DNA from: a virus
Lineage: Duplodnaviria; Caudoviricetes
Length of the DNA: 59,663 nt
IMG/VR virus record: IMGVR_UViG_3300034356_001545
Span: 1 to 59,663 of that record
Reading direction: 5' to 3' (one strand)
Shown here: positions 1-59,663 of the stretch, in pieces
How positions within the stretch are numbered: the first letter of the stretch is position 1
Layout: every line of letters begins with the position of its first letter
The notes under the pieces: model-generated
Database searches by the model: none
What the model was told of the DNA's origin: nothing
Seen by the model: the letters and a program-made list of their open reading frames with translations, nothing else
Translations under genes and position numbers: made by a program

Positions 1-259
1 GCGCAAACGAAGTTGTCATTGGTTCGGCAGTCCACAAAATGTCAACTGCGTACTTTGGTGACGTTACCTCACACACTTGGTTGCCTTCGGCATCCGTTCC
101 CCATTGGGTGCAAAGATGCCCGAGTTCCACTACCGCAGTAACTAATTCGGGGTTGTAGTATTGGTACGTTTCGCCTTCGGGGTCGGTGCCCGTTAACTCA
201 ATCTTTGCTTTAGCCGTTGCCCATTGCGTAGGCGTGAACTCGTATTTTAAGAATTTCAT
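1..259 (-). CDS. Hypothetical tail-associated protein, truncated by window start (MKFLKYEFTPTQWATAKAKIE...)
   Basis: Manual translation from ATG at 259 stays open to the window edge; directly downstream of a tail gene. Confidence 0.7.
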   Translation of the reverse strand, partial: MKFLKYEFTPTQWATAKAKIELTGTDPEGETYQYYNPELVTAVVELGHLCTQWGTDAEGNQVCEVTSPKYAVDILWTAEPMTTSFA

Positions 260-270
260 CGTGTCTTGAA

Positions 271-1965
271 TTATGCGGTTAGTTCTGCCAGTTGGGCGTT
301 AGTTAAACGGGTTGTGAATAAAAGCACTTGTGCGGTTTTATCAGTAGATGGCCCAATCGCAGTATTGCCTAACTGAATGCGGCTCATTGCTGGCACGCTG
401 CACGAAGTATCGGTGGTTCCGACTTGCACTCCGTTTACAAAAAATGCGGTATTGTTATTTGCATAACCAATCGCTGCCTTGTAAGTTCCAGCGGGTTGTG
501 AGGACAAACTAAGTGATGCTTGTAAAACACCTCCATTATACATTTCGGCAACAATTCCCCCAGAAGCACTTTTAGATATATACACAGTATTACCAAAAGA
601 GCCATTATCAATGTTCAAGAGCGCTTCGTTACCTGTTGCAACCGAAGTGGTAAACTCAAACTCCCAAAAAATGGTGCCTTCGGTTTGACCAATCAAAGCA
701 GAAGCCGAAGTCTTTGAAGCAGCATCCGCAACCCTTGTAACTGATGCCCCAAGCGTGGGGATGTACGAGGTGGCGTAGGCTCCGAGTTCAACTTGAACTC
801 CCCATAGTTGGATTGTGGCACTTGCGTTCATCGGCTCGTTTAATCCTCTACGGATTGCCATCTCAAACACGTTACTTGTTCCAGTTAATGCTTTGGTTAA
901 AGTAAAGCGCTGCCATTGATTGGTAATAGTAAACTTATCATAATTTGAACCATCAATACGGACTTGAATTTGAGCAGTTCCGCTTGCGGTTTTAGCATAG
1001 AATGAACCCGTATAAGTTGCAGTCGTTCCACCAAAGGTTTGGAACATTGCAGAAATATCGCTTGAAGTAGTTCCTGCGCCAACATCAAAAACGATTGTAT
1101 CAGCGTTTTGATATCCATCGGGGCTAATTGCATTGTTAGCCGTTATAACTGGAACAAGACCTGTTCCGCTTTGGGTTTTGCCCCATCCTGCATTATCAAA
1201 CTGCTCCGAGTAGATAGCAAGGTTTGTCCGCTGTGGCTCCAGCAAAAGCTTAGGGCAAGTGCTACCCAAATAATCCAAACGGGGTAAACCGCTAACGGGG
1301 CCAACTGATACCGCTGCGGTGGTGGTTGCGATGTAGTCGGTAGTTACGCCAGCCTCCAACTGCGCTCCCCATACCGCAAACGTCATACCCGATTGACCAA
1401 AGACAATAAAGGTATTTGTAGTTCCCGTAGTAATGTAAGTTCCAGAAACACGATACCAACCATTGCCAACATTCGTAACCGATGAACCAGTAATGCCAGC
1501 AGCAGTTGTAGTGATTGCACCCGTTACTGCGTTGAAGTTTAAAAAGCCATTGACTGGTCCTAAGTCGCATCCTATTTGAATAGCGGTAGCAGAAGTGATG
1601 TTTTTAACGTAAACGCTAAAAGAATGCTCAACGCCATTTGCAACAGTTGGTACTTGATATGCCCCGCTATTTGAGCCACTCGCTGCAATAGTATCTCCCG
1701 TTGTAGTGCCATCGGGAGCAACAGTTGTATTTGCGGTAATTGTAGGTGAAACGTTAGACGCCCAAGTCGTAGTAAAGTCCTCGCTCTGAAGAATAATGTT
1801 CGTCCGCACCTTTTCAATTAGGCCGTTGCTTTGCACACGGGTAGCGCTTGAGGCACGGCTGAAGGTTAGGTCAGCACTACCGTCCGTTGGCACTGCACAG
1901 TAGACCTTCTGGTCTTTATAACCCGAAGGTATCATCACTAAAGATGCGTCACTATAAAAGCTCAT
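271..1965 (-). CDS. Tail fibre/virion protein with duplicated beta-sandwich modules and a LamG-like C-terminus
   Basis: LTFSRASSATRV, RTN..SE.F and WG(A/V)Q.E.G..T.YI.T each occur twice; T/G/A/S-rich. Confidence 0.7.
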   Translation of the reverse strand: MSFYSDASLVMIPSGYKDQKVYCAVPTDGSADLTFSRASSATRVQSNGLIEKVRTNIILQSEDFTTTWASNVSPTITANTTVAPDGTTTGDTIAASGSNSGAYQVPTVANGVEHSFSVYVKNITSATAIQIGCDLGPVNGFLNFNAVTGAITTTAAGITGSSVTNVGNGWYRVSGTYITTGTTNTFIVFGQSGMTFAVWGAQLEAGVTTDYIATTTAAVSVGPVSGLPRLDYLGSTCPKLLLEPQRTNLAIYSEQFDNAGWGKTQSGTGLVPVITANNAISPDGYQNADTIVFDVGAGTTSSDISAMFQTFGGTTATYTGSFYAKTASGTAQIQVRIDGSNYDKFTITNQWQRFTLTKALTGTSNVFEMAIRRGLNEPMNASATIQLWGVQVELGAYATSYIPTLGASVTRVADAASKTSASALIGQTEGTIFWEFEFTTSVATGNEALLNIDNGSFGNTVYISKSASGGIVAEMYNGGVLQASLSLSSQPAGTYKAAIGYANNNTAFFVNGVQVGTTDTSCSVPAMSRIQLGNTAIGPSTDKTAQVLLFTTRLTNAQLAELTA

Positions 1966-2545
1966 AACTCCAAAAATAATTATTGTGAATATTGATTACT
2001 CCTCTGCAAACCTTTGATATAGAGTTTTCGTCAGAGTTTGTTATTTTAGCCGCAGACCTAACACTGTTAAACTGAGCTATTGGTTTTTTATTGATTGTGT
2101 ATTGATATACAATTTTTCCGGTACCAATTCTTGATTCCCTTGAAGCCTCTATTGCTTTTGTTACATCAATCCTTCCGTTATCGTAAGCGTGTTTGGTATT
2201 CTCGCTATGTGTTACCCAATCTAGGTTGTCTACGTGATTGTTTCTTGGATTTGAATCAATGTGATTGACAACCTTCTTATTTTCTGGGTTCGGAATAAAA
2301 GCCTTAGCAACAAGCCTGTGGGCTTTGTTGTAGTATCTCTTTCCATCTTTTTTTAAATAGTAAACTACATAAGGATAAACCAACGACCCAAGTTCTGGTA
2401 TTAAGTTCTTACCTCTTTTAAAATACACAAACTCTTTACCTAGTTTAGACTTAGACTTTATATACCTATCAAGACTCCTTACGCTACCATAGTTACTCAC
2501 TTGATATTCGCCTTCGTAGCCTAGTATGTCCTTCCACTCTTCCAT
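1952..2545 (-). CDS. NUMOD4-HNH-NUMOD1 homing endonuclease
   Basis: EEWKDILGYEGEYQVSNYG (NUMOD4), HRLVAKAF...VNHIDSNPRNNHVDNLDW (HNH), F.SVRSAAK (NUMOD1); start probably 2545 by TGATG overlap. Confidence 0.9.
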   Translation of the reverse strand: MEEWKDILGYEGEYQVSNYGSVRSLDRYIKSKSKLGKEFVYFKRGKNLIPELGSLVYPYVVYYLKKDGKRYYNKAHRLVAKAFIPNPENKKVVNHIDSNPRNNHVDNLDWVTHSENTKHAYDNGRIDVTKAIEASRESRIGTGKIVYQYTINKKPIAQFNSVRSAAKITNSDENSISKVCRGVINIHNNYFWSYELL

Positions 2546-2820
2546 CACTGATTTAGCGCAAAGAAAGAATTTGTAAAGCAATCTTCCGCCTCTATGATGC
2601 CGCCGTCAGCAGTCCATCTTTGGAAGATTAGGTCGATGTAGTTGACGGTGTTACGAACACCAAGTAGGAATACAGCACGCTCAAAGCAAGACTCTCCCTC
2701 CACAGTACCACCATCTGCCGTTACTCGGTTGTAGTAGTCATTGTAGATTAGCTGAGCTGCTCCACGTAGGAATCCAGCACCAGAAGGGGTTAGGCTTATG
2801 CTTAAACCGAGACCAATCAT
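2545..2820 (-). CDS. Small virion-associated protein with two R.xADGG..E..xC repeats
   Basis: ORF in late operon; internal repeat. Confidence 0.65.
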   Translation of the reverse strand: MIGLGLSISLTPSGAGFLRGAAQLIYNDYYNRVTADGGTVEGESCFERAVFLLGVRNTVNYIDLIFQRWTADGGIIEAEDCFTNSFFALNQ

Positions 2821-2822
2821 CT

Positions 2823-3089
2823 TTATGCGATATAGGCGATTACCGTTCCAGAGGAAACGCTGATTGCGCTGAACAATCCGTAAACTGTTGTTCCGGCAAG
2901 TAGCGTTACAGCGCTAAGGCTATCCCCCTCTACCGATGTAGCGGTGACCACTGCGTCGCTGGTTATGGTAAATGCTCGGTAGAATTCTCCGCTAACAGGA
3001 GTAAATGCTGAGGTTACTACCCTAAATCCCTTCTGACCGAATGCCTGAAGTTGGTAGTTTACTGGGTTGGTAATATTTGAATAGCTCAC
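2823..3089 (-). CDS. Small structural protein
   Basis: Beta-rich ORF downstream of portal with its own TAnnTTTG promoter. Confidence 0.6.
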   Translation of the reverse strand: MSYSNITNPVNYQLQAFGQKGFRVVTSAFTPVSGEFYRAFTITSDAVVTATSVEGDSLSAVTLLAGTTVYGLFSAISVSSGTVIAYIA

Positions 3090-3140
3090 AATGGTAAAGG
3101 TTAAAGGTTAAAGAGCAACGCTAATGCCCTACAAAGATAG

Positions 3141-5597
3141 TTATTGATTCAATATGATATCCACAATATCCTCCTGACCCTCGAGGTCTTGCTTCTGCAA
3201 CTCAGCACGGTCTCCCTTGCGCTGGGCAATTAGTTTGCTTTGCGCAACTGCTTGTTCCTTAATGCGGTTATCCTTGCGGTCCTCAGCCTCTTGATCAGCA
3301 GTCTGGCGTACACCAGATTCGATCTGCTGCTCTTTGATTCCGTAGTCTCCTTGCAGCTGAGCCAACTGCATCTTAAGTCCGTACTCTACCTGCAGCAGCT
3401 GAGCCTTAGCCTCAGCCTCTAGCTGAATCTTCTGAGCGTCTAACTGTGCCTTCATCTGGTCCTCCTGCATCTTGGCTTGGCTTGTCACCTGAGCCACCTG
3501 TGCGTTGGCCTGAGCTTGGAACTGAGAGTTCTGCTGGGCCATCTCCTGACGGACCTTCATACGCTTCTTACGGCGCACGATAAGCAGCCTCTCGGCTTGG
3601 TCGATGTCCCTCAACTGACGGATGGCAATAGCATCCTCGATGTCAAGCTCGCCCTGGGCAATAGAGGCCTGGATGTTTTGCTCGAGGTACATACGGTCAA
3701 TCTCGTTCATATCAGCGACGACCCTAACGCCGAAGTTGTACATAGGAAGATTAGAGAAGCTAGATAGCACAGCCATATTCTCCCTGCCAATAGCCGTCTC
3801 GTAGGCCTTGTATAAGATAGACTTCGGGGGAAGTATCTGAAGACACTTCACAACGTCCTCACAGATCCTGCGGTACAGCACAATCGCTGCATTGCTGATA
3901 TCCCCAAGAGCATTGTTGCCTGCCGCCAGTTGCTGCTGGCGTACGCCAACAAGCTGGTCTCCCTTAGGGCTCGTTCCATCCATAACCTCGTTGATGCCCG
4001 TAGCATCACGAATCATACGCAGGGCGTGGTTGTAGATGGTGATGAGCTCGTTGATGTTCCTAATGCCGTTCTCAAGTGGACGGATCGGTGGGTTCTGGAA
4101 GCTGCCGTCAGGGTTCTTACTGCGGTAGTAGAAGATACCCGTCTGCTCGTAGATGTCTTGAAGGTCCAAAGGCTGTAGCTCACCGCCACGTCCTAGCTGT
4201 ACGTTCTCAAGTCCCTCGATGTCGATGATCAGTCCATCAGGCTTAGCCTTAGCGATAGACTGCTGGAGCTTTAGGTGGGTGATCTGCAGCTGGTCGGCAA
4301 AGCCGATGATGCCGCTAACCATAGACTTAGGAATAGACTTGCGGATATTGGTGGCCACAATGCTGTAGCTCATCCGGGTGCGGGTGAGGTCGTGAACATT
4401 TTTAGGAATGTTCTTCTTCAACCCGTAGTCGTAGATGTAGTCAGTCCCTAGGATGTAATTACCACCATAAAGCGTCTGGTTCTGCATATAGACAGCCTCC
4501 CTATCATACACACTCTGCTGTGGGGCATTGTACTTGTGGCCCTTATAGTAGAAACCAATGTTTCCAAAACGGGACTCCTTCTTCTCGAAGATGATGTTAT
4601 CAACGCTAACAAACTCAAAGTCAAGGACTTCGATGGTGTACTCGTCGTATCCGTAGTAGTAGCGCTCCATACCTGGGTCGTACCCAGAGCCCATCAGTCG
4701 GCTAGAGTCATTGCCAAAGCGGTTCATAACCGTCCGAGCCATCTTCTCGTACTCGTCCTCGGTGAACTGGTTGCCTGCGGTTCTCTTAAGTTCAGAGATG
4801 CTCATACGCTTTACGTGGCCTGCATAGGTTATATCCGTAAAGTTTGGGTCAGAGGTAAAGCTGTGGATGAAGAATGCTGGGTCTACATAGTCCTCAACGA
4901 TTCCGTAGTTTGGGTCGTTGCTGCGCTTGGTGACAGCAATACCGCAAGTGACGAGGTCTTCGACATTGCGCCTAAAAATGCGCTCGTCGAAGTCGTTCCA
5001 GCTGAGCGTTAAGTTGATGCCAATCTGGGCAGCAATCTCCGCAGCGGTCTTGATGTTAGTCTCAAGGAAAATTTCGGTCTCCTCAGCAGTATCGGGAAGA
5101 GAGTCTGGGTCTACCTCGGTGCGAAGTCCTGAGTCCTTCGCCTCCTTTAAAATATCCTTGTTCTCGATGAATATCTTCATCTTATTCTTCTCGTAGTCCT
5201 TTTCGCTGCGCGACAAAGGGTCAACAGCTTCAATGTTTGGGTAGAACTTAGAAGACAGAATCTTGTTGACTACAATCTTTACGAACTTGGGAACGATAGG
5301 AACTGGTGTCCAGTCTAGGTTCACCAGAGACCCATCACCGTTATTCGGGTCAAGAGAGGTAAGTATCTGCTTGTAGATGGATGTGTCTTGCGTTCCGTTG
5401 GCGTAGTCCCTAGAGACTTCGAACTCACGGAATCTTTTGCTGTACAGAGACCCCTCGTACTGGGCGCTTCCCCACTGGCCGTATATAGCCTTTGCGTACT
5501 GAAGACCGTACCTCTTTCCCACCTTTACATCGTGTGAGGCAAAAGGGTCTGGGAACGTGGAGTCGTATGAGTTACTTTTTACAGAGTATTGATCCAT
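3141..5597 (-). CDS. Portal protein
   Basis: 818 aa directly after terminase; LDWTPVPIVPKFV motif, TGINE..DG, Q-rich coiled-coil C-terminus. Confidence 0.85.
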   Translation of the reverse strand: MDQYSVKSNSYDSTFPDPFASHDVKVGKRYGLQYAKAIYGQWGSAQYEGSLYSKRFREFEVSRDYANGTQDTSIYKQILTSLDPNNGDGSLVNLDWTPVPIVPKFVKIVVNKILSSKFYPNIEAVDPLSRSEKDYEKNKMKIFIENKDILKEAKDSGLRTEVDPDSLPDTAEETEIFLETNIKTAAEIAAQIGINLTLSWNDFDERIFRRNVEDLVTCGIAVTKRSNDPNYGIVEDYVDPAFFIHSFTSDPNFTDITYAGHVKRMSISELKRTAGNQFTEDEYEKMARTVMNRFGNDSSRLMGSGYDPGMERYYYGYDEYTIEVLDFEFVSVDNIIFEKKESRFGNIGFYYKGHKYNAPQQSVYDREAVYMQNQTLYGGNYILGTDYIYDYGLKKNIPKNVHDLTRTRMSYSIVATNIRKSIPKSMVSGIIGFADQLQITHLKLQQSIAKAKPDGLIIDIEGLENVQLGRGGELQPLDLQDIYEQTGIFYYRSKNPDGSFQNPPIRPLENGIRNINELITIYNHALRMIRDATGINEVMDGTSPKGDQLVGVRQQQLAAGNNALGDISNAAIVLYRRICEDVVKCLQILPPKSILYKAYETAIGRENMAVLSSFSNLPMYNFGVRVVADMNEIDRMYLEQNIQASIAQGELDIEDAIAIRQLRDIDQAERLLIVRRKKRMKVRQEMAQQNSQFQAQANAQVAQVTSQAKMQEDQMKAQLDAQKIQLEAEAKAQLLQVEYGLKMQLAQLQGDYGIKEQQIESGVRQTADQEAEDRKDNRIKEQAVAQSKLIAQRKGDRAELQKQDLEGQEDIVDIILNQ

Positions 5598-5632
5598 TTA
5601 TCGGAGTTTATGGACAAAGGTACGAACTTAAC

Positions 5633-7744
5633 TTATCGCCTAATTTCCTTACCCTTGCGGAAGAAAACACGATCGTTGAAGTTTGTCTTTTTGACTTCTT
5701 TGACCTGCTTCTGGGCGGCAAGCAACGCCAGCCCTGAGCTAATCGTTAAGTCAAACTTTGTCCTGTCGTCTATCTTAAAGTTTATCCAGTCCTCAAGTGT
5801 CCTGTTTAGGTACATACGTCCGAACTTACCGGTCTCGTTGTGGAGGCCTACGTGGTCGTGGATGTAGGACTCAATAGCCTGAGCGTGAGCTTGTATCACA
5901 TCTTGGCTGTTGGAAGGTATTCCCTTTGTCTTTACGTTCATCTTTGAAGAGGTAGACGCTAGATGTGCAGGGCGGTTCATAAGGTACTCATCGTAGCCCC
6001 TTGACTCAAAGTACCTAGCGATACCGTACTTGTTGTTCTCTATAAGCACAGGATATCCGTAGAATACGGCAGCCATAAGGATGTCCTCGTAGAATATCTT
6101 GGCAAGCGGAGGCCGTGAGGCGTACTCCGCGACAAACATATTAGAGGGGTGCTCCATCGAGAACTTGTTGTATACGTGGCAGGCACCCTTTGAAGACCTG
6201 TAGTCAAGGGTGGTGTCAAGGTCGTAGGAGTCAACACCCATAACCCCGAATGCCCCGTTGGGGGCAACAGCTTTATTGTTCTCAATCTTCCGTTTATTTC
6301 GAATATCAGCAGGTGCTAGCCAAGCCACACGCCACCGCCCATTAGGGTCGGGGGCGAAGATCACCTCACTGTCCATCTTCCCGTCTTTCCATTGGAAGTT
6401 ACCGATGACCACTGGGTTAGGGTACAGCTCCTCGTTATGCTGTATCTGCTCGTATATCTTCTGGATGTTAAACAGAGAACTCTTGGTCGAGTCGCGGAAC
6501 GCCTCGTCCTCGGTAAAGGGGAACTGGCGTATAATCTCGTTGAGCTCGTAGCTGTTGTTCTGCTGACCCTTTCTCTCGTTCTTTAAGAACGTCCTAGCAC
6601 CTATCTCGGTTATGGTTCCGTCTTCGGTAAGCATTGGAGTCTCTGGGTCTTCAACAATAGGTAACCCATACTGGCTGAAGAATCCCTCCATTGCATCGTA
6701 TGCTGGGATGAATATCTTGTACAGCCCGCTCTTGGTCCTTCCGTTCTCGTTTCGGTCGTTGGGGTCGGAGTCGTAGTACAGATTCCTAAACTCCCTACCG
6801 CCCTTGTCTAGCGGGTTTACCGTGGAGCCCACCATCGCCTTTCCAATCACCCTACGTCCAACAAGAAGACAGGTCCTATGGATTCTCCATACCTCTCTTA
6901 TGTCGTTGGGATTCAGCCACTTACCAGCCTCATCGAGAAACAACATATGGGTCTTGCTTCCGTCATAGGCGTTATTGGTAGTGTTCTTCCAGTTGATTAT
7001 AGTGTCCAAGGCCTCACCTCGTGAGGTCGTCTTATTCTTCTTGGTGATCCGCTTCGAGGGCTCGCGGAAGGCGAGCTCCATACGCGGGTTAGTGGTTCCG
7101 TCAATGATTGGAGAAAAGAAGAATGGGTAGCCCTTGAATATAGGAATGATCTTAGAGCCGAACACCGCCTCTTGGGCGTCTGTTCCTGTCTTGCTCATAA
7201 TACCCAACAGCTTTTCCTTCACCTGACTGCCCTCGTCAACAAGAACCGCTGCACTCATATTGGTATACCCAGAACGCCTACATTTAGTGTATATCTGACC
7301 CAAACACCGAGGGTCTGATTCGCAGGCCGAGAGGTGGACAAACAGCTTACGCTGGAAGTCTAGGTACGTAGGGTATCCGATGTCTATCGAGCTCCACTGA
7401 AGGAACATATAGTGGTGACCCGTGATGTAGGTCTCCTCACCGTTGTTCATAAACCACAGCCCCTCCTTGCGTCTCTTGAACTCCTGCTCGATGTAGGGGC
7501 TCCACTTCTGCTGGAACTCACGCGGTGACTCGTACCAGTCGTCCATAGAGTTTATCTGCGCAAGCTCTCTAGGGATTTCCTGACGCTTCCACATCTGCTG
7601 ATGCTTGGGTAGGTCGCTAAAGAGAAAATGCTCTGGCTTTGGTAACTGGATGCTGAGGGACTCTATCTCAATGATAGGTCCGTCCGAATTGTTCGGACAG
7701 ATGTTTATCACCTCCTGCTTGTCTATTACCTTCAGCCCAGCCAT
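5633..7744 (-). CDS. terL: Terminase large subunit
   Basis: Walker A-like KCRRSGYT, Walker B LFLDEAGKW, GST motif III, nuclease GVDSYD and LIENN. Confidence 0.92.
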   Translation of the reverse strand: MAGLKVIDKQEVINICPNNSDGPIIEIESLSIQLPKPEHFLFSDLPKHQQMWKRQEIPRELAQINSMDDWYESPREFQQKWSPYIEQEFKRRKEGLWFMNNGEETYITGHHYMFLQWSSIDIGYPTYLDFQRKLFVHLSACESDPRCLGQIYTKCRRSGYTNMSAAVLVDEGSQVKEKLLGIMSKTGTDAQEAVFGSKIIPIFKGYPFFFSPIIDGTTNPRMELAFREPSKRITKKNKTTSRGEALDTIINWKNTTNNAYDGSKTHMLFLDEAGKWLNPNDIREVWRIHRTCLLVGRRVIGKAMVGSTVNPLDKGGREFRNLYYDSDPNDRNENGRTKSGLYKIFIPAYDAMEGFFSQYGLPIVEDPETPMLTEDGTITEIGARTFLKNERKGQQNNSYELNEIIRQFPFTEDEAFRDSTKSSLFNIQKIYEQIQHNEELYPNPVVIGNFQWKDGKMDSEVIFAPDPNGRWRVAWLAPADIRNKRKIENNKAVAPNGAFGVMGVDSYDLDTTLDYRSSKGACHVYNKFSMEHPSNMFVAEYASRPPLAKIFYEDILMAAVFYGYPVLIENNKYGIARYFESRGYDEYLMNRPAHLASTSSKMNVKTKGIPSNSQDVIQAHAQAIESYIHDHVGLHNETGKFGRMYLNRTLEDWINFKIDDRTKFDLTISSGLALLAAQKQVKEVKKTNFNDRVFFRKGKEIRR

Positions 7745-8037
7745 TATCTTGCCATCCTCTCAGCGAAGCCTCCCTTGAAGTCCTTCTCCTTTTCAAAGGA
7801 TCCGGACTCCTCGATGTCGCCAACAAGCTGCTCCAGCTTCTGCCTTTCTACGATAAGCTCCTTACAGGCGAGTGCTGTGTCCTTGATGGCCTGCAGCTCT
7901 GCCTTGCGGGCGGACCCCGTTAAATCGGGGTCTACCGGCTTACGTATCTCCTCGGTCATATTACCGATTGCAGCCTCCATCGCAGAGATAAGGTTACGCG
8001 CAGCAGTAACTGTTGTGAACTTTACAGCTTTTGACAT
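7744..8037 (-). CDS. Putative terminase small subunit
   Basis: Helical 97-aa ORF directly upstream of terL; position only; start reassigned to MSKAVKF. Confidence 0.5.
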   Translation of the reverse strand: MSKAVKFTTVTAARNLISAMEAAIGNMTEEIRKPVDPDLTGSARKAELQAIKDTALACKELIVERQKLEQLVGDIEESGSFEKEKDFKGGFAERMAR

Positions 8038-8600
8038 ATCAGGTGGTGGATTTGCATACGCCACAGCTTGCGGCCATTGATGTCCATCTCGTAGTCTGCG
8101 TCCTTGGCGAAGTACACAACATCGCCAACAGCGAGACCTTCTTCCTCTAGCCACTGGCTTCCGTAAACGATACGTCCCCAGCGCTTCTCCGGCTCTTTGA
8201 GGGTGATGATTTCTATGAAGCTCTTCTCTTTATCAGCATCAATGTCAAAGGGTTCTAGGAACACCCAGTCCGCAACAGCTATAAGGCTGCCGTCGGGCTT
8301 CTCGATGAGGTATGCCTGGTTACCCTGACCACCGAAGGGGTCGTAGTTGACGCGGTATATCTTCTCTTTAGGGTCAACGACTTGGGTGTCGTTGAGCGCA
8401 ACGTGGTGGTGGTGGAATACGTAGTCTCCTATCTCTAGCTCAGACTTGAACTTAGCAGGAATGCCTACAACCTTAGCCTTCATAGTGCGGTGTTGGAACT
8501 CGTTGAACTTAGTGTCGAGGTAAAGCTCTGACTCTCCCACCTTGATGGTGTCGTTTACAGCGCTAGGTATGTGCACTAGGATGTGGTACAATGGTATCAT
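8022..8600 (-). CDS. GroES/Cpn10-like co-chaperonin with two tandem domains
   Basis: AKVVGIP...LEIGDYV.F and GRIVYG...LAVGDVVYF...YEMDING GroES-like motifs. Confidence 0.75.
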   Translation of the reverse strand: MIPLYHILVHIPSAVNDTIKVGESELYLDTKFNEFQHRTMKAKVVGIPAKFKSELEIGDYVFHHHHVALNDTQVVDPKEKIYRVNYDPFGGQGNQAYLIEKPDGSLIAVADWVFLEPFDIDADKEKSFIEIITLKEPEKRWGRIVYGSQWLEEEGLAVGDVVYFAKDADYEMDINGRKLWRMQIHHLICQKL

Positions 8601-8641
8601 ATGTTTAATTAAAATAAATAAAAGTTGTAAGTCGGTTACAA

Positions 8642-8875
8642 CTAGAAGTTACAGTCGTACTCTACTATAACTGGCATACCCTCGATAGTCTTCCACAGCA
8701 TAAGTGTGGAGTCCTTTTTTAGGTATATGAGGTACTTGCGCTCCCCGTGGTAGTGGAGGTGAGACCCGTCGAGAACGATTGAGTCGATCTCTCCGTCCCC
8801 TGCCTTCTGGCCTACATAGTAGGCTAAGGCTTTCAGTGGGTCGGTTCCCGCAATGATTTTTCTGATGAGTTCCAT
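8642..8875 (-). CDS. Hypothetical phage protein
   Basis: ORF in operon with A-rich leader. Confidence 0.7.
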   Translation of the reverse strand: MELIRKIIAGTDPLKALAYYVGQKAGDGEIDSIVLDGSHLHYHGERKYLIYLKKDSTLMLWKTIEGMPVIVEYDCNF

Positions 8876-8886
8876 TTCATTTTAAT

Positions 8887-9189
8887 TTAGTTCAAATTTA
8901 GCCAATAATCTATATTGGTTGTATCGTCGGCTTCGTCGTCCTCGCTGTAGGATCCCATAAGGTATGTGACTAAGGAAATCATCTCCTCCTTGGTGTCTAC
9001 GTTGATGTTGGACACGGACTCCACTATGCTGTTTCCGTCTACCTGGTCAACCACAAGTCCTGCTGATGCAATCATCATAAACTCATCGATAAGACCAAGT
9101 TCTTCGGCCTTGTTTAGTATGTCATCGAAGCTGTTCTTTGCAAACATAAACAGCTCAATCCTAGCCGCAGCCTTTTCTTCATCATTCAT
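8887..9189 (-). CDS. Acidic hypothetical protein
   Basis: ORF in operon. Confidence 0.65.
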   Translation of the reverse strand: MNDEEKAAARIELFMFAKNSFDDILNKAEELGLIDEFMMIASAGLVVDQVDGNSIVESVSNINVDTKEEMISLVTYLMGSYSEDDEADDTTNIDYWLNLN

Positions 9190-9190
9190 A

Positions 9191-10168
9191 CTAGAATGCG
9201 TAGAAGGCTTTGAAGTTTAGAAGTACCGTCATATTCGCGCCAAACGTATTGGTGGCACGAAGCTGTAGCGTAGTAGAATTTATAAATGCGTTGAAGACAA
9301 AGGTTGCAGCGGTAGAGGTTCCGATTGACGTCTTGATAGAATCGACAATTGATGGAGCTGTTGCTAGGTTTGATGGGTTCCACACAATGTGTATCTCCCC
9401 TACGCGGACCGTAGTAGACCCTGAGTTGTAAATCATATAGTCAACAATAACAGCCCCTGCAAAAAGATTTGCCTCTAAGGTTGTTACCACACCATTGGTA
9501 ACTGCATTATTGATTACAGCGCTGTCGGAGCGGCTATAGAATGCACAAGTTCCAGATGACACCTCGCGTTGAACGAAGTCTAGACCTGTAAATGTAAACT
9601 GCTCAGCAGCTGATGAGTCGTTGTACGACAGCCCTGAAGCTCCTGCTGAAGTTCCTCCGTCGTTGTAAAGAATCTGTCCGTTAGACCCCGGTGATGCAGC
9701 GGTGATGTTGGCCGCCATATACTGGGTTAGATCCTCAAGGGTCACATACTTGTATACGGTAGCTGTTGCATCATAGATAAGGAAGGTGTCAGCAATGGCA
9801 ACGGTAGCCTCCGTAAGCTGCGACAAGGTCGTTGGCGCACTGATGGAGATTACATTACTTGCAATCGCAAGAGGAGCAACTGGAGTTAGGCTAGCCCCCG
9901 AGGTAAACGCTGCGGATCCAAGGTTACGCTTTATAACATTATTGCTAGCATCAAGGAAAAGGGCTTCTACCTCAGTAGACCCAGTACTTGGGGCAGAGGT
10001 GAAGGCAAGAGTTCCGTTTACCTCAACCTTTACCGTTGACAGTTTGAGGGCGGTATCGTTTCCTGCTCCGTCTTCAATTATTTTAGTCGTCGAGGTTGCT
10101 GTTCCGCTCTCCATCTTAAGGAGTGAACCGAATGCATCTTTTACGCGCTGACCACTAAGTGTTCCCAT
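9191..10168 (-). CDS. Virion/tail fibre-like protein
   Basis: T/A/S-rich, G.NGQI.YN..G fibre-type motif; start MGTLSG follows a promoter. Confidence 0.6.
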   Translation of the reverse strand: MGTLSGQRVKDAFGSLLKMESGTATSTTKIIEDGAGNDTALKLSTVKVEVNGTLAFTSAPSTGSTEVEALFLDASNNVIKRNLGSAAFTSGASLTPVAPLAIASNVISISAPTTLSQLTEATVAIADTFLIYDATATVYKYVTLEDLTQYMAANITAASPGSNGQILYNDGGTSAGASGLSYNDSSAAEQFTFTGLDFVQREVSSGTCAFYSRSDSAVINNAVTNGVVTTLEANLFAGAVIVDYMIYNSGSTTVRVGEIHIVWNPSNLATAPSIVDSIKTSIGTSTAATFVFNAFINSTTLQLRATNTFGANMTVLLNFKAFYAF

Positions 10169-10205
10169 ATTTCGTACTTTTGCTACAAAGATACAATTTA
10201 CTTCA

Positions 10206-10835
10206 TTGGCTAAAAAGTTCAAGAAAAAGGAAGACCTAAAGTTTAGGGACTTCGCCTACCGCGACGATCGTGGACCTACCCTATACAAATTTGTCTGGCA
10301 CGCCAACAAGTTTATGAAGCAGGAGTATAAGCTCCTGCCAATACAGGTGGACTTTCTCCTGTTCGCCTACGACCTAGAGTTTTTTACCATCGAGTGGATG
10401 GGACAACAGCTGTCGAAGTCCTACAACCAGACAAAAGACTGGCTTACTGTTAGGATGAAGAAGCGGGAATTGCTGTTCGACTACTTCTCGATGGAGGATA
10501 TCGACATCCACAAGGATACCTCTATGTGGTTTCGTGATGAGAACAGGTGGAACTACCGCAAAAGGTACTCACTAACCCAGCAGGGGCGTATGATTGTAGA
10601 AAGATGGAGGGATATAGCCTCCGGAAAGGAAACTGTGGAGCTTCAGTACGACAAAAAAACCATCAACAAGACTATCCCAAATCGGGGAGAGGGCATCCCT
10701 ACAGTTCTTTTGGGCAGAAAGCTAAAAGGCCACGAGGATACTCCCCTTGGCAAGAAGATTATCGCTCAGGCTAAGATTGATGGGCGGAGTATAGCCGGAA
10801 TTTTGCCTCCTTCGAAGCACCTTCGTGAGGGGTAA
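10206..10835 (+). CDS. Putative winged-helix DNA-binding regulator, antisense to the late block
   Basis: FLLFAYD...Y.LTQQGR MarR-like wing signature; TTG start; own promoter at 10175. Confidence 0.55.
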   Translation: MAKKFKKKEDLKFRDFAYRDDRGPTLYKFVWHANKFMKQEYKLLPIQVDFLLFAYDLEFFTIEWMGQQLSKSYNQTKDWLTVRMKKRELLFDYFSMEDIDIHKDTSMWFRDENRWNYRKRYSLTQQGRMIVERWRDIASGKETVELQYDKKTINKTIPNRGEGIPTVLLGRKLKGHEDTPLGKKIIAQAKIDGRSIAGILPPSKHLREG

Positions 10836-10944
10836 ACTTCCCGTCCTTGTCAGCCATCACATAGTAACGACCTTTCTCCATCATCCAGTGGTGGCCCTTT
10901 GGGGCTGCAACCATTACGTGGCTGTCTTTCTTCTTGGCCTTCAT
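10771..10944 (-). CDS. Small basic protein (MKAKKKDSHVMVAAPKGHHWMM..., 57 aa)
   Basis: Manual translation; start overlaps the lipoprotein stop; below the ORF-track cutoff. Confidence 0.65.
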   Translation of the reverse strand: MKAKKKDSHVMVAAPKGHHWMMEKGRYYVMADKDGKFTPHEGASKEAKFRLYSAHQS

Positions 10945-11639
10945 TATGGTTTTGCTTTTTTCTGTGCTTTCTTACTCATCTCCATAACGGGAACTGGTGT
11001 TCCCACCGGGTATGGCTTTCCTGCTATCGCTGCGGTGATTGACTTCATACCAGTCTTCACTTCGATAGCCCTACGCAGAGGAACAGCAGCCTCATTCATC
11101 GGTCCGTAGCATTTGGCAAGAACGATTCCTGTCTCAGTGGTATCGAAAACCTCACAGGGCATACAGAACATATTGCTCTCGCTAGTCACAGCGTAGTCTG
11201 TGTTAACGATAAACGAGCGGTTCTTTGGGTGCATCATCTCCCAATCCTGAGTCTTTGGATTGTACTGAGGGATAAAGCTAGAGGTATCGAAGTACCAGTA
11301 CAAAGACCACACTGACTTACCGTCCCATATTGTGCTCCCGTCGTTGTTCGGGTACTGAAAGTTTTTATCGGTGCTGAACTCAGAACCCCAGCTAAAGCTA
11401 TAGCCTTCCATAGCAAGGTTAGAGACTGAAGGCCCATCCAACACTGGGCAGATAGAACAGCCTTCTTCAAACACTTTTCCTTGCACTATAATTTGCTTTC
11501 CAGTAAGCTCGGCACCTGATGCCCCACAGAAGGCATAAAGGCCTTCGTGGATCTTAAGGGCCTTAGCGTCTTTTGATTCTTCGCTCGCGCAGCTTAGTAG
11601 TGCTGAAACAGCAAGTAGGGATAATAATGTATTTTTCAT
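10944..11639 (-). CDS. Cys-rich lipoprotein
   Basis: Signal peptide II (LLSC lipobox); CSIC and CMPC motifs. Confidence 0.7.
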   Translation of the reverse strand: MKNTLLSLLAVSALLSCASEESKDAKALKIHEGLYAFCGASGAELTGKQIIVQGKVFEEGCSICPVLDGPSVSNLAMEGYSFSWGSEFSTDKNFQYPNNDGSTIWDGKSVWSLYWYFDTSSFIPQYNPKTQDWEMMHPKNRSFIVNTDYAVTSESNMFCMPCEVFDTTETGIVLAKCYGPMNEAAVPLRRAIEVKTGMKSITAAIAGKPYPVGTPVPVMEMSKKAQKKAKP

Positions 11640-11652
11640 ATTGGGGGGTTGT

Positions 11653-11871
11653 TTACTTTTTAGATCTGTTCTTTACCGCTGATATAAACCTACGCTCGGT
11701 ATGGTCGTAGTCTAGACCATCTCCGTTTCCGTACTTTCCAGCTTGGCGATTCTTTTTGTTGAGCTCAGCCCGATACTTCTTACGCTCATCGGTGGAGTGA
11801 TACTCCGTATCGTACTCCTTCTTCTTTTGGTAAGCCTTAGGGTTGCTGTCGTAATACTTTTTAGTTTTCAC
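11653..11871 (-). CDS. Small basic protein, HNH-like remnant
   Basis: GDGLDYDH...S.VKNR resembles minimal HNH-like phage proteins. Confidence 0.55.
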   Translation of the reverse strand: MKTKKYYDSNPKAYQKKKEYDTEYHSTDERKKYRAELNKKNRQAGKYGNGDGLDYDHTERRFISAVKNRSKK

Positions 11872-12449
11872 TTCTCTAGCTCAAAAATTAGGTCGTCGCT
11901 TCTTAATTTGTTTTCTCGGAAGTCAAAGGTCCGATATTTTTCGTAACCAAATTTCTTTGCGTGAGACGCTAGTTCCTCAAACCACTCTACGCTTTGTACG
12001 TCTTCTATGATGAGCTTGCCTCCCTGCCTAACCTTCGGCATCCACAGCTCAATGGCTATCTTCATACTCTCTATGCTATGGGGGCCGTCGTCAATGATGT
12101 AGTCATAGCTGTTGTCTTTATGTTGATCTATAACAGATTTGTCATAACCGTCAGCAATGATGATCTCAATCCTCGGGAACTCACGACCAAGTGATGCTTC
12201 TTTATAGTTGTTTAAACACGCATCCATTATATCTATGCCAACAATCTTAGCATTTGTAAACCATTCGTGCCAGAGTATCAGGCTTCCGCCGTTCTGTACA
12301 CCAATTTCAAGTACTGACGTAACCCTCTCTGGGTTAGCAAACTCTTCAGTGTAGTATGCCTCTAGGTAGTCGTGGAACAAACCTTTATCCGTAGTAGGCC
12401 ATCCGTTGGAGTCTACACAGTATTCGCTGTAGATATCAATTAGGTTCAT
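11868..12449 (-). CDS. Class I SAM-dependent O-methyltransferase-like protein
   Basis: TDKG..HDY, VLEIGV.NGGS, IVGID, DYIIDDGPH, GG.LIIED. Confidence 0.85.
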   Translation of the reverse strand: MNLIDIYSEYCVDSNGWPTTDKGLFHDYLEAYYTEEFANPERVTSVLEIGVQNGGSLILWHEWFTNAKIVGIDIMDACLNNYKEASLGREFPRIEIIIADGYDKSVIDQHKDNSYDYIIDDGPHSIESMKIAIELWMPKVRQGGKLIIEDVQSVEWFEELASHAKKFGYEKYRTFDFRENKLRSDDLIFELEK

Positions 12450-12470
12450 AAGCAGTTTTGCTTACAATAT

Positions 12471-12653
12471 CTAGTCCTCGTCCTCTTCGTAGAAGCAGGC
12501 CTTGAACTTGTAGCTGCTAGGAGTCTTGCCTGAGGCTTTGACAGCAGCTTCAAGCTGCTTCATCCCAGATGCCATATCCATTGACTTGATCTCAATCTCC
12601 TCGCCGGACTCATCACTCATCCTACCGCCGTAGTTGTACTTCTTGGCCTTCAT
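12471..12653 (-). CDS. Small protein with KKYNYGG motif
   Basis: ORF in operon. Confidence 0.6.
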   Translation of the reverse strand: MKAKKYNYGGRMSDESGEEIEIKSMDMASGMKQLEAAVKASGKTPSSYKFKACFYEEDED

Positions 12654-12659
12654 AGCTGT

Positions 12660-13256
12660 TTACTTTTTCTTTAGCATCTTAAAGTCAATGGCGGAAATCT
12701 TTCCGTCCTTGTTCTTGTCAATCTTTACTTGGCCTCCCATAAGGTACTTCTTCATCTTGCCTCCCATACCGTAATCCATTTTACCTCCGCCGGCCATCTT
12801 CTTGACAGGAGCGGATTCTTTGGCCTTTATTACACGGTTCTCTACGCGAGCTGCTTTCCCAAGAAGTCGGTCAGCCTTACGCTCCCTACCCTCGTCTACA
12901 GCTTTGCTGCCACGTGCTACAAGGTTGGCTTCACGATTCTCAAGTCTTTTGACTTTGTTTCCTACCTTTCCGCCATTAAGGTACATATCCATCTTACCGC
13001 CGCCCATCATCTTCTTGACGGCTGCGGCAGCGGGCTTAGCGGCTGGCTTCTTTTTTACCATAAAGCCTTGCTCCTTGAGTCCACGATCAAACGCAGCCAG
13101 TGCATCGGGGTCATTCTTACGGATGGTGTTGCGCTCCTGGGTTAACATATCCATACGGTTTGCCTTGGCAATCTCCATATCGGTCATCTTCTTCTTGGGG
13201 TCTGGAACGATTGGCGTCTTGCCACCATTCTTGTAAACAGTCATCTTAGCTTTCAT
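12660..13256 (-). CDS. Basic protein with repeated (Y/M)xxGG motifs and C-terminal DxNxDG EF-hand-like loop
   Basis: YKNGG, MMGGG, YLNGG, MAGGG, YGMGG, YLMGG; DKNKDGKISAID; start follows promoter at 13262. Confidence 0.7.
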   Translation of the reverse strand: MKAKMTVYKNGGKTPIVPDPKKKMTDMEIAKANRMDMLTQERNTIRKNDPDALAAFDRGLKEQGFMVKKKPAAKPAAAAVKKMMGGGKMDMYLNGGKVGNKVKRLENREANLVARGSKAVDEGRERKADRLLGKAARVENRVIKAKESAPVKKMAGGGKMDYGMGGKMKKYLMGGQVKIDKNKDGKISAIDFKMLKKK

Positions 13257-13269
13257 AGGTACAAAGATA

Positions 13270-13734
13270 TTATTTAAACGGCTTGTATTTTGTCTTGGTG
13301 CCCTCCTTATAAGCCACAAGTATCTGCTTCCTGTTCTCCCCCTTGCGGTATCCCACGTGAACCCAGTCAGGGTTCTTAGTGGTGCCAAACTCGTAGATGA
13401 GCTGATCGAACTCTAAGTTGTCCTTGATAAACTCAAACACCTCCATATTAGTAACCCCATTACCCCTACCATCTTGGTCTAGGTCAAGAGCACGACCAAG
13501 ATTATGGTCCGAGTTCTTACTGCCCCCTATGGCCTTATTTAAGGCAGCAGATCTGTAGCCCGATGAGATGTAGATAGGAACACCGAAGTGCTCACGGATC
13601 TTATCAAAGACTTCAGTACAGATTGTCTTGAGGTTCTCTAGATGCTCTGGGGTGGGCTCGTTGCTGATGCCTCGCCGCGTAGCGGTGTCACTCTTAGTGA
13701 CCTCAGCTAGCGATACGTAGTTACTTAGTTTCAT
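13270..13734 (-). CDS. Peptidase M15 family endolysin
   Basis: SSGYRS..LN..IGGS..SDH..G.ALD ... WVHV. Confidence 0.88.
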   Translation of the reverse strand: MKLSNYVSLAEVTKSDTATRRGISNEPTPEHLENLKTICTEVFDKIREHFGVPIYISSGYRSAALNKAIGGSKNSDHNLGRALDLDQDGRGNGVTNMEVFEFIKDNLEFDQLIYEFGTTKNPDWVHVGYRKGENRKQILVAYKEGTKTKYKPFK

Positions 13735-13784
13735 AAACAAACTTGTTTTGCGTTGTTAATCATAAGACAAAGATAACAACAATA

Positions 13785-13803
13785 AAAAAGGGCCCGAAGG
13801 CCC
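13785..13803 (-). terminator. Intrinsic terminator
   Basis: GGGCC-TTCG-GGCCC hairpin followed by T-run on minus strand. Confidence 0.8.
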
Positions 13804-13850
13804 TAATCGCAGAATCTGTCGTCACAACACAAAACCACTATGCAAATTTA
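13785..13850 (-). ncRNA. Candidate antisense sRNA to the GIY-YIG nuclease leader
   Basis: TAAATTTG promoter at 13850-13843; 13-nt perfect complement to 14370-14382; terminator. Confidence 0.6.
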
Positions 13851-14362
13851 GGGTTTTCCATCCTAAGTAAAAAATTCGCTGGCAACATAACCCACCTCTT
13901 GTATATCGATAGACCTTTACTGTTGCTGACCTTAGTAGCAGTGCTATATCTTACGTGCTTATCGTAACCCTTACTCCTCCCATTTCGGTTTACCCATTTA
14001 AGGAATGTTGATTGATGTACACCAACAGCTAAAGAGGCTGAAAATGAAGATAGGTAAATCAATTTTGTTTCAATGTCAACATATATGTGAGACACCCCTC
14101 CGTTACCACCACCAGATATGTTGTAGCAGTTCTCTATCCTATACGCAGATATCCACAGGTTCTCAAGATCATTTAGCTGTTGCATTGTTTCTGCCCAGCA
14201 AATCACCTCCGTATGAAAGTTCTCCTTACCGTACACCTCAAATGCATCAACAAGGACCTTTCCAGACCCCTTGTATGACTTACTAAACCTAGAAGACCTA
14301 TGTTGTCCTATGTATATCCAGTTGTTTAACTTGTTGGTTGTCTTGTAGATGTATCCTATCAT
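13838..14362 (-). CDS. GIY-YIG homing endonuclease
   Basis: GYIYKTTN..N.WIYIGQH, Y.GSG, LE...I, YN; start MIGYIY. Confidence 0.9.
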   Translation of the reverse strand: MIGYIYKTTNKLNNWIYIGQHRSSRFSKSYKGSGKVLVDAFEVYGKENFHTEVICWAETMQQLNDLENLWISAYRIENCYNISGGGNGGVSHIYVDIETKLIYLSSFSASLAVGVHQSTFLKWVNRNGRSKGYDKHVRYSTATKVSNSKGLSIYKRWVMLPANFLLRMENPKFA

Positions 14363-14386
14363 AGCTGTATTTGTGTTGTGACAAGG

Positions 14387-14433
14387 CAAATATACGTAAT
14401 ATTTGGTGGTTTGGAAAATATTATGTACCTTCG
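14387..14433. promoter_or_regulatory. Divergent Bacteroidota-type promoters
   Basis: TATATTTG on minus (14394-14387); TTTG...TACCTTCG on plus (14402-14433). Confidence 0.65.
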
Positions 14434-14435
14434 CG

Positions 14436-14695
14436 TTAGACTAAGGTCTAGAGCACTAAAGAAACTAAGGTAAAGCGATCTAAAAGACAATCGCTTTAGC
14501 CAACAAGAGACAGGGTGTCGTCGCCTAAGCAGAGACACCCCACGTTCATCAGTGATAAGACGCTCAGCCACTAATGAATACGCGACAACTATAGTCTATT
14601 CGTTTTACCGCTATTATAGCTGTTGTTTACTCGTTTTCGCATATATAAAGCTAACAAGTAGGAGGTATACGGGTCCTTAGGGACCCTCCACCTCC
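14436..14695 (+). ncRNA. Candidate structured non-coding RNA
   Basis: Promoter followed by at least 5 inverted-repeat stems and no ORF of 60 aa or more on plus. Confidence 0.45.
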
Positions 14696-14800
14696 CAGCC
14701 CCCAATCATTTAACAGCTATTAAGACTCCTACTGTAGTCAATGTATAGGTTTACTTATGCAGCTTCTTCCTCAACCTAAGGGTTGACGTCAGAAGCATTA

Positions 14801-14890
14801 GAGTTAGAAATAATTATCTGGAGTGGGTAATTTATCTAGAATTAGATATAATTATCTGGGGTTAGATATAATTATCTAGGGGATAATATA
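14801..14890. repeat. About four tandem 20-bp iteron-like repeats (TTAGATATAATTATCT(G/A)G)
   Basis: Direct reading; each unit contains an AGATA-N4-TATCT inverted repeat or a degenerate version. Confidence 0.8.
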
Positions 14891-15221
14891 CATATATACA
14901 CGTACGCACGCGCAAACGGAAACGCAATCCCAGAGGTATGGCCCTCGCGCGCGCTGATTCCTATTGCAGGCTTTTGGCGTTTTGGTAGGTCGGCTATGGT
15001 GAGCGGCTATGGCGTTTGGTTGGTAGGTTTGGTGAGGAGTTCCGAAGCGAGGAACAATAGCCCTCCCTAACTATGCCCTAACTACTCCCTTACCCTCCCA
15101 CTACTCCCCACTTACCCCCACAAGGCTATGGGTTATGCATCTACGCTAACCCTCTGACTAAAACTTTTGTCGGTGATTATCAGCAAGTTACGGGTGGATT
15201 AGAAAAACTTTCACCTAAAAA

Positions 15222-15255
15222 CTTGCATATGTCAAAAGTCGTTATCACCTTTACA
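15222..15255 (+). promoter_or_regulatory. Early promoter (CTTGCATAT...TTATCACCTTTACA)
   Basis: Near-identical copy at 16895-16928 and related copy at 17815-17847. Confidence 0.7.
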
Positions 15256-15281
15256 CCATCAATCATTTAATCTACCATCCT

Positions 15282-15521
15282 ATGAGCAACGAAATCAAAT
15301 CAACCAAACTTCGTGCGGGTCGTTACCAAGTAAGCATCAAGGGTTTTCAGCCCTTTATAGTTCAAGAACGATTGAACAATAATTGTATGCCAACGGGAGA
15401 GTGGAATATGTTTGCTCCCGATGGAGAGTGGATGGACACGCTCCCTACAAAATCTACTTGTTTATGGATGTTGGGTGAAATGCACAAGGAGGGAAGATTG
15501 AATGAATACCGATTATCTTAA
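15282..15521 (+). CDS. Early hypothetical protein
   Basis: First ORF after early promoter. Confidence 0.7.
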   Translation: MSNEIKSTKLRAGRYQVSIKGFQPFIVQERLNNNCMPTGEWNMFAPDGEWMDTLPTKSTCLWMLGEMHKEGRLNEYRLS

Positions 15522-15526
15522 ATCAA

Positions 15527-15579
15527 GGTTAACTGAAGATGAGTTCAATACTCGAAACCTACTTCGGTAGGTCTTAACC
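15527..15579 (+). ncRNA. Type I hammerhead ribozyme (HHR1)
   Basis: GGTTAA-CTGAAGA-T-GAGT(TCAAT)ACTC-GAAA-CCTAC(TTCG)GTAGG-TC-TTAACC. Confidence 0.88.
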
Positions 15580-15595
15580 AAAAAAAACAATTGTT

Positions 15596-15958
15596 ATGAA
15601 AACTTACTTCCTCGTAGAAAAAAACATTGACAACCACAAAATGTCAATCATTTCTGATGCCACACTTAAGGACTTCATCAAGAAGAATTGCTATCGTGAA
15701 GAGTACCTTGACCAAAGCATTAAGGGCGTGCTGAATTCAATGAAGAGTGCAAAGGCAGTTTACTATGACCAAAGCGACTTTGTGTCAATTAGCAAATATT
15801 ACGTGTGCAAGTCAGTCGACCAAGCAAAGGCAGTAAAGCGCATCGAACTTCGTTTAATGATTGAGTGCCTTGAGGAGAGTTTTTGCTCCATTGATGAGAT
15901 GTTCCCGAAATCAGAGGCCGTAGTAAGGCATAGTACATTGTTAATTTATGAAGACTAA
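15596..15958 (+). CDS. Early hypothetical protein
   Basis: ORF starting 17 nt after HHR1. Confidence 0.7.
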   Translation: MKTYFLVEKNIDNHKMSIISDATLKDFIKKNCYREEYLDQSIKGVLNSMKSAKAVYYDQSDFVSISKYYVCKSVDQAKAVKRIELRLMIECLEESFCSIDEMFPKSEAVVRHSTLLIYED

Positions 15959-15972
15959 TTACAATATTAATA

Positions 15973-16022
15973 GGTTAACCGACGAGGCTTCAGTAGCCGA
16001 AACGCCTAAGGGCGTCTTAACC
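15973..16022 (+). ncRNA. Type I hammerhead ribozyme (HHR2, U4C core variant)
   Basis: GGTTAA-CCGACGA-GGCT(TCAGT)AGCC-GAAA-CGCC(TAAG)GGCG-TC-TTAACC. Confidence 0.82.
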
Positions 16023-16037
16023 AAAAAACAATTGACT

Positions 16038-16211
16038 ATGAACCATACATTTTTTTCAAGGACAGCCAACAAGGGAGTAACTGCCGAGGTAACGTTTGAC
16101 GTTGTATCTGACAAGGCTCCAAGCGAGACTGCGTTCTCAAAGGAACTTGGCGACCTGCTTGCTCAAGGCAAGATTATAGCCTACGGCTACACTACTCTAC
16201 AGCCTTACTAA
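16038..16211 (+). CDS. Early hypothetical protein (57 aa)
   Basis: Start reassigned to the ATG after HHR2, giving the same architecture as HHR1. Confidence 0.6.
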   Translation: MNHTFFSRTANKGVTAEVTFDVVSDKAPSETAFSKELGDLLAQGKIIAYGYTTLQPY

Positions 16212-16231
16212 CCAATAAAAAGATAGAAATT

Positions 16232-16420
16232 ATGAAAACTGAATTAAACAATATGGTACGAGCATACGCCGAGTACCTAAATGCTGTTGGAGACTTCGTC
16301 AATGCAACTGATGACCAAACGCGAAACAAATTAATTGCCTTCGACATCATTGAGATGCTATCCGTTGACCTCGGTGAGCAGATACAGGAAGCCCACAAAG
16401 TACTAACCGAAAATAAATAG
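16232..16420 (+). CDS. Early hypothetical protein
   Basis: A-rich leader TAGAAATTATG. Confidence 0.7.
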   Translation: MKTELNNMVRAYAEYLNAVGDFVNATDDQTRNKLIAFDIIEMLSVDLGEQIQEAHKVLTENK

Positions 16421-16425
16421 AAACT

Positions 16426-16647
16426 ATGGAAACGATAAATGACCTCCGCGTGTGGACATACTTTGACGGAACCGAAGAGGACGTAAACGACTTCGTCCGT
16501 GAGTGGGAGACCTTGTTAGGTACTAACGTAACGGCAGACCTGACAATAGATAGTGACGGAGGATACTCTTGGTACTGCGAAGCGTTCGTTAGTCAAGCAC
16601 AAATCGATGAGTTCAATATGGACGAAGATTGGTTCACGATTCAATAA
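16426..16647 (+). CDS. Early acidic hypothetical protein
   Basis: Leader TAGAAACTATG. Confidence 0.7.
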   Translation: METINDLRVWTYFDGTEEDVNDFVREWETLLGTNVTADLTIDSDGGYSWYCEAFVSQAQIDEFNMDEDWFTIQ

Positions 16648-16667
16648 CAAATAAACAATTAGAAACT

Positions 16668-16874
16668 ATGACAATTAGCCAGATCAAAAAACTAACAGCA
16701 GAAACTGCGCCCTACTACTTTTCGAGGGACACAATGCGATTCTTTAAACAAAGGATGAGCGACTTCAGCGTTAGCAAGTGCGAGGATGGTAGGTACCTAA
16801 TCCAAGCACCATCAAAATACGGAACGTCCGTCAGGTACTTTAATCCAAGTAATAACGAGTTGGAAATTAAATAA
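16668..16874 (+). CDS. Early hypothetical protein (YYFSRDTMRFF motif)
   Basis: Leader AATAAACAATTAGAAACTATG. Confidence 0.7.
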   Translation: MTISQIKKLTAETAPYYFSRDTMRFFKQRMSDFSVSKCEDGRYLIQAPSKYGTSVRYFNPSNNELEIK

Positions 16875-16953
16875 CAAATTGTTAATAACTTTCTCTTGCA
16901 TATTCCAAAATCCATTATCACCTTTACATAACCAATCAAGTAAAACAATTAAT

Positions 16954-17166
16954 ATGAACAACGAAACATCATCAATCGACAACATCATCGCCTACGAACA
17001 AGGCGAACTAAACGACCAAGAAGTCGTGTGCCTCTTCGCTGACCTTGTCAAAAGCGGTATGGCCTGGAGCCTTCAGGGCTCCTACGGCCGAACCGCGACT
17101 GCCCTAATCAAAGAGGGGTGGATAGACCGCGAGGGTAACGTCACCCTTGCTGTTTTAGAACTTTAA
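16954..17166 (+). CDS. Early hypothetical protein (AWSLQGSYGR motif)
   Basis: Follows promoter 16895-16928. Confidence 0.7.
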   Translation: MNNETSSIDNIIAYEQGELNDQEVVCLFADLVKSGMAWSLQGSYGRTATALIKEGWIDREGNVTLAVLEL

Positions 17167-17211
17167 TAAACAAATCGTAAAATAAAATCAACCAATAAAC
17201 AATTAGAAACT

Positions 17212-17808
17212 ATGGCTAATAACTGCTACAATTGGGTAATCATTCGCGGAGAGAAAGATATCCTTGACCTACTGCAAACCAAGTTCGAAACCTACCATTC
17301 TCACGAAGGCACATTCAGCGATTGGTGCGACACATTCTTCACCGACAAGCGTGAGAAGAAAAATGATGTGTTCGAGGAAATCTATGACTACGGAACTAAA
17401 TGGTTTGACTTTGAAGTAGAGCGTCGTCAAGACGATGACCTACTGATTAGCGGAGATTCTGCTTGGTCACCACCACAAGGATTCCTGCGCCGTTTGTCAG
17501 AAGAATATGCTGTTCTTATTCGCGGAGAGTACGAAGAATCAGGTAGTGACTTTGGCGGATATGCTGACTACGAGAAAGGTGTGATGGATGACAAATGCTT
17601 CACATATAGTGAGTGGATGTACATCAACAACGAGGAGAATTTCTTTTACCGACTTGAAGATGAAGTAGAATACTACGATACGTTTGATGACTATAAATCG
17701 GCCGTGCTTGATGGCTTTGAAAACGAACTGACCGAACAGCAAATTGCTGAAGTGCGCGAGGAATTTGAGCGCCAGCAAGATGTTTACAGAAATAGAATTA
17801 ACGCCTAA
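17212..17808 (+). CDS. YubB/DUF1281-like ferredoxin-fold protein
   Basis: MANNCYN.V.I.G, YGTKW, SAWSPP, YEE.G.DF.G. Confidence 0.7.
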   Translation: MANNCYNWVIIRGEKDILDLLQTKFETYHSHEGTFSDWCDTFFTDKREKKNDVFEEIYDYGTKWFDFEVERRQDDDLLISGDSAWSPPQGFLRRLSEEYAVLIRGEYEESGSDFGGYADYEKGVMDDKCFTYSEWMYINNEENFFYRLEDEVEYYDTFDDYKSAVLDGFENELTEQQIAEVREEFERQQDVYRNRINA

Positions 17809-17867
17809 TTCTTGCTTGCATAAGTTAGAAAGCATTTTAACCTTTAACCAACTAATAAATAAATAAT

Positions 17868-18020
17868 ATGAAAACCCACATCCCCCAGCAAATCATTGTG
17901 CCAGTATACTACCACATTGACGCAAACGCAAAGGTTCACTTTGACTTTGAGCAAATGACTGAATTCTTTGAGAACGAATTGAGTAACATATGCTCTACCG
18001 ACAAACAAATTAAATACTAA
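17868..18020 (+). CDS. Small early protein (MKTHIPQQIIVPVYY...)
   Basis: Manual translation, 50 aa, after promoter. Confidence 0.6.
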   Translation: MKTHIPQQIIVPVYYHIDANAKVHFDFEQMTEFFENELSNICSTDKQIKY

Positions 18021-18024
18021 ACAA

Positions 18025-18246
18025 ATGAAAATCTACATCCTCCACGAAGCACATTCATTGTGCGACTACAACGACCACGAACCCTTCACTACATACGAAG
18101 CCGCAAAGAAGTTCTTTGATGCCACAAAGGCATCAGTCGAAACAAGAGAGCAAATCGAAGAAGTGTACCACGACAACGATGACGATTACTACGTACAAGT
18201 GGACGGGGACAGCATCCGAATATACATCACCGAACATCAATTATAA
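18025..18246 (+). CDS. Early hypothetical protein
   Basis: ORF with A-rich leader. Confidence 0.65.
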   Translation: MKIYILHEAHSLCDYNDHEPFTTYEAAKKFFDATKASVETREQIEEVYHDNDDDYYVQVDGDSIRIYITEHQL

Positions 18247-18259
18247 ACAAATAGAAACT

Positions 18260-18802
18260 ATGCCTAACTGGATGAGAACAGCCCTTGAAGTATCGGGCGA
18301 CAAAACACAACGAGAAGAATTCTTTAATGCAATTGGTCAAGGACTTGAGTCCAATCAGCCAATTGACTTTGAGAAAATCATTCCCCCACCCGACAACTTG
18401 TTCCGAGGTAATCTCGGACAGCCAGAGGAGAAGTACTGCAAGGACAACAACATTCCCGACTGGTATTCTTGGAATACTAAAAACTGGGGAACCAAGTGGA
18501 ACGCGGCCTATGGCGAGGTCAAGACCTTTGGAACCTACAGCAACGTGCTGTTCTTTGATACGGCTTGGAACTTAGCGCTCCCAATACTTGAGGAGATTGA
18601 GCGGATGCTAATAAACGACTACAAGGGACTGGAAGTCTACGGAGAGTTCGTCGAGGAGGGCTACAGCCAGGCTGGGTTCATCAAGATGGATAAAAACGGT
18701 GGACACATCAATGAGGTTACCATCGAGATGGATGAAGATAATAACTACAGCGTACGCTACTTTAACGAAGACGGAATTCAAGTAAAATTTAAACACCTAT
18801 AA
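18260..18802 (+). CDS. YubB/DUF1281-like protein, second paralogue
   Basis: MPNW, DFEKIIP.P, WYSWN..NWGTKWN, FDTAW. Confidence 0.75.
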   Translation: MPNWMRTALEVSGDKTQREEFFNAIGQGLESNQPIDFEKIIPPPDNLFRGNLGQPEEKYCKDNNIPDWYSWNTKNWGTKWNAAYGEVKTFGTYSNVLFFDTAWNLALPILEEIERMLINDYKGLEVYGEFVEEGYSQAGFIKMDKNGGHINEVTIEMDEDNNYSVRYFNEDGIQVKFKHL

Positions 18803-18892
18803 CTATAAAGCCACCGAGTATGGGATATTTTCATCACTTAGGGGGGTGGCTCGGCACCGCCCCTTTATTAACCCAATCAACAACTAACAACT

Positions 18893-19093
18893 ATGAAAAG
18901 CAAATCATTCTTCGGGCAGATATTCAGCCCACCACTACCAGTCGCCAAGGTTAGCATTCAGCGCAAAGGCGGCATCTATGTCCTAAGGGACGATGCCGAC
19001 CAAGACCTTGGGTACGAGTTCGATTCATTCGACCAAGCGTTTAGGTTCGCAAAGATTATTAGCCGAGAGGTTATGGACACGCAAACCTTTTGA
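18893..19093 (+). CDS. Early hypothetical protein
   Basis: ORF with leader CCAATCAACAACTAACAACTATG. Confidence 0.65.
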   Translation: MKSKSFFGQIFSPPLPVAKVSIQRKGGIYVLRDDADQDLGYEFDSFDQAFRFAKIISREVMDTQTF

Positions 19094-19095
19094 TT

Positions 19096-19248
19096 ATGGA
19101 GTACGTGGTATCATACAATCCAGACACCGAGAAGCACGATGTGCTACTTCAGGAGCCGTTCAGGTTCATCAAGTCATTCACCAATCAAGAGGATGCGTTT
19201 GACCTAGCAAAACAATTAACCAATAAAAACAACAGCAAAAACAAATAA
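19096..19248 (+). CDS. Small early protein (MEYVVSYNPDTEKH...)
   Basis: Manual translation, 50 aa. Confidence 0.55.
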   Translation: MEYVVSYNPDTEKHDVLLQEPFRFIKSFTNQEDAFDLAKQLTNKNNSKNK

Positions 19249-19250
19249 CT

Positions 19251-19856
19251 ATGAAAGACTATTCAGATAAACCAACGGAGACCCCACTACAAAATTGTTC
19301 TGACTGCGACCGAGAGTTCGACCAAGACAACGACTACTATGGCTACGACAAGGAAGACAATATAATCTGCGAGAGTTGCTTAGAGTCCCACTGGGAAGCC
19401 CCAACAATCTTGTATGAGTTTGACCCTAACGAGGAATCTATGGCGGTATTCCACTACTCGTATACGCTGAACCGATACCGAGACACCGAGAACTACGAGG
19501 AGCAGGAGGGTGCGCCATCCTGCATCAAGGGTGCTAAGTGGACTTCAATCGACGGATGGAGGGGATACGTTGATGTGGAAATCAATGAAGGCTACACCTT
19601 AGTGGCTGACGGATGGTCAACCGACAGGTACGATGACGTTAGGTGGAAGTGGGACTTCAATGACTTTGTAGACAAGATCCATAACGGAGAACTTGTACCG
19701 CCCACTATGCTGTACTTCATCTTCTCCCAGACCAGTAACGTATTCTCTACGTCCTCTCAGATTGTCGTCAGAAGCCACGAGGAGGATACATTCCTTAACT
19801 GGCTTGGTGATGAGGCCGGCCTAACGAGACAAGAACTTAAGGACGCACTACGATGA
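19251..19856 (+). CDS. Hypothetical protein with N-terminal CxxC...CxxC Zn finger
   Basis: CSDC...CESC; W.S.DGWRGY. Confidence 0.7.
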   Translation: MKDYSDKPTETPLQNCSDCDREFDQDNDYYGYDKEDNIICESCLESHWEAPTILYEFDPNEESMAVFHYSYTLNRYRDTENYEEQEGAPSCIKGAKWTSIDGWRGYVDVEINEGYTLVADGWSTDRYDDVRWKWDFNDFVDKIHNGELVPPTMLYFIFSQTSNVFSTSSQIVVRSHEEDTFLNWLGDEAGLTRQELKDALR

Positions 19857-20101
19857 AGCCGATAGTTAGAAACAAGAAGAGGCTTACCTCCGACAGCACG
19901 ATGAGTAAAATCATCACGCGAGTACGATACGCACAACACATAGTAATCAAAGAAGAACAATACGATGAAGAAGACTTCCAGTAACGATGAGTTCTCTGAA
20001 CTGATCGATAAGATAGCCGCCAAGGGTATGTCATTCCTGCAAGTAGTTATTTTCGCTAACATTGTGGTGCTAATTGTAGCACAAATAATTAAAGCACTAA
20101 A

Positions 20102-20404
20102 GTGATGAAGATGACCTACGAATCCTTTACCTCAAGCAAGTTCCTTATCCGCTTCTGCGCGAACGGAACTCGGGGCGAGGTGACCATAAGACCACTCGTT
20201 GACGATGAGTGGGCTACCACATCGGTAGGAGACAAGTACTACGATGTGAACCTATGGCTCGACGAGCAGAAGGGCGAGAGCCCAATAGTTCGGTTCGGGG
20301 TCTACAGCCTAAGTTATTCCGAGGACGGGATGCTTATAACCGACAGCAAGATGGCCTGCAGTAGCGACTGCCCTGATGCTGTTATACAAATAGTAAATTG
20401 TTAA
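20102..20404 (+). CDS. Hypothetical protein
   Basis: ORF track. Confidence 0.6.
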   Translation: MMKMTYESFTSSKFLIRFCANGTRGEVTIRPLVDDEWATTSVGDKYYDVNLWLDEQKGESPIVRFGVYSLSYSEDGMLITDSKMACSSDCPDAVIQIVNC

Positions 20405-20513
20405 TAACTTTTTTTCAAAGAGTACAAAAAACCTTGCTACCATAAATTCTGAGGGCTAACTTCGCCCTGCGAGAGCAACCAATTAACGTCCATAACATTA
20501 ACACATACAGCAT

Positions 20514-21089
20514 ATGAACGACCACTTTCATTCCTTAGTACGCTTCTACGTACTGCGAGTAACCGCGATGGAGACAGCCCTCAAGGCTGTCGAATCAGAG
20601 CGGGATGCACTGCTAAACGAACTGATGCTTCTGCGTCAAGAGTAAGGCTTCGTTATCCTGGGGCAATCCAGGCGCACTATATCCAATTAACAACAAACAA
20701 ATAAAACTATGAAACAAAAGATTGAAGCAATGGGTTATATCTATCTGACTATCATAACGATAGCGGTGTTCACAGCCCTAATAAACGCACACATACAATG
20801 AGAGAGCAGTTTATGCGGATAGCGATGGCGCGATTGCGCCCCGCTTATCCTTTCAGACTACAGCGTATTGCTGTTGCCGCTAAGATGTGGAGCAGGTTTA
20901 TATCGAGAAAAGTAGGCGCAGAAGGTGAAAACTAGGTGCATATCTATGAAACTTAAGCCCCTTGCAAACCTAAAGATTCAGCGACGTTTACTCGTTGAAG
21001 CAGTAGAGTACCACGACAATTTCTTAAATGATGCGTTTAAGCGCATCAATGAAATTGACCTGATCTTAGAAAGAAATAACAGCAAATAG
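20514..21089 (+). CDS. Cluster of four tiny ORFs (about 20514-20645, 20709-20801, 20798-20935, 20946-21089)
   Basis: Manual translation; leaders and overlaps are consistent with an operon. Confidence 0.5.
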
Positions 21090-21151
21090 TTGCGTACCAG
21101 ACATATTACTATTATCTTTGTACAAATTAATCAATAATTCAATTAAACACT

Positions 21152-21748
21152 ATGAAAGAACAAACTTTCCAACAGCGACTGATCAATGTCCAGTCGCGAC
21201 TCAAAGCCCCCAAGGGCCAATACAATTCTTTCGGTAAGTACTCTTACCGAAATCAGGAGGACATCCTCGAAGCACTCAAGCCACTGCTTGCAGAGAACGA
21301 ACTTGTGCTTACACTATCTGACAGCATACACGAGATCTTCGGACTTGTGTACGTGGAGTCAAAGGTTCGTGTGTCGTCGGGTGCCGAAGAAATCACCGTA
21401 ACAGCTCAGGCAGGCATCGACCCGAACCGCAAGGGGATGGACATCGCCCAGTCGTTTGGCTCATCATCATCCTATGCTCGTAAGTATGCTCTTAATGCTA
21501 TGTTCTTGATTGACGACACTAAAGATGCTGACTCTACCAATACGCACGGCAAGGGCTCCTCGGCTTCGGTGCCTACGGCGAAGCCGGTCGCCGCTAAGCC
21601 ATCAGCAGGGTCTGAGCTTTTCCAAAAAGCTGTTGACCGAATGAAAGAGGTAGGTACTAAAGAGAAGTACGAAGAGATCTTAACAGCAATTGGGGACCAA
21701 CTCTCTGATTCCCAGCGTAACGCGCTGTCTAAGTTCATCAAGAAGTAA
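21152..21748 (+). CDS. ERF-family single-strand annealing protein
   Basis: KGQYNSFGKYSYR, AQSFGSSSSYARKYAL. Confidence 0.92.
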   Translation: MKEQTFQQRLINVQSRLKAPKGQYNSFGKYSYRNQEDILEALKPLLAENELVLTLSDSIHEIFGLVYVESKVRVSSGAEEITVTAQAGIDPNRKGMDIAQSFGSSSSYARKYALNAMFLIDDTKDADSTNTHGKGSSASVPTAKPVAAKPSAGSELFQKAVDRMKEVGTKEKYEEILTAIGDQLSDSQRNALSKFIKK

Positions 21749-22536
21749 TGAGCGAGATAATCTTGCTTGACGGCACGTCCTGGGAGAAGAACGTCTTGCT
21801 TGAGGCAATGATGGACGACGACTTCTACTATGGCTACCTAGGCTCTGCTTCACTATCATCTTCTTCCGACAAGCTTTTAAACGAAAGCCCGAAGGAGTAC
21901 AAAAATATGCTAGAGGGGGCAAGGCTGGATACACCAGCCCTTGCCATCGGCAAGCTAATCCACACTGCGGTCCTTGAGCCTGAGAAGGTAGAGGCTCTGT
22001 TTGTGAAGGTAGACGTGGCCTCCAAGGCATCGAAGATCTACAAGGATGCCAAGGAACAGCTGTTGAAGGGTCAAACGATCCTTACCACTAGCGAGTACGA
22101 CCTTAGTATGGCTGTTGTGGAGGTTCTGCTTCGCAACGAGTTAGTTAAGGATATGCTAAAGGGTGGGGAGTTCGAGATGCCAGCCATTGGTGACGTATCT
22201 GGACTGCCCCACCGGGCGAAGGCGGACATCCTCCACAGAGGTGTCGCCGTTTACGATCTTAAGACAACATCAGACATTGGCTCATTTAGCCACAGCGCAA
22301 AACGGTATGGATATCCAGCACAGGTATACATATACTCTACGCTGTTTGGAATTGACTACAATAACTTTCAGTTCATAGTAGTCGATAAGGGAAGTAAGGA
22401 TATTGGGGTTTTCTCCGTCTCTGAGTCCTTCTACCTTGAGGGTAAGCGTTTAGTCGATAAAGCTGTCCGTGTTTACACGGAATACTTTATCAACGGCGAA
22501 GACCTCGATAATTATATAATAACAGGAGAACTTTAA
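21748..22536 (+). CDS. RecE/exonuclease VIII-like PD-(D/E)XK nuclease
   Basis: LSSS, G..IHTAVLEP, KAD...DLKTT, Y..Q..IY. Confidence 0.85.
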   Translation: MSEIILLDGTSWEKNVLLEAMMDDDFYYGYLGSASLSSSSDKLLNESPKEYKNMLEGARLDTPALAIGKLIHTAVLEPEKVEALFVKVDVASKASKIYKDAKEQLLKGQTILTTSEYDLSMAVVEVLLRNELVKDMLKGGEFEMPAIGDVSGLPHRAKADILHRGVAVYDLKTTSDIGSFSHSAKRYGYPAQVYIYSTLFGIDYNNFQFIVVDKGSKDIGVFSVSESFYLEGKRLVDKAVRVYTEYFINGEDLDNYIITGEL

Positions 22537-22546
22537 TTTTAATTTT

Positions 22547-22825
22547 ATGTCATCATCAACAGATTATAAAAAGAAAATCAATTATATCGGCAATGTTTTT
22601 TACAACGAATACGAAGGTGAGTTCACTGGATATTCTCTGTACCTAACAGCAGAAGAGCTTGACAATGCTAAGGCATATCTAGCCGACACTGGTCGTGTAT
22701 TGATTAAGCTTAGAACAGGTCGTGAGCCAAAGAAGCCTTACGCATCTATCGAAGCCGCTAAGACACCAGCACCACCTAAGACTGAACAGCCTCGGGTAAT
22801 GCCAACTACCACGCTAGAATTCTAA
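22547..22825 (+). CDS. Putative ssDNA-binding protein
   Basis: Position after recombination genes; YIG N-terminal motif; flexible tail ending in F. Confidence 0.4.
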   Translation: MSSSTDYKKKINYIGNVFYNEYEGEFTGYSLYLTAEELDNAKAYLADTGRVLIKLRTGREPKKPYASIEAAKTPAPPKTEQPRVMPTTTLEF

Positions 22826-23217
22826 TGCTGGAGACTTCGATAGCATACCTGCTCTCGATGGAGTGGGGGAGGGACATCACTGCCCCCCCCTCTTCCTCCT
22901 TCTCCTTGACAAGCAGCAACGGATCAAAGGACGTTACGTTCTACATCATCCAGGCTACGCTTGACAATGGAGTTATACGATTCGTTCCTATGTCCACAAG
23001 CAAGGAGTTCATCGTTATGTTTATATGGAAGAAGGAAGGGGCCAACTGCGTAACTATCCCAACAGCTAAAATACAGGACGACCTACCTACTGGGATGATA
23101 ACATCAAAGAAGATTGCAGATTCCTTAATCCATAAAACACAAATAGATGTCTCTTCCGATCTTTTACCTTCAGGCAACGATTTCATATACCAAAGGCAAG
23201 CAAAAGATAAAGCGTGA
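22825..23217 (+). CDS. Hypothetical protein
   Basis: TAATG coupling to the previous gene. Confidence 0.55.
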   Translation: MLETSIAYLLSMEWGRDITAPPSSSFSLTSSNGSKDVTFYIIQATLDNGVIRFVPMSTSKEFIVMFIWKKEGANCVTIPTAKIQDDLPTGMITSKKIADSLIHKTQIDVSSDLLPSGNDFIYQRQAKDKA

Positions 23218-23383
23218 GGAGTGGATTGTTTCTAAGTACGATACCGCAAGGGAGATAATGATCAACGACTCTAAGACCAATAAAAGCTTAGAGGACAGGG
23301 TCTACGGAAAGGCATACAAGGGAGAGAAGAAGATTGTGATTGTAAAGATTAACTCAAAGAAAATAGTAGGATATGGAGTCTAA
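23147..23383 (+). CDS. Hypothetical protein
   Basis: ORF track. Confidence 0.6.
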   Translation: MSLPIFYLQATISYTKGKQKIKREEWIVSKYDTAREIMINDSKTNKSLEDRVYGKAYKGEKKIVIVKINSKKIVGYGV

Positions 23384-23965
23384 AAACAAAGGAGCCGGAG
23401 AGGATATGAAGTTTATATTCTGGGATGATGTTGGTGACAGCCAAGATCACGTCGACAACCAATGCGACTGCCCTCCTTGGAAAACTGAGATTGCTTACAA
23501 CGAACTCAATAAGCCTTGCTGCATTGCTAAGGCAAGGCAACAAGACTTTCTAGAGCAGAAAAGACTCGATGAACGTATGAGAGTTATTATGCAGAATGGT
23601 AACACCGGCGAGCACTACCCAGAGTATGACGATGAAAAATAAAAGGCTAATACTTGAACAGTATAATAAGGCGAAGAACTTTCGCAACGTATGTATGTAT
23701 GATGGTAAGCAGGCAGAGGCTAAGTACTGGTCTGGCTACATCGACGCACTCAGTTTAATTATAGAGACACAGATAGATGAAAAAGACAGCAATTAAAGAA
23801 GTCGAAGACAAACTAAACGAACTAGATTCCAAGGAGTTCTACCGATGGATCATAATGAATATGCCTAGGCTATTGGTAGTAGACAAGAAGTCTACTCAAG
23901 AGAAACGTGATGATGTATTGACGAGTTTGTACAGCCACCCACGGCACATAGGGTCGAAGTACTAA
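23373..23965 (+). CDS. Three small hypothetical ORFs (23373-23642, ~23632-23796, 23777-23965)
   Basis: Overlapping ORF chain. Confidence 0.55.
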
Positions 23966-24071
23966 AGCTGTTGGGAGTTACTGAGGCGCAAGATGTAGCA
24001 GCTAATGCTACGAAAGTCAAGAGAAGTATCTTCATAGAATGTTAATTTAATGTTAAATATACAAAAAACAA

Positions 24072-24864
24072 ATGAAAAACAATAAAACAACCAAAAGAGT
24101 AGACCTTCCAGTGGATGAGTTTATCAATCAATTTCCACTAACCGCACAGCTTGAAATAGACTACTTCTTCAAAGAGAATAGGTCAATACGGAAGTCAGTG
24201 CCAACAGTTCTTGACTTTCTTCTTGATGCATTCGAAGGGCACGAAGAGGAGAAGGAGATCAAGAAGCTACTCAAGTTGTACGACAAGGAAAAATGAAAAT
24301 AGAGATAACAATGACCGAGCTGTTACTAATCATTGATATGATTAAGAACGGCATCGAACCAGAAGACAACGAAGGCACGGACTTCTACACTGAAGATGAA
24401 CTTAATAACAATAAAACAATGACTGACATAACAAAATGCTGGGGACACGGATGTGATCTCAAGGAATCTTGCTACCGCTTCACTGCCTCCGAAGGTATGT
24501 ATCAATCCTACTTTATGAACTCACCTATTAAGGACGGCAAGTGCGAATACCAGTGGGATACTAGCGCCAAAGAGAAATGAAAACACCAAGATTAACCAAA
24601 CAGCAAAAGCGAGAGCAGGCAGTGATTGACCTACTCAATCAGATGTTTGTTATTGCCGGACACGATGTTACCTACGATGACATCAAGGGTAGAACCGACA
24701 ACTGGTGGGCCGAGTGGACTATGACTATGGATCAGTCCGACCAGTGGATGGCCTGGGGCGTAGACTACCTACGTAAGAATCTAAAGCTAAACAAAACCTT
24801 AGCTGAGAAAGAAATGCAGTGGATCAACGTACAATGGGGGCTCAAGTATAGTGATTTGAAATGA
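24072..24864 (+). CDS. Three small hypothetical ORFs (24072-24296; 24293-24580 with Cys-rich DITKC..C..KE.CYR domain; 24577-24864)
   Basis: ATGA-coupled ORFs. Confidence 0.65.
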
Positions 24865-25063
24865 ACCCTTTATAGTGCATTAAGGCGCACTTGACCTGTT
24901 AATGTACGTTTTAATGTACATTATGACTACAAATTGTGCAATTAAAGGTACATTATCAAACGAAAAAATAAGTGTATTTATTTGCATATAGGCCAAACCA
25001 ATGCGTACATTTACAATTAAATACGTATAATATGTCCAGTAAATTTTATTAAAAACAAAACAA

Positions 25064-25327
25064 ATGAAAGCAGAATCAATTAAAGAACCAGATAACACTG
25101 TAGGATATGTGGAGTATAGCATAAAGCAGAAGTGTCTCCACTTCAATCAACATACGAAAGGACGATTCCGCCATAGTAGATCAGAAGATTGGGATGTTAT
25201 TGGTTTCTGTACGTTTGACACTGGAGTGAAAATCGCAATGTATTGTCAGGACGTCTTGGATAAAGAGGGAAAGTTTGACATAAGAGATGTTAGGATTGCG
25301 TATGAACTATATAAAGAAACCGAATAA
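25064..25327 (+). CDS. Hypothetical protein
   Basis: ORF with A-rich leader. Confidence 0.6.
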   Translation: MKAESIKEPDNTVGYVEYSIKQKCLHFNQHTKGRFRHSRSEDWDVIGFCTFDTGVKIAMYCQDVLDKEGKFDIRDVRIAYELYKETE

Positions 25328-25329
25328 AA

Positions 25330-25776
25330 ATGAACGACTCAGCTATAAAGATTCTAAAAACAGCAAATGCTGTTAGGGATTTATTGTTAGAAAAAAATAA
25401 AGCATATGGGGACTCAGCACTTGAGCCTTCCAATATCTTTGCAAAGGGTTCCGCTGTAGAGAACATCTGCTGTCGTATTGACGACAAGCTGATGCGAATC
25501 AAAAACAAAGGGATCAACGACTCCACGGAGGATACTATTCAGGACCTAATAGGTTATTTAATTTTACTTAAAATTGCAGTTGAAGATGAGCGTACTAGAA
25601 CAATCAATAACCATATTTCCGAGTATTCTACACACGGAGAAACCTTCGTACATAACGATATCCGCCGCACTCCAAAGAATCTCGACTGGTGGGAAACATC
25701 TACCTCTAGTTCAGCAAGTCAGAGAAGGCCAAAAAGAAGCGAAGAAGAAGCTTCCGGTGATCCTATGGGCGGGTGA
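25330..25776 (+). CDS. Nucleotide-modification-associated domain 1 (DUF1599-like) protein
   Basis: KN.AYGDS...RIDDKL.RI...EDTIQDLIGY. Confidence 0.8.
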   Translation: MNDSAIKILKTANAVRDLLLEKNKAYGDSALEPSNIFAKGSAVENICCRIDDKLMRIKNKGINDSTEDTIQDLIGYLILLKIAVEDERTRTINNHISEYSTHGETFVHNDIRRTPKNLDWWETSTSSSASQRRPKRSEEEASGDPMGG

Positions 25777-27412
25777 GTTTGACTCACGCCGCGACGAATC
25801 AATACGACAGCACAGCGGACTGATAGTCCTTGACTTCGACCACCTAGACGTGGAAGGAAGCAAAGACATTTTATCCACAGATCCATATGTATTCGCCTGC
25901 TGGATATCTCCATCCGGCGAAGGGCTCAAGGCACTGGTCAACGTATCGAATCCAAGCCTACATAGAGACCATTTCCGAGCACTTCAGGCATACTTTGATG
26001 CTGAGTATGGTCTAGAGGTAGACCCCTCTGGAATCAACGAATCTCGCGCCTGCTTTGACAGCTACGACCCAGAGATTGTAGTCAACGAAGGCTCCAAGAT
26101 ATTCGGGCAGATGATGTCCGAGAAGTCTATAGCTCAGAAGGTACAGCCGAAGGACCACTACACCGACTACAATAAGTTGGCGGTGGTGTCATCTATGATA
26201 CGCCGAGCAGAGGATGGAGAGAAGCACGCGATACTTCTCAAGGCAGCGATCCTATGTGGCGGCTATATTGCTGTTGGACGTATGGAAGAGGACGAGGCAT
26301 ACCACGTACTCGAGAGGGAGATCCTTAGGCGCGATGTGGACTCCATAGAGACCGCACGCAACACAATCAAGGACGGCATAGAGAAGGGCAAGACGATGCC
26401 CATCCGTGAGGTACTAGAGGAGGAGAACTCCGCCAAGCTGGAGATGATGATCAACGACGGGGATATGTCGTTCATATCCTCCGACGATGAAGACTACCGA
26501 TGGATTCAGGACTACATAGAGGGCAAGATACAGCTAGGCCTTACCACTGGGTGCAAGGACTTTGACAAGCACTTCCTGATCAAGAGAGACCTAACCGTAA
26601 TCAACGGAATATCAAACATTGGTAAGTCTACGTTCTCTCTATATATGATTGTATCTACTGCAGTTAACCACAACTGGAGGTGGATTATATACTCATCAGA
26701 GAACCGCACCGCTGCAGTTAAGATGAAGCTCATACAGTTTGCTGCAAATATGCAGGTCAAGGAGATGAATGGATACGACCTTAAGAGGTCGTACCAATGG
26801 GTCAATGACCACTTCACGATAATCAGTAACAAGAGCATCTACTCCTACAGCGACCTGCTGGTGTTCGGAGAGAAGCTAATACGCCAGGGAGACTACGATG
26901 GCTACTTCATTGATCCGTACAACAGCCTAAAGATTCAGATGTCTTCTGGCTCTTCGCTCACCACCCACGACTACCACTACGAGGCTGCCTCTGAGTTCCT
27001 TTCGTTTACCCAGTCCCACAATATGGGCCTATGGCTGTCTACCCACGCCATCACCGAAGCGCAGAGGCGTAAGGGAGAGGACGGACTACCGAAGGCTCCC
27101 TATGCTGAGGACACCGAAGGTGGAGGTAAATTCGTAAATAAGTCTGATAATTTCTTGACATTCCACAGGAAAATTCAGCACCCAGAGTACGATATGAGGC
27201 GTACCGTTGAGGTACACGTAAGAAAGATTAGGGAGGTAGAGTCCGGTGGGGAACCCACAAGCCTCGACTATCCTGTTCTGTTTGAGATGAATGGGCTAAG
27301 CTCTGGCTTCGTAAACAAGTTTACAGGAAAGCCATTGTTTAAGTCTATACTTGCCGATGTACCTCCACCAAAGATTAACTTCGAAGGTGTTGTGTATGAA
27401 GATGCTTTCTAG
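25586..27412 (+). CDS. Primase-helicase (VirE/BT4734-like N-terminal domain plus SF4 helicase)
   Basis: K..LP...F..R....HSG.IVLDFDH, SPSGEGLK, R.C..SYDP; GISNIGKS, SSEN, IDPYN. Confidence 0.85.
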   Translation: MSVLEQSITIFPSILHTEKPSYITISAALQRISTGGKHLPLVQQVREGQKEAKKKLPVILWAGEFDSRRDESIRQHSGLIVLDFDHLDVEGSKDILSTDPYVFACWISPSGEGLKALVNVSNPSLHRDHFRALQAYFDAEYGLEVDPSGINESRACFDSYDPEIVVNEGSKIFGQMMSEKSIAQKVQPKDHYTDYNKLAVVSSMIRRAEDGEKHAILLKAAILCGGYIAVGRMEEDEAYHVLEREILRRDVDSIETARNTIKDGIEKGKTMPIREVLEEENSAKLEMMINDGDMSFISSDDEDYRWIQDYIEGKIQLGLTTGCKDFDKHFLIKRDLTVINGISNIGKSTFSLYMIVSTAVNHNWRWIIYSSENRTAAVKMKLIQFAANMQVKEMNGYDLKRSYQWVNDHFTIISNKSIYSYSDLLVFGEKLIRQGDYDGYFIDPYNSLKIQMSSGSSLTTHDYHYEAASEFLSFTQSHNMGLWLSTHAITEAQRRKGEDGLPKAPYAEDTEGGGKFVNKSDNFLTFHRKIQHPEYDMRRTVEVHVRKIREVESGGEPTSLDYPVLFEMNGLSSGFVNKFTGKPLFKSILADVPPPKINFEGVVYEDAF

Positions 27413-27424
27413 TATCTTTGACTA

Positions 27425-27955
27425 GTGATAAATAATTATAATGAAATTGAGATATCAATACCAAAGCCTCCGTCACTTAATCAGCTCTACGCTGGCAAGT
27501 TTTGGACGTTCCGCCACAGGGAAAAAGAAAAGTATTTTAATGGCCTTTCCACTGCGCTTGAAGGACACGACAAATGGTCTACGGACCGCTTCGCTATCCA
27601 CCTACGCTATAATTCTAAATTCGACGTTGACAATTCTGTTGTTGCTGTTAAGTTTCTTGCAGATTATCTACGCTATAATGGATACGTTATCGATGATACT
27701 CCTAAACATTTCTTGGAGCTTAGAATCACGTTTGATGCGGAACTCAAAAAGGATCAATACATCGCTAAAATAATCTGTTATAACTATAATTTAATTCAAA
27801 ACAATAACGATAATGACATTAGAGCAACTAAGCCGGGTGTACTTCATAGCGACCTCGAGGATATCAGCGGGGAGCGCGGAACTGTACGAAGACCTACACG
27901 ACCAAAAAGGAAGCCCGCTGCTAGACCCAAAGCAGGTAAGCGAGATAACAAATAA
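27425..27955 (+). CDS. RusA-like Holliday junction resolvase
   Basis: PPSLN, DVDN..K...D.L...G...DD. Confidence 0.75.
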   Translation: MINNYNEIEISIPKPPSLNQLYAGKFWTFRHREKEKYFNGLSTALEGHDKWSTDRFAIHLRYNSKFDVDNSVVAVKFLADYLRYNGYVIDDTPKHFLELRITFDAELKKDQYIAKIICYNYNLIQNNNDNDIRATKPGVLHSDLEDISGERGTVRRPTRPKRKPAARPKAGKRDNK

Positions 27956-28031
27956 GTACTCTAGATCATTTCGTCTTGAGCTTGATATGATTCGCTCCGC
28001 ACTTACGGAGTACGCAGAACAGCAGCGATGA
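27813..28031 (+). CDS. Hypothetical protein
   Basis: ORF coupled to the next gene. Confidence 0.55.
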   Translation: MTLEQLSRVYFIATSRISAGSAELYEDLHDQKGSPLLDPKQVSEITNKYSRSFRLELDMIRSALTEYAEQQR

Positions 28032-28990
28032 TAACCTTGGTGCACATCGATGGGCTTAGTGGGATTAACTACCACAGGCTCATCGTTCCACTTAGACGCC
28101 TTATTAATCAAGGCGTCAACATACATTGGATAGAATCATTAAATGAGCTGAAGGACATCAATCTAGATGTTGTAACAAGCTTAATTATATCGCGTAAAGC
28201 TTCCGTTACTAACCATAAAAAGTTCAGTCAAATGCTTAAAAGTCACGGAGTTAAGTTGATACTTGACAACGATGACTACTGGGACCTGAACAACGGAAAC
28301 CCCGCGAAGGGACTTTACGAAATATACTACGGCCCAGACATCAAGAAGACCATAAGGATTGCCGACGTCATATGGACGCCGTCTCACTACCTGGCCAAAC
28401 AGATGAAGGCTGTAAACCCTAATGCTGTTATTGAGTTTGTAAACAACTCCATAGACGACGCAGAGGACCAGTGGAAGAACATCCGTAAGTACAGCTCTAG
28501 CGATCTTCGCTTCGGTTATGCCGGAGCACTTGGCCACCTAAGTGACATAAAGGAGATGAAGTACGACTTCTCAAAGGTGTATACCTTTGGAGTGAAGGGT
28601 ATGGACTACGACGAGATCCTAAAGTTCGACAAGCTATCCGAGCCTAGAGACATCTGGAACTACGGAAAGCTCTACAAGAACTTTGATGTAAGTCTTGTTC
28701 CTCTTTCAAGGAACAGATTTAACTGGTGCAAGAGCGACCTTAAAATTGTCGAAGCGGCTTGGACTAGGACAGCGGTCATAGCGTCCAACACAAAGCCTTA
28801 CAATGGCATTATACGCCACGGAGAGACTGGTCTTCTATGTTCCACACCTAAGGAGTGGGAGGAGGCTATCGAATCGATGGATAAGAAGACAGCAAAGAAG
28901 ATGGCAAACAATCTCTTTGAGGATATCAAGGACCACGAGGACTACAACCTCGACAAGATAAACCTCAAGCGATTGAAGCATCTTGTATGA
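28028..28990 (+). CDS. Glycosyltransferase (GT-B, GT4-like)
   Basis: YHRL..P, D.DDYW, D.SLVPL....FN.CKSDLK..EA, IAS. Confidence 0.85.
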   Translation: MITLVHIDGLSGINYHRLIVPLRRLINQGVNIHWIESLNELKDINLDVVTSLIISRKASVTNHKKFSQMLKSHGVKLILDNDDYWDLNNGNPAKGLYEIYYGPDIKKTIRIADVIWTPSHYLAKQMKAVNPNAVIEFVNNSIDDAEDQWKNIRKYSSSDLRFGYAGALGHLSDIKEMKYDFSKVYTFGVKGMDYDEILKFDKLSEPRDIWNYGKLYKNFDVSLVPLSRNRFNWCKSDLKIVEAAWTRTAVIASNTKPYNGIIRHGETGLLCSTPKEWEEAIESMDKKTAKKMANNLFEDIKDHEDYNLDKINLKRLKHLV

Positions 28991-29400
28991 TCAAGTACGA
29001 GAGGGAGCTCTTCAACCTCATAAAGGAGAGAATTGCCGATGACCTCAAGGTCAGCGAGCATAATATGTCTAAGTACGACTGCTACTCTCTTGTCCACAAC
29101 TCGGACATAGAACTTAAGTGCCGTAACCTTCACTACGATGACCTACTCATCGAGAAGGCCAAGTACGACGCCCTTATCGAAAGGGCGGCAATGTTTGGTA
29201 CGCTGCCTGTATACATCAATTCAACCCCTAATGGGGTCTGGTCGTTCCGCTTGAGCGAACTCCCAGAGCCCAAGTGGGAGGAGCGAAGGATGCCAAAGAC
29301 CACCCATTTCACCAATAACAATATGATTGTCAAGATGGTGGGTTACTACAACATTTCTTTAGGAAAAGATATCACAGAGTTGCTAGGATTGAGCAAGTAG
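28987..29400 (+). CDS. PD-(D/E)XK-like nuclease
   Basis: YDC...IELKCR...Y..LLIEK.KYD. Confidence 0.6.
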   Translation: MIKYERELFNLIKERIADDLKVSEHNMSKYDCYSLVHNSDIELKCRNLHYDDLLIEKAKYDALIERAAMFGTLPVYINSTPNGVWSFRLSELPEPKWEERRMPKTTHFTNNNMIVKMVGYYNISLGKDITELLGLSK

Positions 29401-29422
29401 CACTATCTTCGCAATCCGTTTT

Positions 29423-29450
29423 GGGCCACCTAGTGTGGCCCTTTCTTTTC
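29423..29450 (+). terminator. Intrinsic terminator-like hairpin before nrdB
   Basis: GGGCCAC-CTAGT-GTGGCCC followed by TTTCTTTT. Confidence 0.7.
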
Positions 29451-29469
29451 TAACCTTAACAATAATCCT

Positions 29470-30459
29470 ATGCTGTTTGACGAACGTATCCCCTACAAAC
29501 CTTTCGAATATCCGATATACTATACTGAAGGGTGGCTCAAGCAGGCTCAGGCTTTCTGGCTGCACACAGAGATATCTATGCAGAACGACGTCAAGGACTT
29601 TAGGGAGAACCTAAGCCCAAGCGAGAAGAACCTCGTGGGTAACATCCTCCTAGGCTTCGCCCAGACAGAGACAGCTGTTGCCGACTACTGGACTGGGATG
29701 GTTACCAAGTGGTTCCCTAAGCACGAAATCAAGCAGATGGCTATGATGTTCGGCTCACAGGAGACCATCCACGCCACCGCATACAGCTACCTCAACGAGA
29801 CGCTAGGTCTTGAGGACTTTGAGGCCTTCCTTCAGGAGCCAGCAACGGTCGCTAGGTTTGAGAATCTAGTAGACACCAAGGCCGAGTACAGCCATACAAT
29901 ACTTAAGATAGACCCCAAGGCACGTCAGGACGTCGCACGCTCTATAGCGGTCTTCTCTGCCTTCGCTGAGGGTATGGCGCTCTACTCCTCCTTTGCTGTT
30001 CTCTACTCGTTTCAGATGCGTAATCTGCTAAAGGGAGTCGGTCAACAGATGAAGTGGTCCGTGAGGGATGAGTCCCTCCACTCCAAGATGGGATGCATCT
30101 TGTTCAACCATATGTGCGAGGAAGATTCGTATATCCGCGCAGGCGTCAAGGAAAAGATTGAGGAGGCTGCTAGGGTAGCTGTTGATATGGAGCTGAACTT
30201 TATCGACAAGATGTTTGAGATGGGAGACCTCGAGAACCTCAAGGCTTCGGACCTAAAAGAATTTATTAAAAAAAGAGGCAATGAAAAGTTGCGGGAGTTA
30301 GGCTACGATGGTATCTTTGAGTATGACGAGTCAAAGGCTTCACAGCTTGATTGGTTCTACCACTTAACCGGTGGGCATACTCATACTGACTTTTTCTCTA
30401 TACGTCCTACTGATTACTCAAAGGCCAACGAGGGAGAAGACTTTGAGAACATTTGGTAA
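29470..30459 (+). CDS. nrdB: Ribonucleotide reductase class I beta subunit
   Basis: FW...E, ETIHATAYS, EG, RDESLH, DFF. Confidence 0.95.
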   Translation: MLFDERIPYKPFEYPIYYTEGWLKQAQAFWLHTEISMQNDVKDFRENLSPSEKNLVGNILLGFAQTETAVADYWTGMVTKWFPKHEIKQMAMMFGSQETIHATAYSYLNETLGLEDFEAFLQEPATVARFENLVDTKAEYSHTILKIDPKARQDVARSIAVFSAFAEGMALYSSFAVLYSFQMRNLLKGVGQQMKWSVRDESLHSKMGCILFNHMCEEDSYIRAGVKEKIEEAARVAVDMELNFIDKMFEMGDLENLKASDLKEFIKKRGNEKLRELGYDGIFEYDESKASQLDWFYHLTGGHTHTDFFSIRPTDYSKANEGEDFENIW

Positions 30460-30470
30460 GAATTAAATTT

Positions 30471-30779
30471 ATGAACAACAATACAATCGCATCTATTATT
30501 TTTTACGAGATAAGAAACGAGTATGGCCTCAGCATTTCTCATATACGTAACAAGACTCGTATATCCTATGTGCGTGAGGCACGCCAGGTGTTTACTCAGC
30601 TTATGCGAGAGCACTCATCAATGACCACCACGGAGATTGGTAGGCTAGTAAACAGAGACCACTCTACGGTGGTCGCCACTACAAAGGCGGTAGGTCGTGA
30701 ACTAGATACAAACAAAGTATATCGAAATCGTTATAGTAAGATGAAGTTTAACATAGAATCAAAAATCAACAATGTCTAA
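30471..30779 (+). CDS. DnaA C-terminal (domain IV)-like HTH protein
   Basis: R......ARQ....L.RE...T.EIG....RDHSTV. Confidence 0.8.
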   Translation: MNNNTIASIIFYEIRNEYGLSISHIRNKTRISYVREARQVFTQLMREHSSMTTTEIGRLVNRDHSTVVATTKAVGRELDTNKVYRNRYSKMKFNIESKINNV

Positions 30780-32550
30780 GAATTTTGCAGAGAGCCTAGG
30801 GTGGGAAGTCGGAGTTGACTTCCCCGAGTGGGGAAACACAGAGGAGTACGTGAAGACCATATCGCGTGGCTACCTCATCAATGACGAGAAGCCTAAGGAT
30901 GCGTACCTACGGGTCGCTAAGGCGGCGGCACACCGCCTAAATCGACCCGAGCTTGCCAGCAAGTTCTACGGCTACATATGGAACAACTGGCTTGGCCTTG
31001 CCACACCAGTGCTTGCCAATATGGGAACAGATCGTGGGCTTCCGATCTCCTGCTTCGGCGTTGACATTGGCGACAGCATCCACGACATCGGGATGAAGAA
31101 CCTCGAGACTATGCTGCTGGCCAAGCACGGCGGTGGTGTAGGCATCGGACTCAATATGCTACGTCCCGCAGGGTCACCTATATCCAACAGCAATGGGACA
31201 ACCGATGGTGTGGTCCCCTTCTGTAAGATATACGACTCAACGATACTCGCCACCTCACAGGGCAACGTGCGCAGAGGTGCTGCATCGGTGAACCTAAGCA
31301 TAGAGCACGGAGACTTTTGGGAGTGGATTGAAATCCGCGAACCAAAGGGAGACGTCAACCGTCAGTGTCTCAACCTAAACCAGTCGGTCATTGTATCCGA
31401 TAAGTTTATGCGGAAGCTAGAGGACGGCGACGATGAGTCACGCCGTCGCTGGTCTAAGGTGCTGCAGAAGCGCAAGGCCACAGGCCAGCCGTACATTATG
31501 TACCGCGGCAACGTCAACAAGCAGAACCCAGAGATGTACAAGCACAACGGGCTGAAGGTCTTTATGACTAACATCTGCTCCGAGATTACCCTTTACACCG
31601 ACGAGTCCCACAGCTTTGTTTGCTGTTTATCCTCACTGAATCTTGCCAAGTATGACGAGTGGAAGGACACAGACGTTGTATACTACTCCACGTTCTTTTT
31701 GGACGGTGTGTTGGAGGAGTTCATCCAGAAAGCCAAGAATATGAGGGGCTTCGAAAATTCGGTTCGTTCTGCTGAAAAGGGACGGGCACTTGGACTGGGC
31801 GTACTCGGATGGCACACCTACCTACAGCAACGTGGAGCCCCATTTGAGGGGCTACAGGCGCAGATTGAGACGCGCCGTATCTTCTCCCACATCAAGATGG
31901 AATCAGAGCGTGCTAGCCGCGATATGGCTAAGATGTTCGGAGAGCCTCTATGGTGCCGTGGCTTTGGTGTTCGCAACACCCACCTACGCGCTATAGCGCC
32001 TACGGTGTCCAACTCCAAGCTCAGTGGTAACGTGAGTGCAGGCATCGAGCCTTGGGCCGCTAACGTATTCACCGAGCAGTCTGCCAAGGGTACTTTCATA
32101 CGCAAGAACCCAACCTTAGAGCGGGTTCTGCGTAAGATAGGAATCAACAACAAAGAGACCTGGGATCAGATACTCGCCGACGAAGGATCCGTTCAGAACA
32201 TAGGCGAGCTTGATGGTTGGATTTACCAGAAGGGTAAGCTGATGCAAAGCAATGAGGCTGACCCTATGATGGATGTAGTTCTAGTAAAGGAGGTCTACAA
32301 GACCTTTAAGGAAATCAATCAGCTAGACCTAATCTACCAAGCGGGAATCCGACAGCAGTACATAGACCAGTCTGTGTCATTGAACCTTGCGTTCCCTACT
32401 GAGGCTACACCTAAGTGGATCAATCAAGTACATATGGAGGCTTGGAACCAAGGAATAAAGACGCTGTACTATATGCGAACAGAGTCTGTGCTTCGTGGTG
32501 ATATAGCCGTAAAGGCTATGAGCCCCGACTGTCTTTCCTGCGATGGGTAG
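30772..32550 (+). CDS. nrdA: Ribonucleotide reductase class I alpha subunit, no ATP cone
   Basis: PISCF, GGGVG, RRGA, TNICSEI, AIAPT, KTLYY, C-terminal CLSC. Confidence 0.95.
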   Translation: MSKNFAESLGWEVGVDFPEWGNTEEYVKTISRGYLINDEKPKDAYLRVAKAAAHRLNRPELASKFYGYIWNNWLGLATPVLANMGTDRGLPISCFGVDIGDSIHDIGMKNLETMLLAKHGGGVGIGLNMLRPAGSPISNSNGTTDGVVPFCKIYDSTILATSQGNVRRGAASVNLSIEHGDFWEWIEIREPKGDVNRQCLNLNQSVIVSDKFMRKLEDGDDESRRRWSKVLQKRKATGQPYIMYRGNVNKQNPEMYKHNGLKVFMTNICSEITLYTDESHSFVCCLSSLNLAKYDEWKDTDVVYYSTFFLDGVLEEFIQKAKNMRGFENSVRSAEKGRALGLGVLGWHTYLQQRGAPFEGLQAQIETRRIFSHIKMESERASRDMAKMFGEPLWCRGFGVRNTHLRAIAPTVSNSKLSGNVSAGIEPWAANVFTEQSAKGTFIRKNPTLERVLRKIGINNKETWDQILADEGSVQNIGELDGWIYQKGKLMQSNEADPMMDVVLVKEVYKTFKEINQLDLIYQAGIRQQYIDQSVSLNLAFPTEATPKWINQVHMEAWNQGIKTLYYMRTESVLRGDIAVKAMSPDCLSCDG

Positions 32551-32555
32551 GTATT

Positions 32556-32690
32556 TTACTTCTTGCTGCTGCAGGAAGCGTGGGGGCAGTTTCCGTCACA
32601 GGCTACTGGCCTTGTGACGCACCATCCAACTACTGCTGGATCGAGGGGCCTGCCTTCGTAAGACGGGTCTTTTTCTTTAACCCTGCCCAC
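32556..32690 (-). CDS. Small Cys-rich protein (GTG start, ...WCVTRPVACDGNCPHASC...)
   Basis: Manual translation, 44 aa. Confidence 0.5.
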   Translation of the reverse strand: MGRVKEKDPSYEGRPLDPAVVGWCVTRPVACDGNCPHASCSSKK

Positions 32691-32817
32691 GATAGGACTT
32701 GGAGTACAGCTTAGAGGTCTTGAGCTTGCTGCTCTTGGTCTTGGAATGTACGCCCGGCCTGCTTACTTTAGGCTTTGCTTGGAAGGTTGATGCTGTTTGT
32801 GCTTTGGTTTTAGCCAT
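32677..32817 (-). CDS. Small basic protein (MAKTKAQ...KSYRGQG)
   Basis: TAATG-coupled start. Confidence 0.65.
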   Translation of the reverse strand: MAKTKAQTASTFQAKPKVSRPGVHSKTKSSKLKTSKLYSKSYRGQG

Positions 32818-33230
32818 TATCTGAATCGGTATAAAAACATCATAACGACAAGTGCTGCCGCTAAGAACAAAAGTAGGTAATCTTTTACCTTGCCCGTTTT
32901 GCTTTCCGGCTGAACTAATTGCGGTGGACACTCAGCTTGGACGCTTACCGCGTAGGGAACTTCCTTTACCAATGTTTTCACTATCATCTTGTCTTGGTAC
33001 TTCGTGATGACAATTTTGACGGTGTCGTTTTCAATCACCGCAGAGTCGCCATTATCTAGAACAGCAACTGTGTCAACTAGATACACTGGTGGGGTGATGA
33101 TGGTATCCCAGACCGTAATGGTGACTGGCTTCAGTATTGAAGGGTCCTTCTTTACTGCTTTGTTGAGATGATAGGTGGCGCTGCATCCTGTAAGAAGTGC
33201 AGCGACCACTAGGGTTGATAGGTATTTCAT
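32817..33230 (-). CDS. Putative unimolecular spanin
   Basis: Lipobox LLTGC, beta-rich middle region, C-terminal TM helix. Confidence 0.6.
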   Translation of the reverse strand: MKYLSTLVVAALLTGCSATYHLNKAVKKDPSILKPVTITVWDTIITPPVYLVDTVAVLDNGDSAVIENDTVKIVITKYQDKMIVKTLVKEVPYAVSVQAECPPQLVQPESKTGKVKDYLLLFLAAALVVMMFLYRFR

Positions 33231-36200
33231 TTTTTCTCTGGTATTTCGTATCCGTACAGCACGTAAGCTTCTTCGTTTGGTTTTAGTGCTCGTTTAACAT
33301 TTTTGTTTGCATCAGCAATCATCTTGTAGTTTCCTTTCTTGATTCCAATGTTTGTAATTGACTTGTACATCTTCTTGATTTCGTCAAGCTCTGCAAGCCT
33401 GTTGTCCCTAGATGCCCCAGTTAAGTCGCTGTACTGCTCCTTCTTTGTACGGAACTGATCCGTAAAGTAGTAGAACTGAACTGGGATGTTGAACTCATAG
33501 TCACGGATAACTGCACGAGAAGCAACTCGCCCAACAGCATCAAGCGGGCTGTACTTATCGGCCTCGGTCTCAAGACGTTTTTGCTCATCGCGGTACGATG
33601 ATGCAATAAACGGAGGAATAATCAATGACTTTAGTGTGTGACCACCATACTTGTAACCCTTCGTTAGTTTGCTGTCGTAGCTGTTGGTTATATCCCTTCC
33701 GTAAAAGTCCTTGTTTTCTGCAAGATTAGTTAAGAACGAGATACCCATATTAGGTTGAAGTAGGTCAACAACATACGCTGGGAAAGATAATGGGTCTGTA
33801 GCTAGGTCAAAGAAGCTTCCATATGGATCCTCCATAGAGTAGTCATAGGCAGTTGCAATGCCTTCCTTACTAACCTTAGTAGGTATAATGCTGTGTCCCT
33901 CCATCCAGTTTGGGCGGTTGTTCTTGATGTCCTCCTCAAGCTCATCATCATCCCCAAGTGCAAGAGATGCCAAGATGGACGTTATAGCTAAACGAGCTCC
34001 CATAATTGCAGCAGACCCAGCAAGACGACGAGACCCAGCTTTAATGTACTCAGCCTTTTGTTCTGGAGTCAAAGTCTTATCAGTCATACCCTTCATAAGG
34101 TCCTGCTGTCCGTTACGAATGTTTGCGCTGAAACTACGAAGGGATTCAAACTCAAAAGACAGGAAGTCTCCCGCTGGAAGTTTAGCGAGTGATGCGTACC
34201 ACTTTGGCAACCTAGAAAACGTTGGCGTGTTCTGCTTCACAAACTCAGCCGCCTCAGCGTGGACCTTATTCTTCTGAGCGTCAGTAAGCGAGTCGTATGA
34301 CTTCCCGTACATCTTCTTTGCAAATGATTGAATCTCTGAACGGAAGATTACTAGCTTGGTGTAGTCGTCAACGGCAGCATACTTCTGACCCACTACAGAG
34401 TCAAAGTTCTTGATTAAGTTTCTCGCCCTGTCAACATAACTAATGTAGTCGTTATCGTTCCCGGTTAAAGTGCGAGAGTATATGGCGTTTGTAAACCCTA
34501 AAAGGTTAGCGTTTACGTCTTGACCAATGATGCCATTGTCACCCATAATCTTGATAAGGGCCTCAGTCTCCGCGTCTGTTTCTCCATTTGCAAATAATTG
34601 AGCACGACGCTTAATGTCTCTTACAATGCTAGGGTTAATCACTCCATTTGCTGCCATAGTATACCAGCCACCAGTAAGGTTTTTACGCCACGTCGGAAGG
34701 TTATATATAACCTTAGACTTACGAGCAAGCTGAAGGGTCGTTAGGTATCCACTCATCCATATGTTATCAGACTCATAGATGTTCTGATTTGTGATTGCCT
34801 CATACACATCACGGTGAACGAATCGCCCATTAAGGGGGGAGAACTTATCCTTTACCTCTTTGTATTCACCAGTTGACTTCTCAGCGTCCGTCACCTCGTT
34901 CTTGATGAACTGGGTGCCGCCAAGTGATTCGCTTATCGCGTAGAGCATATGGCCCTTGTACTTGATGTTTGATAGAGCAATTGTCGTGTCAATAAATCGA
35001 ATAATTGGATCACGCTCCTTGCCTAGCAAATTTTGGATTGTCTCAGGCAATTCTTTGCGGCGTAGGAACTGTTCGCTTGGCAGCTTTATTCCAGATGGAC
35101 TTACAATTCCAAGCTTCTTAAAGTCGCTTCCGTTGCGAATCTTTTCGATGTCGGCAATGTAGTCGTCTATTGCTTTTGTTGCCTCCTTTAAAGTCTCGTC
35201 GTGAAGTAGCTCGAAGAACTCTCCAGCCTCATCTTCTTTAAAGCCTTCCTTATCGATGAGGTCATTAATTTTCTTTGACCGTAAAATCTCATACTCATAA
35301 GCAATAGCGTCACGACGTGCCGCATTTGACGGCTTAAAGTTCTTATCCTTCCAAAATCTATAACTGCCACGCATATATTGACCAAAGTTGTCAATAATTG
35401 TATTAACAGTTTCCTCTGGCATCGCGTGAAACTCTGGGCTGTTCACAAAGTCATCGGCAAACGAATCAATGTAGTTACGCATCGCATTTGCCTGTCCAAA
35501 TATCAGACTCCCATTAGGCTTAGACTCTAGTATTCTTTGATTCTCCGGGGTAAGTGTTCCATCAAAGATGTTACCCACTAAGTCAATAGTCTGAACATCT
35601 GCTTTTTTAAGCAGTTGATTCAGACCTTTTGTGAACTTCTTAATCTCACGACCCTCTACAGATAGCTGAGAACTCATACGCTCCTTAAATACCCGAATTT
35701 GCTTCTGGGTATCACTCCAAACAAAAGTCTTAGCTGTATTAACAGCTCTCTGCTTAAATGATAGCTGTTCTTTATCTAGGATTTCTTCACGTACATCACG
35801 AGAAGATGACTCTTTTAAATAGTTAGCTTCGTCCTTAATAAGGTTGTCGTTCAGCTTTCCAAAGTTGAAGATTACAGCCTCATAAAAGTCATCAGTTTGG
35901 AATCCATCATAACCAACAGATAGCATAGCTTCAGAAAAATCTGTGAAACTAAGAATGTAATCGTTATCTAAAAACTTACGCAAGTCATCAATAGAATACT
36001 TACCATATTTAGAATCACCAGATATGGTAGAACTTATTTTTAATGCGTTATCTAGTGGAGTCTTTAATGATTTTGGTATTAATTCAATGCCTTTAAATAG
36101 GCCCTGAAGTTTTAAAATCCGAGCTTCAGCCAATGACTTAAGTTCGTTCGCAAAATCATTGTTTGCTTTTGCATCAATGTCAAGGAAGTTATATTTATTT

Positions 36201-39200
36201 AATGGCGTAAAAATAAATTTGTTCCCATAGTCTAACGCCTTACTTGATCTTGATGTAAAGTAGAATCCGTATCCATATAGGGATCGTGCTCCTCCGTATA
36301 TTCTTTGCGGATCAAATGTATCAAATGAACCTTTTGTTGCGTGTATAAGTAATCCAGCTTTACTAGCTTCTGAAAGCTCTTGGAACGACTTAGAACTAGA
36401 CTCCTTAAGTATGTTGTCATATACTTTGTTGGCCTGACTAGAAGATGACTCAGATAGTTCTGAGTCCATAGCGTTATTACGCTCATCAAGAATTTCTAGG
36501 GCTTGGTTGAGAAGCTTAAGCGCACCTTCCCTTCCATCTTTTTCGTAGCGTTTGGAATCCCTAGCTTCTTGTAAAATTCTTCCGTAGTAAGCGCTTGATT
36601 CTCTGTCTGATCCGGGGAAGTTAACTTCTGCTTCATAGTATTGGATTGATTTTTCATCGATTAGATTGTTTGACTTGGCAAATGTAACTAAATTTTCTAA
36701 ATTATTACGCAAGCCCGAAATATTTACATCATCATAAGGAATCATTGCGAGATGGAATGACTTGTCAGATGGCACATAAGTAAATCCGCCCCCGAATCCG
36801 TAGTCATTTAGGGAGTCAATGATTCGCTTGGCATCGGCATCGCTCTTCGCCTTAAAGGTAACCTCCTGTGATTGGCCTCCAGTCTTGTACTCGACAATCA
36901 TAACTCCATTCTGAAAGTCTTCTTTTTTCACTGGGGCCATAATGCCAGCAACAGCAGACATAGCAAGGATGTCTTCCTTATTTCCCGCAATAGCAGGTCG
37001 CATTGAAACCTCCTGTGTGACAGAGTTTAACTCAGAGTCGTACCATCCACCAATAGTCTTTTCAATTCCGTATACTTGAACATCAAACTTTTTTGCGATG
37101 TTATTAAATGCATTAATGAATCGTTCAAATGATGGCTTCTTATACTCATCGCGAGCCTCAGATATCTCGTTAACGTACTTTGCACGATATGGAGCAATAC
37201 CCAAAATAGACTTAACGATGTTGTCGTTGATTTCGAGATTATTTACGGACGCACCGCCAGTAACAATAGCACGAGCAGCACGAATCTTAATTCGCTTCTT
37301 AAGCTCTGGGTCTCCCTTATCCTCGGCCATCTTAGAGCGATAATCGCCAAAGACATTCCTCACGTCTACGAACTCATTAAGAATCTTTAGGTCCTTAAAT
37401 CCAGTAATAATCCAAGGGTACGCAGGGTGCACCTTTGCGCCTTTAATTTTGCGAGAGTCTTTGACATCCATTTTAGCCAAGTCAAACTCAAGTACGGCAA
37501 CAAGGTCACCATATTGAGCATTTGCAAGTAGTGGCTCATTAACGTAGTCTAGGATGGCTTCAATCCTAGGCAAACCAAATCGTTTGTTTGCTTCTGCGGA
37601 AAACAAAGCCTCATTGAACTCAGCCCGTACTTCATATCCAACCTTCTTTGGGCCATCGTTTGGCATAAGTTCATTGAGTTCGGATAGCTTTTTAATCTGA
37701 AGTGGTAAACCCTTCTCAGCTAGTGCTGACTGAATTGGTTTTTTCTTTAGTTTAGAGTTGATATACTCAACAAGTTCAGCCTCAGTAGCCCGCTTATCCT
37801 TAACAGCCTTGTTTACTTCATCAAGCATATATCCCCAGAACTGAAAGTTTCCACGAATACCCCTGCTATCTTGAGACATAAGGAGCACACGACCATCAAA
37901 CTTCTTGAGCTTACTTAATATTTTCTTTGCTGTTTTCTCATCCGTGAATGCCCAACCCCCCTCTCCGAGGAGCGGGTAAAACACACCACCATCAAAGGTG
38001 TATGTAACCCCCGTTGGTGACTTTACGGTACCCGTTACAGCAAGGTCCATAGCGTACGTTATTGCTGGCTTGCCCACATACTCGCTAAGGTCTGCAAATT
38101 GTATTTTCTCCTTATCAAATTTGCGATCAACGTACGAAGCATCCCTACCTTGTCTAGAGCTAGACTCTGAAACGGGAGGTATAGACGTGGTTACCTCAGA
38201 CTCTAGTCCGGTGTATGTCTGCTCGTCAATTGATGACTCAAACAAGGCACCAGAGAACGAGTTCATAAAGTCAACGAACTCACCACGAGTGGTAATCTTA
38301 AGGCTTGGAAATACTTTTCCGATAAAGTTGTTTGTCCACTGGATCAGCTTGTCCATCGTGGACTTGCTAATCTTGCGACCATTAACAGCAATAATTCCTG
38401 CTGTCTGAGCCATAAACTCCTCGGGACTTTCTTTTGCTGAATACTCACCGCCTTGTACGAATCTTTCAACAGCATCAGCAAGTTGTTGGTCCTCTGCGGT
38501 TCCACTGCGAAGCACTCTAAGCAATCCTGATTGGAAGTCACTAGCAATCTTTTCTCTAGTCGCTTGGCTAGCCTTGGCAAACCTATTTACAAATGCTGCG
38601 TGGAACACCTCGTGGAAGGGAACCTCGGAGGTCATATCCTCGAGGTTCAGATGTATCTCATTCCTGGATGGGATAAACCTACCCGACTCAACACCAGAGG
38701 CAACAGACCCGCTCTTAGACACCTCGTCCATAGCGTCATTGAATTCCTTTCTGCTGTTGTGTACTATTATCTTCGTAGGAAGACCTAGTCGCCTCGCTAG
38801 CCTTTCAGCAGCAGATACAGCTTCAGTTACTTGCTCGCTACTTAATCCTTTGTTATTCTTTACAGGCTCTTGTTCGACAACTTGCTCGGTCACCTGCTCA
38901 GCGACAACAGTCTCAGTGGGGAGTACTACCCTTGCGGCCTTGCGCTCTGGGCGCTTGGCCGCCGGTACCCGCTCCTTAGTAGTTACATCACGAGTAACCG
39001 TCTCGTACTCCTGCATCCAGATAACCTCTGGAACATCTCCAATCTCCTTCTTACGCGCATCAATAGCGATGTCTAGCGCAAGTTCTGGGCGATTGACTAC
39101 TTGGATTCTAACAGGAGAAATATCTTCTCCCTTTGGTGTCCTTGGACGCATCACGACACCAGTAAGGTTTCCGTCAGCGTCAAGTATTGATTCTACGTAT

Positions 39201-41215
39201 TCTAATCCCAAGATGTTCTCGGCAACTTTAGGTTGCCTAGAAACTTCTTGCTTGGTGGCCTTATCGTATGTTACAACATCAATCGACCCGTCTTCTTGCG
39301 TTTCGATTACTGATGTCTGCCCTTCGGTCTCTGTGCCAACAGCAACCTCAAGGTTGTTTAGCCTTTCGAAGAGGCGGAACTTTCCGCGTCGGACTTCTGG
39401 TTCGACAATCGTGCGGCTACCCGCTCTAGGAGCTCCAACTGGGACTTCTTCGGTAACTTGTTCAGTTGTAGTAATTGTTTTGTTGTCATAGTATTCGATA
39501 TCATCAAATTTATCTTCTAGTGTCTGTATGTATGCTGTCTTTACATCGTCTGCAATGTCCAACGCATCAACCTCATCGATAGCGTTAAGTATTTGCTGTT
39601 GAGCCGCTTGGGCTTCAGTGTTGTCTACCTCTTGAGCCTCTGCTATTTTTTGGAAGACTTCTTGCTGCTCAAGTACTTGAAGTACTCGATCTGCTTCAGG
39701 CGACGTTCCGCTTGCGACTTGGATAGGTTGGACTTCGATAGGGGCTTGCCCTTCGACGACAGGACTTGGTATCCCTGCTTCTTCTTGAGTATCATATGCT
39801 GAGTATTTAGATTCTAAATCTTTTTGCTGTTGTATTAGGCCTCCAACTTTAGCTTTAATGTCTTTTGTGGCTTCTGTATCCTTGATGACTTTGGCCATTG
39901 AAGCGTAGCGCTTAATTTCATTGTCAATCTCAAGAAACCGCTCTAGGTCTTGTGGGTTTTGCGTTCCTACATATTCGTAAAACTTAGCGTCATCCGTTGC
40001 ATTACGAGTTCGAGTCTTAATAGACTCTGCTAACTTCTGAGAATAGTAATCTTGTTCCTCAACAGTAGAAGAAGCATCAAGCTTCTCCTTGTACTTGTTA
40101 ATCTCTGTTCTAGCCTTTGCGTTCTTCATATCGCGTCCAACAGAGTTGGCAAGCGCAGTAGCATCAGCTATAGTAGATGGTGTGTTGAAGACAGCACCGC
40201 CAACAGCACCCATAGCGGCGCCCTCAAATCCCTGACGGAATGCATCTCCAAGGTTTACATCTCCAGTACGAGCATATTGATCAACAGCAGATTGTCCGAA
40301 TCCAGTAGTAAACTCGGCAAGAGCCTCTTCTGTCACAGCGACGCCATTGGACTTTAATGCTCCTTTAGCAATCTCTTTTGCTGTTTGTTCAAAGGCTTGT
40401 TTTGTGATTTGTTGAGCGGCAAGTTTCTTTACGGCTCCAGACAAAATCTTTCCGCCGATCCCTTCCCCAAGCACCTCAAGTCCACCCATTGCACCAGTAT
40501 ATCCTGCTCGCATAAGCGGACTCATATCCTCATAGAACTTCTCTCCTTTCGCATCAAGGTGAGCTGATTGGGCGCCATAACCGCCCATCAGCGCAAGAGA
40601 TACTGGTGCTCCAAGTCCGCCAGTTCCAAGAGTAATTGCTGCCGATGTAATAGCAAGAGGCGCAGTTCCTAAAAGAAACTCTTCTGCCTGAAGTGCGGCA
40701 TCACCAAATTTACCCTGTGCAATGCTTTCCGTAAATGTTTGCTCAAACTTTGGACCTTCATCTCGAATCTTATCAATGGCAGATTTTGCCTGAACGTCAA
40801 TTGCTTCACGAGTAAGTGGCGTCGATAGTGGGGATGCGTATGATGCTGCCTTAAGTAAAGCACTTTTGCCAATCTCGTAAGTTTGTCCGAGGGCAGACTT
40901 GGCTACATTATACCAATTAGGCGTATCTACTTCAGATACATCTTCCTGATTAGATCCTTCAAACTTGGGAATTTCACCAAATGCAGCGGGGACTTTATTT
41001 GATGTATCCGAAGCAGAAGGTTCTGCCAAAGATTGTAAATTGGATGCCTCGGAAAGTTCTTTTTTTTTTACGTCAAAATCTACCTGTTCAGAATACACTG
41101 GATACTTATCAAGCATCTTGCTAACCAATACAGAGTCATCAACGTCCTTATACTGTGGATATTTTAACTTTACCTTGGCCGAAAATTCAGCTACTGACAA
41201 CTTAGGTTCTGGCAT
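33227..41215 (-). CDS. Giant polyvalent virion/ejection protein with zincin metallopeptidase and ADP-ribosyltransferase domains
   Basis: HEVFH at ~38600; HATKGSFDTFD...YGYGFYFT...YDG...E.VIF at ~35850-36350; hydrophobic Gly/Ala helices near N-terminus. Confidence 0.75.
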   Translation of the reverse strand: MPEPKLSVAEFSAKVKLKYPQYKDVDDSVLVSKMLDKYPVYSEQVDFDVKKKELSEASNLQSLAEPSASDTSNKVPAAFGEIPKFEGSNQEDVSEVDTPNWYNVAKSALGQTYEIGKSALLKAASYASPLSTPLTREAIDVQAKSAIDKIRDEGPKFEQTFTESIAQGKFGDAALQAEEFLLGTAPLAITSAAITLGTGGLGAPVSLALMGGYGAQSAHLDAKGEKFYEDMSPLMRAGYTGAMGGLEVLGEGIGGKILSGAVKKLAAQQITKQAFEQTAKEIAKGALKSNGVAVTEEALAEFTTGFGQSAVDQYARTGDVNLGDAFRQGFEGAAMGAVGGAVFNTPSTIADATALANSVGRDMKNAKARTEINKYKEKLDASSTVEEQDYYSQKLAESIKTRTRNATDDAKFYEYVGTQNPQDLERFLEIDNEIKRYASMAKVIKDTEATKDIKAKVGGLIQQQKDLESKYSAYDTQEEAGIPSPVVEGQAPIEVQPIQVASGTSPEADRVLQVLEQQEVFQKIAEAQEVDNTEAQAAQQQILNAIDEVDALDIADDVKTAYIQTLEDKFDDIEYYDNKTITTTEQVTEEVPVGAPRAGSRTIVEPEVRRGKFRLFERLNNLEVAVGTETEGQTSVIETQEDGSIDVVTYDKATKQEVSRQPKVAENILGLEYVESILDADGNLTGVVMRPRTPKGEDISPVRIQVVNRPELALDIAIDARKKEIGDVPEVIWMQEYETVTRDVTTKERVPAAKRPERKAARVVLPTETVVAEQVTEQVVEQEPVKNNKGLSSEQVTEAVSAAERLARRLGLPTKIIVHNSRKEFNDAMDEVSKSGSVASGVESGRFIPSRNEIHLNLEDMTSEVPFHEVFHAAFVNRFAKASQATREKIASDFQSGLLRVLRSGTAEDQQLADAVERFVQGGEYSAKESPEEFMAQTAGIIAVNGRKISKSTMDKLIQWTNNFIGKVFPSLKITTRGEFVDFMNSFSGALFESSIDEQTYTGLESEVTTSIPPVSESSSRQGRDASYVDRKFDKEKIQFADLSEYVGKPAITYAMDLAVTGTVKSPTGVTYTFDGGVFYPLLGEGGWAFTDEKTAKKILSKLKKFDGRVLLMSQDSRGIRGNFQFWGYMLDEVNKAVKDKRATEAELVEYINSKLKKKPIQSALAEKGLPLQIKKLSELNELMPNDGPKKVGYEVRAEFNEALFSAEANKRFGLPRIEAILDYVNEPLLANAQYGDLVAVLEFDLAKMDVKDSRKIKGAKVHPAYPWIITGFKDLKILNEFVDVRNVFGDYRSKMAEDKGDPELKKRIKIRAARAIVTGGASVNNLEINDNIVKSILGIAPYRAKYVNEISEARDEYKKPSFERFINAFNNIAKKFDVQVYGIEKTIGGWYDSELNSVTQEVSMRPAIAGNKEDILAMSAVAGIMAPVKKEDFQNGVMIVEYKTGGQSQEVTFKAKSDADAKRIIDSLNDYGFGGGFTYVPSDKSFHLAMIPYDDVNISGLRNNLENLVTFAKSNNLIDEKSIQYYEAEVNFPGSDRESSAYYGRILQEARDSKRYEKDGREGALKLLNQALEILDERNNAMDSELSESSSSQANKVYDNILKESSSKSFQELSEASKAGLLIHATKGSFDTFDPQRIYGGARSLYGYGFYFTSRSSKALDYGNKFIFTPLNKYNFLDIDAKANNDFANELKSLAEARILKLQGLFKGIELIPKSLKTPLDNALKISSTISGDSKYGKYSIDDLRKFLDNDYILSFTDFSEAMLSVGYDGFQTDDFYEAVIFNFGKLNDNLIKDEANYLKESSSRDVREEILDKEQLSFKQRAVNTAKTFVWSDTQKQIRVFKERMSSQLSVEGREIKKFTKGLNQLLKKADVQTIDLVGNIFDGTLTPENQRILESKPNGSLIFGQANAMRNYIDSFADDFVNSPEFHAMPEETVNTIIDNFGQYMRGSYRFWKDKNFKPSNAARRDAIAYEYEILRSKKINDLIDKEGFKEDEAGEFFELLHDETLKEATKAIDDYIADIEKIRNGSDFKKLGIVSPSGIKLPSEQFLRRKELPETIQNLLGKERDPIIRFIDTTIALSNIKYKGHMLYAISESLGGTQFIKNEVTDAEKSTGEYKEVKDKFSPLNGRFVHRDVYEAITNQNIYESDNIWMSGYLTTLQLARKSKVIYNLPTWRKNLTGGWYTMAANGVINPSIVRDIKRRAQLFANGETDAETEALIKIMGDNGIIGQDVNANLLGFTNAIYSRTLTGNDNDYISYVDRARNLIKNFDSVVGQKYAAVDDYTKLVIFRSEIQSFAKKMYGKSYDSLTDAQKNKVHAEAAEFVKQNTPTFSRLPKWYASLAKLPAGDFLSFEFESLRSFSANIRNGQQDLMKGMTDKTLTPEQKAEYIKAGSRRLAGSAAIMGARLAITSILASLALGDDDELEEDIKNNRPNWMEGHSIIPTKVSKEGIATAYDYSMEDPYGSFFDLATDPLSFPAYVVDLLQPNMGISFLTNLAENKDFYGRDITNSYDSKLTKGYKYGGHTLKSLIIPPFIASSYRDEQKRLETEADKYSPLDAVGRVASRAVIRDYEFNIPVQFYYFTDQFRTKKEQYSDLTGASRDNRLAELDEIKKMYKSITNIGIKKGNYKMIADANKNVKRALKPNEEAYVLYGYEIPEKK

Positions 41216-41226
41216 ATTTTAACTTC

Positions 41227-42519
41227 TTAAAGATTGAGGCCAAGTGGATCACTTCCTGCTTGCGAAGATACGGCGTTTTGAGAAGTGGTTGCCGTGCGCT
41301 GCGATGAGGGAAGAATCTTAAAGTACTCGTCTGACAAGCCATCTGTTGCCTTTCTTAGTAGTGATAGGTCGCTGTCCTTTGCCTTCCTACCCTTTTCTTT
41401 AGGGACGTTAATCTCAGCAAAATCACCTGTTTCAGCGTTTGTAACCATTTGCTTTTCATTGACTATCTCAATTATATATGGAGATCCGTTGATTTTACCA
41501 AAGCGAACAATCTTACCTCCTGCGGAGGCAACTGGTGCAAAGTCAATTGGAACCATAAATCCACTACCGATTGTTTTGTCTCCAACCTTTTGAGTGTATG
41601 GAACAGCATCAATACCAAAATACTTATTCTCCCTTTGTTTGTCGTTAAGCTTAGCGTACTCAAGCGCAATCTTTTGCTGCTGTAGGCGAAGTTCCGCAGG
41701 ATTGACTCCCATACGAGGAATAACAGCCATAAACGCATCAACAGCGTCATTGGTGAACTTACCAGCTAGGCGATCACCCTGTGGCTTGAACTGCTCAGTA
41801 TCGAGGATATCTAAGTCAGCTCGGCTTGTAATCTCTCCATTGCGACCTATAGTTCCCTCACGAACGCCTTCATAAACGATAGCATTCTTTACCTGTTTTG
41901 GGTCAATATAGCGAGCGCTCATAAAGTTATTCATATACTCTCGAGCCTTAGCTTCGTCAATCCTTCCATCGGGAAGGATATAGTCATTAATATTCTTTCT
42001 GAAGTTGTTAGCAGCCTCATCTGCAATTTGAGTTGGGCTTTGCATATCATAGTTATACCTTGGAAGCAAGGTAAATGGATTAGCTGCAAGGGACATAATC
42101 TGATTGGCATCACGTTTAGTGGTGCGCTCGGCATCAAATAATTCCGAAGCATTTCTCCCACCCAAGTCAAACTGATCTGGCTTGGTATTGTATGCTGACC
42201 ATTGCTGGCGGTAGTTGTCAGCTAAGAACTGTGCTGTTCCTGCAACCTCGTTATATCCAGCATTAGCCTCACGAACCTTACGTCGTAGGTCTATATTATC
42301 TGGGTCCCTAGCAAGCTCTTTAAGTGAGTTTTCTACCGCGCCATAGGCTGTCTGAACAGCCTCTCTGTCTCCATCAAGATATGTTCCCGACTTCTTGGTG
42401 AACTGAGAGGACCAATCGTCAAACTGAAGCTGCTTTTCGCGCTCACGCTCATTGAGCTTGTACTGAAGCTCCGCAAAGTTTGGCAGCTGGATTACGCCAC
42501 TCGGAATAAGTTTAGCCAT
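41227..42519 (-). CDS. Putative internal virion/ejection protein
   Basis: Position between tail genes and the giant protein; helical. Confidence 0.55.
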   Translation of the reverse strand: MAKLIPSGVIQLPNFAELQYKLNEREREKQLQFDDWSSQFTKKSGTYLDGDREAVQTAYGAVENSLKELARDPDNIDLRRKVREANAGYNEVAGTAQFLADNYRQQWSAYNTKPDQFDLGGRNASELFDAERTTKRDANQIMSLAANPFTLLPRYNYDMQSPTQIADEAANNFRKNINDYILPDGRIDEAKAREYMNNFMSARYIDPKQVKNAIVYEGVREGTIGRNGEITSRADLDILDTEQFKPQGDRLAGKFTNDAVDAFMAVIPRMGVNPAELRLQQQKIALEYAKLNDKQRENKYFGIDAVPYTQKVGDKTIGSGFMVPIDFAPVASAGGKIVRFGKINGSPYIIEIVNEKQMVTNAETGDFAEINVPKEKGRKAKDSDLSLLRKATDGLSDEYFKILPSSQRTATTSQNAVSSQAGSDPLGLNL

Positions 42520-43487
42520 TATTTTTGCTTATTGAATTTCTTTAACAGCTGACGGAAGTAAGCACTTTCTTTGCTAAGCTTTTGCTGTTGGGCTGGGTTG
42601 AGGATAACCTCTCCACCTGTCATCTCACCAATCTTCTGACCTTTCTTTACGATGTCAATTGGGTTGGTCTTATGGTCAAACTTACCGCCTGTAACCATAC
42701 CGCCCTGCTCAAGCCTTCGGGGTTTTTTATTCCCCATAGAAGGCATATATTCGTCCGCTGTTTCAAAAATGCCTCTATCAAATAGACTTTGTTGCTCATC
42801 TAATTGATCTTGTAAATCAGTAATGTTTAAATCAATAAGAGCACGATCACCCACTGTTCCCCTTAAAGAGGCAAGGGTTTCATTTCTAGCTATTGTTTCC
42901 GCGCTAAGTGGAGCCTCAGCAACAGGAGCAATCTTAGTAGGTTTTTTAGACGCTAATTGAGCGCCATATACACCTGCAGATCCAATCTGACCTACACCAC
43001 CCGCGATGTTCTGGAGGCCGCCCTCAATGGCGGCCTGAGCAGCACCACGCTCCATCATCTCACGATTTATGTTACGTCCAATCTCACGCTCAGCGCCCTG
43101 CGCTCCAAAGCTAAGGGCCTCCATAGTCTGAGCCTGACGCTGACCTAGGATATCTAATGCACCAGCATCGGACGCACGAATCATTTTGGGAAGCGCTCCG
43201 ACAACAGCACGACCACCAGCCCCTTGAGCGGCAGCTATTCCTGTAGCTATCGAGCGATTAAGTTCCTCAAGACGTCTTTGCTCTAGCTCAGCATTGCGAG
43301 CCTGCTTTAGCATCTCTGCGTATTCAGAAGGTCGAGCTGTTGAAGCTTCCTTGATCCTGTTTGCAGCCTGCTGTCCTTGAATCATTTGGTATGCACCAAG
43401 CCCAGCTTGTCCCGCACCTAATGCTCCAGCTAGAACAAGTCCTCCCGCTATATATTTTTTTGGTTCTTTACTCTTCTTTGATCGCAT
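42519..43487 (-). CDS. Putative ejection/pilot protein
   Basis: Gly/Ala-rich hydrophobic N-terminus; KYIAGG, LEQGG, E.TGGE.I.N motifs. Confidence 0.55.
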   Translation of the reverse strand: MRSKKSKEPKKYIAGGLVLAGALGAGQAGLGAYQMIQGQQAANRIKEASTARPSEYAEMLKQARNAELEQRRLEELNRSIATGIAAAQGAGGRAVVGALPKMIRASDAGALDILGQRQAQTMEALSFGAQGAEREIGRNINREMMERGAAQAAIEGGLQNIAGGVGQIGSAGVYGAQLASKKPTKIAPVAEAPLSAETIARNETLASLRGTVGDRALIDLNITDLQDQLDEQQSLFDRGIFETADEYMPSMGNKKPRRLEQGGMVTGGKFDHKTNPIDIVKKGQKIGEMTGGEVILNPAQQQKLSKESAYFRQLLKKFNKQK

Positions 43488-43503
43488 ATTACAAAGGTAC
43501 TAA

Positions 43504-46500
43504 TTATTGTCCCTGTTGGTTGTGTAGATTACTTTGGGCGAACACTGCATTGACGGCATACAATTCAATTTCAGATGTATCGGTGTTTGTTAGGTTGATG
43601 CGTGCGTAGTAGTCTCGCAGTTGGTCTCCCTCGACACCAGCGTTGGCAAGGACCACTATTGTGTTTCCGTCACTTACACCAGCTATAGCGCCACTTGCAG
43701 TAATCTGCTTGTTACCGCTGATGGCAGTAACAGTTACTCCAAGAGTCACAAGGGTAGCACCGCTGACCTTGTAGAGTGTGCCTCCGAAAGGGAATGGCAC
43801 ATCTCCCACAGGAGTGGTGAACGTAATGGTTGACCCAGAAACTCCACTTGTGGCTACGTTTCCGAGAACAAAAACCTCAGAGCTTCCGCTTAGCGAGGTG
43901 ATGGTTGTGGTCCCAACGTTTGCGCTAGTGTCTCTTGGAACGTAGGCAAAGAACTCACGCTCCCTCTCGCTGAAGTCGGTAGTAAGGATTGACGTAGACT
44001 GGTCTGTGTTTGTGATTACAGTAGCCCAAGCATCCGTACCCTCAAGGCTTAACGACTCGTAGGACTTAACCATAGACGGGTTGTTATTGCTTATCACCTC
44101 CACGATAGTGCTTCCTGCAACGCCGTAGTATGTAGATCTGTTAGATGTATCGTCGTGGACGTACATCGTTCCAGCCTTGAATGTGTACAGCGTGTCGTCT
44201 AGGCTAGCAATCCTCTCTGGCGAGTAGGAGTACCTAGTGTTCCACACCTTGTCTTCGGTATCGTAGGCTACGGTGAAACCTGTGTCTGTAGTGCCAACAT
44301 TAGAAATTGTTCCATTGTAGTTTCCGCAGGTGTTTATAAAGGTAAACGTTCCAGCGGAAAGGTCTATAGATATACCGACAAAGAAATCATACGTAGAGTT
44401 GGTCGCAATACCGTAGATGGTGCTGTTGGTGCCCTGAAACTCTTCTCCAACAATGATTGCCTGCCCAGCCGTAAGCCTGTCTAAATAAACAACAGCATTT
44501 ACGCTGTTGTCAAACGTATCGCATATGTCTTGAAACTCACGAACCTCTGTGTTGAACTGAGGAAGTTTGTCGTCGTTGTACTCTATTTCGGCAAATACAA
44601 CAGAGCCTGCACAATTTGTTTGTAGTGTAAAGCTAAACGAGCCAAGAAGGACCTCTATTGCAGCATCAAAGCATATTGTGCCCTCAAAGGTTCCACCGTC
44701 ATCTATGCAGCGATGTTCAAACGCTGCCGTTATGTCAACACCATCTGCTGTTATGGCAATTGTTGATGTACATATACTATCGCTAGCGATAATATATTCG
44801 CCTGCCTCGTCGTCAACGCCTCCAACTACTCTCTTTACTGAGGCAAACTGGACTATATCCCTAAAGTTGCCCTTGAAGAATGAGTCCATCTTGGTCTCAC
44901 TGATTGCGGTCAGCCCATCTTGGGAGATGCGCATCACCTTTCCATTGCGGATATCGGCAAAGTAAACACGACCACCCTCTACGGCAACAGACTCTGGGTT
45001 GTTTCCAACTCCAAAGTCGCCTACGTAGTAACTCGGTGTTCCAACAACGTTTGTGGACACTGTAACGCCTTGCTGTCCGCTTACGTACTCAATTAAATTA
45101 CGTCCCACTGGTAACAGGCCACACTTCTTGTCCTGCAAGAATACTATGCTGTCGTCTCTGTTGACCATATAACGGATTGAACCGTGGATGTAGTTGAGGT
45201 CGTAGAAAGGCGCTAGGGATGGGTTAAATGAGGACAGCCCAAGCCTTGTTACGTCAACAATAAAGGGATCAGAATAGGTTACGGATCCAGTCCTGTAGAC
45301 TGTCTTTGCGTCTGGAAGAACAGCAAACGGACGACCAATAGATGTGTTCTTTGATGTAAAAAAGTCGCTTACCTCATCGGACTCTACATACTCAACAAAG
45401 TAGTTGTATGCATCGGGGTCATTGCCATATCGAAGCTGTCGTAGACGGAAGTAGGTATCGCCCTGAGTTAATTCAACAGCTACTAAACTGCTGTTGGTTA
45501 TGTTCAGTGTATATGTCTGCGCTGCAGTAAATGCTCCTGTGGAGAAGGTGGTGTCAACAAAGTAGTTGTAGATACCGCTTACCTCTGGGTAAACGTTTTG
45601 CACTTCAAAGGTATTTCCGCTGCCATCGCTAAGGGTGTCCCCAGCATAGAGCTCAATGTTTGTCCTAAACTGAAGTGGCCTTACGTTAGTGCAGATAGCA
45701 GAAACTGAGGATATAACAGTTCGATCACCAGTCAACACTCCGTTGACCACGTCATAAGACTCTCCTACCTCATAGTAAACTTCTTCGTCCTGTCCTTTAC
45801 GCTTACGGTATATTTCCACCAAACACTTGCTTGACCAAAAATCTGTTCCGAGTACTACTGAGTTCTTATCGAATCCATCAATGTTCTTGTCTTTAAGGAC
45901 AAGAAACTTTCCGGTTGTTTGATATATGCTGTTGTCGCTAGCCCTATTCAGTACTGGGTTAGTATCAAGATTATCAGTAAGTTCTTGGTAGTCAACTACT
46001 TCAAAGTCAATATCGATTGGATACACCTTTGTATCAACATTAGCAACTGAGCTGTATATCGCTACTGCTCCAGTAACAAGATTTCCTAATGATCCAGATG
46101 ATGGTGGTGTACTGCTTGAGGTTCCAGTAATTACTCCTGCACCTCCAACTAGATTTACACTAGTTACTTGGACAAATACAAAGGTTCCTAGATTAAGCGT
46201 GAAAAGAACATCTCCTACATTTATTGTACCCGTGACAGATGATATAACGAAACTATATTGATCGTCATCTTTTTGATAGGAAACTACCCTAAGGCGGTCC
46301 CCCTTGAGGAAGTTATACTCAAGGTTTGCTCCCTTCGCCTCCTTGTATGAGTCATCCTTGCCCTCTAATGATCGGAATGAAACAAAGATGTAATCGTTGT
46401 TTGCTACGTTTGATGGAGAGTTTATTGCCTCCACATTGGTTGCGGCAAATGCATCAATAACGCTGTACTGAACAAAACTATCGATTGATCCTTTTTTAGT

Positions 46501-48663
46501 GTACACTGGTGCCCAGCTTGCAGCAAATGCGGGAGCTGTACCAGCGAGTCGCATTACGATAGAATTCTTTCCTCTGTAGTTTCTGTTGCCGTACCAGTCA
46601 AGGTAAACCTTTCCAGCCTTCTGAACACCTGTTGCCCTACCGCGATTGTCAAACAAAACGTAGCCAAGCTCGTGGACAGCGCCAGACTTGAACTGCTTGT
46701 AACCTTCTATTTTGTCGGACAGAAAATTTGACGATTCTAAAATCTCCGATGTCTCTACAAGATTTCCTTCATCACTAGTGGGCTGTTGAAGACCAAGGCT
46801 AAAAGTAGCATCACTTGAAGTGCCGCTCCCGTCTGGTATTACGTATTTGTCTTCATCGGCATCATCTGATCTACTTACACCAGAATATGATAGGTAGGAT
46901 AAGTTTGAAAAACTTAACGTCCCAGATGAGTCTATATTAAATTGTTTTTGCAGGTTTGGGTTAAATGGCCCACCACCAGCAACGCTGCCTAAGGTAAGGT
47001 TTATTGTTGGAAATCCAGAAATAATAAATTTTAAATTACTACCGCTTAATCCAGCGCTTGAAACATCCATTGTACAGTTACCTTGGAAGAATCCCCATCT
47101 AAATATTATTGGGTTTACTAGTGGTGTTTTCCCAATAACTATTAATTGCGATCCAGCAAGTGGTCCAAACCTAGAAGCGTATGCCCTTTCCGTAGGGTTG
47201 GAACCTATCGTAATAGTATAAATCTTTGCAACAACAGATTCAATAGCTGCGGTAAAATCAGATATGTCTGACCCGGCGGGAAGAACTATACTTTCCGTTA
47301 TTGATATTGGCGCTAGTTGAGCCTTTATTCTGTCAGCAATTACACCTCCAGCATTGTATTGGACAAGGTCTTCGTCTAATTCAACCCAATCAATAAATGC
47401 TCCAGGAGCAGACAATATGATATCATTAATTGCTAGGGTAAGGTCAATGTGCAGTATCGAATCAACCTGAGTTGTTAGCGATGAGATATTACTTAAATCG
47501 AAAGAAAAACCAGTTACACTATTTGGAGTTGAACCTCCTGTACTCTTAGTAAAAGATACTGGTATGTTGTAGACTGTTGCCTCCTTATCATAGTTAGGAT
47601 AAAGACTTACCTTGAGATTCGCATTTGGATATCCTTCGGTATAGTTGCCTAAAAACAATCGTGAGCCAGAAATGGTTTGAGACTGAGCCGTAAAAGGAAC
47701 AGCATCATAGGTCTTGTTTGCCTCGTCTTGAGAGATGAACTGATACAGCTCATCATTTTTAAAATCAGTATATAGTGTAGCTGGACTTGCAAGGGCGGGA
47801 TTTGAAATCTCGCCCACAATAAACCAAGGTCCAGTGTTTCCTCTACGTCCCAGCACTCTGATGGTCTTTACATCAGCTGTTGAGGTCTCTACGTATACTC
47901 GGATAGCGTTAAATTGATTACGTTGATCGTCATCAATAAAGCCGTCTAGGTATTGGTTATTGGCAACAGCTAAATCTGTATACTTAGATAACGCTGAGTA
48001 CTCACCGTCTAGGTAAACATACTGATAGGCAAATTGAAAGTTATCCTCGTAGATGTTGTTATCGTCAACAGTTGTGTCGGTAAAGAACTCGTAGGTTGGA
48101 GGGTCCAGAGGTGGCTTCTTAGCCAACGTAATAAACTCTAGCTTCTGCTCGTCTGTTCCGTTGGTGATGACCTCTGAATAGCCCCCTATAATCGCTCTGG
48201 TTACGTTAATCTTCTTTGGTGGAGTTATACCATCAGTGAAGTAAAGAAGAACCTCGTTGTAGAGATTATTGATTACATCTCCCTTTACGAAGCTGTCAGA
48301 CTGGAAGGCCAAAACGCTGTCGCGGTAAACTAGCTCTACATTATTTTGCGAAGTGGTAAACCTATAGATTGAATGATCACCATTGCTGTTGTAGACAAAG
48401 TATATGATTACTCCATTCTTTAGGTCGCTGACAGAACCTACAACTTTATTTGTTCCTCCAGGAAGCGCGTGAGGCAATCCCTGCCAGTTGTTACCAGAGC
48501 GAAATACAACAGCTGAGTTACCAAAAGCGTTCTTGACAACACCGCCATCGCCATTCTCTTCAGACGAGATACGCACATTAAGTGCGTCTGTCATCTCTAT
48601 GCTTTTGATTAGGCGCGCATCATCGTCCTTGTTAAGGTATCGAGGTATGAGTTTTTCAATCAT
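43504..48663 (-). CDS. Tail stabilisation/nozzle protein
   Basis: LNKDDDARL...DALNVR N-terminus, YFTDG..PPKKIN, G..NNPES, YF.D...G.V.R; position after ring proteins. Confidence 0.75.
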   Translation of the reverse strand: MIEKLIPRYLNKDDDARLIKSIEMTDALNVRISSEENGDGGVVKNAFGNSAVVFRSGNNWQGLPHALPGGTNKVVGSVSDLKNGVIIYFVYNSNGDHSIYRFTTSQNNVELVYRDSVLAFQSDSFVKGDVINNLYNEVLLYFTDGITPPKKINVTRAIIGGYSEVITNGTDEQKLEFITLAKKPPLDPPTYEFFTDTTVDDNNIYEDNFQFAYQYVYLDGEYSALSKYTDLAVANNQYLDGFIDDDQRNQFNAIRVYVETSTADVKTIRVLGRRGNTGPWFIVGEISNPALASPATLYTDFKNDELYQFISQDEANKTYDAVPFTAQSQTISGSRLFLGNYTEGYPNANLKVSLYPNYDKEATVYNIPVSFTKSTGGSTPNSVTGFSFDLSNISSLTTQVDSILHIDLTLAINDIILSAPGAFIDWVELDEDLVQYNAGGVIADRIKAQLAPISITESIVLPAGSDISDFTAAIESVVAKIYTITIGSNPTERAYASRFGPLAGSQLIVIGKTPLVNPIIFRWGFFQGNCTMDVSSAGLSGSNLKFIISGFPTINLTLGSVAGGGPFNPNLQKQFNIDSSGTLSFSNLSYLSYSGVSRSDDADEDKYVIPDGSGTSSDATFSLGLQQPTSDEGNLVETSEILESSNFLSDKIEGYKQFKSGAVHELGYVLFDNRGRATGVQKAGKVYLDWYGNRNYRGKNSIVMRLAGTAPAFAASWAPVYTKKGSIDSFVQYSVIDAFAATNVEAINSPSNVANNDYIFVSFRSLEGKDDSYKEAKGANLEYNFLKGDRLRVVSYQKDDDQYSFVISSVTGTINVGDVLFTLNLGTFVFVQVTSVNLVGGAGVITGTSSSTPPSSGSLGNLVTGAVAIYSSVANVDTKVYPIDIDFEVVDYQELTDNLDTNPVLNRASDNSIYQTTGKFLVLKDKNIDGFDKNSVVLGTDFWSSKCLVEIYRKRKGQDEEVYYEVGESYDVVNGVLTGDRTVISSVSAICTNVRPLQFRTNIELYAGDTLSDGSGNTFEVQNVYPEVSGIYNYFVDTTFSTGAFTAAQTYTLNITNSSLVAVELTQGDTYFRLRQLRYGNDPDAYNYFVEYVESDEVSDFFTSKNTSIGRPFAVLPDAKTVYRTGSVTYSDPFIVDVTRLGLSSFNPSLAPFYDLNYIHGSIRYMVNRDDSIVFLQDKKCGLLPVGRNLIEYVSGQQGVTVSTNVVGTPSYYVGDFGVGNNPESVAVEGGRVYFADIRNGKVMRISQDGLTAISETKMDSFFKGNFRDIVQFASVKRVVGGVDDEAGEYIIASDSICTSTIAITADGVDITAAFEHRCIDDGGTFEGTICFDAAIEVLLGSFSFTLQTNCAGSVVFAEIEYNDDKLPQFNTEVREFQDICDTFDNSVNAVVYLDRLTAGQAIIVGEEFQGTNSTIYGIATNSTYDFFVGISIDLSAGTFTFINTCGNYNGTISNVGTTDTGFTVAYDTEDKVWNTRYSYSPERIASLDDTLYTFKAGTMYVHDDTSNRSTYYGVAGSTIVEVISNNNPSMVKSYESLSLEGTDAWATVITNTDQSTSILTTDFSEREREFFAYVPRDTSANVGTTTITSLSGSSEVFVLGNVATSGVSGSTITFTTPVGDVPFPFGGTLYKVSGATLVTLGVTVTAISGNKQITASGAIAGVSDGNTIVVLANAGVEGDQLRDYYARINLTNTDTSEIELYAVNAVFAQSNLHNQQGQ

Positions 48664-48669
48664 AAGTTA

Positions 48670-57064: not shown

Positions 57065-59663
57065 TTTAATTTAGATTCTAATTGTTCAACACGAGCAGCG
57101 AGTTCTTTATTGGCCTCTATAAGGAGGCCAATTAACTTTTCGTATCGTACTGCAAGATAGCCCGTGTCGTTTGTACGTATTGCAGTAGGCATTACCTCTT
57201 GCACCTCTTGTGCGATTACACCAGTGTCGTGTCCTTCATATCCGTGAGCGTGTTTCAGCTCTGGCTTCCAGTCGAACTCCACACCAGTGAGTGACTTCAC
57301 TTTGTCAAGTGCGTTCTCAATTGGCTTAATGTTTTCCTTTAGGCGGAGGTCGGAAGACGAGAATGCTACGATGTCGTTGGATGCATCAATGCGTCCGTCA
57401 GTAGTATTGGGATTAACCCCAACGCCAATAGAGCCGGAGGACACCTTTATATCTCCACTTACTTCTAACTTATATGAGGCGCTTGATATTCCTATTCCAA
57501 TTCCAGTTCCATTGTCTGATGCAATTGATGTTACTAGTTCACTTGGACTGCTCCACTTTGCTAAAAAATTTGTAGTTCCCAATCCTAATTGAGCATACCT
57601 GTCATCAAGATCTGTAACTCCAACCCCAAGCACGTGACCAAACTCATCGATGGCTATGTTTTGAAGAACATATCCATCGCTGTAATCTGTAGAGCTAGGA
57701 GAAGCAGCATCGCTAAGGCTACCAATTGCAATTGCCACTTCGCCAAGAGCTTCAAATATTCCTCCGTCGGCTATCACTCGATCCCTAAATTCTTCGGCGG
57801 TTACGAAGTCAGCACCATCAGCAACTCCGTGGGTAACAGTTATCGAGCCACTCGTGGTGATAGGTCCACCTGCAACTTCAATGCGGGCTCCTGCTGTAAG
57901 ATTAACGCTGGTAACCGTTCCCGTATTAGTGGTAAATCCACTAGGGTTAGAAGCTAAGTAATAGGTACTGTTATCGTAGCTTATGGTTGTGCCGCTTGCC
58001 TTTACAAAACCAGTTCCATTAAGCTGTGGTTGTTTGCTGTTGAAGGTGCCCCAATCCGTAGAGGAAAGGTATCCGTCTGTAGAAACTCCAGACTGGGTAA
58101 TGCCAATGGTACCAGTTGTAGTAAACGTTCCTCCAGTGATTGGTGCAGTAGTGGCTACAGATGTTACCGTACCCACAAACTGGTCCGTATAGTTTGGGAT
58201 GTTTAAGGTGTTGCTGATAAACGTAGCGGCCCCAGTACTGCCCGTGGTAGTCAAAGTAATCGCTGACTGCTTACCATTAAATGTAGTCCAATCAGTAGAA
58301 GACAAAGCGCCTCTGTTGGCAGCGCTAGCAGTTGGAACCTGTAAGGTAATTACTGGAGTCGTTGTACCGTTTACAACGGTACTCGACAGGTCTGTACCTG
58401 TGGTCCCTATGGTGAGGGCTGCAACGCTAGTAACGGTGCCGCCGGAGGATGGGGATGAATTGGTAACAGTGAAGCTGGGGTAAGTTCCGCTTACACTGAT
58501 ACCTGTTCCCGCTGTTAGAACAACTGTTTGGTCGGGGGCGGTATTAGTAACCGTAATGGAACCACTTGATGTAATAGGTCCACCACTAACAGATATTCCA
58601 GTGCTTGCCGTGAGGTTCACGCTGGTTACCGTGCCAACGAACTGATCGTTTGAAGTGACCGTAAAGCTTGGATAGGTTCCGCTTATAGTAGTAGTGCCTG
58701 CCCCTGTCAGCGAAACGACTTGATCTGGTGCACTGTTGGTGATGATGCCAGTTGAGGTATCGTATGTAATGCCAGTTCCCGCGCTTAACGCGGAACGGGC
58801 TCTAGCGTTGGTAAAATAAAGGTTTGTAGGCCCCTCTATAATATCATCAGTGTCGAGAGTAATAGAACCCACTCCAAGCAGGTGCCCGAATTCATCTAAG
58901 ACAATGTTTTGAAGTACGGTACCCCCGCTGTTGTCGGTGTCTTGTGGGGTGGCGATATCTTCTAGTGAGCCAATTGCGATAGCCACATCGTTAAAGGCTT
59001 CAAAAGTTCCTCCATCAGCAATAACCCTAAGGCGAAATGACTGAGCAGTAGTAACATCCGCTCCGCTACTTGTTCCGTGTGTTACTGTAATTGAACCGCT
59101 AGTTGTTATTGGACCACCACTTACCTCAATACGATCACCAGCGGTAAGGTTAACACTAGTGACCGTCCCAACGAATTGGTCTGCGTAGTTGGGAATGTTT
59201 AGCGTATTGCTGATAAATGTTGCAGCCCCTGTGGTTCCTGTAGTTGTAAGGGTTATCGTTCCCTGCTTGTTGTTAAAGGTATTCCAGTCCGTAGAACTTA
59301 GAAACCCGCTCGTAGTCGTGGTTGCTTGAGATACCTGTATTGTGGTACCGCTTCCAATGACCGCCCCGGTGCCTCCCGTAATTGTAAGAACGGAGGAGGT
59401 CGCTTCTGTTAGGTTGCCTTTTGTAAGCGCTGGCTCCTTGCTATTAAACGTATTCCAATCGGTTGAACTTAGGTATCCGTCCGCTGCAGCTCCAGACTGA
59501 GTAATCCCAATAGTGCCAGTGGTGATTATTGTACCGCCAGTAATCGGGGCAGTAGTGGCTACAGATGTTACGGTCCCTACAAACTGATCCGCAGAGTTGA
59601 TGGTAATGGTATCCGTAGTTGCGTTAGTGGTAATCGTTACATTAGTACCAGCAACAATGGTAA
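57061..59663 (-). CDS. Repetitive tail fibre with C-terminal peptidase S74 intramolecular chaperone; N-terminus beyond the window
   Basis: GTVTSV and LSSTDW.TFN.KQ repeats; SD.RLKENI...G.IAQEV...V.YEKL; frame appears to stay open upstream of 58986. Confidence 0.85.
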   Translation of the reverse strand, partial: TIVAGTNVTITTNATTDTITINSADQFVGTVTSVATTAPITGGTIITTGTIGITQSGAAADGYLSSTDWNTFNSKEPALTKGNLTEATSSVLTITGGTGAVIGSGTTIQVSQATTTTSGFLSSTDWNTFNNKQGTITLTTTGTTGAATFISNTLNIPNYADQFVGTVTSVNLTAGDRIEVSGGPITTSGSITVTHGTSSGADVTTAQSFRLRVIADGGTFEAFNDVAIAIGSLEDIATPQDTDNSGGTVLQNIVLDEFGHLLGVGSITLDTDDIIEGPTNLYFTNARARSALSAGTGITYDTSTGIITNSAPDQVVSLTGAGTTTISGTYPSFTVTSNDQFVGTVTSVNLTASTGISVSGGPITSSGSITVTNTAPDQTVVLTAGTGISVSGTYPSFTVTNSSPSSGGTVTSVAALTIGTTGTDLSSTVVNGTTTPVITLQVPTASAANRGALSSTDWTTFNGKQSAITLTTTGSTGAATFISNTLNIPNYTDQFVGTVTSVATTAPITGGTFTTTGTIGITQSGVSTDGYLSSTDWGTFNSKQPQLNGTGFVKASGTTISYDNSTYYLASNPSGFTTNTGTVTSVNLTAGARIEVAGGPITTSGSITVTHGVADGADFVTAEEFRDRVIADGGIFEALGEVAIAIGSLSDAASPSSTDYSDGYVLQNIAIDEFGHVLGVGVTDLDDRYAQLGLGTTNFLAKWSSPSELVTSIASDNGTGIGIGISSASYKLEVSGDIKVSSGSIGVGVNPNTTDGRIDASNDIVAFSSSDLRLKENIKPIENALDKVKSLTGVEFDWKPELKHAHGYEGHDTGVIAQEVQEVMPTAIRTNDTGYLAVRYEKLIGLLIEANKELAARVEQLESKLK

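Follow-up and report, generated by a model that had tools for sequence, protein, structure and literature searches.

A mobile phage nuclease cassette with a covarying inverted repeat that may close its mRNA from 5' to 3' end

Homing endonucleases have to be expressed highly enough to spread and at a level low enough to spare their carrier. The controls known from T4-like phages of Proteobacteria work through local hairpins, the timing of promoters and autorepression. According to PMC2988022, the T4-type homing endonuclease genes I-TevI, I-TevII, I-TevIII, segB and mobE of Aeh1 carry a local RBS hairpin that is bypassed by an internal late promoter. In the open-access literature, we found no report of a homing endonuclease controlled by distal 5'-3' pairing or by a small RNA.

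Pairing between the two ends of a single message is known from other genes. In Staphylococcus aureus, the 3' UTR of the icaR mRNA reportedly pairs with its own 5' UTR and lowers translation, and this pairing is said to target the Shine-Dalgarno sequence and to recruit RNase III. The tac/fbi stem of hok and the 5'-3' interaction of aapA1 lock the full-length toxin mRNAs in a stable, untranslated state, as described in PMC9841398 and PMC5416894.

The window analysed here, 59,663 b long, corresponds to an entire IMG/VR virus record (CheckV completeness 98) and contains a predicted GIY-YIG nuclease gene with a copy of its leader inverted beyond the stop codon. An earlier note on this DNA had read the arrangement as type I toxin-antitoxin-like control. 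The analogy in mechanism stands: as reported for hok (plasmid R1) and aapA1 (Helicobacter pylori) in the sources above, the mRNA 5' end of a harmful protein would pair with the 3' end, with coupled covariation, and a second layer may come from an RNA complementary to the 5' region. Membership of the class does not stand, since the product is a 174-aa soluble nuclease and not a small (<~60 aa) hydrophobic toxin. The cassette further differs from hok and aapA1 in that it encodes a DNA endonuclease instead of a small membrane peptide, has neither a Shine-Dalgarno nor an anti-Shine-Dalgarno element, has its candidate regulator RNA nested in the same-strand 3' UTR rather than transcribed antisense, and is carried by a phage, presumably of Bacteroidota.

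As in the T4-type genes of PMC2988022, RNA structure would restrain the translation of a phage homing endonuclease. In contrast to those genes, and as the earlier note had rightly pointed out, the pairing partner lies distally, about 540 nt away in the 3' UTR, and the RNA made from the gene's own putative promoter would include the arm. Control by a local RBS hairpin of the T4 type was rejected, because the A/C-rich, unstructured leader has no Shine-Dalgarno sequence and the partner is distal. The predicted pairing resembles that of icaR in joining the 3' UTR and 5' UTR of one bacterial mRNA. Most likely, the finding extends a known regulatory principle, 5'-3' fold-back, to the mRNA of a homing endonuclease.

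The nuclease gene and its mobile cassette

The N-terminus of the nuclease (MIGYIYKTTN...WIYIGQH) bears the GIY-YIG motif and the conserved catalytic residues within a domain of ~90 aa. Its Pfam scores fall just under the cut-offs (SegE_GIY-YIG, 23.4 against 25; GIY-YIG, 21.9 against 22.6). The same N-terminal domain was found in 93 homologues, and residues Y4, Y6, Y17, G19, E67 and N81 are invariant in the 71 aligned nuclease homologues. A sequence-only PDB search gave nothing at E <= 0.01. The AlphaFold model (pLDDT 88.6) adopts the fold of the I-TevI catalytic domain, which supplies the top three Foldseek matches, 1ln0_B, 1ln0_A and 1mk0 (probability 1.00; TM(target) 0.59-0.69, with 0.67-0.69 for 1ln0; E 1.5e-3 to 9e-3). 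The gene is free-standing, and its presence at this locus varies sporadically among close relatives. From its motif and modelled fold, the product is predicted to be a free-standing GIY-YIG homing endonuclease of the I-TevI / Seg type.

The cassette is a self-contained mobile transcription unit (Table 1): a -7 box and a 20-nt leader precede the ORF, and a 3' UTR with a terminator follows it. On the minus strand, the leader GTCACAACACAAATACAGCTATG spans 14382-14360 and includes the ATG at 14362-14360; its counterpart is the plus-strand GTCACAACACAAAACCACTATG (13821-13842), which overlaps the TAG stop codon at 13840-13838. A repeat search aligned the two arms over 13 nt at 100% complementarity, 536 nt apart. 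The 13-mer occurs in only two exact copies in the 59,663-b window, a third match (<=2 mismatches allowed) having 2 mismatches, and the 10-mer core of the arms also occurs in two exact copies. By our own estimate, which is not a program output, a perfect complement of 13 nt is expected about 45 x 100 / 4^13 = 7e-5 times by chance when 45 nt upstream are compared with 100 nt downstream. The coordinates of the leader and its inverted copy, the perfect 13-nt repeat, the TAAATTTG box in the last codons and the terminator behind it had all been given in the earlier note, and re-reading of the sequence bore each of them out. The terminator is kept in all cassettes with compensatory changes (RNAalifold pairs 632-635/647-650).

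Table 1. Positions of the cassette features and of the neighbouring lysin gene in the window
Feature	Position	Strand	Remarks
P1, Bacteroidota-type -7 box TATATTTG	14387..14394	minus	4 nt before the 5' arm; predicted +1 = G14382
5' arm GUCACAACACAAA	14370..14382	minus	first 13 nt of the predicted mRNA; leader 20 nt
ORF of the predicted GIY-YIG homing endonuclease, 174 aa	13838..14362	minus	ATG 14362-14360; TAG stop 13840-13838
P2 candidate, TAAATTTG box in codons 172-175 (P-K-F-A)	13843..13850	minus	predicted +1 = G13838
3' arm UUUGUGUUGUGAC in the 3' UTR	13821..13833	minus	begins 4 nt past the stop codon
Intrinsic terminator, GGGCC-UUCG-GGCCC then U6 run	13784..13804	minus	hairpin + T-run 13804-13789
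DNA differing from the closest nuclease-less relative (mobile cassette and a little flank)	13742..14423	minus	blastn vs L003
Peptidase_M15_3 lysin gene, neighbour and anchor for relatives	13273..13734	minus	own TATCTTTG box at 13775-13768

Relatives were collected by anchoring on the M15 lysin, and 80 related viral loci were kept out of 573 confirmed. The nuclease gene lies directly upstream of the lysin in 12 of these 80, a few of the other 68 holding too little upstream DNA to judge. Relatives without the nuclease, even at 95-96% lysin identity, have in its place a ~158-nt unrelated spacer, an HNH endonuclease gene or an opposite-strand ORF; the site is therefore an insertion hot spot. In L003, the nearest empty allele, 158 nt of unrelated spacer replace window positions 13742-14423. 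The arms are absent upstream of the lysin in all 25 nuclease-less loci examined, one of which has a lone 7-mer ~840 nt away. Therefore, the 3' element, whose possible presence before the nuclease the earlier note had raised, does not pre-exist but arrives with the gene. The HNH gene at window positions 1955-2581 and the one that occupies the same site in L005 have neither arms nor a terminator of their own.

A metagenome scan added a lineage (L097-L103) with 49% protein identity and a different genomic context, in which a convergent ORF end takes the place of the lysin downstream. The layout is nonetheless kept in the same order: box, 4 nt, arm, an ORF ending in NP[KI]FA, a 22-26-nt spacer, arm, ~15 nt and terminator, with 18-19 nt of leader in total. 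The 60 locus entries reduce to 11 distinct cassettes, which belong to six lineages and reach down to 49% protein identity. When viral contigs were scanned with the pattern TATATTTGNNNNGTCACAA, the 80 stretches inspected out of 115 were known cassette lineages or chance matches with unrelated or no ORFs. No further full-length lineage came from a six-lineage profile scan of viral contigs, nor from a scan of genome contigs, which gave 15 loci with N-terminal similarity only. A search of viral contigs for P0007, a homologue of 39% identity, gave 1 weak partial match and none of full length. The Logan-only homologues have identities of 91, 86, 68, 64 and 39%. The arm counts leave out those named P0001, P0002, P0005 and P0006; upstream read-through translations of P0001 and P0005 (...CHNT...), likewise not counted, are compatible with the same 5' arm.

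The window also encodes ERF, ribonucleotide reductase, a BT4734-like primase-helicase and a crAss-type muzzle domain. TAnnTTTG, the Bacteroidota -7 box, occurs 59 times against 42.8 +/- 6.8 in shuffled sequence, a mild enrichment that 2 of 100 shuffles reach, and several of the intergenic copies lie 4-5 nt upstream of start codons. The host of the phage is probably a member of the Bacteroidota. No tRNA genes, and no Rfam families at the gathering score, were detected in the 59,663-b window, and a search of the phage DNA collection with the 3-kb region gave zero matches. To our knowledge, few RNA regulators have been described in Bacteroidota.

Covariation and predicted folding of the arms

The 13-pair helix was scored on an alignment of the 11 distinct cassettes. 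Paired cells amount to 90.9%, compared with 82.1% after shuffling, and the covariation score is 0.266 compared with 0.102; neither value is reached in any of 500 shuffles, although the shuffle control overstates the significance, since the lineages are related and only some three compensatory changes are independent. When the 3' partner is slid by 1-3 columns, only 28-50% of the cells remain paired.

Pairs 1-7 and pair 10 do not vary across the 11 cassettes and are uninformative on pairing. The evidence comes from pairs 8, 9 and 11 within the 11-bp core, which change on both sides, i.e. by compensatory double changes. Pair 8 is C-G in seven cassettes and U-A in four, and pair 9 is A-U in five, U-A in two and U.G in four. 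Pair 11 is U-A in six, A-U in three, U.G in one and unpaired in one, and pairs 12-13 are kept only in the window's own group. Two independent deviations read as U.G on the sense strand, where the antisense equivalent would be A.C. Because the slid controls fail and the remaining UTR sequence cannot be aligned, the comparison argues that the complementarity of the arms is itself under selection.

The complementarity between the 5' and 3' arms is specific to this nuclease family. In 32 other GIY-YIG loci, perfect 5'/3' complements reach no more than 5-9 nt and the duplex z ranges from +1.0 to -2.0, except for one 29-aa broken frame at -3.7; this control includes 3 incomplete loci and 6 of 32 comparison ORFs that are short or broken, and leaves out the row of L005. 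Five controls from the family itself gave complements of 9-12 nt and duplex z values of -2.8 to -5.5. The repeat is thus real, selected and part of the mobile nuclease cassette, and the RNA-type pairing that had first been read from a single locus proves to covary and to travel with the nuclease gene.

From the alignment alone, RNAalifold recovered the helix de novo (columns 32-43 with 605-616), and the helix and the terminator are the clearest features of the prediction. The terminal helix is present in both the MFE and the centroid structure of the 598-nt mRNA, the fold energy of which is not unusual (z = -1.26; 13 of 100 shuffles fold equally well). In partition functions of full-length mRNAs, the 11 core pairs have probabilities of 0.89-1.00 in 10 of 11 cassettes, the eleventh pair of L020 being at 0.00, and the 5' arm of the window reaches 0.99-1.00. 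Prediction and comparison thus agree that the 5'-terminal nucleotides pair with the 3'-terminal region and covary with it, in the manner of hok.

The conserved helix covers +1 to +11/13 of the 18-20-nt leader and stops 7 nt upstream of the start codon. A further helix, lying over the AUG, was considered and rejected: MFE cofolds show it in every lineage, but in 6 of 8 cassettes it does not stand out from shuffled spacers. Only WIN (0.030) and L014 (0.015) exceed the shuffled spacers in pairing of the AUG with the 3' region, the other six giving 0.12-0.64. Tethering by the first helix would by itself make some AUG pairing likely. The proposal that pairing sequesters the initiation region is accordingly retained for the greater part of the leader, where the helix is conserved, and given up for the start codon as a general feature of the family.

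No convincing metastable hairpin was seen at the 5' end, the first 90 nt folding at -4 to -15.6 kcal/mol, and in the same 90 nt RNAalifold found no conserved hairpin beyond a 3-bp AUG/CAU stem. With such a weak 5' hairpin, a lock in cis alone would leave nascent messages translatable co-transcriptionally.

Predicted starts and the inner box

In Flavobacterium, the TAnnTTTG box occupies positions -12 to -5, as described in PMC9723704, which places +1 at the fifth base past the final G of the box. The outer box is kept in 11 of 11 cassettes, and its spacing to the 5' arm is exactly 4 nt in every one of them. By the Flavobacterium rule, this spacing makes the 5' arm the predicted very 5' end of the mRNA, starting at G14382. 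For the inner box, we infer a start at G13838 in the same way, so that both start sites are predictions from box position. Translation in Bacteroidota is initiated without a Shine-Dalgarno sequence according to PMC9723704.

The inner box is kept as TAAATTTG, TATATTTG or TATCTTTG in all 11 cassettes. Degenerate codons with a conserved residue number 58, and just 6 of them are invariant across the 11 cassettes, namely ATC5, TAC6, AAG7, AAA100, CCT172 and TTT174. Of 22 fourfold codons, CCT172 alone is invariant, and TTT174 belongs to the 4 invariant ones among 24 twofold codons; together they are exactly the two synonymous sites that TAnnTTTG needs. The 'nn' positions of the box vary, as does the residue encoded there (K or I), and neither synonymous T lies within a helix predicted by RNAalifold. 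A conserved -33 element was not found for the inner box. The pattern points to a constraint at the nucleotide level, beyond what the protein needs, for which a promoter is the best explanation; this is in line with the inner promoter and the +1 at G13838 that the earlier note had proposed.

The constraint on the inner box is the main support for a separate small RNA. The RNA predicted from it would consist of the arm followed by the terminator, with a length of 53-55 nt in lineages A-D and 71-77 nt in E/F, and a nested 3'-UTR RNA of ~55 nt is plausible on comparative grounds. Folded on its own, the short RNA hides part of the arm in a local hairpin, which differs between lineages.

Proposed action of the arms and competing explanations

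We consider it on balance probable that the arms act at the RNA level, by a 5'-3' closure that restrains the nuclease mRNA. The message would start at the first base of the 5' arm, and the arm in its 3' UTR would pair with this end over 11-13 bp, so that a message of ~600 nt closes into a fold-back resembling the hok tac/fbi and aapA1 mRNAs. Closure would lower nuclease synthesis where initiation uses short, unstructured leaders that lack a Shine-Dalgarno sequence, and might also shield the 5' end against decay. The repressive effect, the transcription start sites and the existence of the short RNA are what we infer from these patterns. The comparison thereby provides evidence for another solution to the dosage problem of homing endonucleases, i.e. 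distal 5'-3' closure inside a mobile cassette, kept by compensatory evolution. If true, the fold-back logic of type I toxin mRNAs extends to a new gene class and phylum, and the arrangement amounts to a compact, portable module for damping expression, ~35 nt in total, that could be used in Bacteroidota genetics.

A fuller version of the closure reading has two layers. In addition to the 5'-3' closure of the mRNA, the inner TAnnTTTG box would probably launch the nested 3'-UTR RNA, and this short RNA would mask the 5' end of nascent messages in trans at a stage when their own 3' arm is not yet transcribed, silencing the parent message. Nascent messages left open by the cis lock would be the gap that such an RNA could fill. 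We put the complete two-layer lock forward tentatively, as a possibility that falls short of being probable. If it is true, it would be the first homing endonuclease under small-RNA control and a self-restraint module, similar to type I toxin-antitoxin systems, that a selfish gene carries along as it spreads among probable Bacteroidota phages.

Alternatively, a separate ~55-nt RNA from the inner box could act purely in trans, like an antitoxin, with the closure in cis being incidental. The preservation of the inner box at synonymous sites would be expected in this case, as would the build of the predicted RNA, a 5' seed and then a terminator hairpin; in E/F, moreover, the inner box has nothing else downstream to serve, being followed by a convergent ORF end. 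However, the full-length mRNA holds the same arm at a much higher local concentration and folds shut with a probability of ~1 in silico, the local hairpin of the short RNA would hinder its arm, and the inner box could be constrained for another reason. Hence we regard action in trans only as unlikely.

Closure of the message could also serve stability instead of repression, the paired 5' terminus protecting a weakly transcribed message from 5'-end-dependent decay. This reading accounts well for a helix that begins at the predicted +1 and leaves the AUG mostly free, and the closed full-length forms of hok and aapA1 are described as highly stable in PMC9841398 and PMC5416894. Nevertheless, the helix takes up 11-13 of the 18-20 leader nt, which, judging from PMC9723704, would normally be needed single-stranded when there is no Shine-Dalgarno sequence. 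As stability and repression are not mutually exclusive, a role in stability to the exclusion of repression seems rather improbable.

The arms might instead be operators in DNA, one for each promoter-like box, bound by the DNA-binding domain of the nuclease itself or by a phage regulator. I-TevI uses an operator to repress its own promoter (PMC2988022), and the cassette shares with it the broader feature of a homing endonuclease with its own negative control element at the promoter. Each arm does lie just downstream of a TAnnTTTG box, and the 7 invariant bases GTCACAA could be a protein site. Yet the two sites are inverted relative to their promoters, the distance from the inner box varies (9 nt versus 27-31 nt), and there is no other copy of the arm in the genome. 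A concerted change of two sites and a protein is also less parsimonious than paired changes in RNA, and the U.G deviations fit a sense-strand RNA. Whereas I-TevI autorepression is a matter of protein on DNA, the evidence from the cassette favours RNA-RNA pairing, and we judge operators to be very improbable.

Finally, although the inverted repeats closely bracket the ORF, it is hardly credible that they are the ends of a DNA transposon-like element, a possibility allowed for in the earlier note, or a chance or hitch-hiking repeat without function, because the conserved unit exceeds the arms (the -7 box lies outside the 5' arm, and ~40 nt with the terminator outside the 3' arm), the empty sites show neither a footprint nor a target-site duplication, a transposase is lacking, compensatory changes occur across lineages whose other UTR sequence is unalignable, and 13 bp would be too short for gene conversion.

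Two synonymous changes suffice to destroy the inner promoter box, and the arms can be mutated and restored.

Occupants of the site upstream of the lysin gene

Upstream of the lysin gene (Peptidase_M15_3), where the window carries the GIY-YIG nuclease, other genes are found in related viral loci. An HNH-type endonuclease gene lies at the nuclease's site in L005 (3167-3982), and likewise in L009 and L019; it has its own TATATTTG box (the Bacteroidota-type -7 promoter motif), and neither a terminator nor 5'/3' complementarity accompanies it. The same site is filled by an opposite-strand ORF in L011, L013, L026 and L030. The site is a hot spot for insertions.

The second homing endonuclease gene of the window, of the NUMOD4-HNH_3-NUMOD1 type, lacks flanking inverted-repeat arms as well as its own terminator. 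Since a TATTTTTG box lies inside its last codons, 5 nt ahead of the start codon (ATG) of a 564-aa gene that lies downstream, the inserted gene appears to supply the promoter of this neighbour.

Positions of the features in the window
Feature	Position	Strand	Location
NUMOD4-HNH_3-NUMOD1 homing endonuclease gene	1955-2581	-	
Lys/Gly/Met-rich repetitive ORF	12660-13260	-	downstream of lysin
Lysin start region with 30-nt insertion	13734-13775	-	insertion follows lysin's box
Nuclease codons 5-7	14342-14350	-	
Non-coding stretch, ~900 nt	14395-15281		between divergent gene blocks
Terminator-like hairpin	14498-14471	-	just upstream of nuclease promoter
26-nt direct repeat, three copies	14799-14882		in non-coding stretch

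Lysin start region and downstream ORF

Lineages A and B, which carry the nuclease, have a 30-nt insertion after lysin's TATCTTTG box; this insertion creates a leaderless-looking upstream ORF of 10 codons, the TGA of which overlaps the lysin ATG (ATGA). In nuclease-less relatives, the lysin ATG follows the box at once, after 4-5 nt, and from this spacing their lysin mRNA looks leaderless. The repetitive ORF, too, comes with a TATCTTTG box of its own, placed 5 nt ahead of an ATG, and its C-terminal part gives weak EF-hand and dockerin-like matches (E 6e-4 to 2e-3, below cut-offs).

Invariant codons and the upstream non-coding stretch

Codons 5-7 of the nuclease (ATC TAC AAG) are unchanged at their synonymous sites in all 11 distinct cassettes, and make up three of the only six invariant degenerate codons. 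A search for their pairing partner gave no convincing candidate; in this region RNAalifold pairs only the AUG, through 3 bp with the CAU just before the invariant codons. Upstream of the nuclease, the non-coding stretch matches no Rfam family and is 82-85% conserved among relatives.

Follow-up and report, generated by a model that had tools for sequence, protein, structure and literature searches.

A type I hammerhead motif ahead of a small gene in a lake-water phage genome belongs to a large viral subfamily and may process a polycistronic transcript

The window analysed here (the whole stretch of DNA under study, 59,663 bases in length) is a whole IMG/VR virus record and is estimated to be 98% complete. 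The minus strand carries structural genes (encoding tail, portal, large terminase and virion proteins) at both ends of the window; the structural block also holds an ORF of 2662 aa (33227-41215, minus strand) for which no PHROG family was found at E≤1e-5. A plus-strand block extends from 15282 to approximately 32550, beginning with many small ORFs and continuing with exonuclease, primase/helicase and ribonucleotide reductase genes. The terminase matches 112 records from cultured phages, all with less than 60% identity, 68 of them from Flavobacterium phages and 15 from Cellulophaga phages, and the nearest cultured relatives of the phage, as placed by sequence similarity, infect Flavobacteriia. 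The DNA sequencing runs holding the locus are lake-water metagenomes, and among the 24 sequencing runs listed none holding it is recorded as RNA. A tRNA scan of the window found none, and a megablast comparison of positions 14000-18000 with phage records returned no match.

The first ORFs of the plus-strand block encode putative proteins of 79, 120 and 57 aa (table 1), and none of these ORFs, which adjoin the elements described below, matched a Pfam or PHROG family. The 74-nt gap between the stop of the 79-aa ORF (15521) and the start of the 120-aa ORF (15596), both on the same strand, is filled by an element that we call HH1, with the sequence GGTTAACTGAAGATGAGTTCAATACTCGAAACCTACTTCGGTAGGTCTTAACC (15527-15579, plus strand). 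A second copy, HH2, begins 14 nt past the stop of the 120-aa ORF, so that HH1 and HH2 flank one gene. Scans of positions 14300-16300 for sigma-70 promoters and terminators found sites no more commonly than in shuffled sequences, one sigma-70-like match lying at 15938-15965, where a promoter would speak against joint transcription of the flanking genes. A Bacteroidota-type promoter pattern (TTTG, 17-23 nt, TANNTTTG) had no match, compared with 1.56 expected by chance. Upstream of the block, the divergent gene blocks are separated by 890 nt free of genes, and this region contains three direct copies of an A/T-rich element of about 26 nt (14799-14882, plus strand), which are 77-100% identical and have a start-to-start spacing of 38 and 20 nt; these could be promoter, operator or origin repeats.

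Table 1. Features of the HH1 locus and its surroundings, with positions in the window and the basis of each reading.
Feature	Position	Strand	Basis and remarks
79-aa ORF	15282..15521	+	first small ORF of the plus-strand block; stop ends 5 nt before HH1 stem I; relatives in L006-L009
HH1 stem I	15527-15532 GGUUAA with 15574-15579 UUAACC	+	6 bp; sequence and fold; 5/6 pairs changed on both sides in relatives
HH1 core C3-A9, CUGAAGA	15533-15539	+	read from the sequence; same in 32/32 aligned sequences, as demanded by the search pattern
HH1 extra U between A9 and G10.1	15540	+	read from the sequence
HH1 stem II, 4 bp, with 5-nt loop UCAAU	15541-15553	+	sequence and fold; 2/4 pairs covary
HH1 core G12 A13 A14 (GAA)	15554-15556	+	read from the sequence
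HH1 stem III, 6 bp (A15.1-U16.1 plus 5 bp), UUCG loop at 15563-15566	15557-15572	+	sequence and fold; 4/6 pairs covary
C17 in the GUC triplet, predicted cleavage 3' of this base	15573	+	position from the hammerhead consensus applied to the sequence
A-rich leader without Shine-Dalgarno-like purine run	15580-15595	+	sequence; similar leader after HH2
120-aa ORF between HH1 and HH2	15596..15958	+	ORF list; relatives in L002-L005
HH2, type I hammerhead-like	15973-16022	+	61 bits, E 4.1e-12; 59.9 bits with the leave-lineage-out model; fold; C17 = 16016
57-aa ORF	16038..16211	+	start 21 nt past the predicted HH2 cleavage site

The hammerhead consensus comprises C3 U4 G5 A6 N7 G8 A9, G12 A13 A14, the pair A15.1-U16.1 and H17. 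HH1 agrees with it throughout, having CUGAAGA, GAA, the A-U pair and C17, with one U inserted after A9, and its topology is that of type I, helix I being open and helices II and III capped, with stems of 6, 4 and 6 bp. Helix II is closed by the G10.1-C11.1 pair (G15541-C15553), which is G-C in 32 out of 32 aligned relatives. Folding of positions 15520-15590 with RNAfold yielded exactly the hammerhead three-way junction as both the MFE and the centroid structure (-14.7 kcal/mol, z -2.77); none of 200 shuffled versions folds as stably, and the junction is kept within a 221-nt context. The preliminary description of this DNA had recognised a complete type I hammerhead with CUGAAGA, stem II, GAAA, a UUCG-capped stem III and GUC, and every one of these elements is in place, the element as such being delimited to 15527-15579. 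The extra U that it reported after A9 is U15540, and the cleavage that it predicted after C15573 follows from the consensus; the predicted 3' product begins with U15574, 22 nt before the ATG at 15596.

A motif of this size may arise by chance, and we therefore looked at how often this happens. Our own descriptor, which covered all three hammerhead topologies on both strands and allowed an optional insertion after A9, had HH1 as its sole match in the window. In 200 dinucleotide shuffles of the window it produced 84 loose matches, distributed over 56 of the shuffles, just one of the 84 having at least 16 stem pairs in total, which is the count of HH1. The motif alone thus has a chance probability of about 1 in 200 per window, which is only moderately strong and not decisive when many windows are considered. 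A search with the Rfam hammerhead covariance models, proposed as a check in the preliminary description, did not detect HH1. The whole window gave no match to Rfam at gathering thresholds, and positions 15400-15700 gave no hammerhead family at E≤10, just noise from unrelated families. Considered separately, RF00163 (Hammerhead_1, gathering score 34 bits) had no match at E≤10 in the whole genome, and RF03152 (RAGATH-1, gathering score 56.3 bits) had nothing at HH1, its single match in the genome being unrelated (12.7 bits, 33305-33345). A blastn search of phage records with the 77-nt element (E≤10) retrieved only chance pieces of 18-33 nt. With the descriptor statistics being moderate and Rfam silent, the verdict on HH1 has to rest on its relatives.

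Searching IMG/VR with the two flanking proteins yielded eight loci in six contigs. An identical hammerhead occurs in two contigs (seen as L002/L003 and again as L006/L007), and the locus L005 has it too, with unrelated sequence upstream of it. Among the relatives that diverge, the closest (L004/L074) carries a hammerhead variant that lacks the extra U and shows compensatory changes in stems II and III: one stem II pair is G-C in place of A-U, and stem III, 1 bp shorter, is formed by different pairs. Two further loci, L008 and L009, keep the 79-aa gene and have a downstream gene unrelated to that of the window; at the place of HH1 both have a G+C-rich UUCG hairpin (2740-2790 in each).

To extend the sampling beyond these relatives, IMG/VR was searched with a pattern that fixed only the core, loop II and GAAAC and left stem I free. 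It gave 82 matches in 81 viral stretches; 62 of them have the complete hammerhead architecture, and the other 20 resemble coding sequence. Stem I is exactly 6 bp long in all 62, though the filter asked for just 3 pairs. From these data we assembled 32 distinct sequences into an alignment, having admitted only candidates in which stems I and III each hold an uninterrupted run of at least 3 pairs. Conservation of the core and loop II in it is true by construction, since the search pattern fixes both, and only the extent and variety of the pairing are informative. In this alignment 99.8% of the 504 stem cells are paired, versus 26.6-36.9% after displacement of the 3' partners by 1-3 columns, and changes on both sides are found in 11 of the 16 pairs, with all three stems contributing (table 1). 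The covariation score of 0.675 compares with 0.123 for shuffled data and was reached by none of 500 shuffles.

A covariance model was then built from 30 sequences that included neither the window nor the aligned hammerhead of the syntenic relative L074 (the leave-lineage-out model), and it was run with filters off across the whole window. HH1 scored 67.8 bits (E 1.5e-13) and HH2 59.9 bits, and nothing else in the window reached E 1. As a negative control, the pattern used on IMG/VR was applied to bacterial and archaeal genomes, in which it has at least 120 matching stretches; among the matches listed, the model accepted 0 of 120. Because of this comparative evidence, i.e. the covariation and the score under a model blind to its own lineage, HH1 is a genuine hammerhead motif and not a chance match.

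HH2 shares its stem I with HH1, and its stems II and III covary; its loop II reads UCAGU, and a similar A-rich leader of 21 nt, counted from the predicted cleavage site, runs up to the ATG at 16038. In the core of HH2, CCGACGA, the conserved U4 is replaced by C (base 15980). This C4 variant is common to the window and two other assemblies, and it is the sole deviation at position 4 among the 88 distinct full-length family sequences; in L004 and L005, relatives with about 84% identity, the core of the orthologous HH2 copy is canonical. Substitutions of U4 lower the activity of minimal hammerheads. HH1 and HH2 together constitute two same-strand copies flanking a gene, the arrangement by which clustered phage hammerheads are recognised, with HH2 carrying C4.

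When used for a broader survey, a family covariance model located 138 sites, of which 89 are distinct, at 68 loci, and these frequently form arrays along one strand between small ORFs. Arrays of 3 to 8 copies occur in related contigs, the largest, in L031, packing eight copies into about 7 kb. Of 94 distinct contexts, 91 have an ORF of at least 30 aa that opens with an ATG no more than 120 nt past C17; the median distance from C17 to the ATG is 24 nt, 76 of the 94 contexts have it within 40 nt, and most values are 21-24 nt. One of three phage records examined, that of the cultured Flavobacterium phage vB_FspP_elemoE_6-9C, contains a family member (NC_055854.1, 16301-16364, minus strand, 49.1 bits), located between two minus-strand genes and 28 nt before the next ATG. 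The core of the 88 distinct full-length members, a set ascertained with a model of one subclass, is CUGAAGA in 52, CUGAUGA in 24, CUGACGA in 11 and CCGACGA in one. A nucleotide is inserted after A9 in 15 of the 88, accompanied by several different stems II and III, and it is U in each of the 15. Some members in related contigs (L019, L043 and L054) have matches to RF03152 of 23.8-29.1 bits, far under its gathering score. Taken at the level of sequence and predicted structure, the family represents a large and uniform subfamily of type I hammerheads in viral contigs that current Rfam models miss.

Fast hammerhead cleavage at low Mg2+ needs a tertiary contact between helix I and loop II. Stem I of HH1 is short and open, and such a contact with its loop II is only suggested by the sequence. 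In 77 of the 88 members stem I ends in an outermost G-C pair flanked by A on both sides; 7 of the 11 exceptions have a 4-nt loop II, a count to be read with the ascertainment bias of the set in mind. Members with a 4-nt loop II (e.g. GUAA; in L031, L047, L053, L084 and others) have A-U as the outermost stem I pair and different flanks, and the usual 5-nt loop II goes with the G-C pair and the A/A flanks. This association may be a signature of alternative tertiary contacts between loop II and stem I.

Considering these data together, we find it quite probable that the segment 15527-15579 of the plus strand would function as a type I hammerhead cutting a polycistronic transcript of small genes into single-gene mRNAs with defined ends. 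The following scenario can be envisaged. The small-gene block of the plus strand would be transcribed as a unit, presumably early in infection, and the RNA would fold into the three-way junction and cleave itself 3' of C15573. The upstream 79-aa cistron would then end in the compact structure of stems II and III bearing a 2',3'-cyclic phosphate, the weak, A/U-rich stem I of 6 bp would melt, and the 120-aa cistron would be freed with a 5'-OH and an A-rich, unstructured leader of 22 nt. HH2 would act likewise for the next gene, provided that its variant core is still active. The supposed benefit would be a separate stability or translation of each cistron. Other members of the family probably cut long transcripts into single-gene messages in the same manner. 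Polycistronic self-processing leaving a 5'-OH leader was the role suggested for HH1 in the preliminary description, and the suggestion draws comparative support from the presence of HH2 after the same gene, from the median distance of 24 nt to the ATG and from a published proposal, to which we now turn.

Clustered phage hammerheads and a proposed role for them in transcript processing have been in the literature since 2011, and HH1 is a further example that will not surprise a specialist. The accessible text of Perreault et al. (2011; PMC3088659) describes prophages in which multiple hammerheads border a single gene or a short block of genes, reports that tandem sets cleave in vitro, and proposes that long phage transcripts are processed into gene-length mRNAs. 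The prophage clusters, as described there, resemble the present case in that several copies share a strand and are separated by small genes whose identity varies, in their phage context and in the role proposed. They differ in coming from Clostridium, Azorhizobium and Agrobacterium prophages and in mixing types I-III, whereas the subfamily described here is uniformly of type I and comes from uncultured phage contigs and one cultured Flavobacterium phage. The same text places the HHphage ribozyme of the haloarchaeal viruses HF1 and HF2 in the early region, 13 nt upstream of a start codon, and the 5' end of a transcript has been mapped no more than 3 nt from its cleavage site. Like HH1, it thus sits a few nucleotides before a start codon, but according to that account it has an unusual architecture and a high Mg2+ need and precedes the first ORF of an archaeal-virus transcript, whereas the core of HH1 is canonical and there is an ORF on either side of it. 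A review from 2017 (PMC6155905), in its accessible part, notes that such hammerheads flank small non-conserved ORFs and regards their role in prokaryotes and phages as still an open question. In the literature on hammerheads in Flavobacterium phages, and in phage genomes since 2015, we found nothing on the present subfamily, although the supplementary alignments of PMC3088659 may already contain it.

Outside this group, RAGATH-1 (RF03152), of which the literature that we surveyed makes passing mentions only, is similar to HH1 in its type I topology and in a short stem I adjoining the core; its consensus, however, includes an upstream hairpin and has one stem II pair marked, whereas HH1 has a regular stem II of 4 bp and no upstream hairpin. 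The claim of the preliminary description that an additional nucleotide after A9 is known from natural hammerheads is documented. In the hammerhead of CChMVd, trans-cleavage proceeded 3-4 fold faster with a U between A9 and G10.1, as relayed in an excerpt of PMC3705267 citing De la Pena and Flores (2001), and hammerheads of Penelope-like elements (PLEs) conserve a nucleotide at this place, going by the accessible text of PMC4209133. The CChMVd (+) and PLE hammerheads therefore share with HH1 an extra core nucleotide at the same position, but CChMVd is a viroid (a small circular RNA) and PLEs are eukaryotic retroelements, neither being a phage, and the natural residue in CChMVd is A, not the U of HH1. 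Type I hammerheads also occur in the 5'-UTRs of chrysoviruses and fusariviruses, where self-cleavage has been linked to expression of the downstream ORF (PMC13725137, accessible part). As presented there, these are of the same type as HH1 and are likewise found just upstream of a coding region; they belong to eukaryotic RNA viruses with cap-independent translation, and they imply neither homology to HH1 nor evidence for bacteria.

Several other explanations of HH1 deserve consideration. The motif might be a chance match, or a structured element devoid of catalysis (e.g. a stabilising hairpin cluster) that resembles a hammerhead, as might be argued from the silence of the Rfam models, from the 56 of 200 shuffled windows matched by loose descriptors, and from L008 and L009, in which the 79-aa gene is followed by a plain hairpin at this position. 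We find this barely credible in the light of the E value of 1.5e-13 obtained with a model ignorant of the lineage, and of a core kept across 88 distinct sequences (the C4 of HH2 excepted) while the three helices vary with compensation; a plain hairpin, moreover, needs no CUGANGA, GAAA and U-H junction in register. Another idea, raised for clustered phage hammerheads in the accessible text of PMC3088659, is that of a circle: HH1 and HH2 would excise the mRNA of the 120-aa gene, the ends of which would be paired via the identical stem I strands and ligated by the reverse reaction or by a host RtcB-type ligase. HH1 and HH2 do flank one gene with the same stem I, and the excised RNA could therefore re-form a hybrid hammerhead. 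We nevertheless deem this highly improbable, as HH2 has C for the conserved U4, consecutive copies in other arrays differ in stem I (with five stem I 5' strands among the eight copies of L031), and a search for circular or spliced products in the work reported in that text detected none.

Two more interpretations are compatible with self-processing and concern what HH1 may do besides defining mRNA ends. One of them regards HH1 as real but serving mainly as a portable junction, with hammerhead-plus-leader repeats of about 65-77 nt between small, presumably early genes allowing recombination to shuffle, add and remove cassettes, and with cleavage being secondary. BLAST comparison of five related loci (L004, L005, L078, L008 and L009) with the window places the start or end of homology at 15525 or 15526, i.e. 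at the 5' edge of HH1, in all five. The locus L078 contains a hammerhead of 53 nt that matches HH1 at every base, set between genes that differ from those of the window on either side. Another hammerhead of L078 precedes a homologue of the gene that begins at 16645 in the window, a gene before which the window lacks a hammerhead, and in L004 an extra unit of hammerhead plus gene stands at the position of the window's 79-aa gene. The hammerheads of these related phages furthermore have one common stem I sequence and similar leaders. Given the homology edges at HH1 and the gain and loss of units, the hammerhead marks the joints of a mosaic region. A DNA recombination site, however, would leave the conservation of the core and the compensatory changes in three helices unexplained, breakpoints at conserved intergenic elements are to be expected where flanking genes diverge or are replaced, and the pattern is based on one group of related phages; a mainly junctional role seems to us possible but not likely. 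The other interpretation holds that cleavage switches on downstream translation: the folded ribozyme, 16 nt before the ATG, would block the 30S subunit until it removes itself, and the short 5'-OH leader would then be efficient, which would matter most in the Shine-Dalgarno-poor Bacteroidota. This agrees with the tight spacing of C17 and the ATG, with the A-rich leaders of HH1 and HH2 without a Shine-Dalgarno motif, with the Flavobacteriia as hosts of the nearest cultured relatives, and with the finding that 5'-UTR self-cleavage by type I hammerheads is essential for translation initiation in some fungal RNA viruses (PMC13725137, accessible part). That precedent, however, concerns eukaryotic cap-independent translation, and the spacing may be no more than a sign of genome compactness, with an ordinary-sized ribosome-binding region coming after the ribozyme. 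GGAG-like motifs occur in several family members, and the family is therefore not tied to Shine-Dalgarno-less hosts. We regard such a switch as rather unlikely. A combination is also conceivable, in which the hammerhead and its leader of about 16 nt form a portable 'expression joint' repeated between early-gene cassettes, both freeing single-gene mRNAs with a 5'-OH and supplying DNA homology for cassette exchange. This is a decidedly speculative proposal; if true, a hypervariable region (probably devoted to host takeover or anti-defence) would be organised by ribozyme repeats.

Whatever its additional roles, the HH1 locus offers a clean example of a canonical hammerhead in a near-complete phage genome, and a single narrow search starting from it exposes 88 distinct full-length type I members. 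The processing hypothesis is made testable by two regularities: the next start codon lies at a fixed distance of about 22-24 nt, and the hammerheads coincide with cassette breakpoints. The cultured Flavobacterium phage with a family member provides a system for such testing. There are also implications for gene annotation. A listed ORF of 87 aa (15948..16211) would run across HH2, and the ATG at 16038 (giving 57 aa) is therefore the likelier start of the next gene, to which the annotation should be moved; small ORFs called across such hammerheads should in general be distrusted. The annotation of at least one cultured phage probably suffers from the same problem on the opposite strand. In NC_055854.1 (L095, 16289-16396), an annotated plus-strand CDS of 35 aa, KNV12_gp65, covers the hammerhead amid a block of minus-strand genes, and it is probably a spurious gene call.

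Follow-up and report, generated by a model that had tools for sequence, protein, structure and literature searches.

HHR2, the second of two hammerhead motifs in the window (the whole stretch of viral DNA analyzed, 59,663 nt), is almost certainly a genuine, selected element of the hammerhead family. Judging from sequence, it is quite probably a functional member of a family of phage type I hammerheads that fill the spacers between small genes and cut the polycistronic transcript. It probably still cleaves in vivo, with C in place of U at core position 4, and on balance its main role would be intercistronic mRNA processing, tied to translation or stability.

Set against the hammerhead core consensus C3 U4 G5 A6 N7 G8 A9/G12 A13 A14/A15.1-U16.1/H17, HHR2 departs at position 4 only (Table 1). 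A second hammerhead with a U4C core had been proposed for this place by the sequence-only reading, and it is borne out by the sequence itself and by the family covariance model (CM; R1), which was trained on 24 sequences, all from contigs other than the window, with the window's own sequences left out, and which scores HHR2 at 72.7 bits (E=4e-15). The MFE and centroid folds both give the three-way junction, with and without flanks, helix I being open and helices II and III loop-closed, which is type I topology; the leader is unpaired in the MFE fold. To go by its sequence, HHR2 is thus a hammerhead core variant, kept among the hammerheads despite C4 because one survey, in the part consulted, describes U4C as an active variant that occurs naturally (PMC3088659). 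HHR1 scores 59.7 bits with the same model (E=5e-12), the third-best match in the window reaching 10.6 bits, and 19 of the 150 family members in the alignment have a base inserted where HHR1 has its extra U. Our own descriptor, run over 59,663 bp on both strands, recognized two hammerheads only, HHR1 and HHR2, both in intergenic spacers and in the same sense as the genes. The string AAACAATTG likewise occurs in the window only at these two places, a count that is weak alone, as at least two matches were seen in 21 of 100 shuffles.

Table 1. Hammerhead elements, leaders and neighboring open reading frames in the window (basis given where recorded).
Feature	Position	Strand	Description	Basis
79-aa ORF	15282-15521	+	upstream of HHR1; stop codon 5 nt before ribozyme	
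HHR1	15527-15579	+	type I hammerhead, predicted cut 15573/15574	sequence, descriptor, fold, CM
HHR1 core		+	canonical CTGAAGA (CUGAAGA) with a single U inserted between A9 and G10.1	sequence
HHR1 stems		+	stem I as HHR2; stem II GAGT/ACTC, loop TCAAT; stem III CCTAC/GTAGG	
HHR1 leader	15580-15595	+	16 nt, A8 CAATTG TT, then ATG at 15596	
120-aa ORF	15596-15958	+	between HHR1 and HHR2	
HHR2	15973-16022	+	type I hammerhead, U4C core	sequence, family CM, MFE fold
HHR2 stem I	15973-78 with 16017-22	+	GGTTAA with TTAACC	sequence
HHR2 core C3-A9	15979-85	+	CCGACGA, C at position 4 = 15980	sequence
HHR2 stem II	15986-89 with 15995-98	+	GGCT with AGCC, 4 bp; loop UCAGU 15990-94	
HHR2 G12-A14	15999-16001	+	within GAAA 15999-16002	
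HHR2 stem III	16002-06 with 16011-15	+	5 bp (CGCC/GGCG inside), loop UAAG	
HHR2 C17	16016	+	GUC cleavage site; predicted cut 16016/16017	
HHR2 leader	16023-16037	+	15 nt, A6 CAATTG ACT, A-rich, G-poor; AUUGA at 16031-35	
57-aa ORF	16038-16211	+	downstream of HHR2; start picked by family spacing rule	

The 79-aa ORF opens a rightward gene block, following a non-coding region of about 880 nt. The 120-aa ORF has orthologs in two related loci, L123 and L124, at 85-86% identity, and these are likewise flanked by hammerheads. The frame of the 57-aa ORF is open back to an in-frame ATG at 15948, translation from which would read through HHR2; in another relative, L070, leader and ORF start are identical to those of the 57-aa ORF. 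Searches of Pfam and PHROGs returned no match for the 120-aa and 57-aa proteins, and for the 79-aa protein only a weak match to phrog_2287 (function unknown); blastn of 15000-17000 against GenBank phages returned none. A scan of 14300-17300 for sigma-70 promoters and terminators gave counts close to shuffle expectation, with nothing interpretable between the ribozymes. A search for RNA data over this region listed no RNA run; the one run listed, probably of DNA, contained a single 242-nt contig located at 15243-15484, away from both ribozymes.

By their sequence, HHR1 and HHR2 are members of a large, near-uniform family of phage hammerheads, hundreds in number, defined by an A-GGUUAA/UUAACC-A stem I, a stem II of 4 bp that carries G10.1-C11.1, a 5-nt U-N-A-R-U loop, a variable stem III, and an ATG 13-18 nt after stem I, on the same strand as the flanking genes. 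HHR2 has all of these traits, including the UCAGU loop and the 15-nt leader. With nothing but stem I and the core fixed, a pattern search recovers at least 120 IMG/VR stretches, with 155 matches in those 120 loci. Among 134 unique matches, both free inserts form hairpins of at least 3 bp in 115, compared to a mean of 1.3 and a maximum of 5 for shuffled inserts; this is the test independent of model fitting. In the alignment of 150 copies, which is fitted to the model, 99.6% of cells pair, versus 79.3% when shuffled and at most 43.7% when slid, with 390 cells altered on both sides and compensatory change in 10 of the 15 pairs. The earlier observation that HHR1 and HHR2 share stem I and differ in stems II and III with pairing preserved holds up, and it extends across more than 100 relatives.

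When stem I is left free in the descriptor, its sequence is still the same in 159 of 176 copies, and the As that flank it are near-invariant (A-1 in 149 and A+1 in 148 of 150 aligned copies). Loop II has 5 nt in 126 of 145 copies, with the consensus U-N-A-R-U whatever the leader. The conserved loop and the flanking As suggest a tertiary contact of loop II with the stem I region, of the sort on which fast natural hammerheads depend for rapid cleavage at physiological Mg2+; a covarying tertiary pair for loop II, sought by mutual information within the family, was not identified. Mutual information of loop II, N7, U4 or the inserted base with the flanks gave weak signals only, all ascribed to relatedness, the best one (z=7.8) lying between the stem II closing base and leader position +6. 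As to the genomic context, 109 of 145 unique copies have, 13-18 nt after stem I, an ATG that opens an ORF of 30 codons or more, versus 3.8% of random same-strand positions. The leaders are A-rich and G-poor, and copies never occur on both strands within one locus. Successive cleavage sites are separated by a median of 458 nt (72 gaps; 443 nt in the window), and a single copy is found in 63 of 104 locus-strands, the loci being partial.

At the Rfam gathering threshold the window has no matches, and seven family loci have no hammerhead matches; neither HHR1 nor HHR2 reaches the gathering score of any of the hammerhead families RF00163, RF00008, RF02275-7 and RF03152, and in E-value mode nothing is reported on HHR1 and a weak RAGATH-1 match on HHR2. 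Family members score 22.7 against a gathering score of 34 with Hammerhead_1 and 26.5 against 48.5 with Hammerhead_3, and also fall below the gathering score of RAGATH-1. These thresholds thus miss the family, and many phage genomes therefore probably carry such ribozymes without annotation. Below threshold, HHR2 scores best with the RAGATH-1-hammerhead (RF03152), with which it has in common a short A/U-rich open stem I, a short stem II and a GUC site, the RAGATH-1 core being CUGAUGA; however, the conserved upstream hairpin of RAGATH-1 has no convincing counterpart in HHR2, and at 19.9 bits versus a gathering score of 56.3, membership was rejected. Our literature search did not find the GGUUAA-stem-I family described, and PMC3088659 may contain it in its Figures S6/S7 or in its supplementary alignments; the search likewise found no hammerheads in crAss-like/Flavobacteria phages and no U4C in phage hammerheads.

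With the family at hand, the idea that an AT-rich spacer came to resemble a hammerhead by chance, for which the shortness of the motif and the silence of Rfam at the gathering score could be invoked, has a negligible probability: the E-value of HHR2 comes from an independent family model, the covariation is massive, and the only two matches in the window both fall in same-sense intergenic spacers. A more serious alternative is that HHR2 is catalytically crippled or dead: U4C would leave no useful cleavage, and what persists would be only a spacer with a structure, a module for recombination or a mutant too recent to have been purged. U4 is indeed the rule (147 of 155 family matches, about 95%), and the copies in L123, L124 and L070 that are orthologous to HHR2 by position also have U4, so the C4 of the window could be a recent, mildly deleterious change. 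In the consulted part of Perreault et al. (2011), core mutations are said generally to cost activity drastically, and U4C "considerably decreases activity in vitro" (PMC3088659). Lingering dead copies, however, predict other inactivating changes in the core, and the family shows no core deviation other than U4C (8 of 150 aligned copies). The complete scans of IMG/VR recovered 28 stretches with C4 and not one in which position 4 was A or G or in which G5, A6 or G8 had changed; with positions 4-9 left free, UGANGA is present in 107 and CGANGA in five of 112 unique copies. On the strength of these counts U4C looks tolerated rather than dead. They also constitute evidence from natural variation on which core change a full-length hammerhead bears. 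The C4 copies (the 28 stretches plus three from genome-contig loci) reduce to 23 unique sequences, spread over some 10 or more different stem and gene contexts; they have perfect stems and normal ATG spacing, and retain an intact 4-bp stem II in 21 of the 23. In one U4C lineage (L007, L015, L027, L045, L181, L187 and others), C4 has persisted while stems II and III underwent compensatory change, and the core and stem II together, CCGACGA GGCUUCAGUAGCC, are preserved but joined to a different stem III in each of the window, L110 and L184. An apparent link of U4C to G at loop position 4, seen in six of the first eight copies, failed as a rule over the 23 unique ones. A precedent is the natural viroid U4C hammerhead, reported to be less active in vitro and yet sufficient in vivo (Ambros and Flores, 1998, as cited in PMC3088659). 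Overall, a dead HHR2 seems unlikely, and U4C would rather make a slower but working ribozyme.

The sequence-only reading went further and had loop II pair with AUUGA (AUUG after HHR1), two nt before the start codon, a pseudoknot that would aid folding and hide the initiation region until cleavage. The elements on which this was built are in place: downstream of each ribozyme come an A-run, the string CAATTG, 2-3 nt and then the ATG (15596 and 16038), and complementarity is present in both, with 5 bp including one G-U in HHR2 and 4 bp in HHR1. Watson-Crick tertiary loop-loop pairs are, moreover, known in other hammerheads (PMC3088659, consulted in part), and some pairing by eye can be proposed in relatives: the L070 ortholog, with loop UUAGU and an identical leader, would form five pairs if two G-U are allowed, and a loop UGAUAUU in L123, judged from the alignment, four pairs with two G-U. 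However, AUUGA pairs with any U-(C/U)-A-(A/G)-U loop, that is, with 45 of 126 five-nt loops, and the U-N-A-R-U loop is conserved independently of the leader. Among 113 copies with a 5-nt loop, pairing is what a permutation of loops among leaders predicts: at least 4 bp in 33 copies versus 31.9 permuted, at least 5 bp in 12 versus 18.0, with a mean longest pairing of 3.19 versus 3.18, and the outcome is the same with only the last 10 nt before the ATG. In the HHR1 orthologs of L123 and L124, CAATTG has become CAATCG (AUUG to AUCG), uncompensated, with the loop UCAAU kept. L010 retains U4C and the loop UCAGU with a leader reading ...CAATTAAT (3 bp), L110 has the same core and loop as HHR2 with an unrelated leader (2 bp), and the UCAGU copies of L082 and L113 also reach 2 bp only; UCAAU copies are found with 16 other leaders at 2-3 bp. 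Mutual information between loop and leader in a fixed register does not exceed the weak values expected from relatedness. With complementarity at chance level and broken in relatives without compensation, the pseudoknot is not supported by these comparisons, and it appears very improbable. A circular RNA is a somewhat different proposal, compatible with transcript processing: HHR1 and HHR2 would excise the RNA between the two predicted cleavage sites (15574-16016), for which the length of 443 nt given earlier is correct, and UUAACC/GGUUAA pairing would allow circularization by the hammerhead or by RtcB. End complementarity exists by construction, and stem I being the same in 159 of 176 copies would provide compatible ends for any excised cistron; tertiary contacts are reported to enhance hammerhead ligation (PMC6155905, in the part consulted). 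In the centroid fold of 15574-16016, positions 2-6 are paired with the GGUUA on the 3' side, stems II and III are kept, and, because stem I is re-formed in this model, circularization appears sterically plausible. The MFE fold of the excised RNA, on the other hand, lacks the re-formed stem I, and its stability is close to that of shuffles (z=0.24). The many single-copy locus-strands, partial as the loci are, also weigh against circularization, as a lone copy cannot excise, and so does the fact that circularization needs no stem I identity between unrelated phages, making it rather improbable.

The preferred reading, processing of a polycistronic transcript, would operate as follows. The modules occupy spacers between small genes transcribed in the same direction, and cleavage after C17 would divide the transcript some 21-22 nt ahead of every start codon, leaving a 5' UTR standardized at about 22 nt. 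Hammerhead cleavage after H17 gives a 2',3'-cyclic phosphate and a 5'-OH, and the downstream cistron would then begin with 5'-OH UUAACC followed by an unstructured A-rich leader of about 16 nt, mostly without a Shine-Dalgarno sequence. The purpose may be to uncouple and standardize translation and/or stability for each cistron, in the manner of a natural "insulator." The motif, the family, its covariation, the fixed start-codon spacing, the strand consistency and the selective core pattern are seen directly in the sequences; cleavage in vivo, its purpose and a slower but working U4C ribozyme are inferred. A similar proposal exists for clustered prophage hammerheads flanking genes, which would process long phage transcripts (PMC3088659, consulted in part).

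As to the further suggestion that ribozyme, leader and small ORF form a shuffled cassette coupling cleavage to translation, the recurring unit stands, given the start-codon spacing described above, and the shuffling has partial support from mosaic junctions that lie within the ribozyme; what speaks for the link to translation is the spacing. One example of such a recombination junction among the relatives is provided by L070: on the level of translated sequence it is 100% identical to the window up to 15118, unrelated from there as far as 15985, and, starting at the 3' strand of stem I, near-identical again. A broader, speculative and on present evidence unlikely version would see in the ribozyme a portable "expression cassette border," combining a 5'-OH UUAACC leader for Shine-Dalgarno-independent initiation, microhomology swapping, self-circularizable cistrons and U4C as a selected "slow" allele. 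If so, a standard leader of about 22 nt would be needed for efficient initiation of each small gene, the conserved 5' and 3' halves would be the microhomology at which phages exchange gene cassettes and ribozyme bodies, the shared stem I would let any excised cistron re-form the active site and ligate or circularize, and the "slow" allele would tune the ratio of processed to unprocessed mRNA.

In comparison with known systems, the type I hammerheads of phages and prophages are, in the consulted parts of two reports (PMC3088659; PMC6155905), the closest: they have the same core and three-way junction, the same context of close-set copies flanking small ORFs of unknown function, and the same proposed role in converting long phage transcripts into gene-length mRNAs. 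The GGUUAA family differs from these in its near-invariant 6-bp stem I with flanking As and without an internal loop, in the U-N-A-R-U loop II, in the fixed 13-18 nt to the start codon, and in its sub-gathering Rfam scores. The viroid U4C hammerhead (via PMC3088659, consulted in part) has the same core substitution, but in a replicating viroid RNA, whereas HHR2 is DNA-encoded, type I and part of a phage operon, with U4C in 28 IMG/VR stretches. Another parallel is presented by type I hammerheads that RNA mycoviruses and plant viruses have in their 5' and intergenic UTRs, for which a role in translation initiation has been proposed: as described in the consulted part of PMC13725137, they too fill a small UTR, cut a few nt before the ORF, precede most ORFs and are assigned a role in expression rather than replication. 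They differ, according to the same source, in their eukaryotic hosts, RNA genomes, cap-independent/IRES-like role, unusual stem II lengths and a reported lack of loop-loop contacts, the host of the GGUUAA family being a bacterium and the genome DNA. The function of bacterial and phage hammerheads is described as an open question (PMC6155905, PMC6765202, both consulted in part). For the family described here, the fixed start-codon distance, the invariant stem I and the single tolerated core substitution translate into clean, testable predictions. RiboJ is an engineered ribozyme insulator whose self-cleavage standardizes the 5' UTR of a cistron, and the "mobile regulatory cassettes" of T4-type phages, promoters and terminator-like stem-loops, are short conserved intergenic modules at the borders of shuffled cassettes. 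The HHR2 family resembles both by analogy only, the T4 cassettes not being ribozymes.

HHR2, which with HHR1 makes up the only hammerhead matches in the window (descriptor scan, both strands), is, judged against its relatives, a genuine hammerhead with a natural variant of the core, C instead of U at position 4 (15980; U4C). A three-way junction is both the minimum free energy (MFE) and the centroid fold of either motif, with or without flanks, and the leaders, the stretches between stem I and the ATG, are unpaired in the predicted folds (ViennaRNA). Rfam at gathering score calls neither motif, and in E-value mode RAGATH-1-hammerhead alone matches HHR2, at 19.9 bits versus a gathering score of 56.3. 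Canonical members of the family, that is, phage hammerheads with the stem I GGUUAA/UUAACC, also score under the Rfam thresholds (Hammerhead_1, 22.7 vs. 34; Hammerhead_3, 26.5 vs. 48.5; RAGATH-1, 26.1 vs. 56.3).

Features of the window (double slash, predicted cleavage site)
Feature	Position	Strand	Description
Non-coding region, ~880 nt	14390-15281		between leftward and rightward gene blocks
HHR1	15527-15579	+	GGUUAA / CUGAAGA + U / GAGU-UCAAU-ACUC / GAAA / CCUAC-UUCG-GUAGG / UC // UUAACC
HHR2	15973-16022	+	GGUUAA / CCGACGA / GGCU-UCAGU-AGCC / GAAA / CGCC-UAAG-GGCG / UC // UUAACC
BT4734-like primase/DnaB helicase + ribonucleotide reductase	25574-27412 and 30772-32550	+	Pfam
2662-aa ORF	33227-41215	-	without Pfam match
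1719-aa protein	43504-48663	-	crAss muzzle-protein C-terminal domain (Pfam)

Support comes from a pattern fixing stem I and the core only (GGTTAAC-YGANGA-N8-30-GAAAC-N8-30-GTCTTAACC), which matches at least 120 IMG/VR stretches; the 120 loci analysed among the matches listed contain 155 matches, of which 134 are unique in sequence. As both inserts are unconstrained, their pairing is an unbiased test, and both fold into hairpins of 3 bp or more in 115 of the 134 unique matches (shuffled inserts: mean 1.3, maximum 5, 200 shuffles), with all four Watson-Crick pair types seen at variable stem positions. HHR2 reaches 72.7 bits (E=4e-15) and HHR1 59.7 bits with a covariance model trained on 24 sequences, all from contigs other than the window; the next-best window match has 10.6 bits, and the model matches 158 copies in 99 sources. 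In 150 aligned copies paired cells make up 99.6% (79.3% shuffled, at most 43.7% slid), both sides are altered in 390 cells and compensatory change is seen in 10 of 15 pairs, this alignment being fitted to the model, so that the free-insert test is the cleaner evidence. The sequence-only reading, whose sequence-level statements all hold (AUUGA at 16031-35 and the interval of 443 nt, 15574-16016, among them), had proposed a second hammerhead with a U4C core, borne out by the model score and the predicted junction, and covarying stems II and III, which the insert pairing and the compensatory changes support.

The pattern occurs in just 7 stretches among 185,579 species genomes, and the family is essentially viral; the source of three of the seven is Bacteroidota (a Paraflavitalea chromosome, Pedobacter and Puia MAG contigs), which suggests a Bacteroidota host. 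The only cellular-genome occurrences with a named Bacteroidota source are L131 (NZ_CP135920.1, Paraflavitalea speifideaquila chromosome), L126 and L130; the chromosomal copy may be a prophage, and L131 could provide a culturable system. A related viral contig, L060, carries a DUF805b RNA (RF02914; 250-282, minus strand; 38.9 bits, above gathering score) as well as four hammerheads.

As to the core change, C4 is present in 8 of 155 family matches (among the matches listed) and, when positions 4-9 are left free, in 5 of 112 unique copies, all 112 of which keep G5, A6, G8 and A9. Complete IMG/VR scans in the same frame return 28 stretches with C4, none in which position 4 is A or G, and none with a change at G5, A6 or G8. 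Three more copies come from genome-contig loci (L128-L130), bringing the U4C set to 23 unique sequences, in which stems II and III and the downstream gene are combined in about ten or more ways; stem II is intact at 4 bp in 21 of the 23, and the ATG lies at the usual distance in nearly all. One lineage (L007, L015, L027, L045, L181, L187, L188, L193, L194 and others) keeps C4 while stems II (GGCU/AGCC or GACU/AGUC) and III vary by compensation; L110 and L184 combine the exact 5' half of HHR2 (CCGACGA GGCUUCAGUAGCC) with different stems III, and L010 and L182 have this half with N7=U. Since persisting dead copies would show other inactivating changes, and none were found, we take U4C to be a tolerated and probably slower allele of the predicted ribozyme, in agreement with the statement in Perreault et al. 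(PMC3088659), in its passage on a viroid U4C variant, that much activity is lost in vitro while the variant works in vivo. Evidence to the contrary is that the positional orthologs of HHR2 in the relatives L123, L124 and L070 have U4, and thus C4 may be recent in the window lineage.

A pseudoknot between loop II and the leader had also been proposed. The pairs are present, UCAGU:AUUGA (5 bp including one G-U) in HHR2 and CAAU:AUUG (4 bp) in HHR1, but they are at the level of chance. In the 113 copies whose loop is 5 nt and whose leader is 10-25 nt, the longest loop-leader pairing averages 3.19 versus 3.18 with loops permuted; pairing of at least 4 bp is seen in 33 copies versus 31.9, and of at least 5 bp in 12 versus 18.0, the result being unchanged for the last 10 nt before the ATG. 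AUUGA fits any U-(C/U)-A-(A/G)-U loop (45 of 126 pentaloops), and other copies with the HHR1 or HHR2 loop sequences are missing the partner in the leader. The pairing is broken in the HHR1 orthologs of L123 and L124 (loop UCAAU kept, leader CAAUCG) and in L010, which keeps U4C and UCAGU and pairs over 3 bp with its leader CAAUUAAU. The pseudoknot is therefore not supported by these comparisons. Loop II is 5 nt in 126 of 145 copies (consensus U-N-A-R-U), and the base flanking stem I is A in 149 of 150 aligned copies on the 5' side and 148 of 150 on the 3' side. GGUUAA/UUAACC is present in 159 of 176 copies found with a stem-I-free descriptor, a share biased upward by preselection of the loci for at least one GGUUAA copy, the remainder including compensatory variants such as GAUUAA/UUAAUC (5 copies). 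From the conserved loop, and from a stem I that is invariant and bordered by A's, we infer that loop II probably contacts the end of helix I instead; no covarying pair for this contact was found in the family copies. Of the 134 unique matches, 115 have a 4-bp stem II, and 19 of 150 aligned copies share with HHR1 an additional base between A9 and G10.1. L132 (7735-7815) and L151 have a long stem II insertion (…GCTTGCCCGAAAGGGCTATAAATAATAGCC), an extended or branched helix II variant.

The position relative to genes is equally regular. The window is an entire 59,663-bp phage contig whose markers suggest a small-genome (59.7 kb) relative of the crAss phages. Its rightward block of small ORFs starts 3' of the long non-coding region, and HHR1 and HHR2 fill the spacers after ORFs 1 and 2. 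The non-coding region, conserved in L123, L124 and L070, may be an origin or promoter region. A ~16-nt repeat (TAGATATAATTATCT(G/A)G-like) is present there in triplicate around 14808-14880, and repeated 'CCC(T/A)' units lie in a C-rich tract around 15060-15130. After each ribozyme come an A-run, CAATTG, 2-3 nt and an ATG, and within the window AAACAATTG is confined to the two leaders. In the family, leaders are A-rich and G-poor, and 109 of 145 unique copies have, 13-18 nt past stem I, an ATG that opens an ORF of 30 codons or more (3.8% at random same-strand positions), substantiating the proposed recurring unit of ribozyme, leader and ORF. By this spacing the 57-aa ORF after HHR2 would start at 16038, not at the in-frame ATG at 15948, from which an 87-aa frame runs through all of HHR2; gene callers may choose the longer frame, hiding HHR2. 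In L042, an 82.7-kb contig with several copies, a longer conserved leader (~38-39 nt) has a hairpin-like element (…CAGCCGCAGACTATAACAGGCGCAC…), which may be a second structured element between ribozyme and ATG. The upstream ORF (at least 40 open codons, our criterion) mostly stops inside or just before the ribozyme (145 copies): at the TAA inside GGUUAA (45/145), at the UGA of CUGA (23/145) or within 0-6 nt (37/145). In many members (L001-L120) the upstream gene has no stop of its own and uses the TAA or UGA of the ribozyme, so that a terminating ribosome would sit on the ribozyme 5' half.

Among relatives, exchange is seen at the ribozyme. L070 matches window 9597-15118 at 99-100% identity (translated comparison), is without detectable similarity over 15118-15985, where it has other small genes and two other hammerheads, and becomes near-identical again at the 3' strand of stem I, a match that extends across the leader and the 57-aa ORF; at the HHR2 position it has a different ribozyme body (CUGAGGA-U-GGGUUUAGUACCC-GAAA-UGCCGUGAGGCA). 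In L123 and L124 the 120-aa ORF between the two hammerheads is retained at 85-86% identity, as are the ribozymes on either side of it, but the genes upstream differ; in L010 an HHR2-like ribozyme with its leader is flanked by two unrelated genes; and in L067, L077, L110, L184, L190 and L191 differing ribozyme bodies precede one common downstream gene. Leader identity over -13..-1 is 0.577 within and 0.432 between loci. Such exchange indicates that the ribozymes mark the borders of shuffled gene cassettes, and perhaps they promote the shuffling.

Most likely, intercistronic self-cleavage standardises the leaders, and would provide each small gene with a short 5'-OH leader. Successive predicted cleavage sites are a median of 458 nt apart (72 gaps), and no family locus has copies on both strands. 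That the 443-nt RNA released by cleavage at both window sites is circularised seems a poor bet. Its 5' UUAACC is the strand missing from the 3' ribozyme, and stem I is re-formed in its centroid fold, but not in its MFE fold; its stability is no greater than that of shuffles (z=0.24), and for clustered phage hammerheads an unsuccessful search for circular or spliced products is reported by Perreault et al. (PMC3088659).

As far as our searches go, supplementary files aside, the literature holds no description of an invariant stem I, fixed start-codon spacing, invisibility at Rfam thresholds and a single tolerated core change for this sub-family. The context itself, hammerheads flanking small phage ORFs, has been known since 2011, as sections of two papers state (PMC3088659; PMC6155905), and HHR2, by its sequence features, belongs to a uniform phage sub-family of that known kind.
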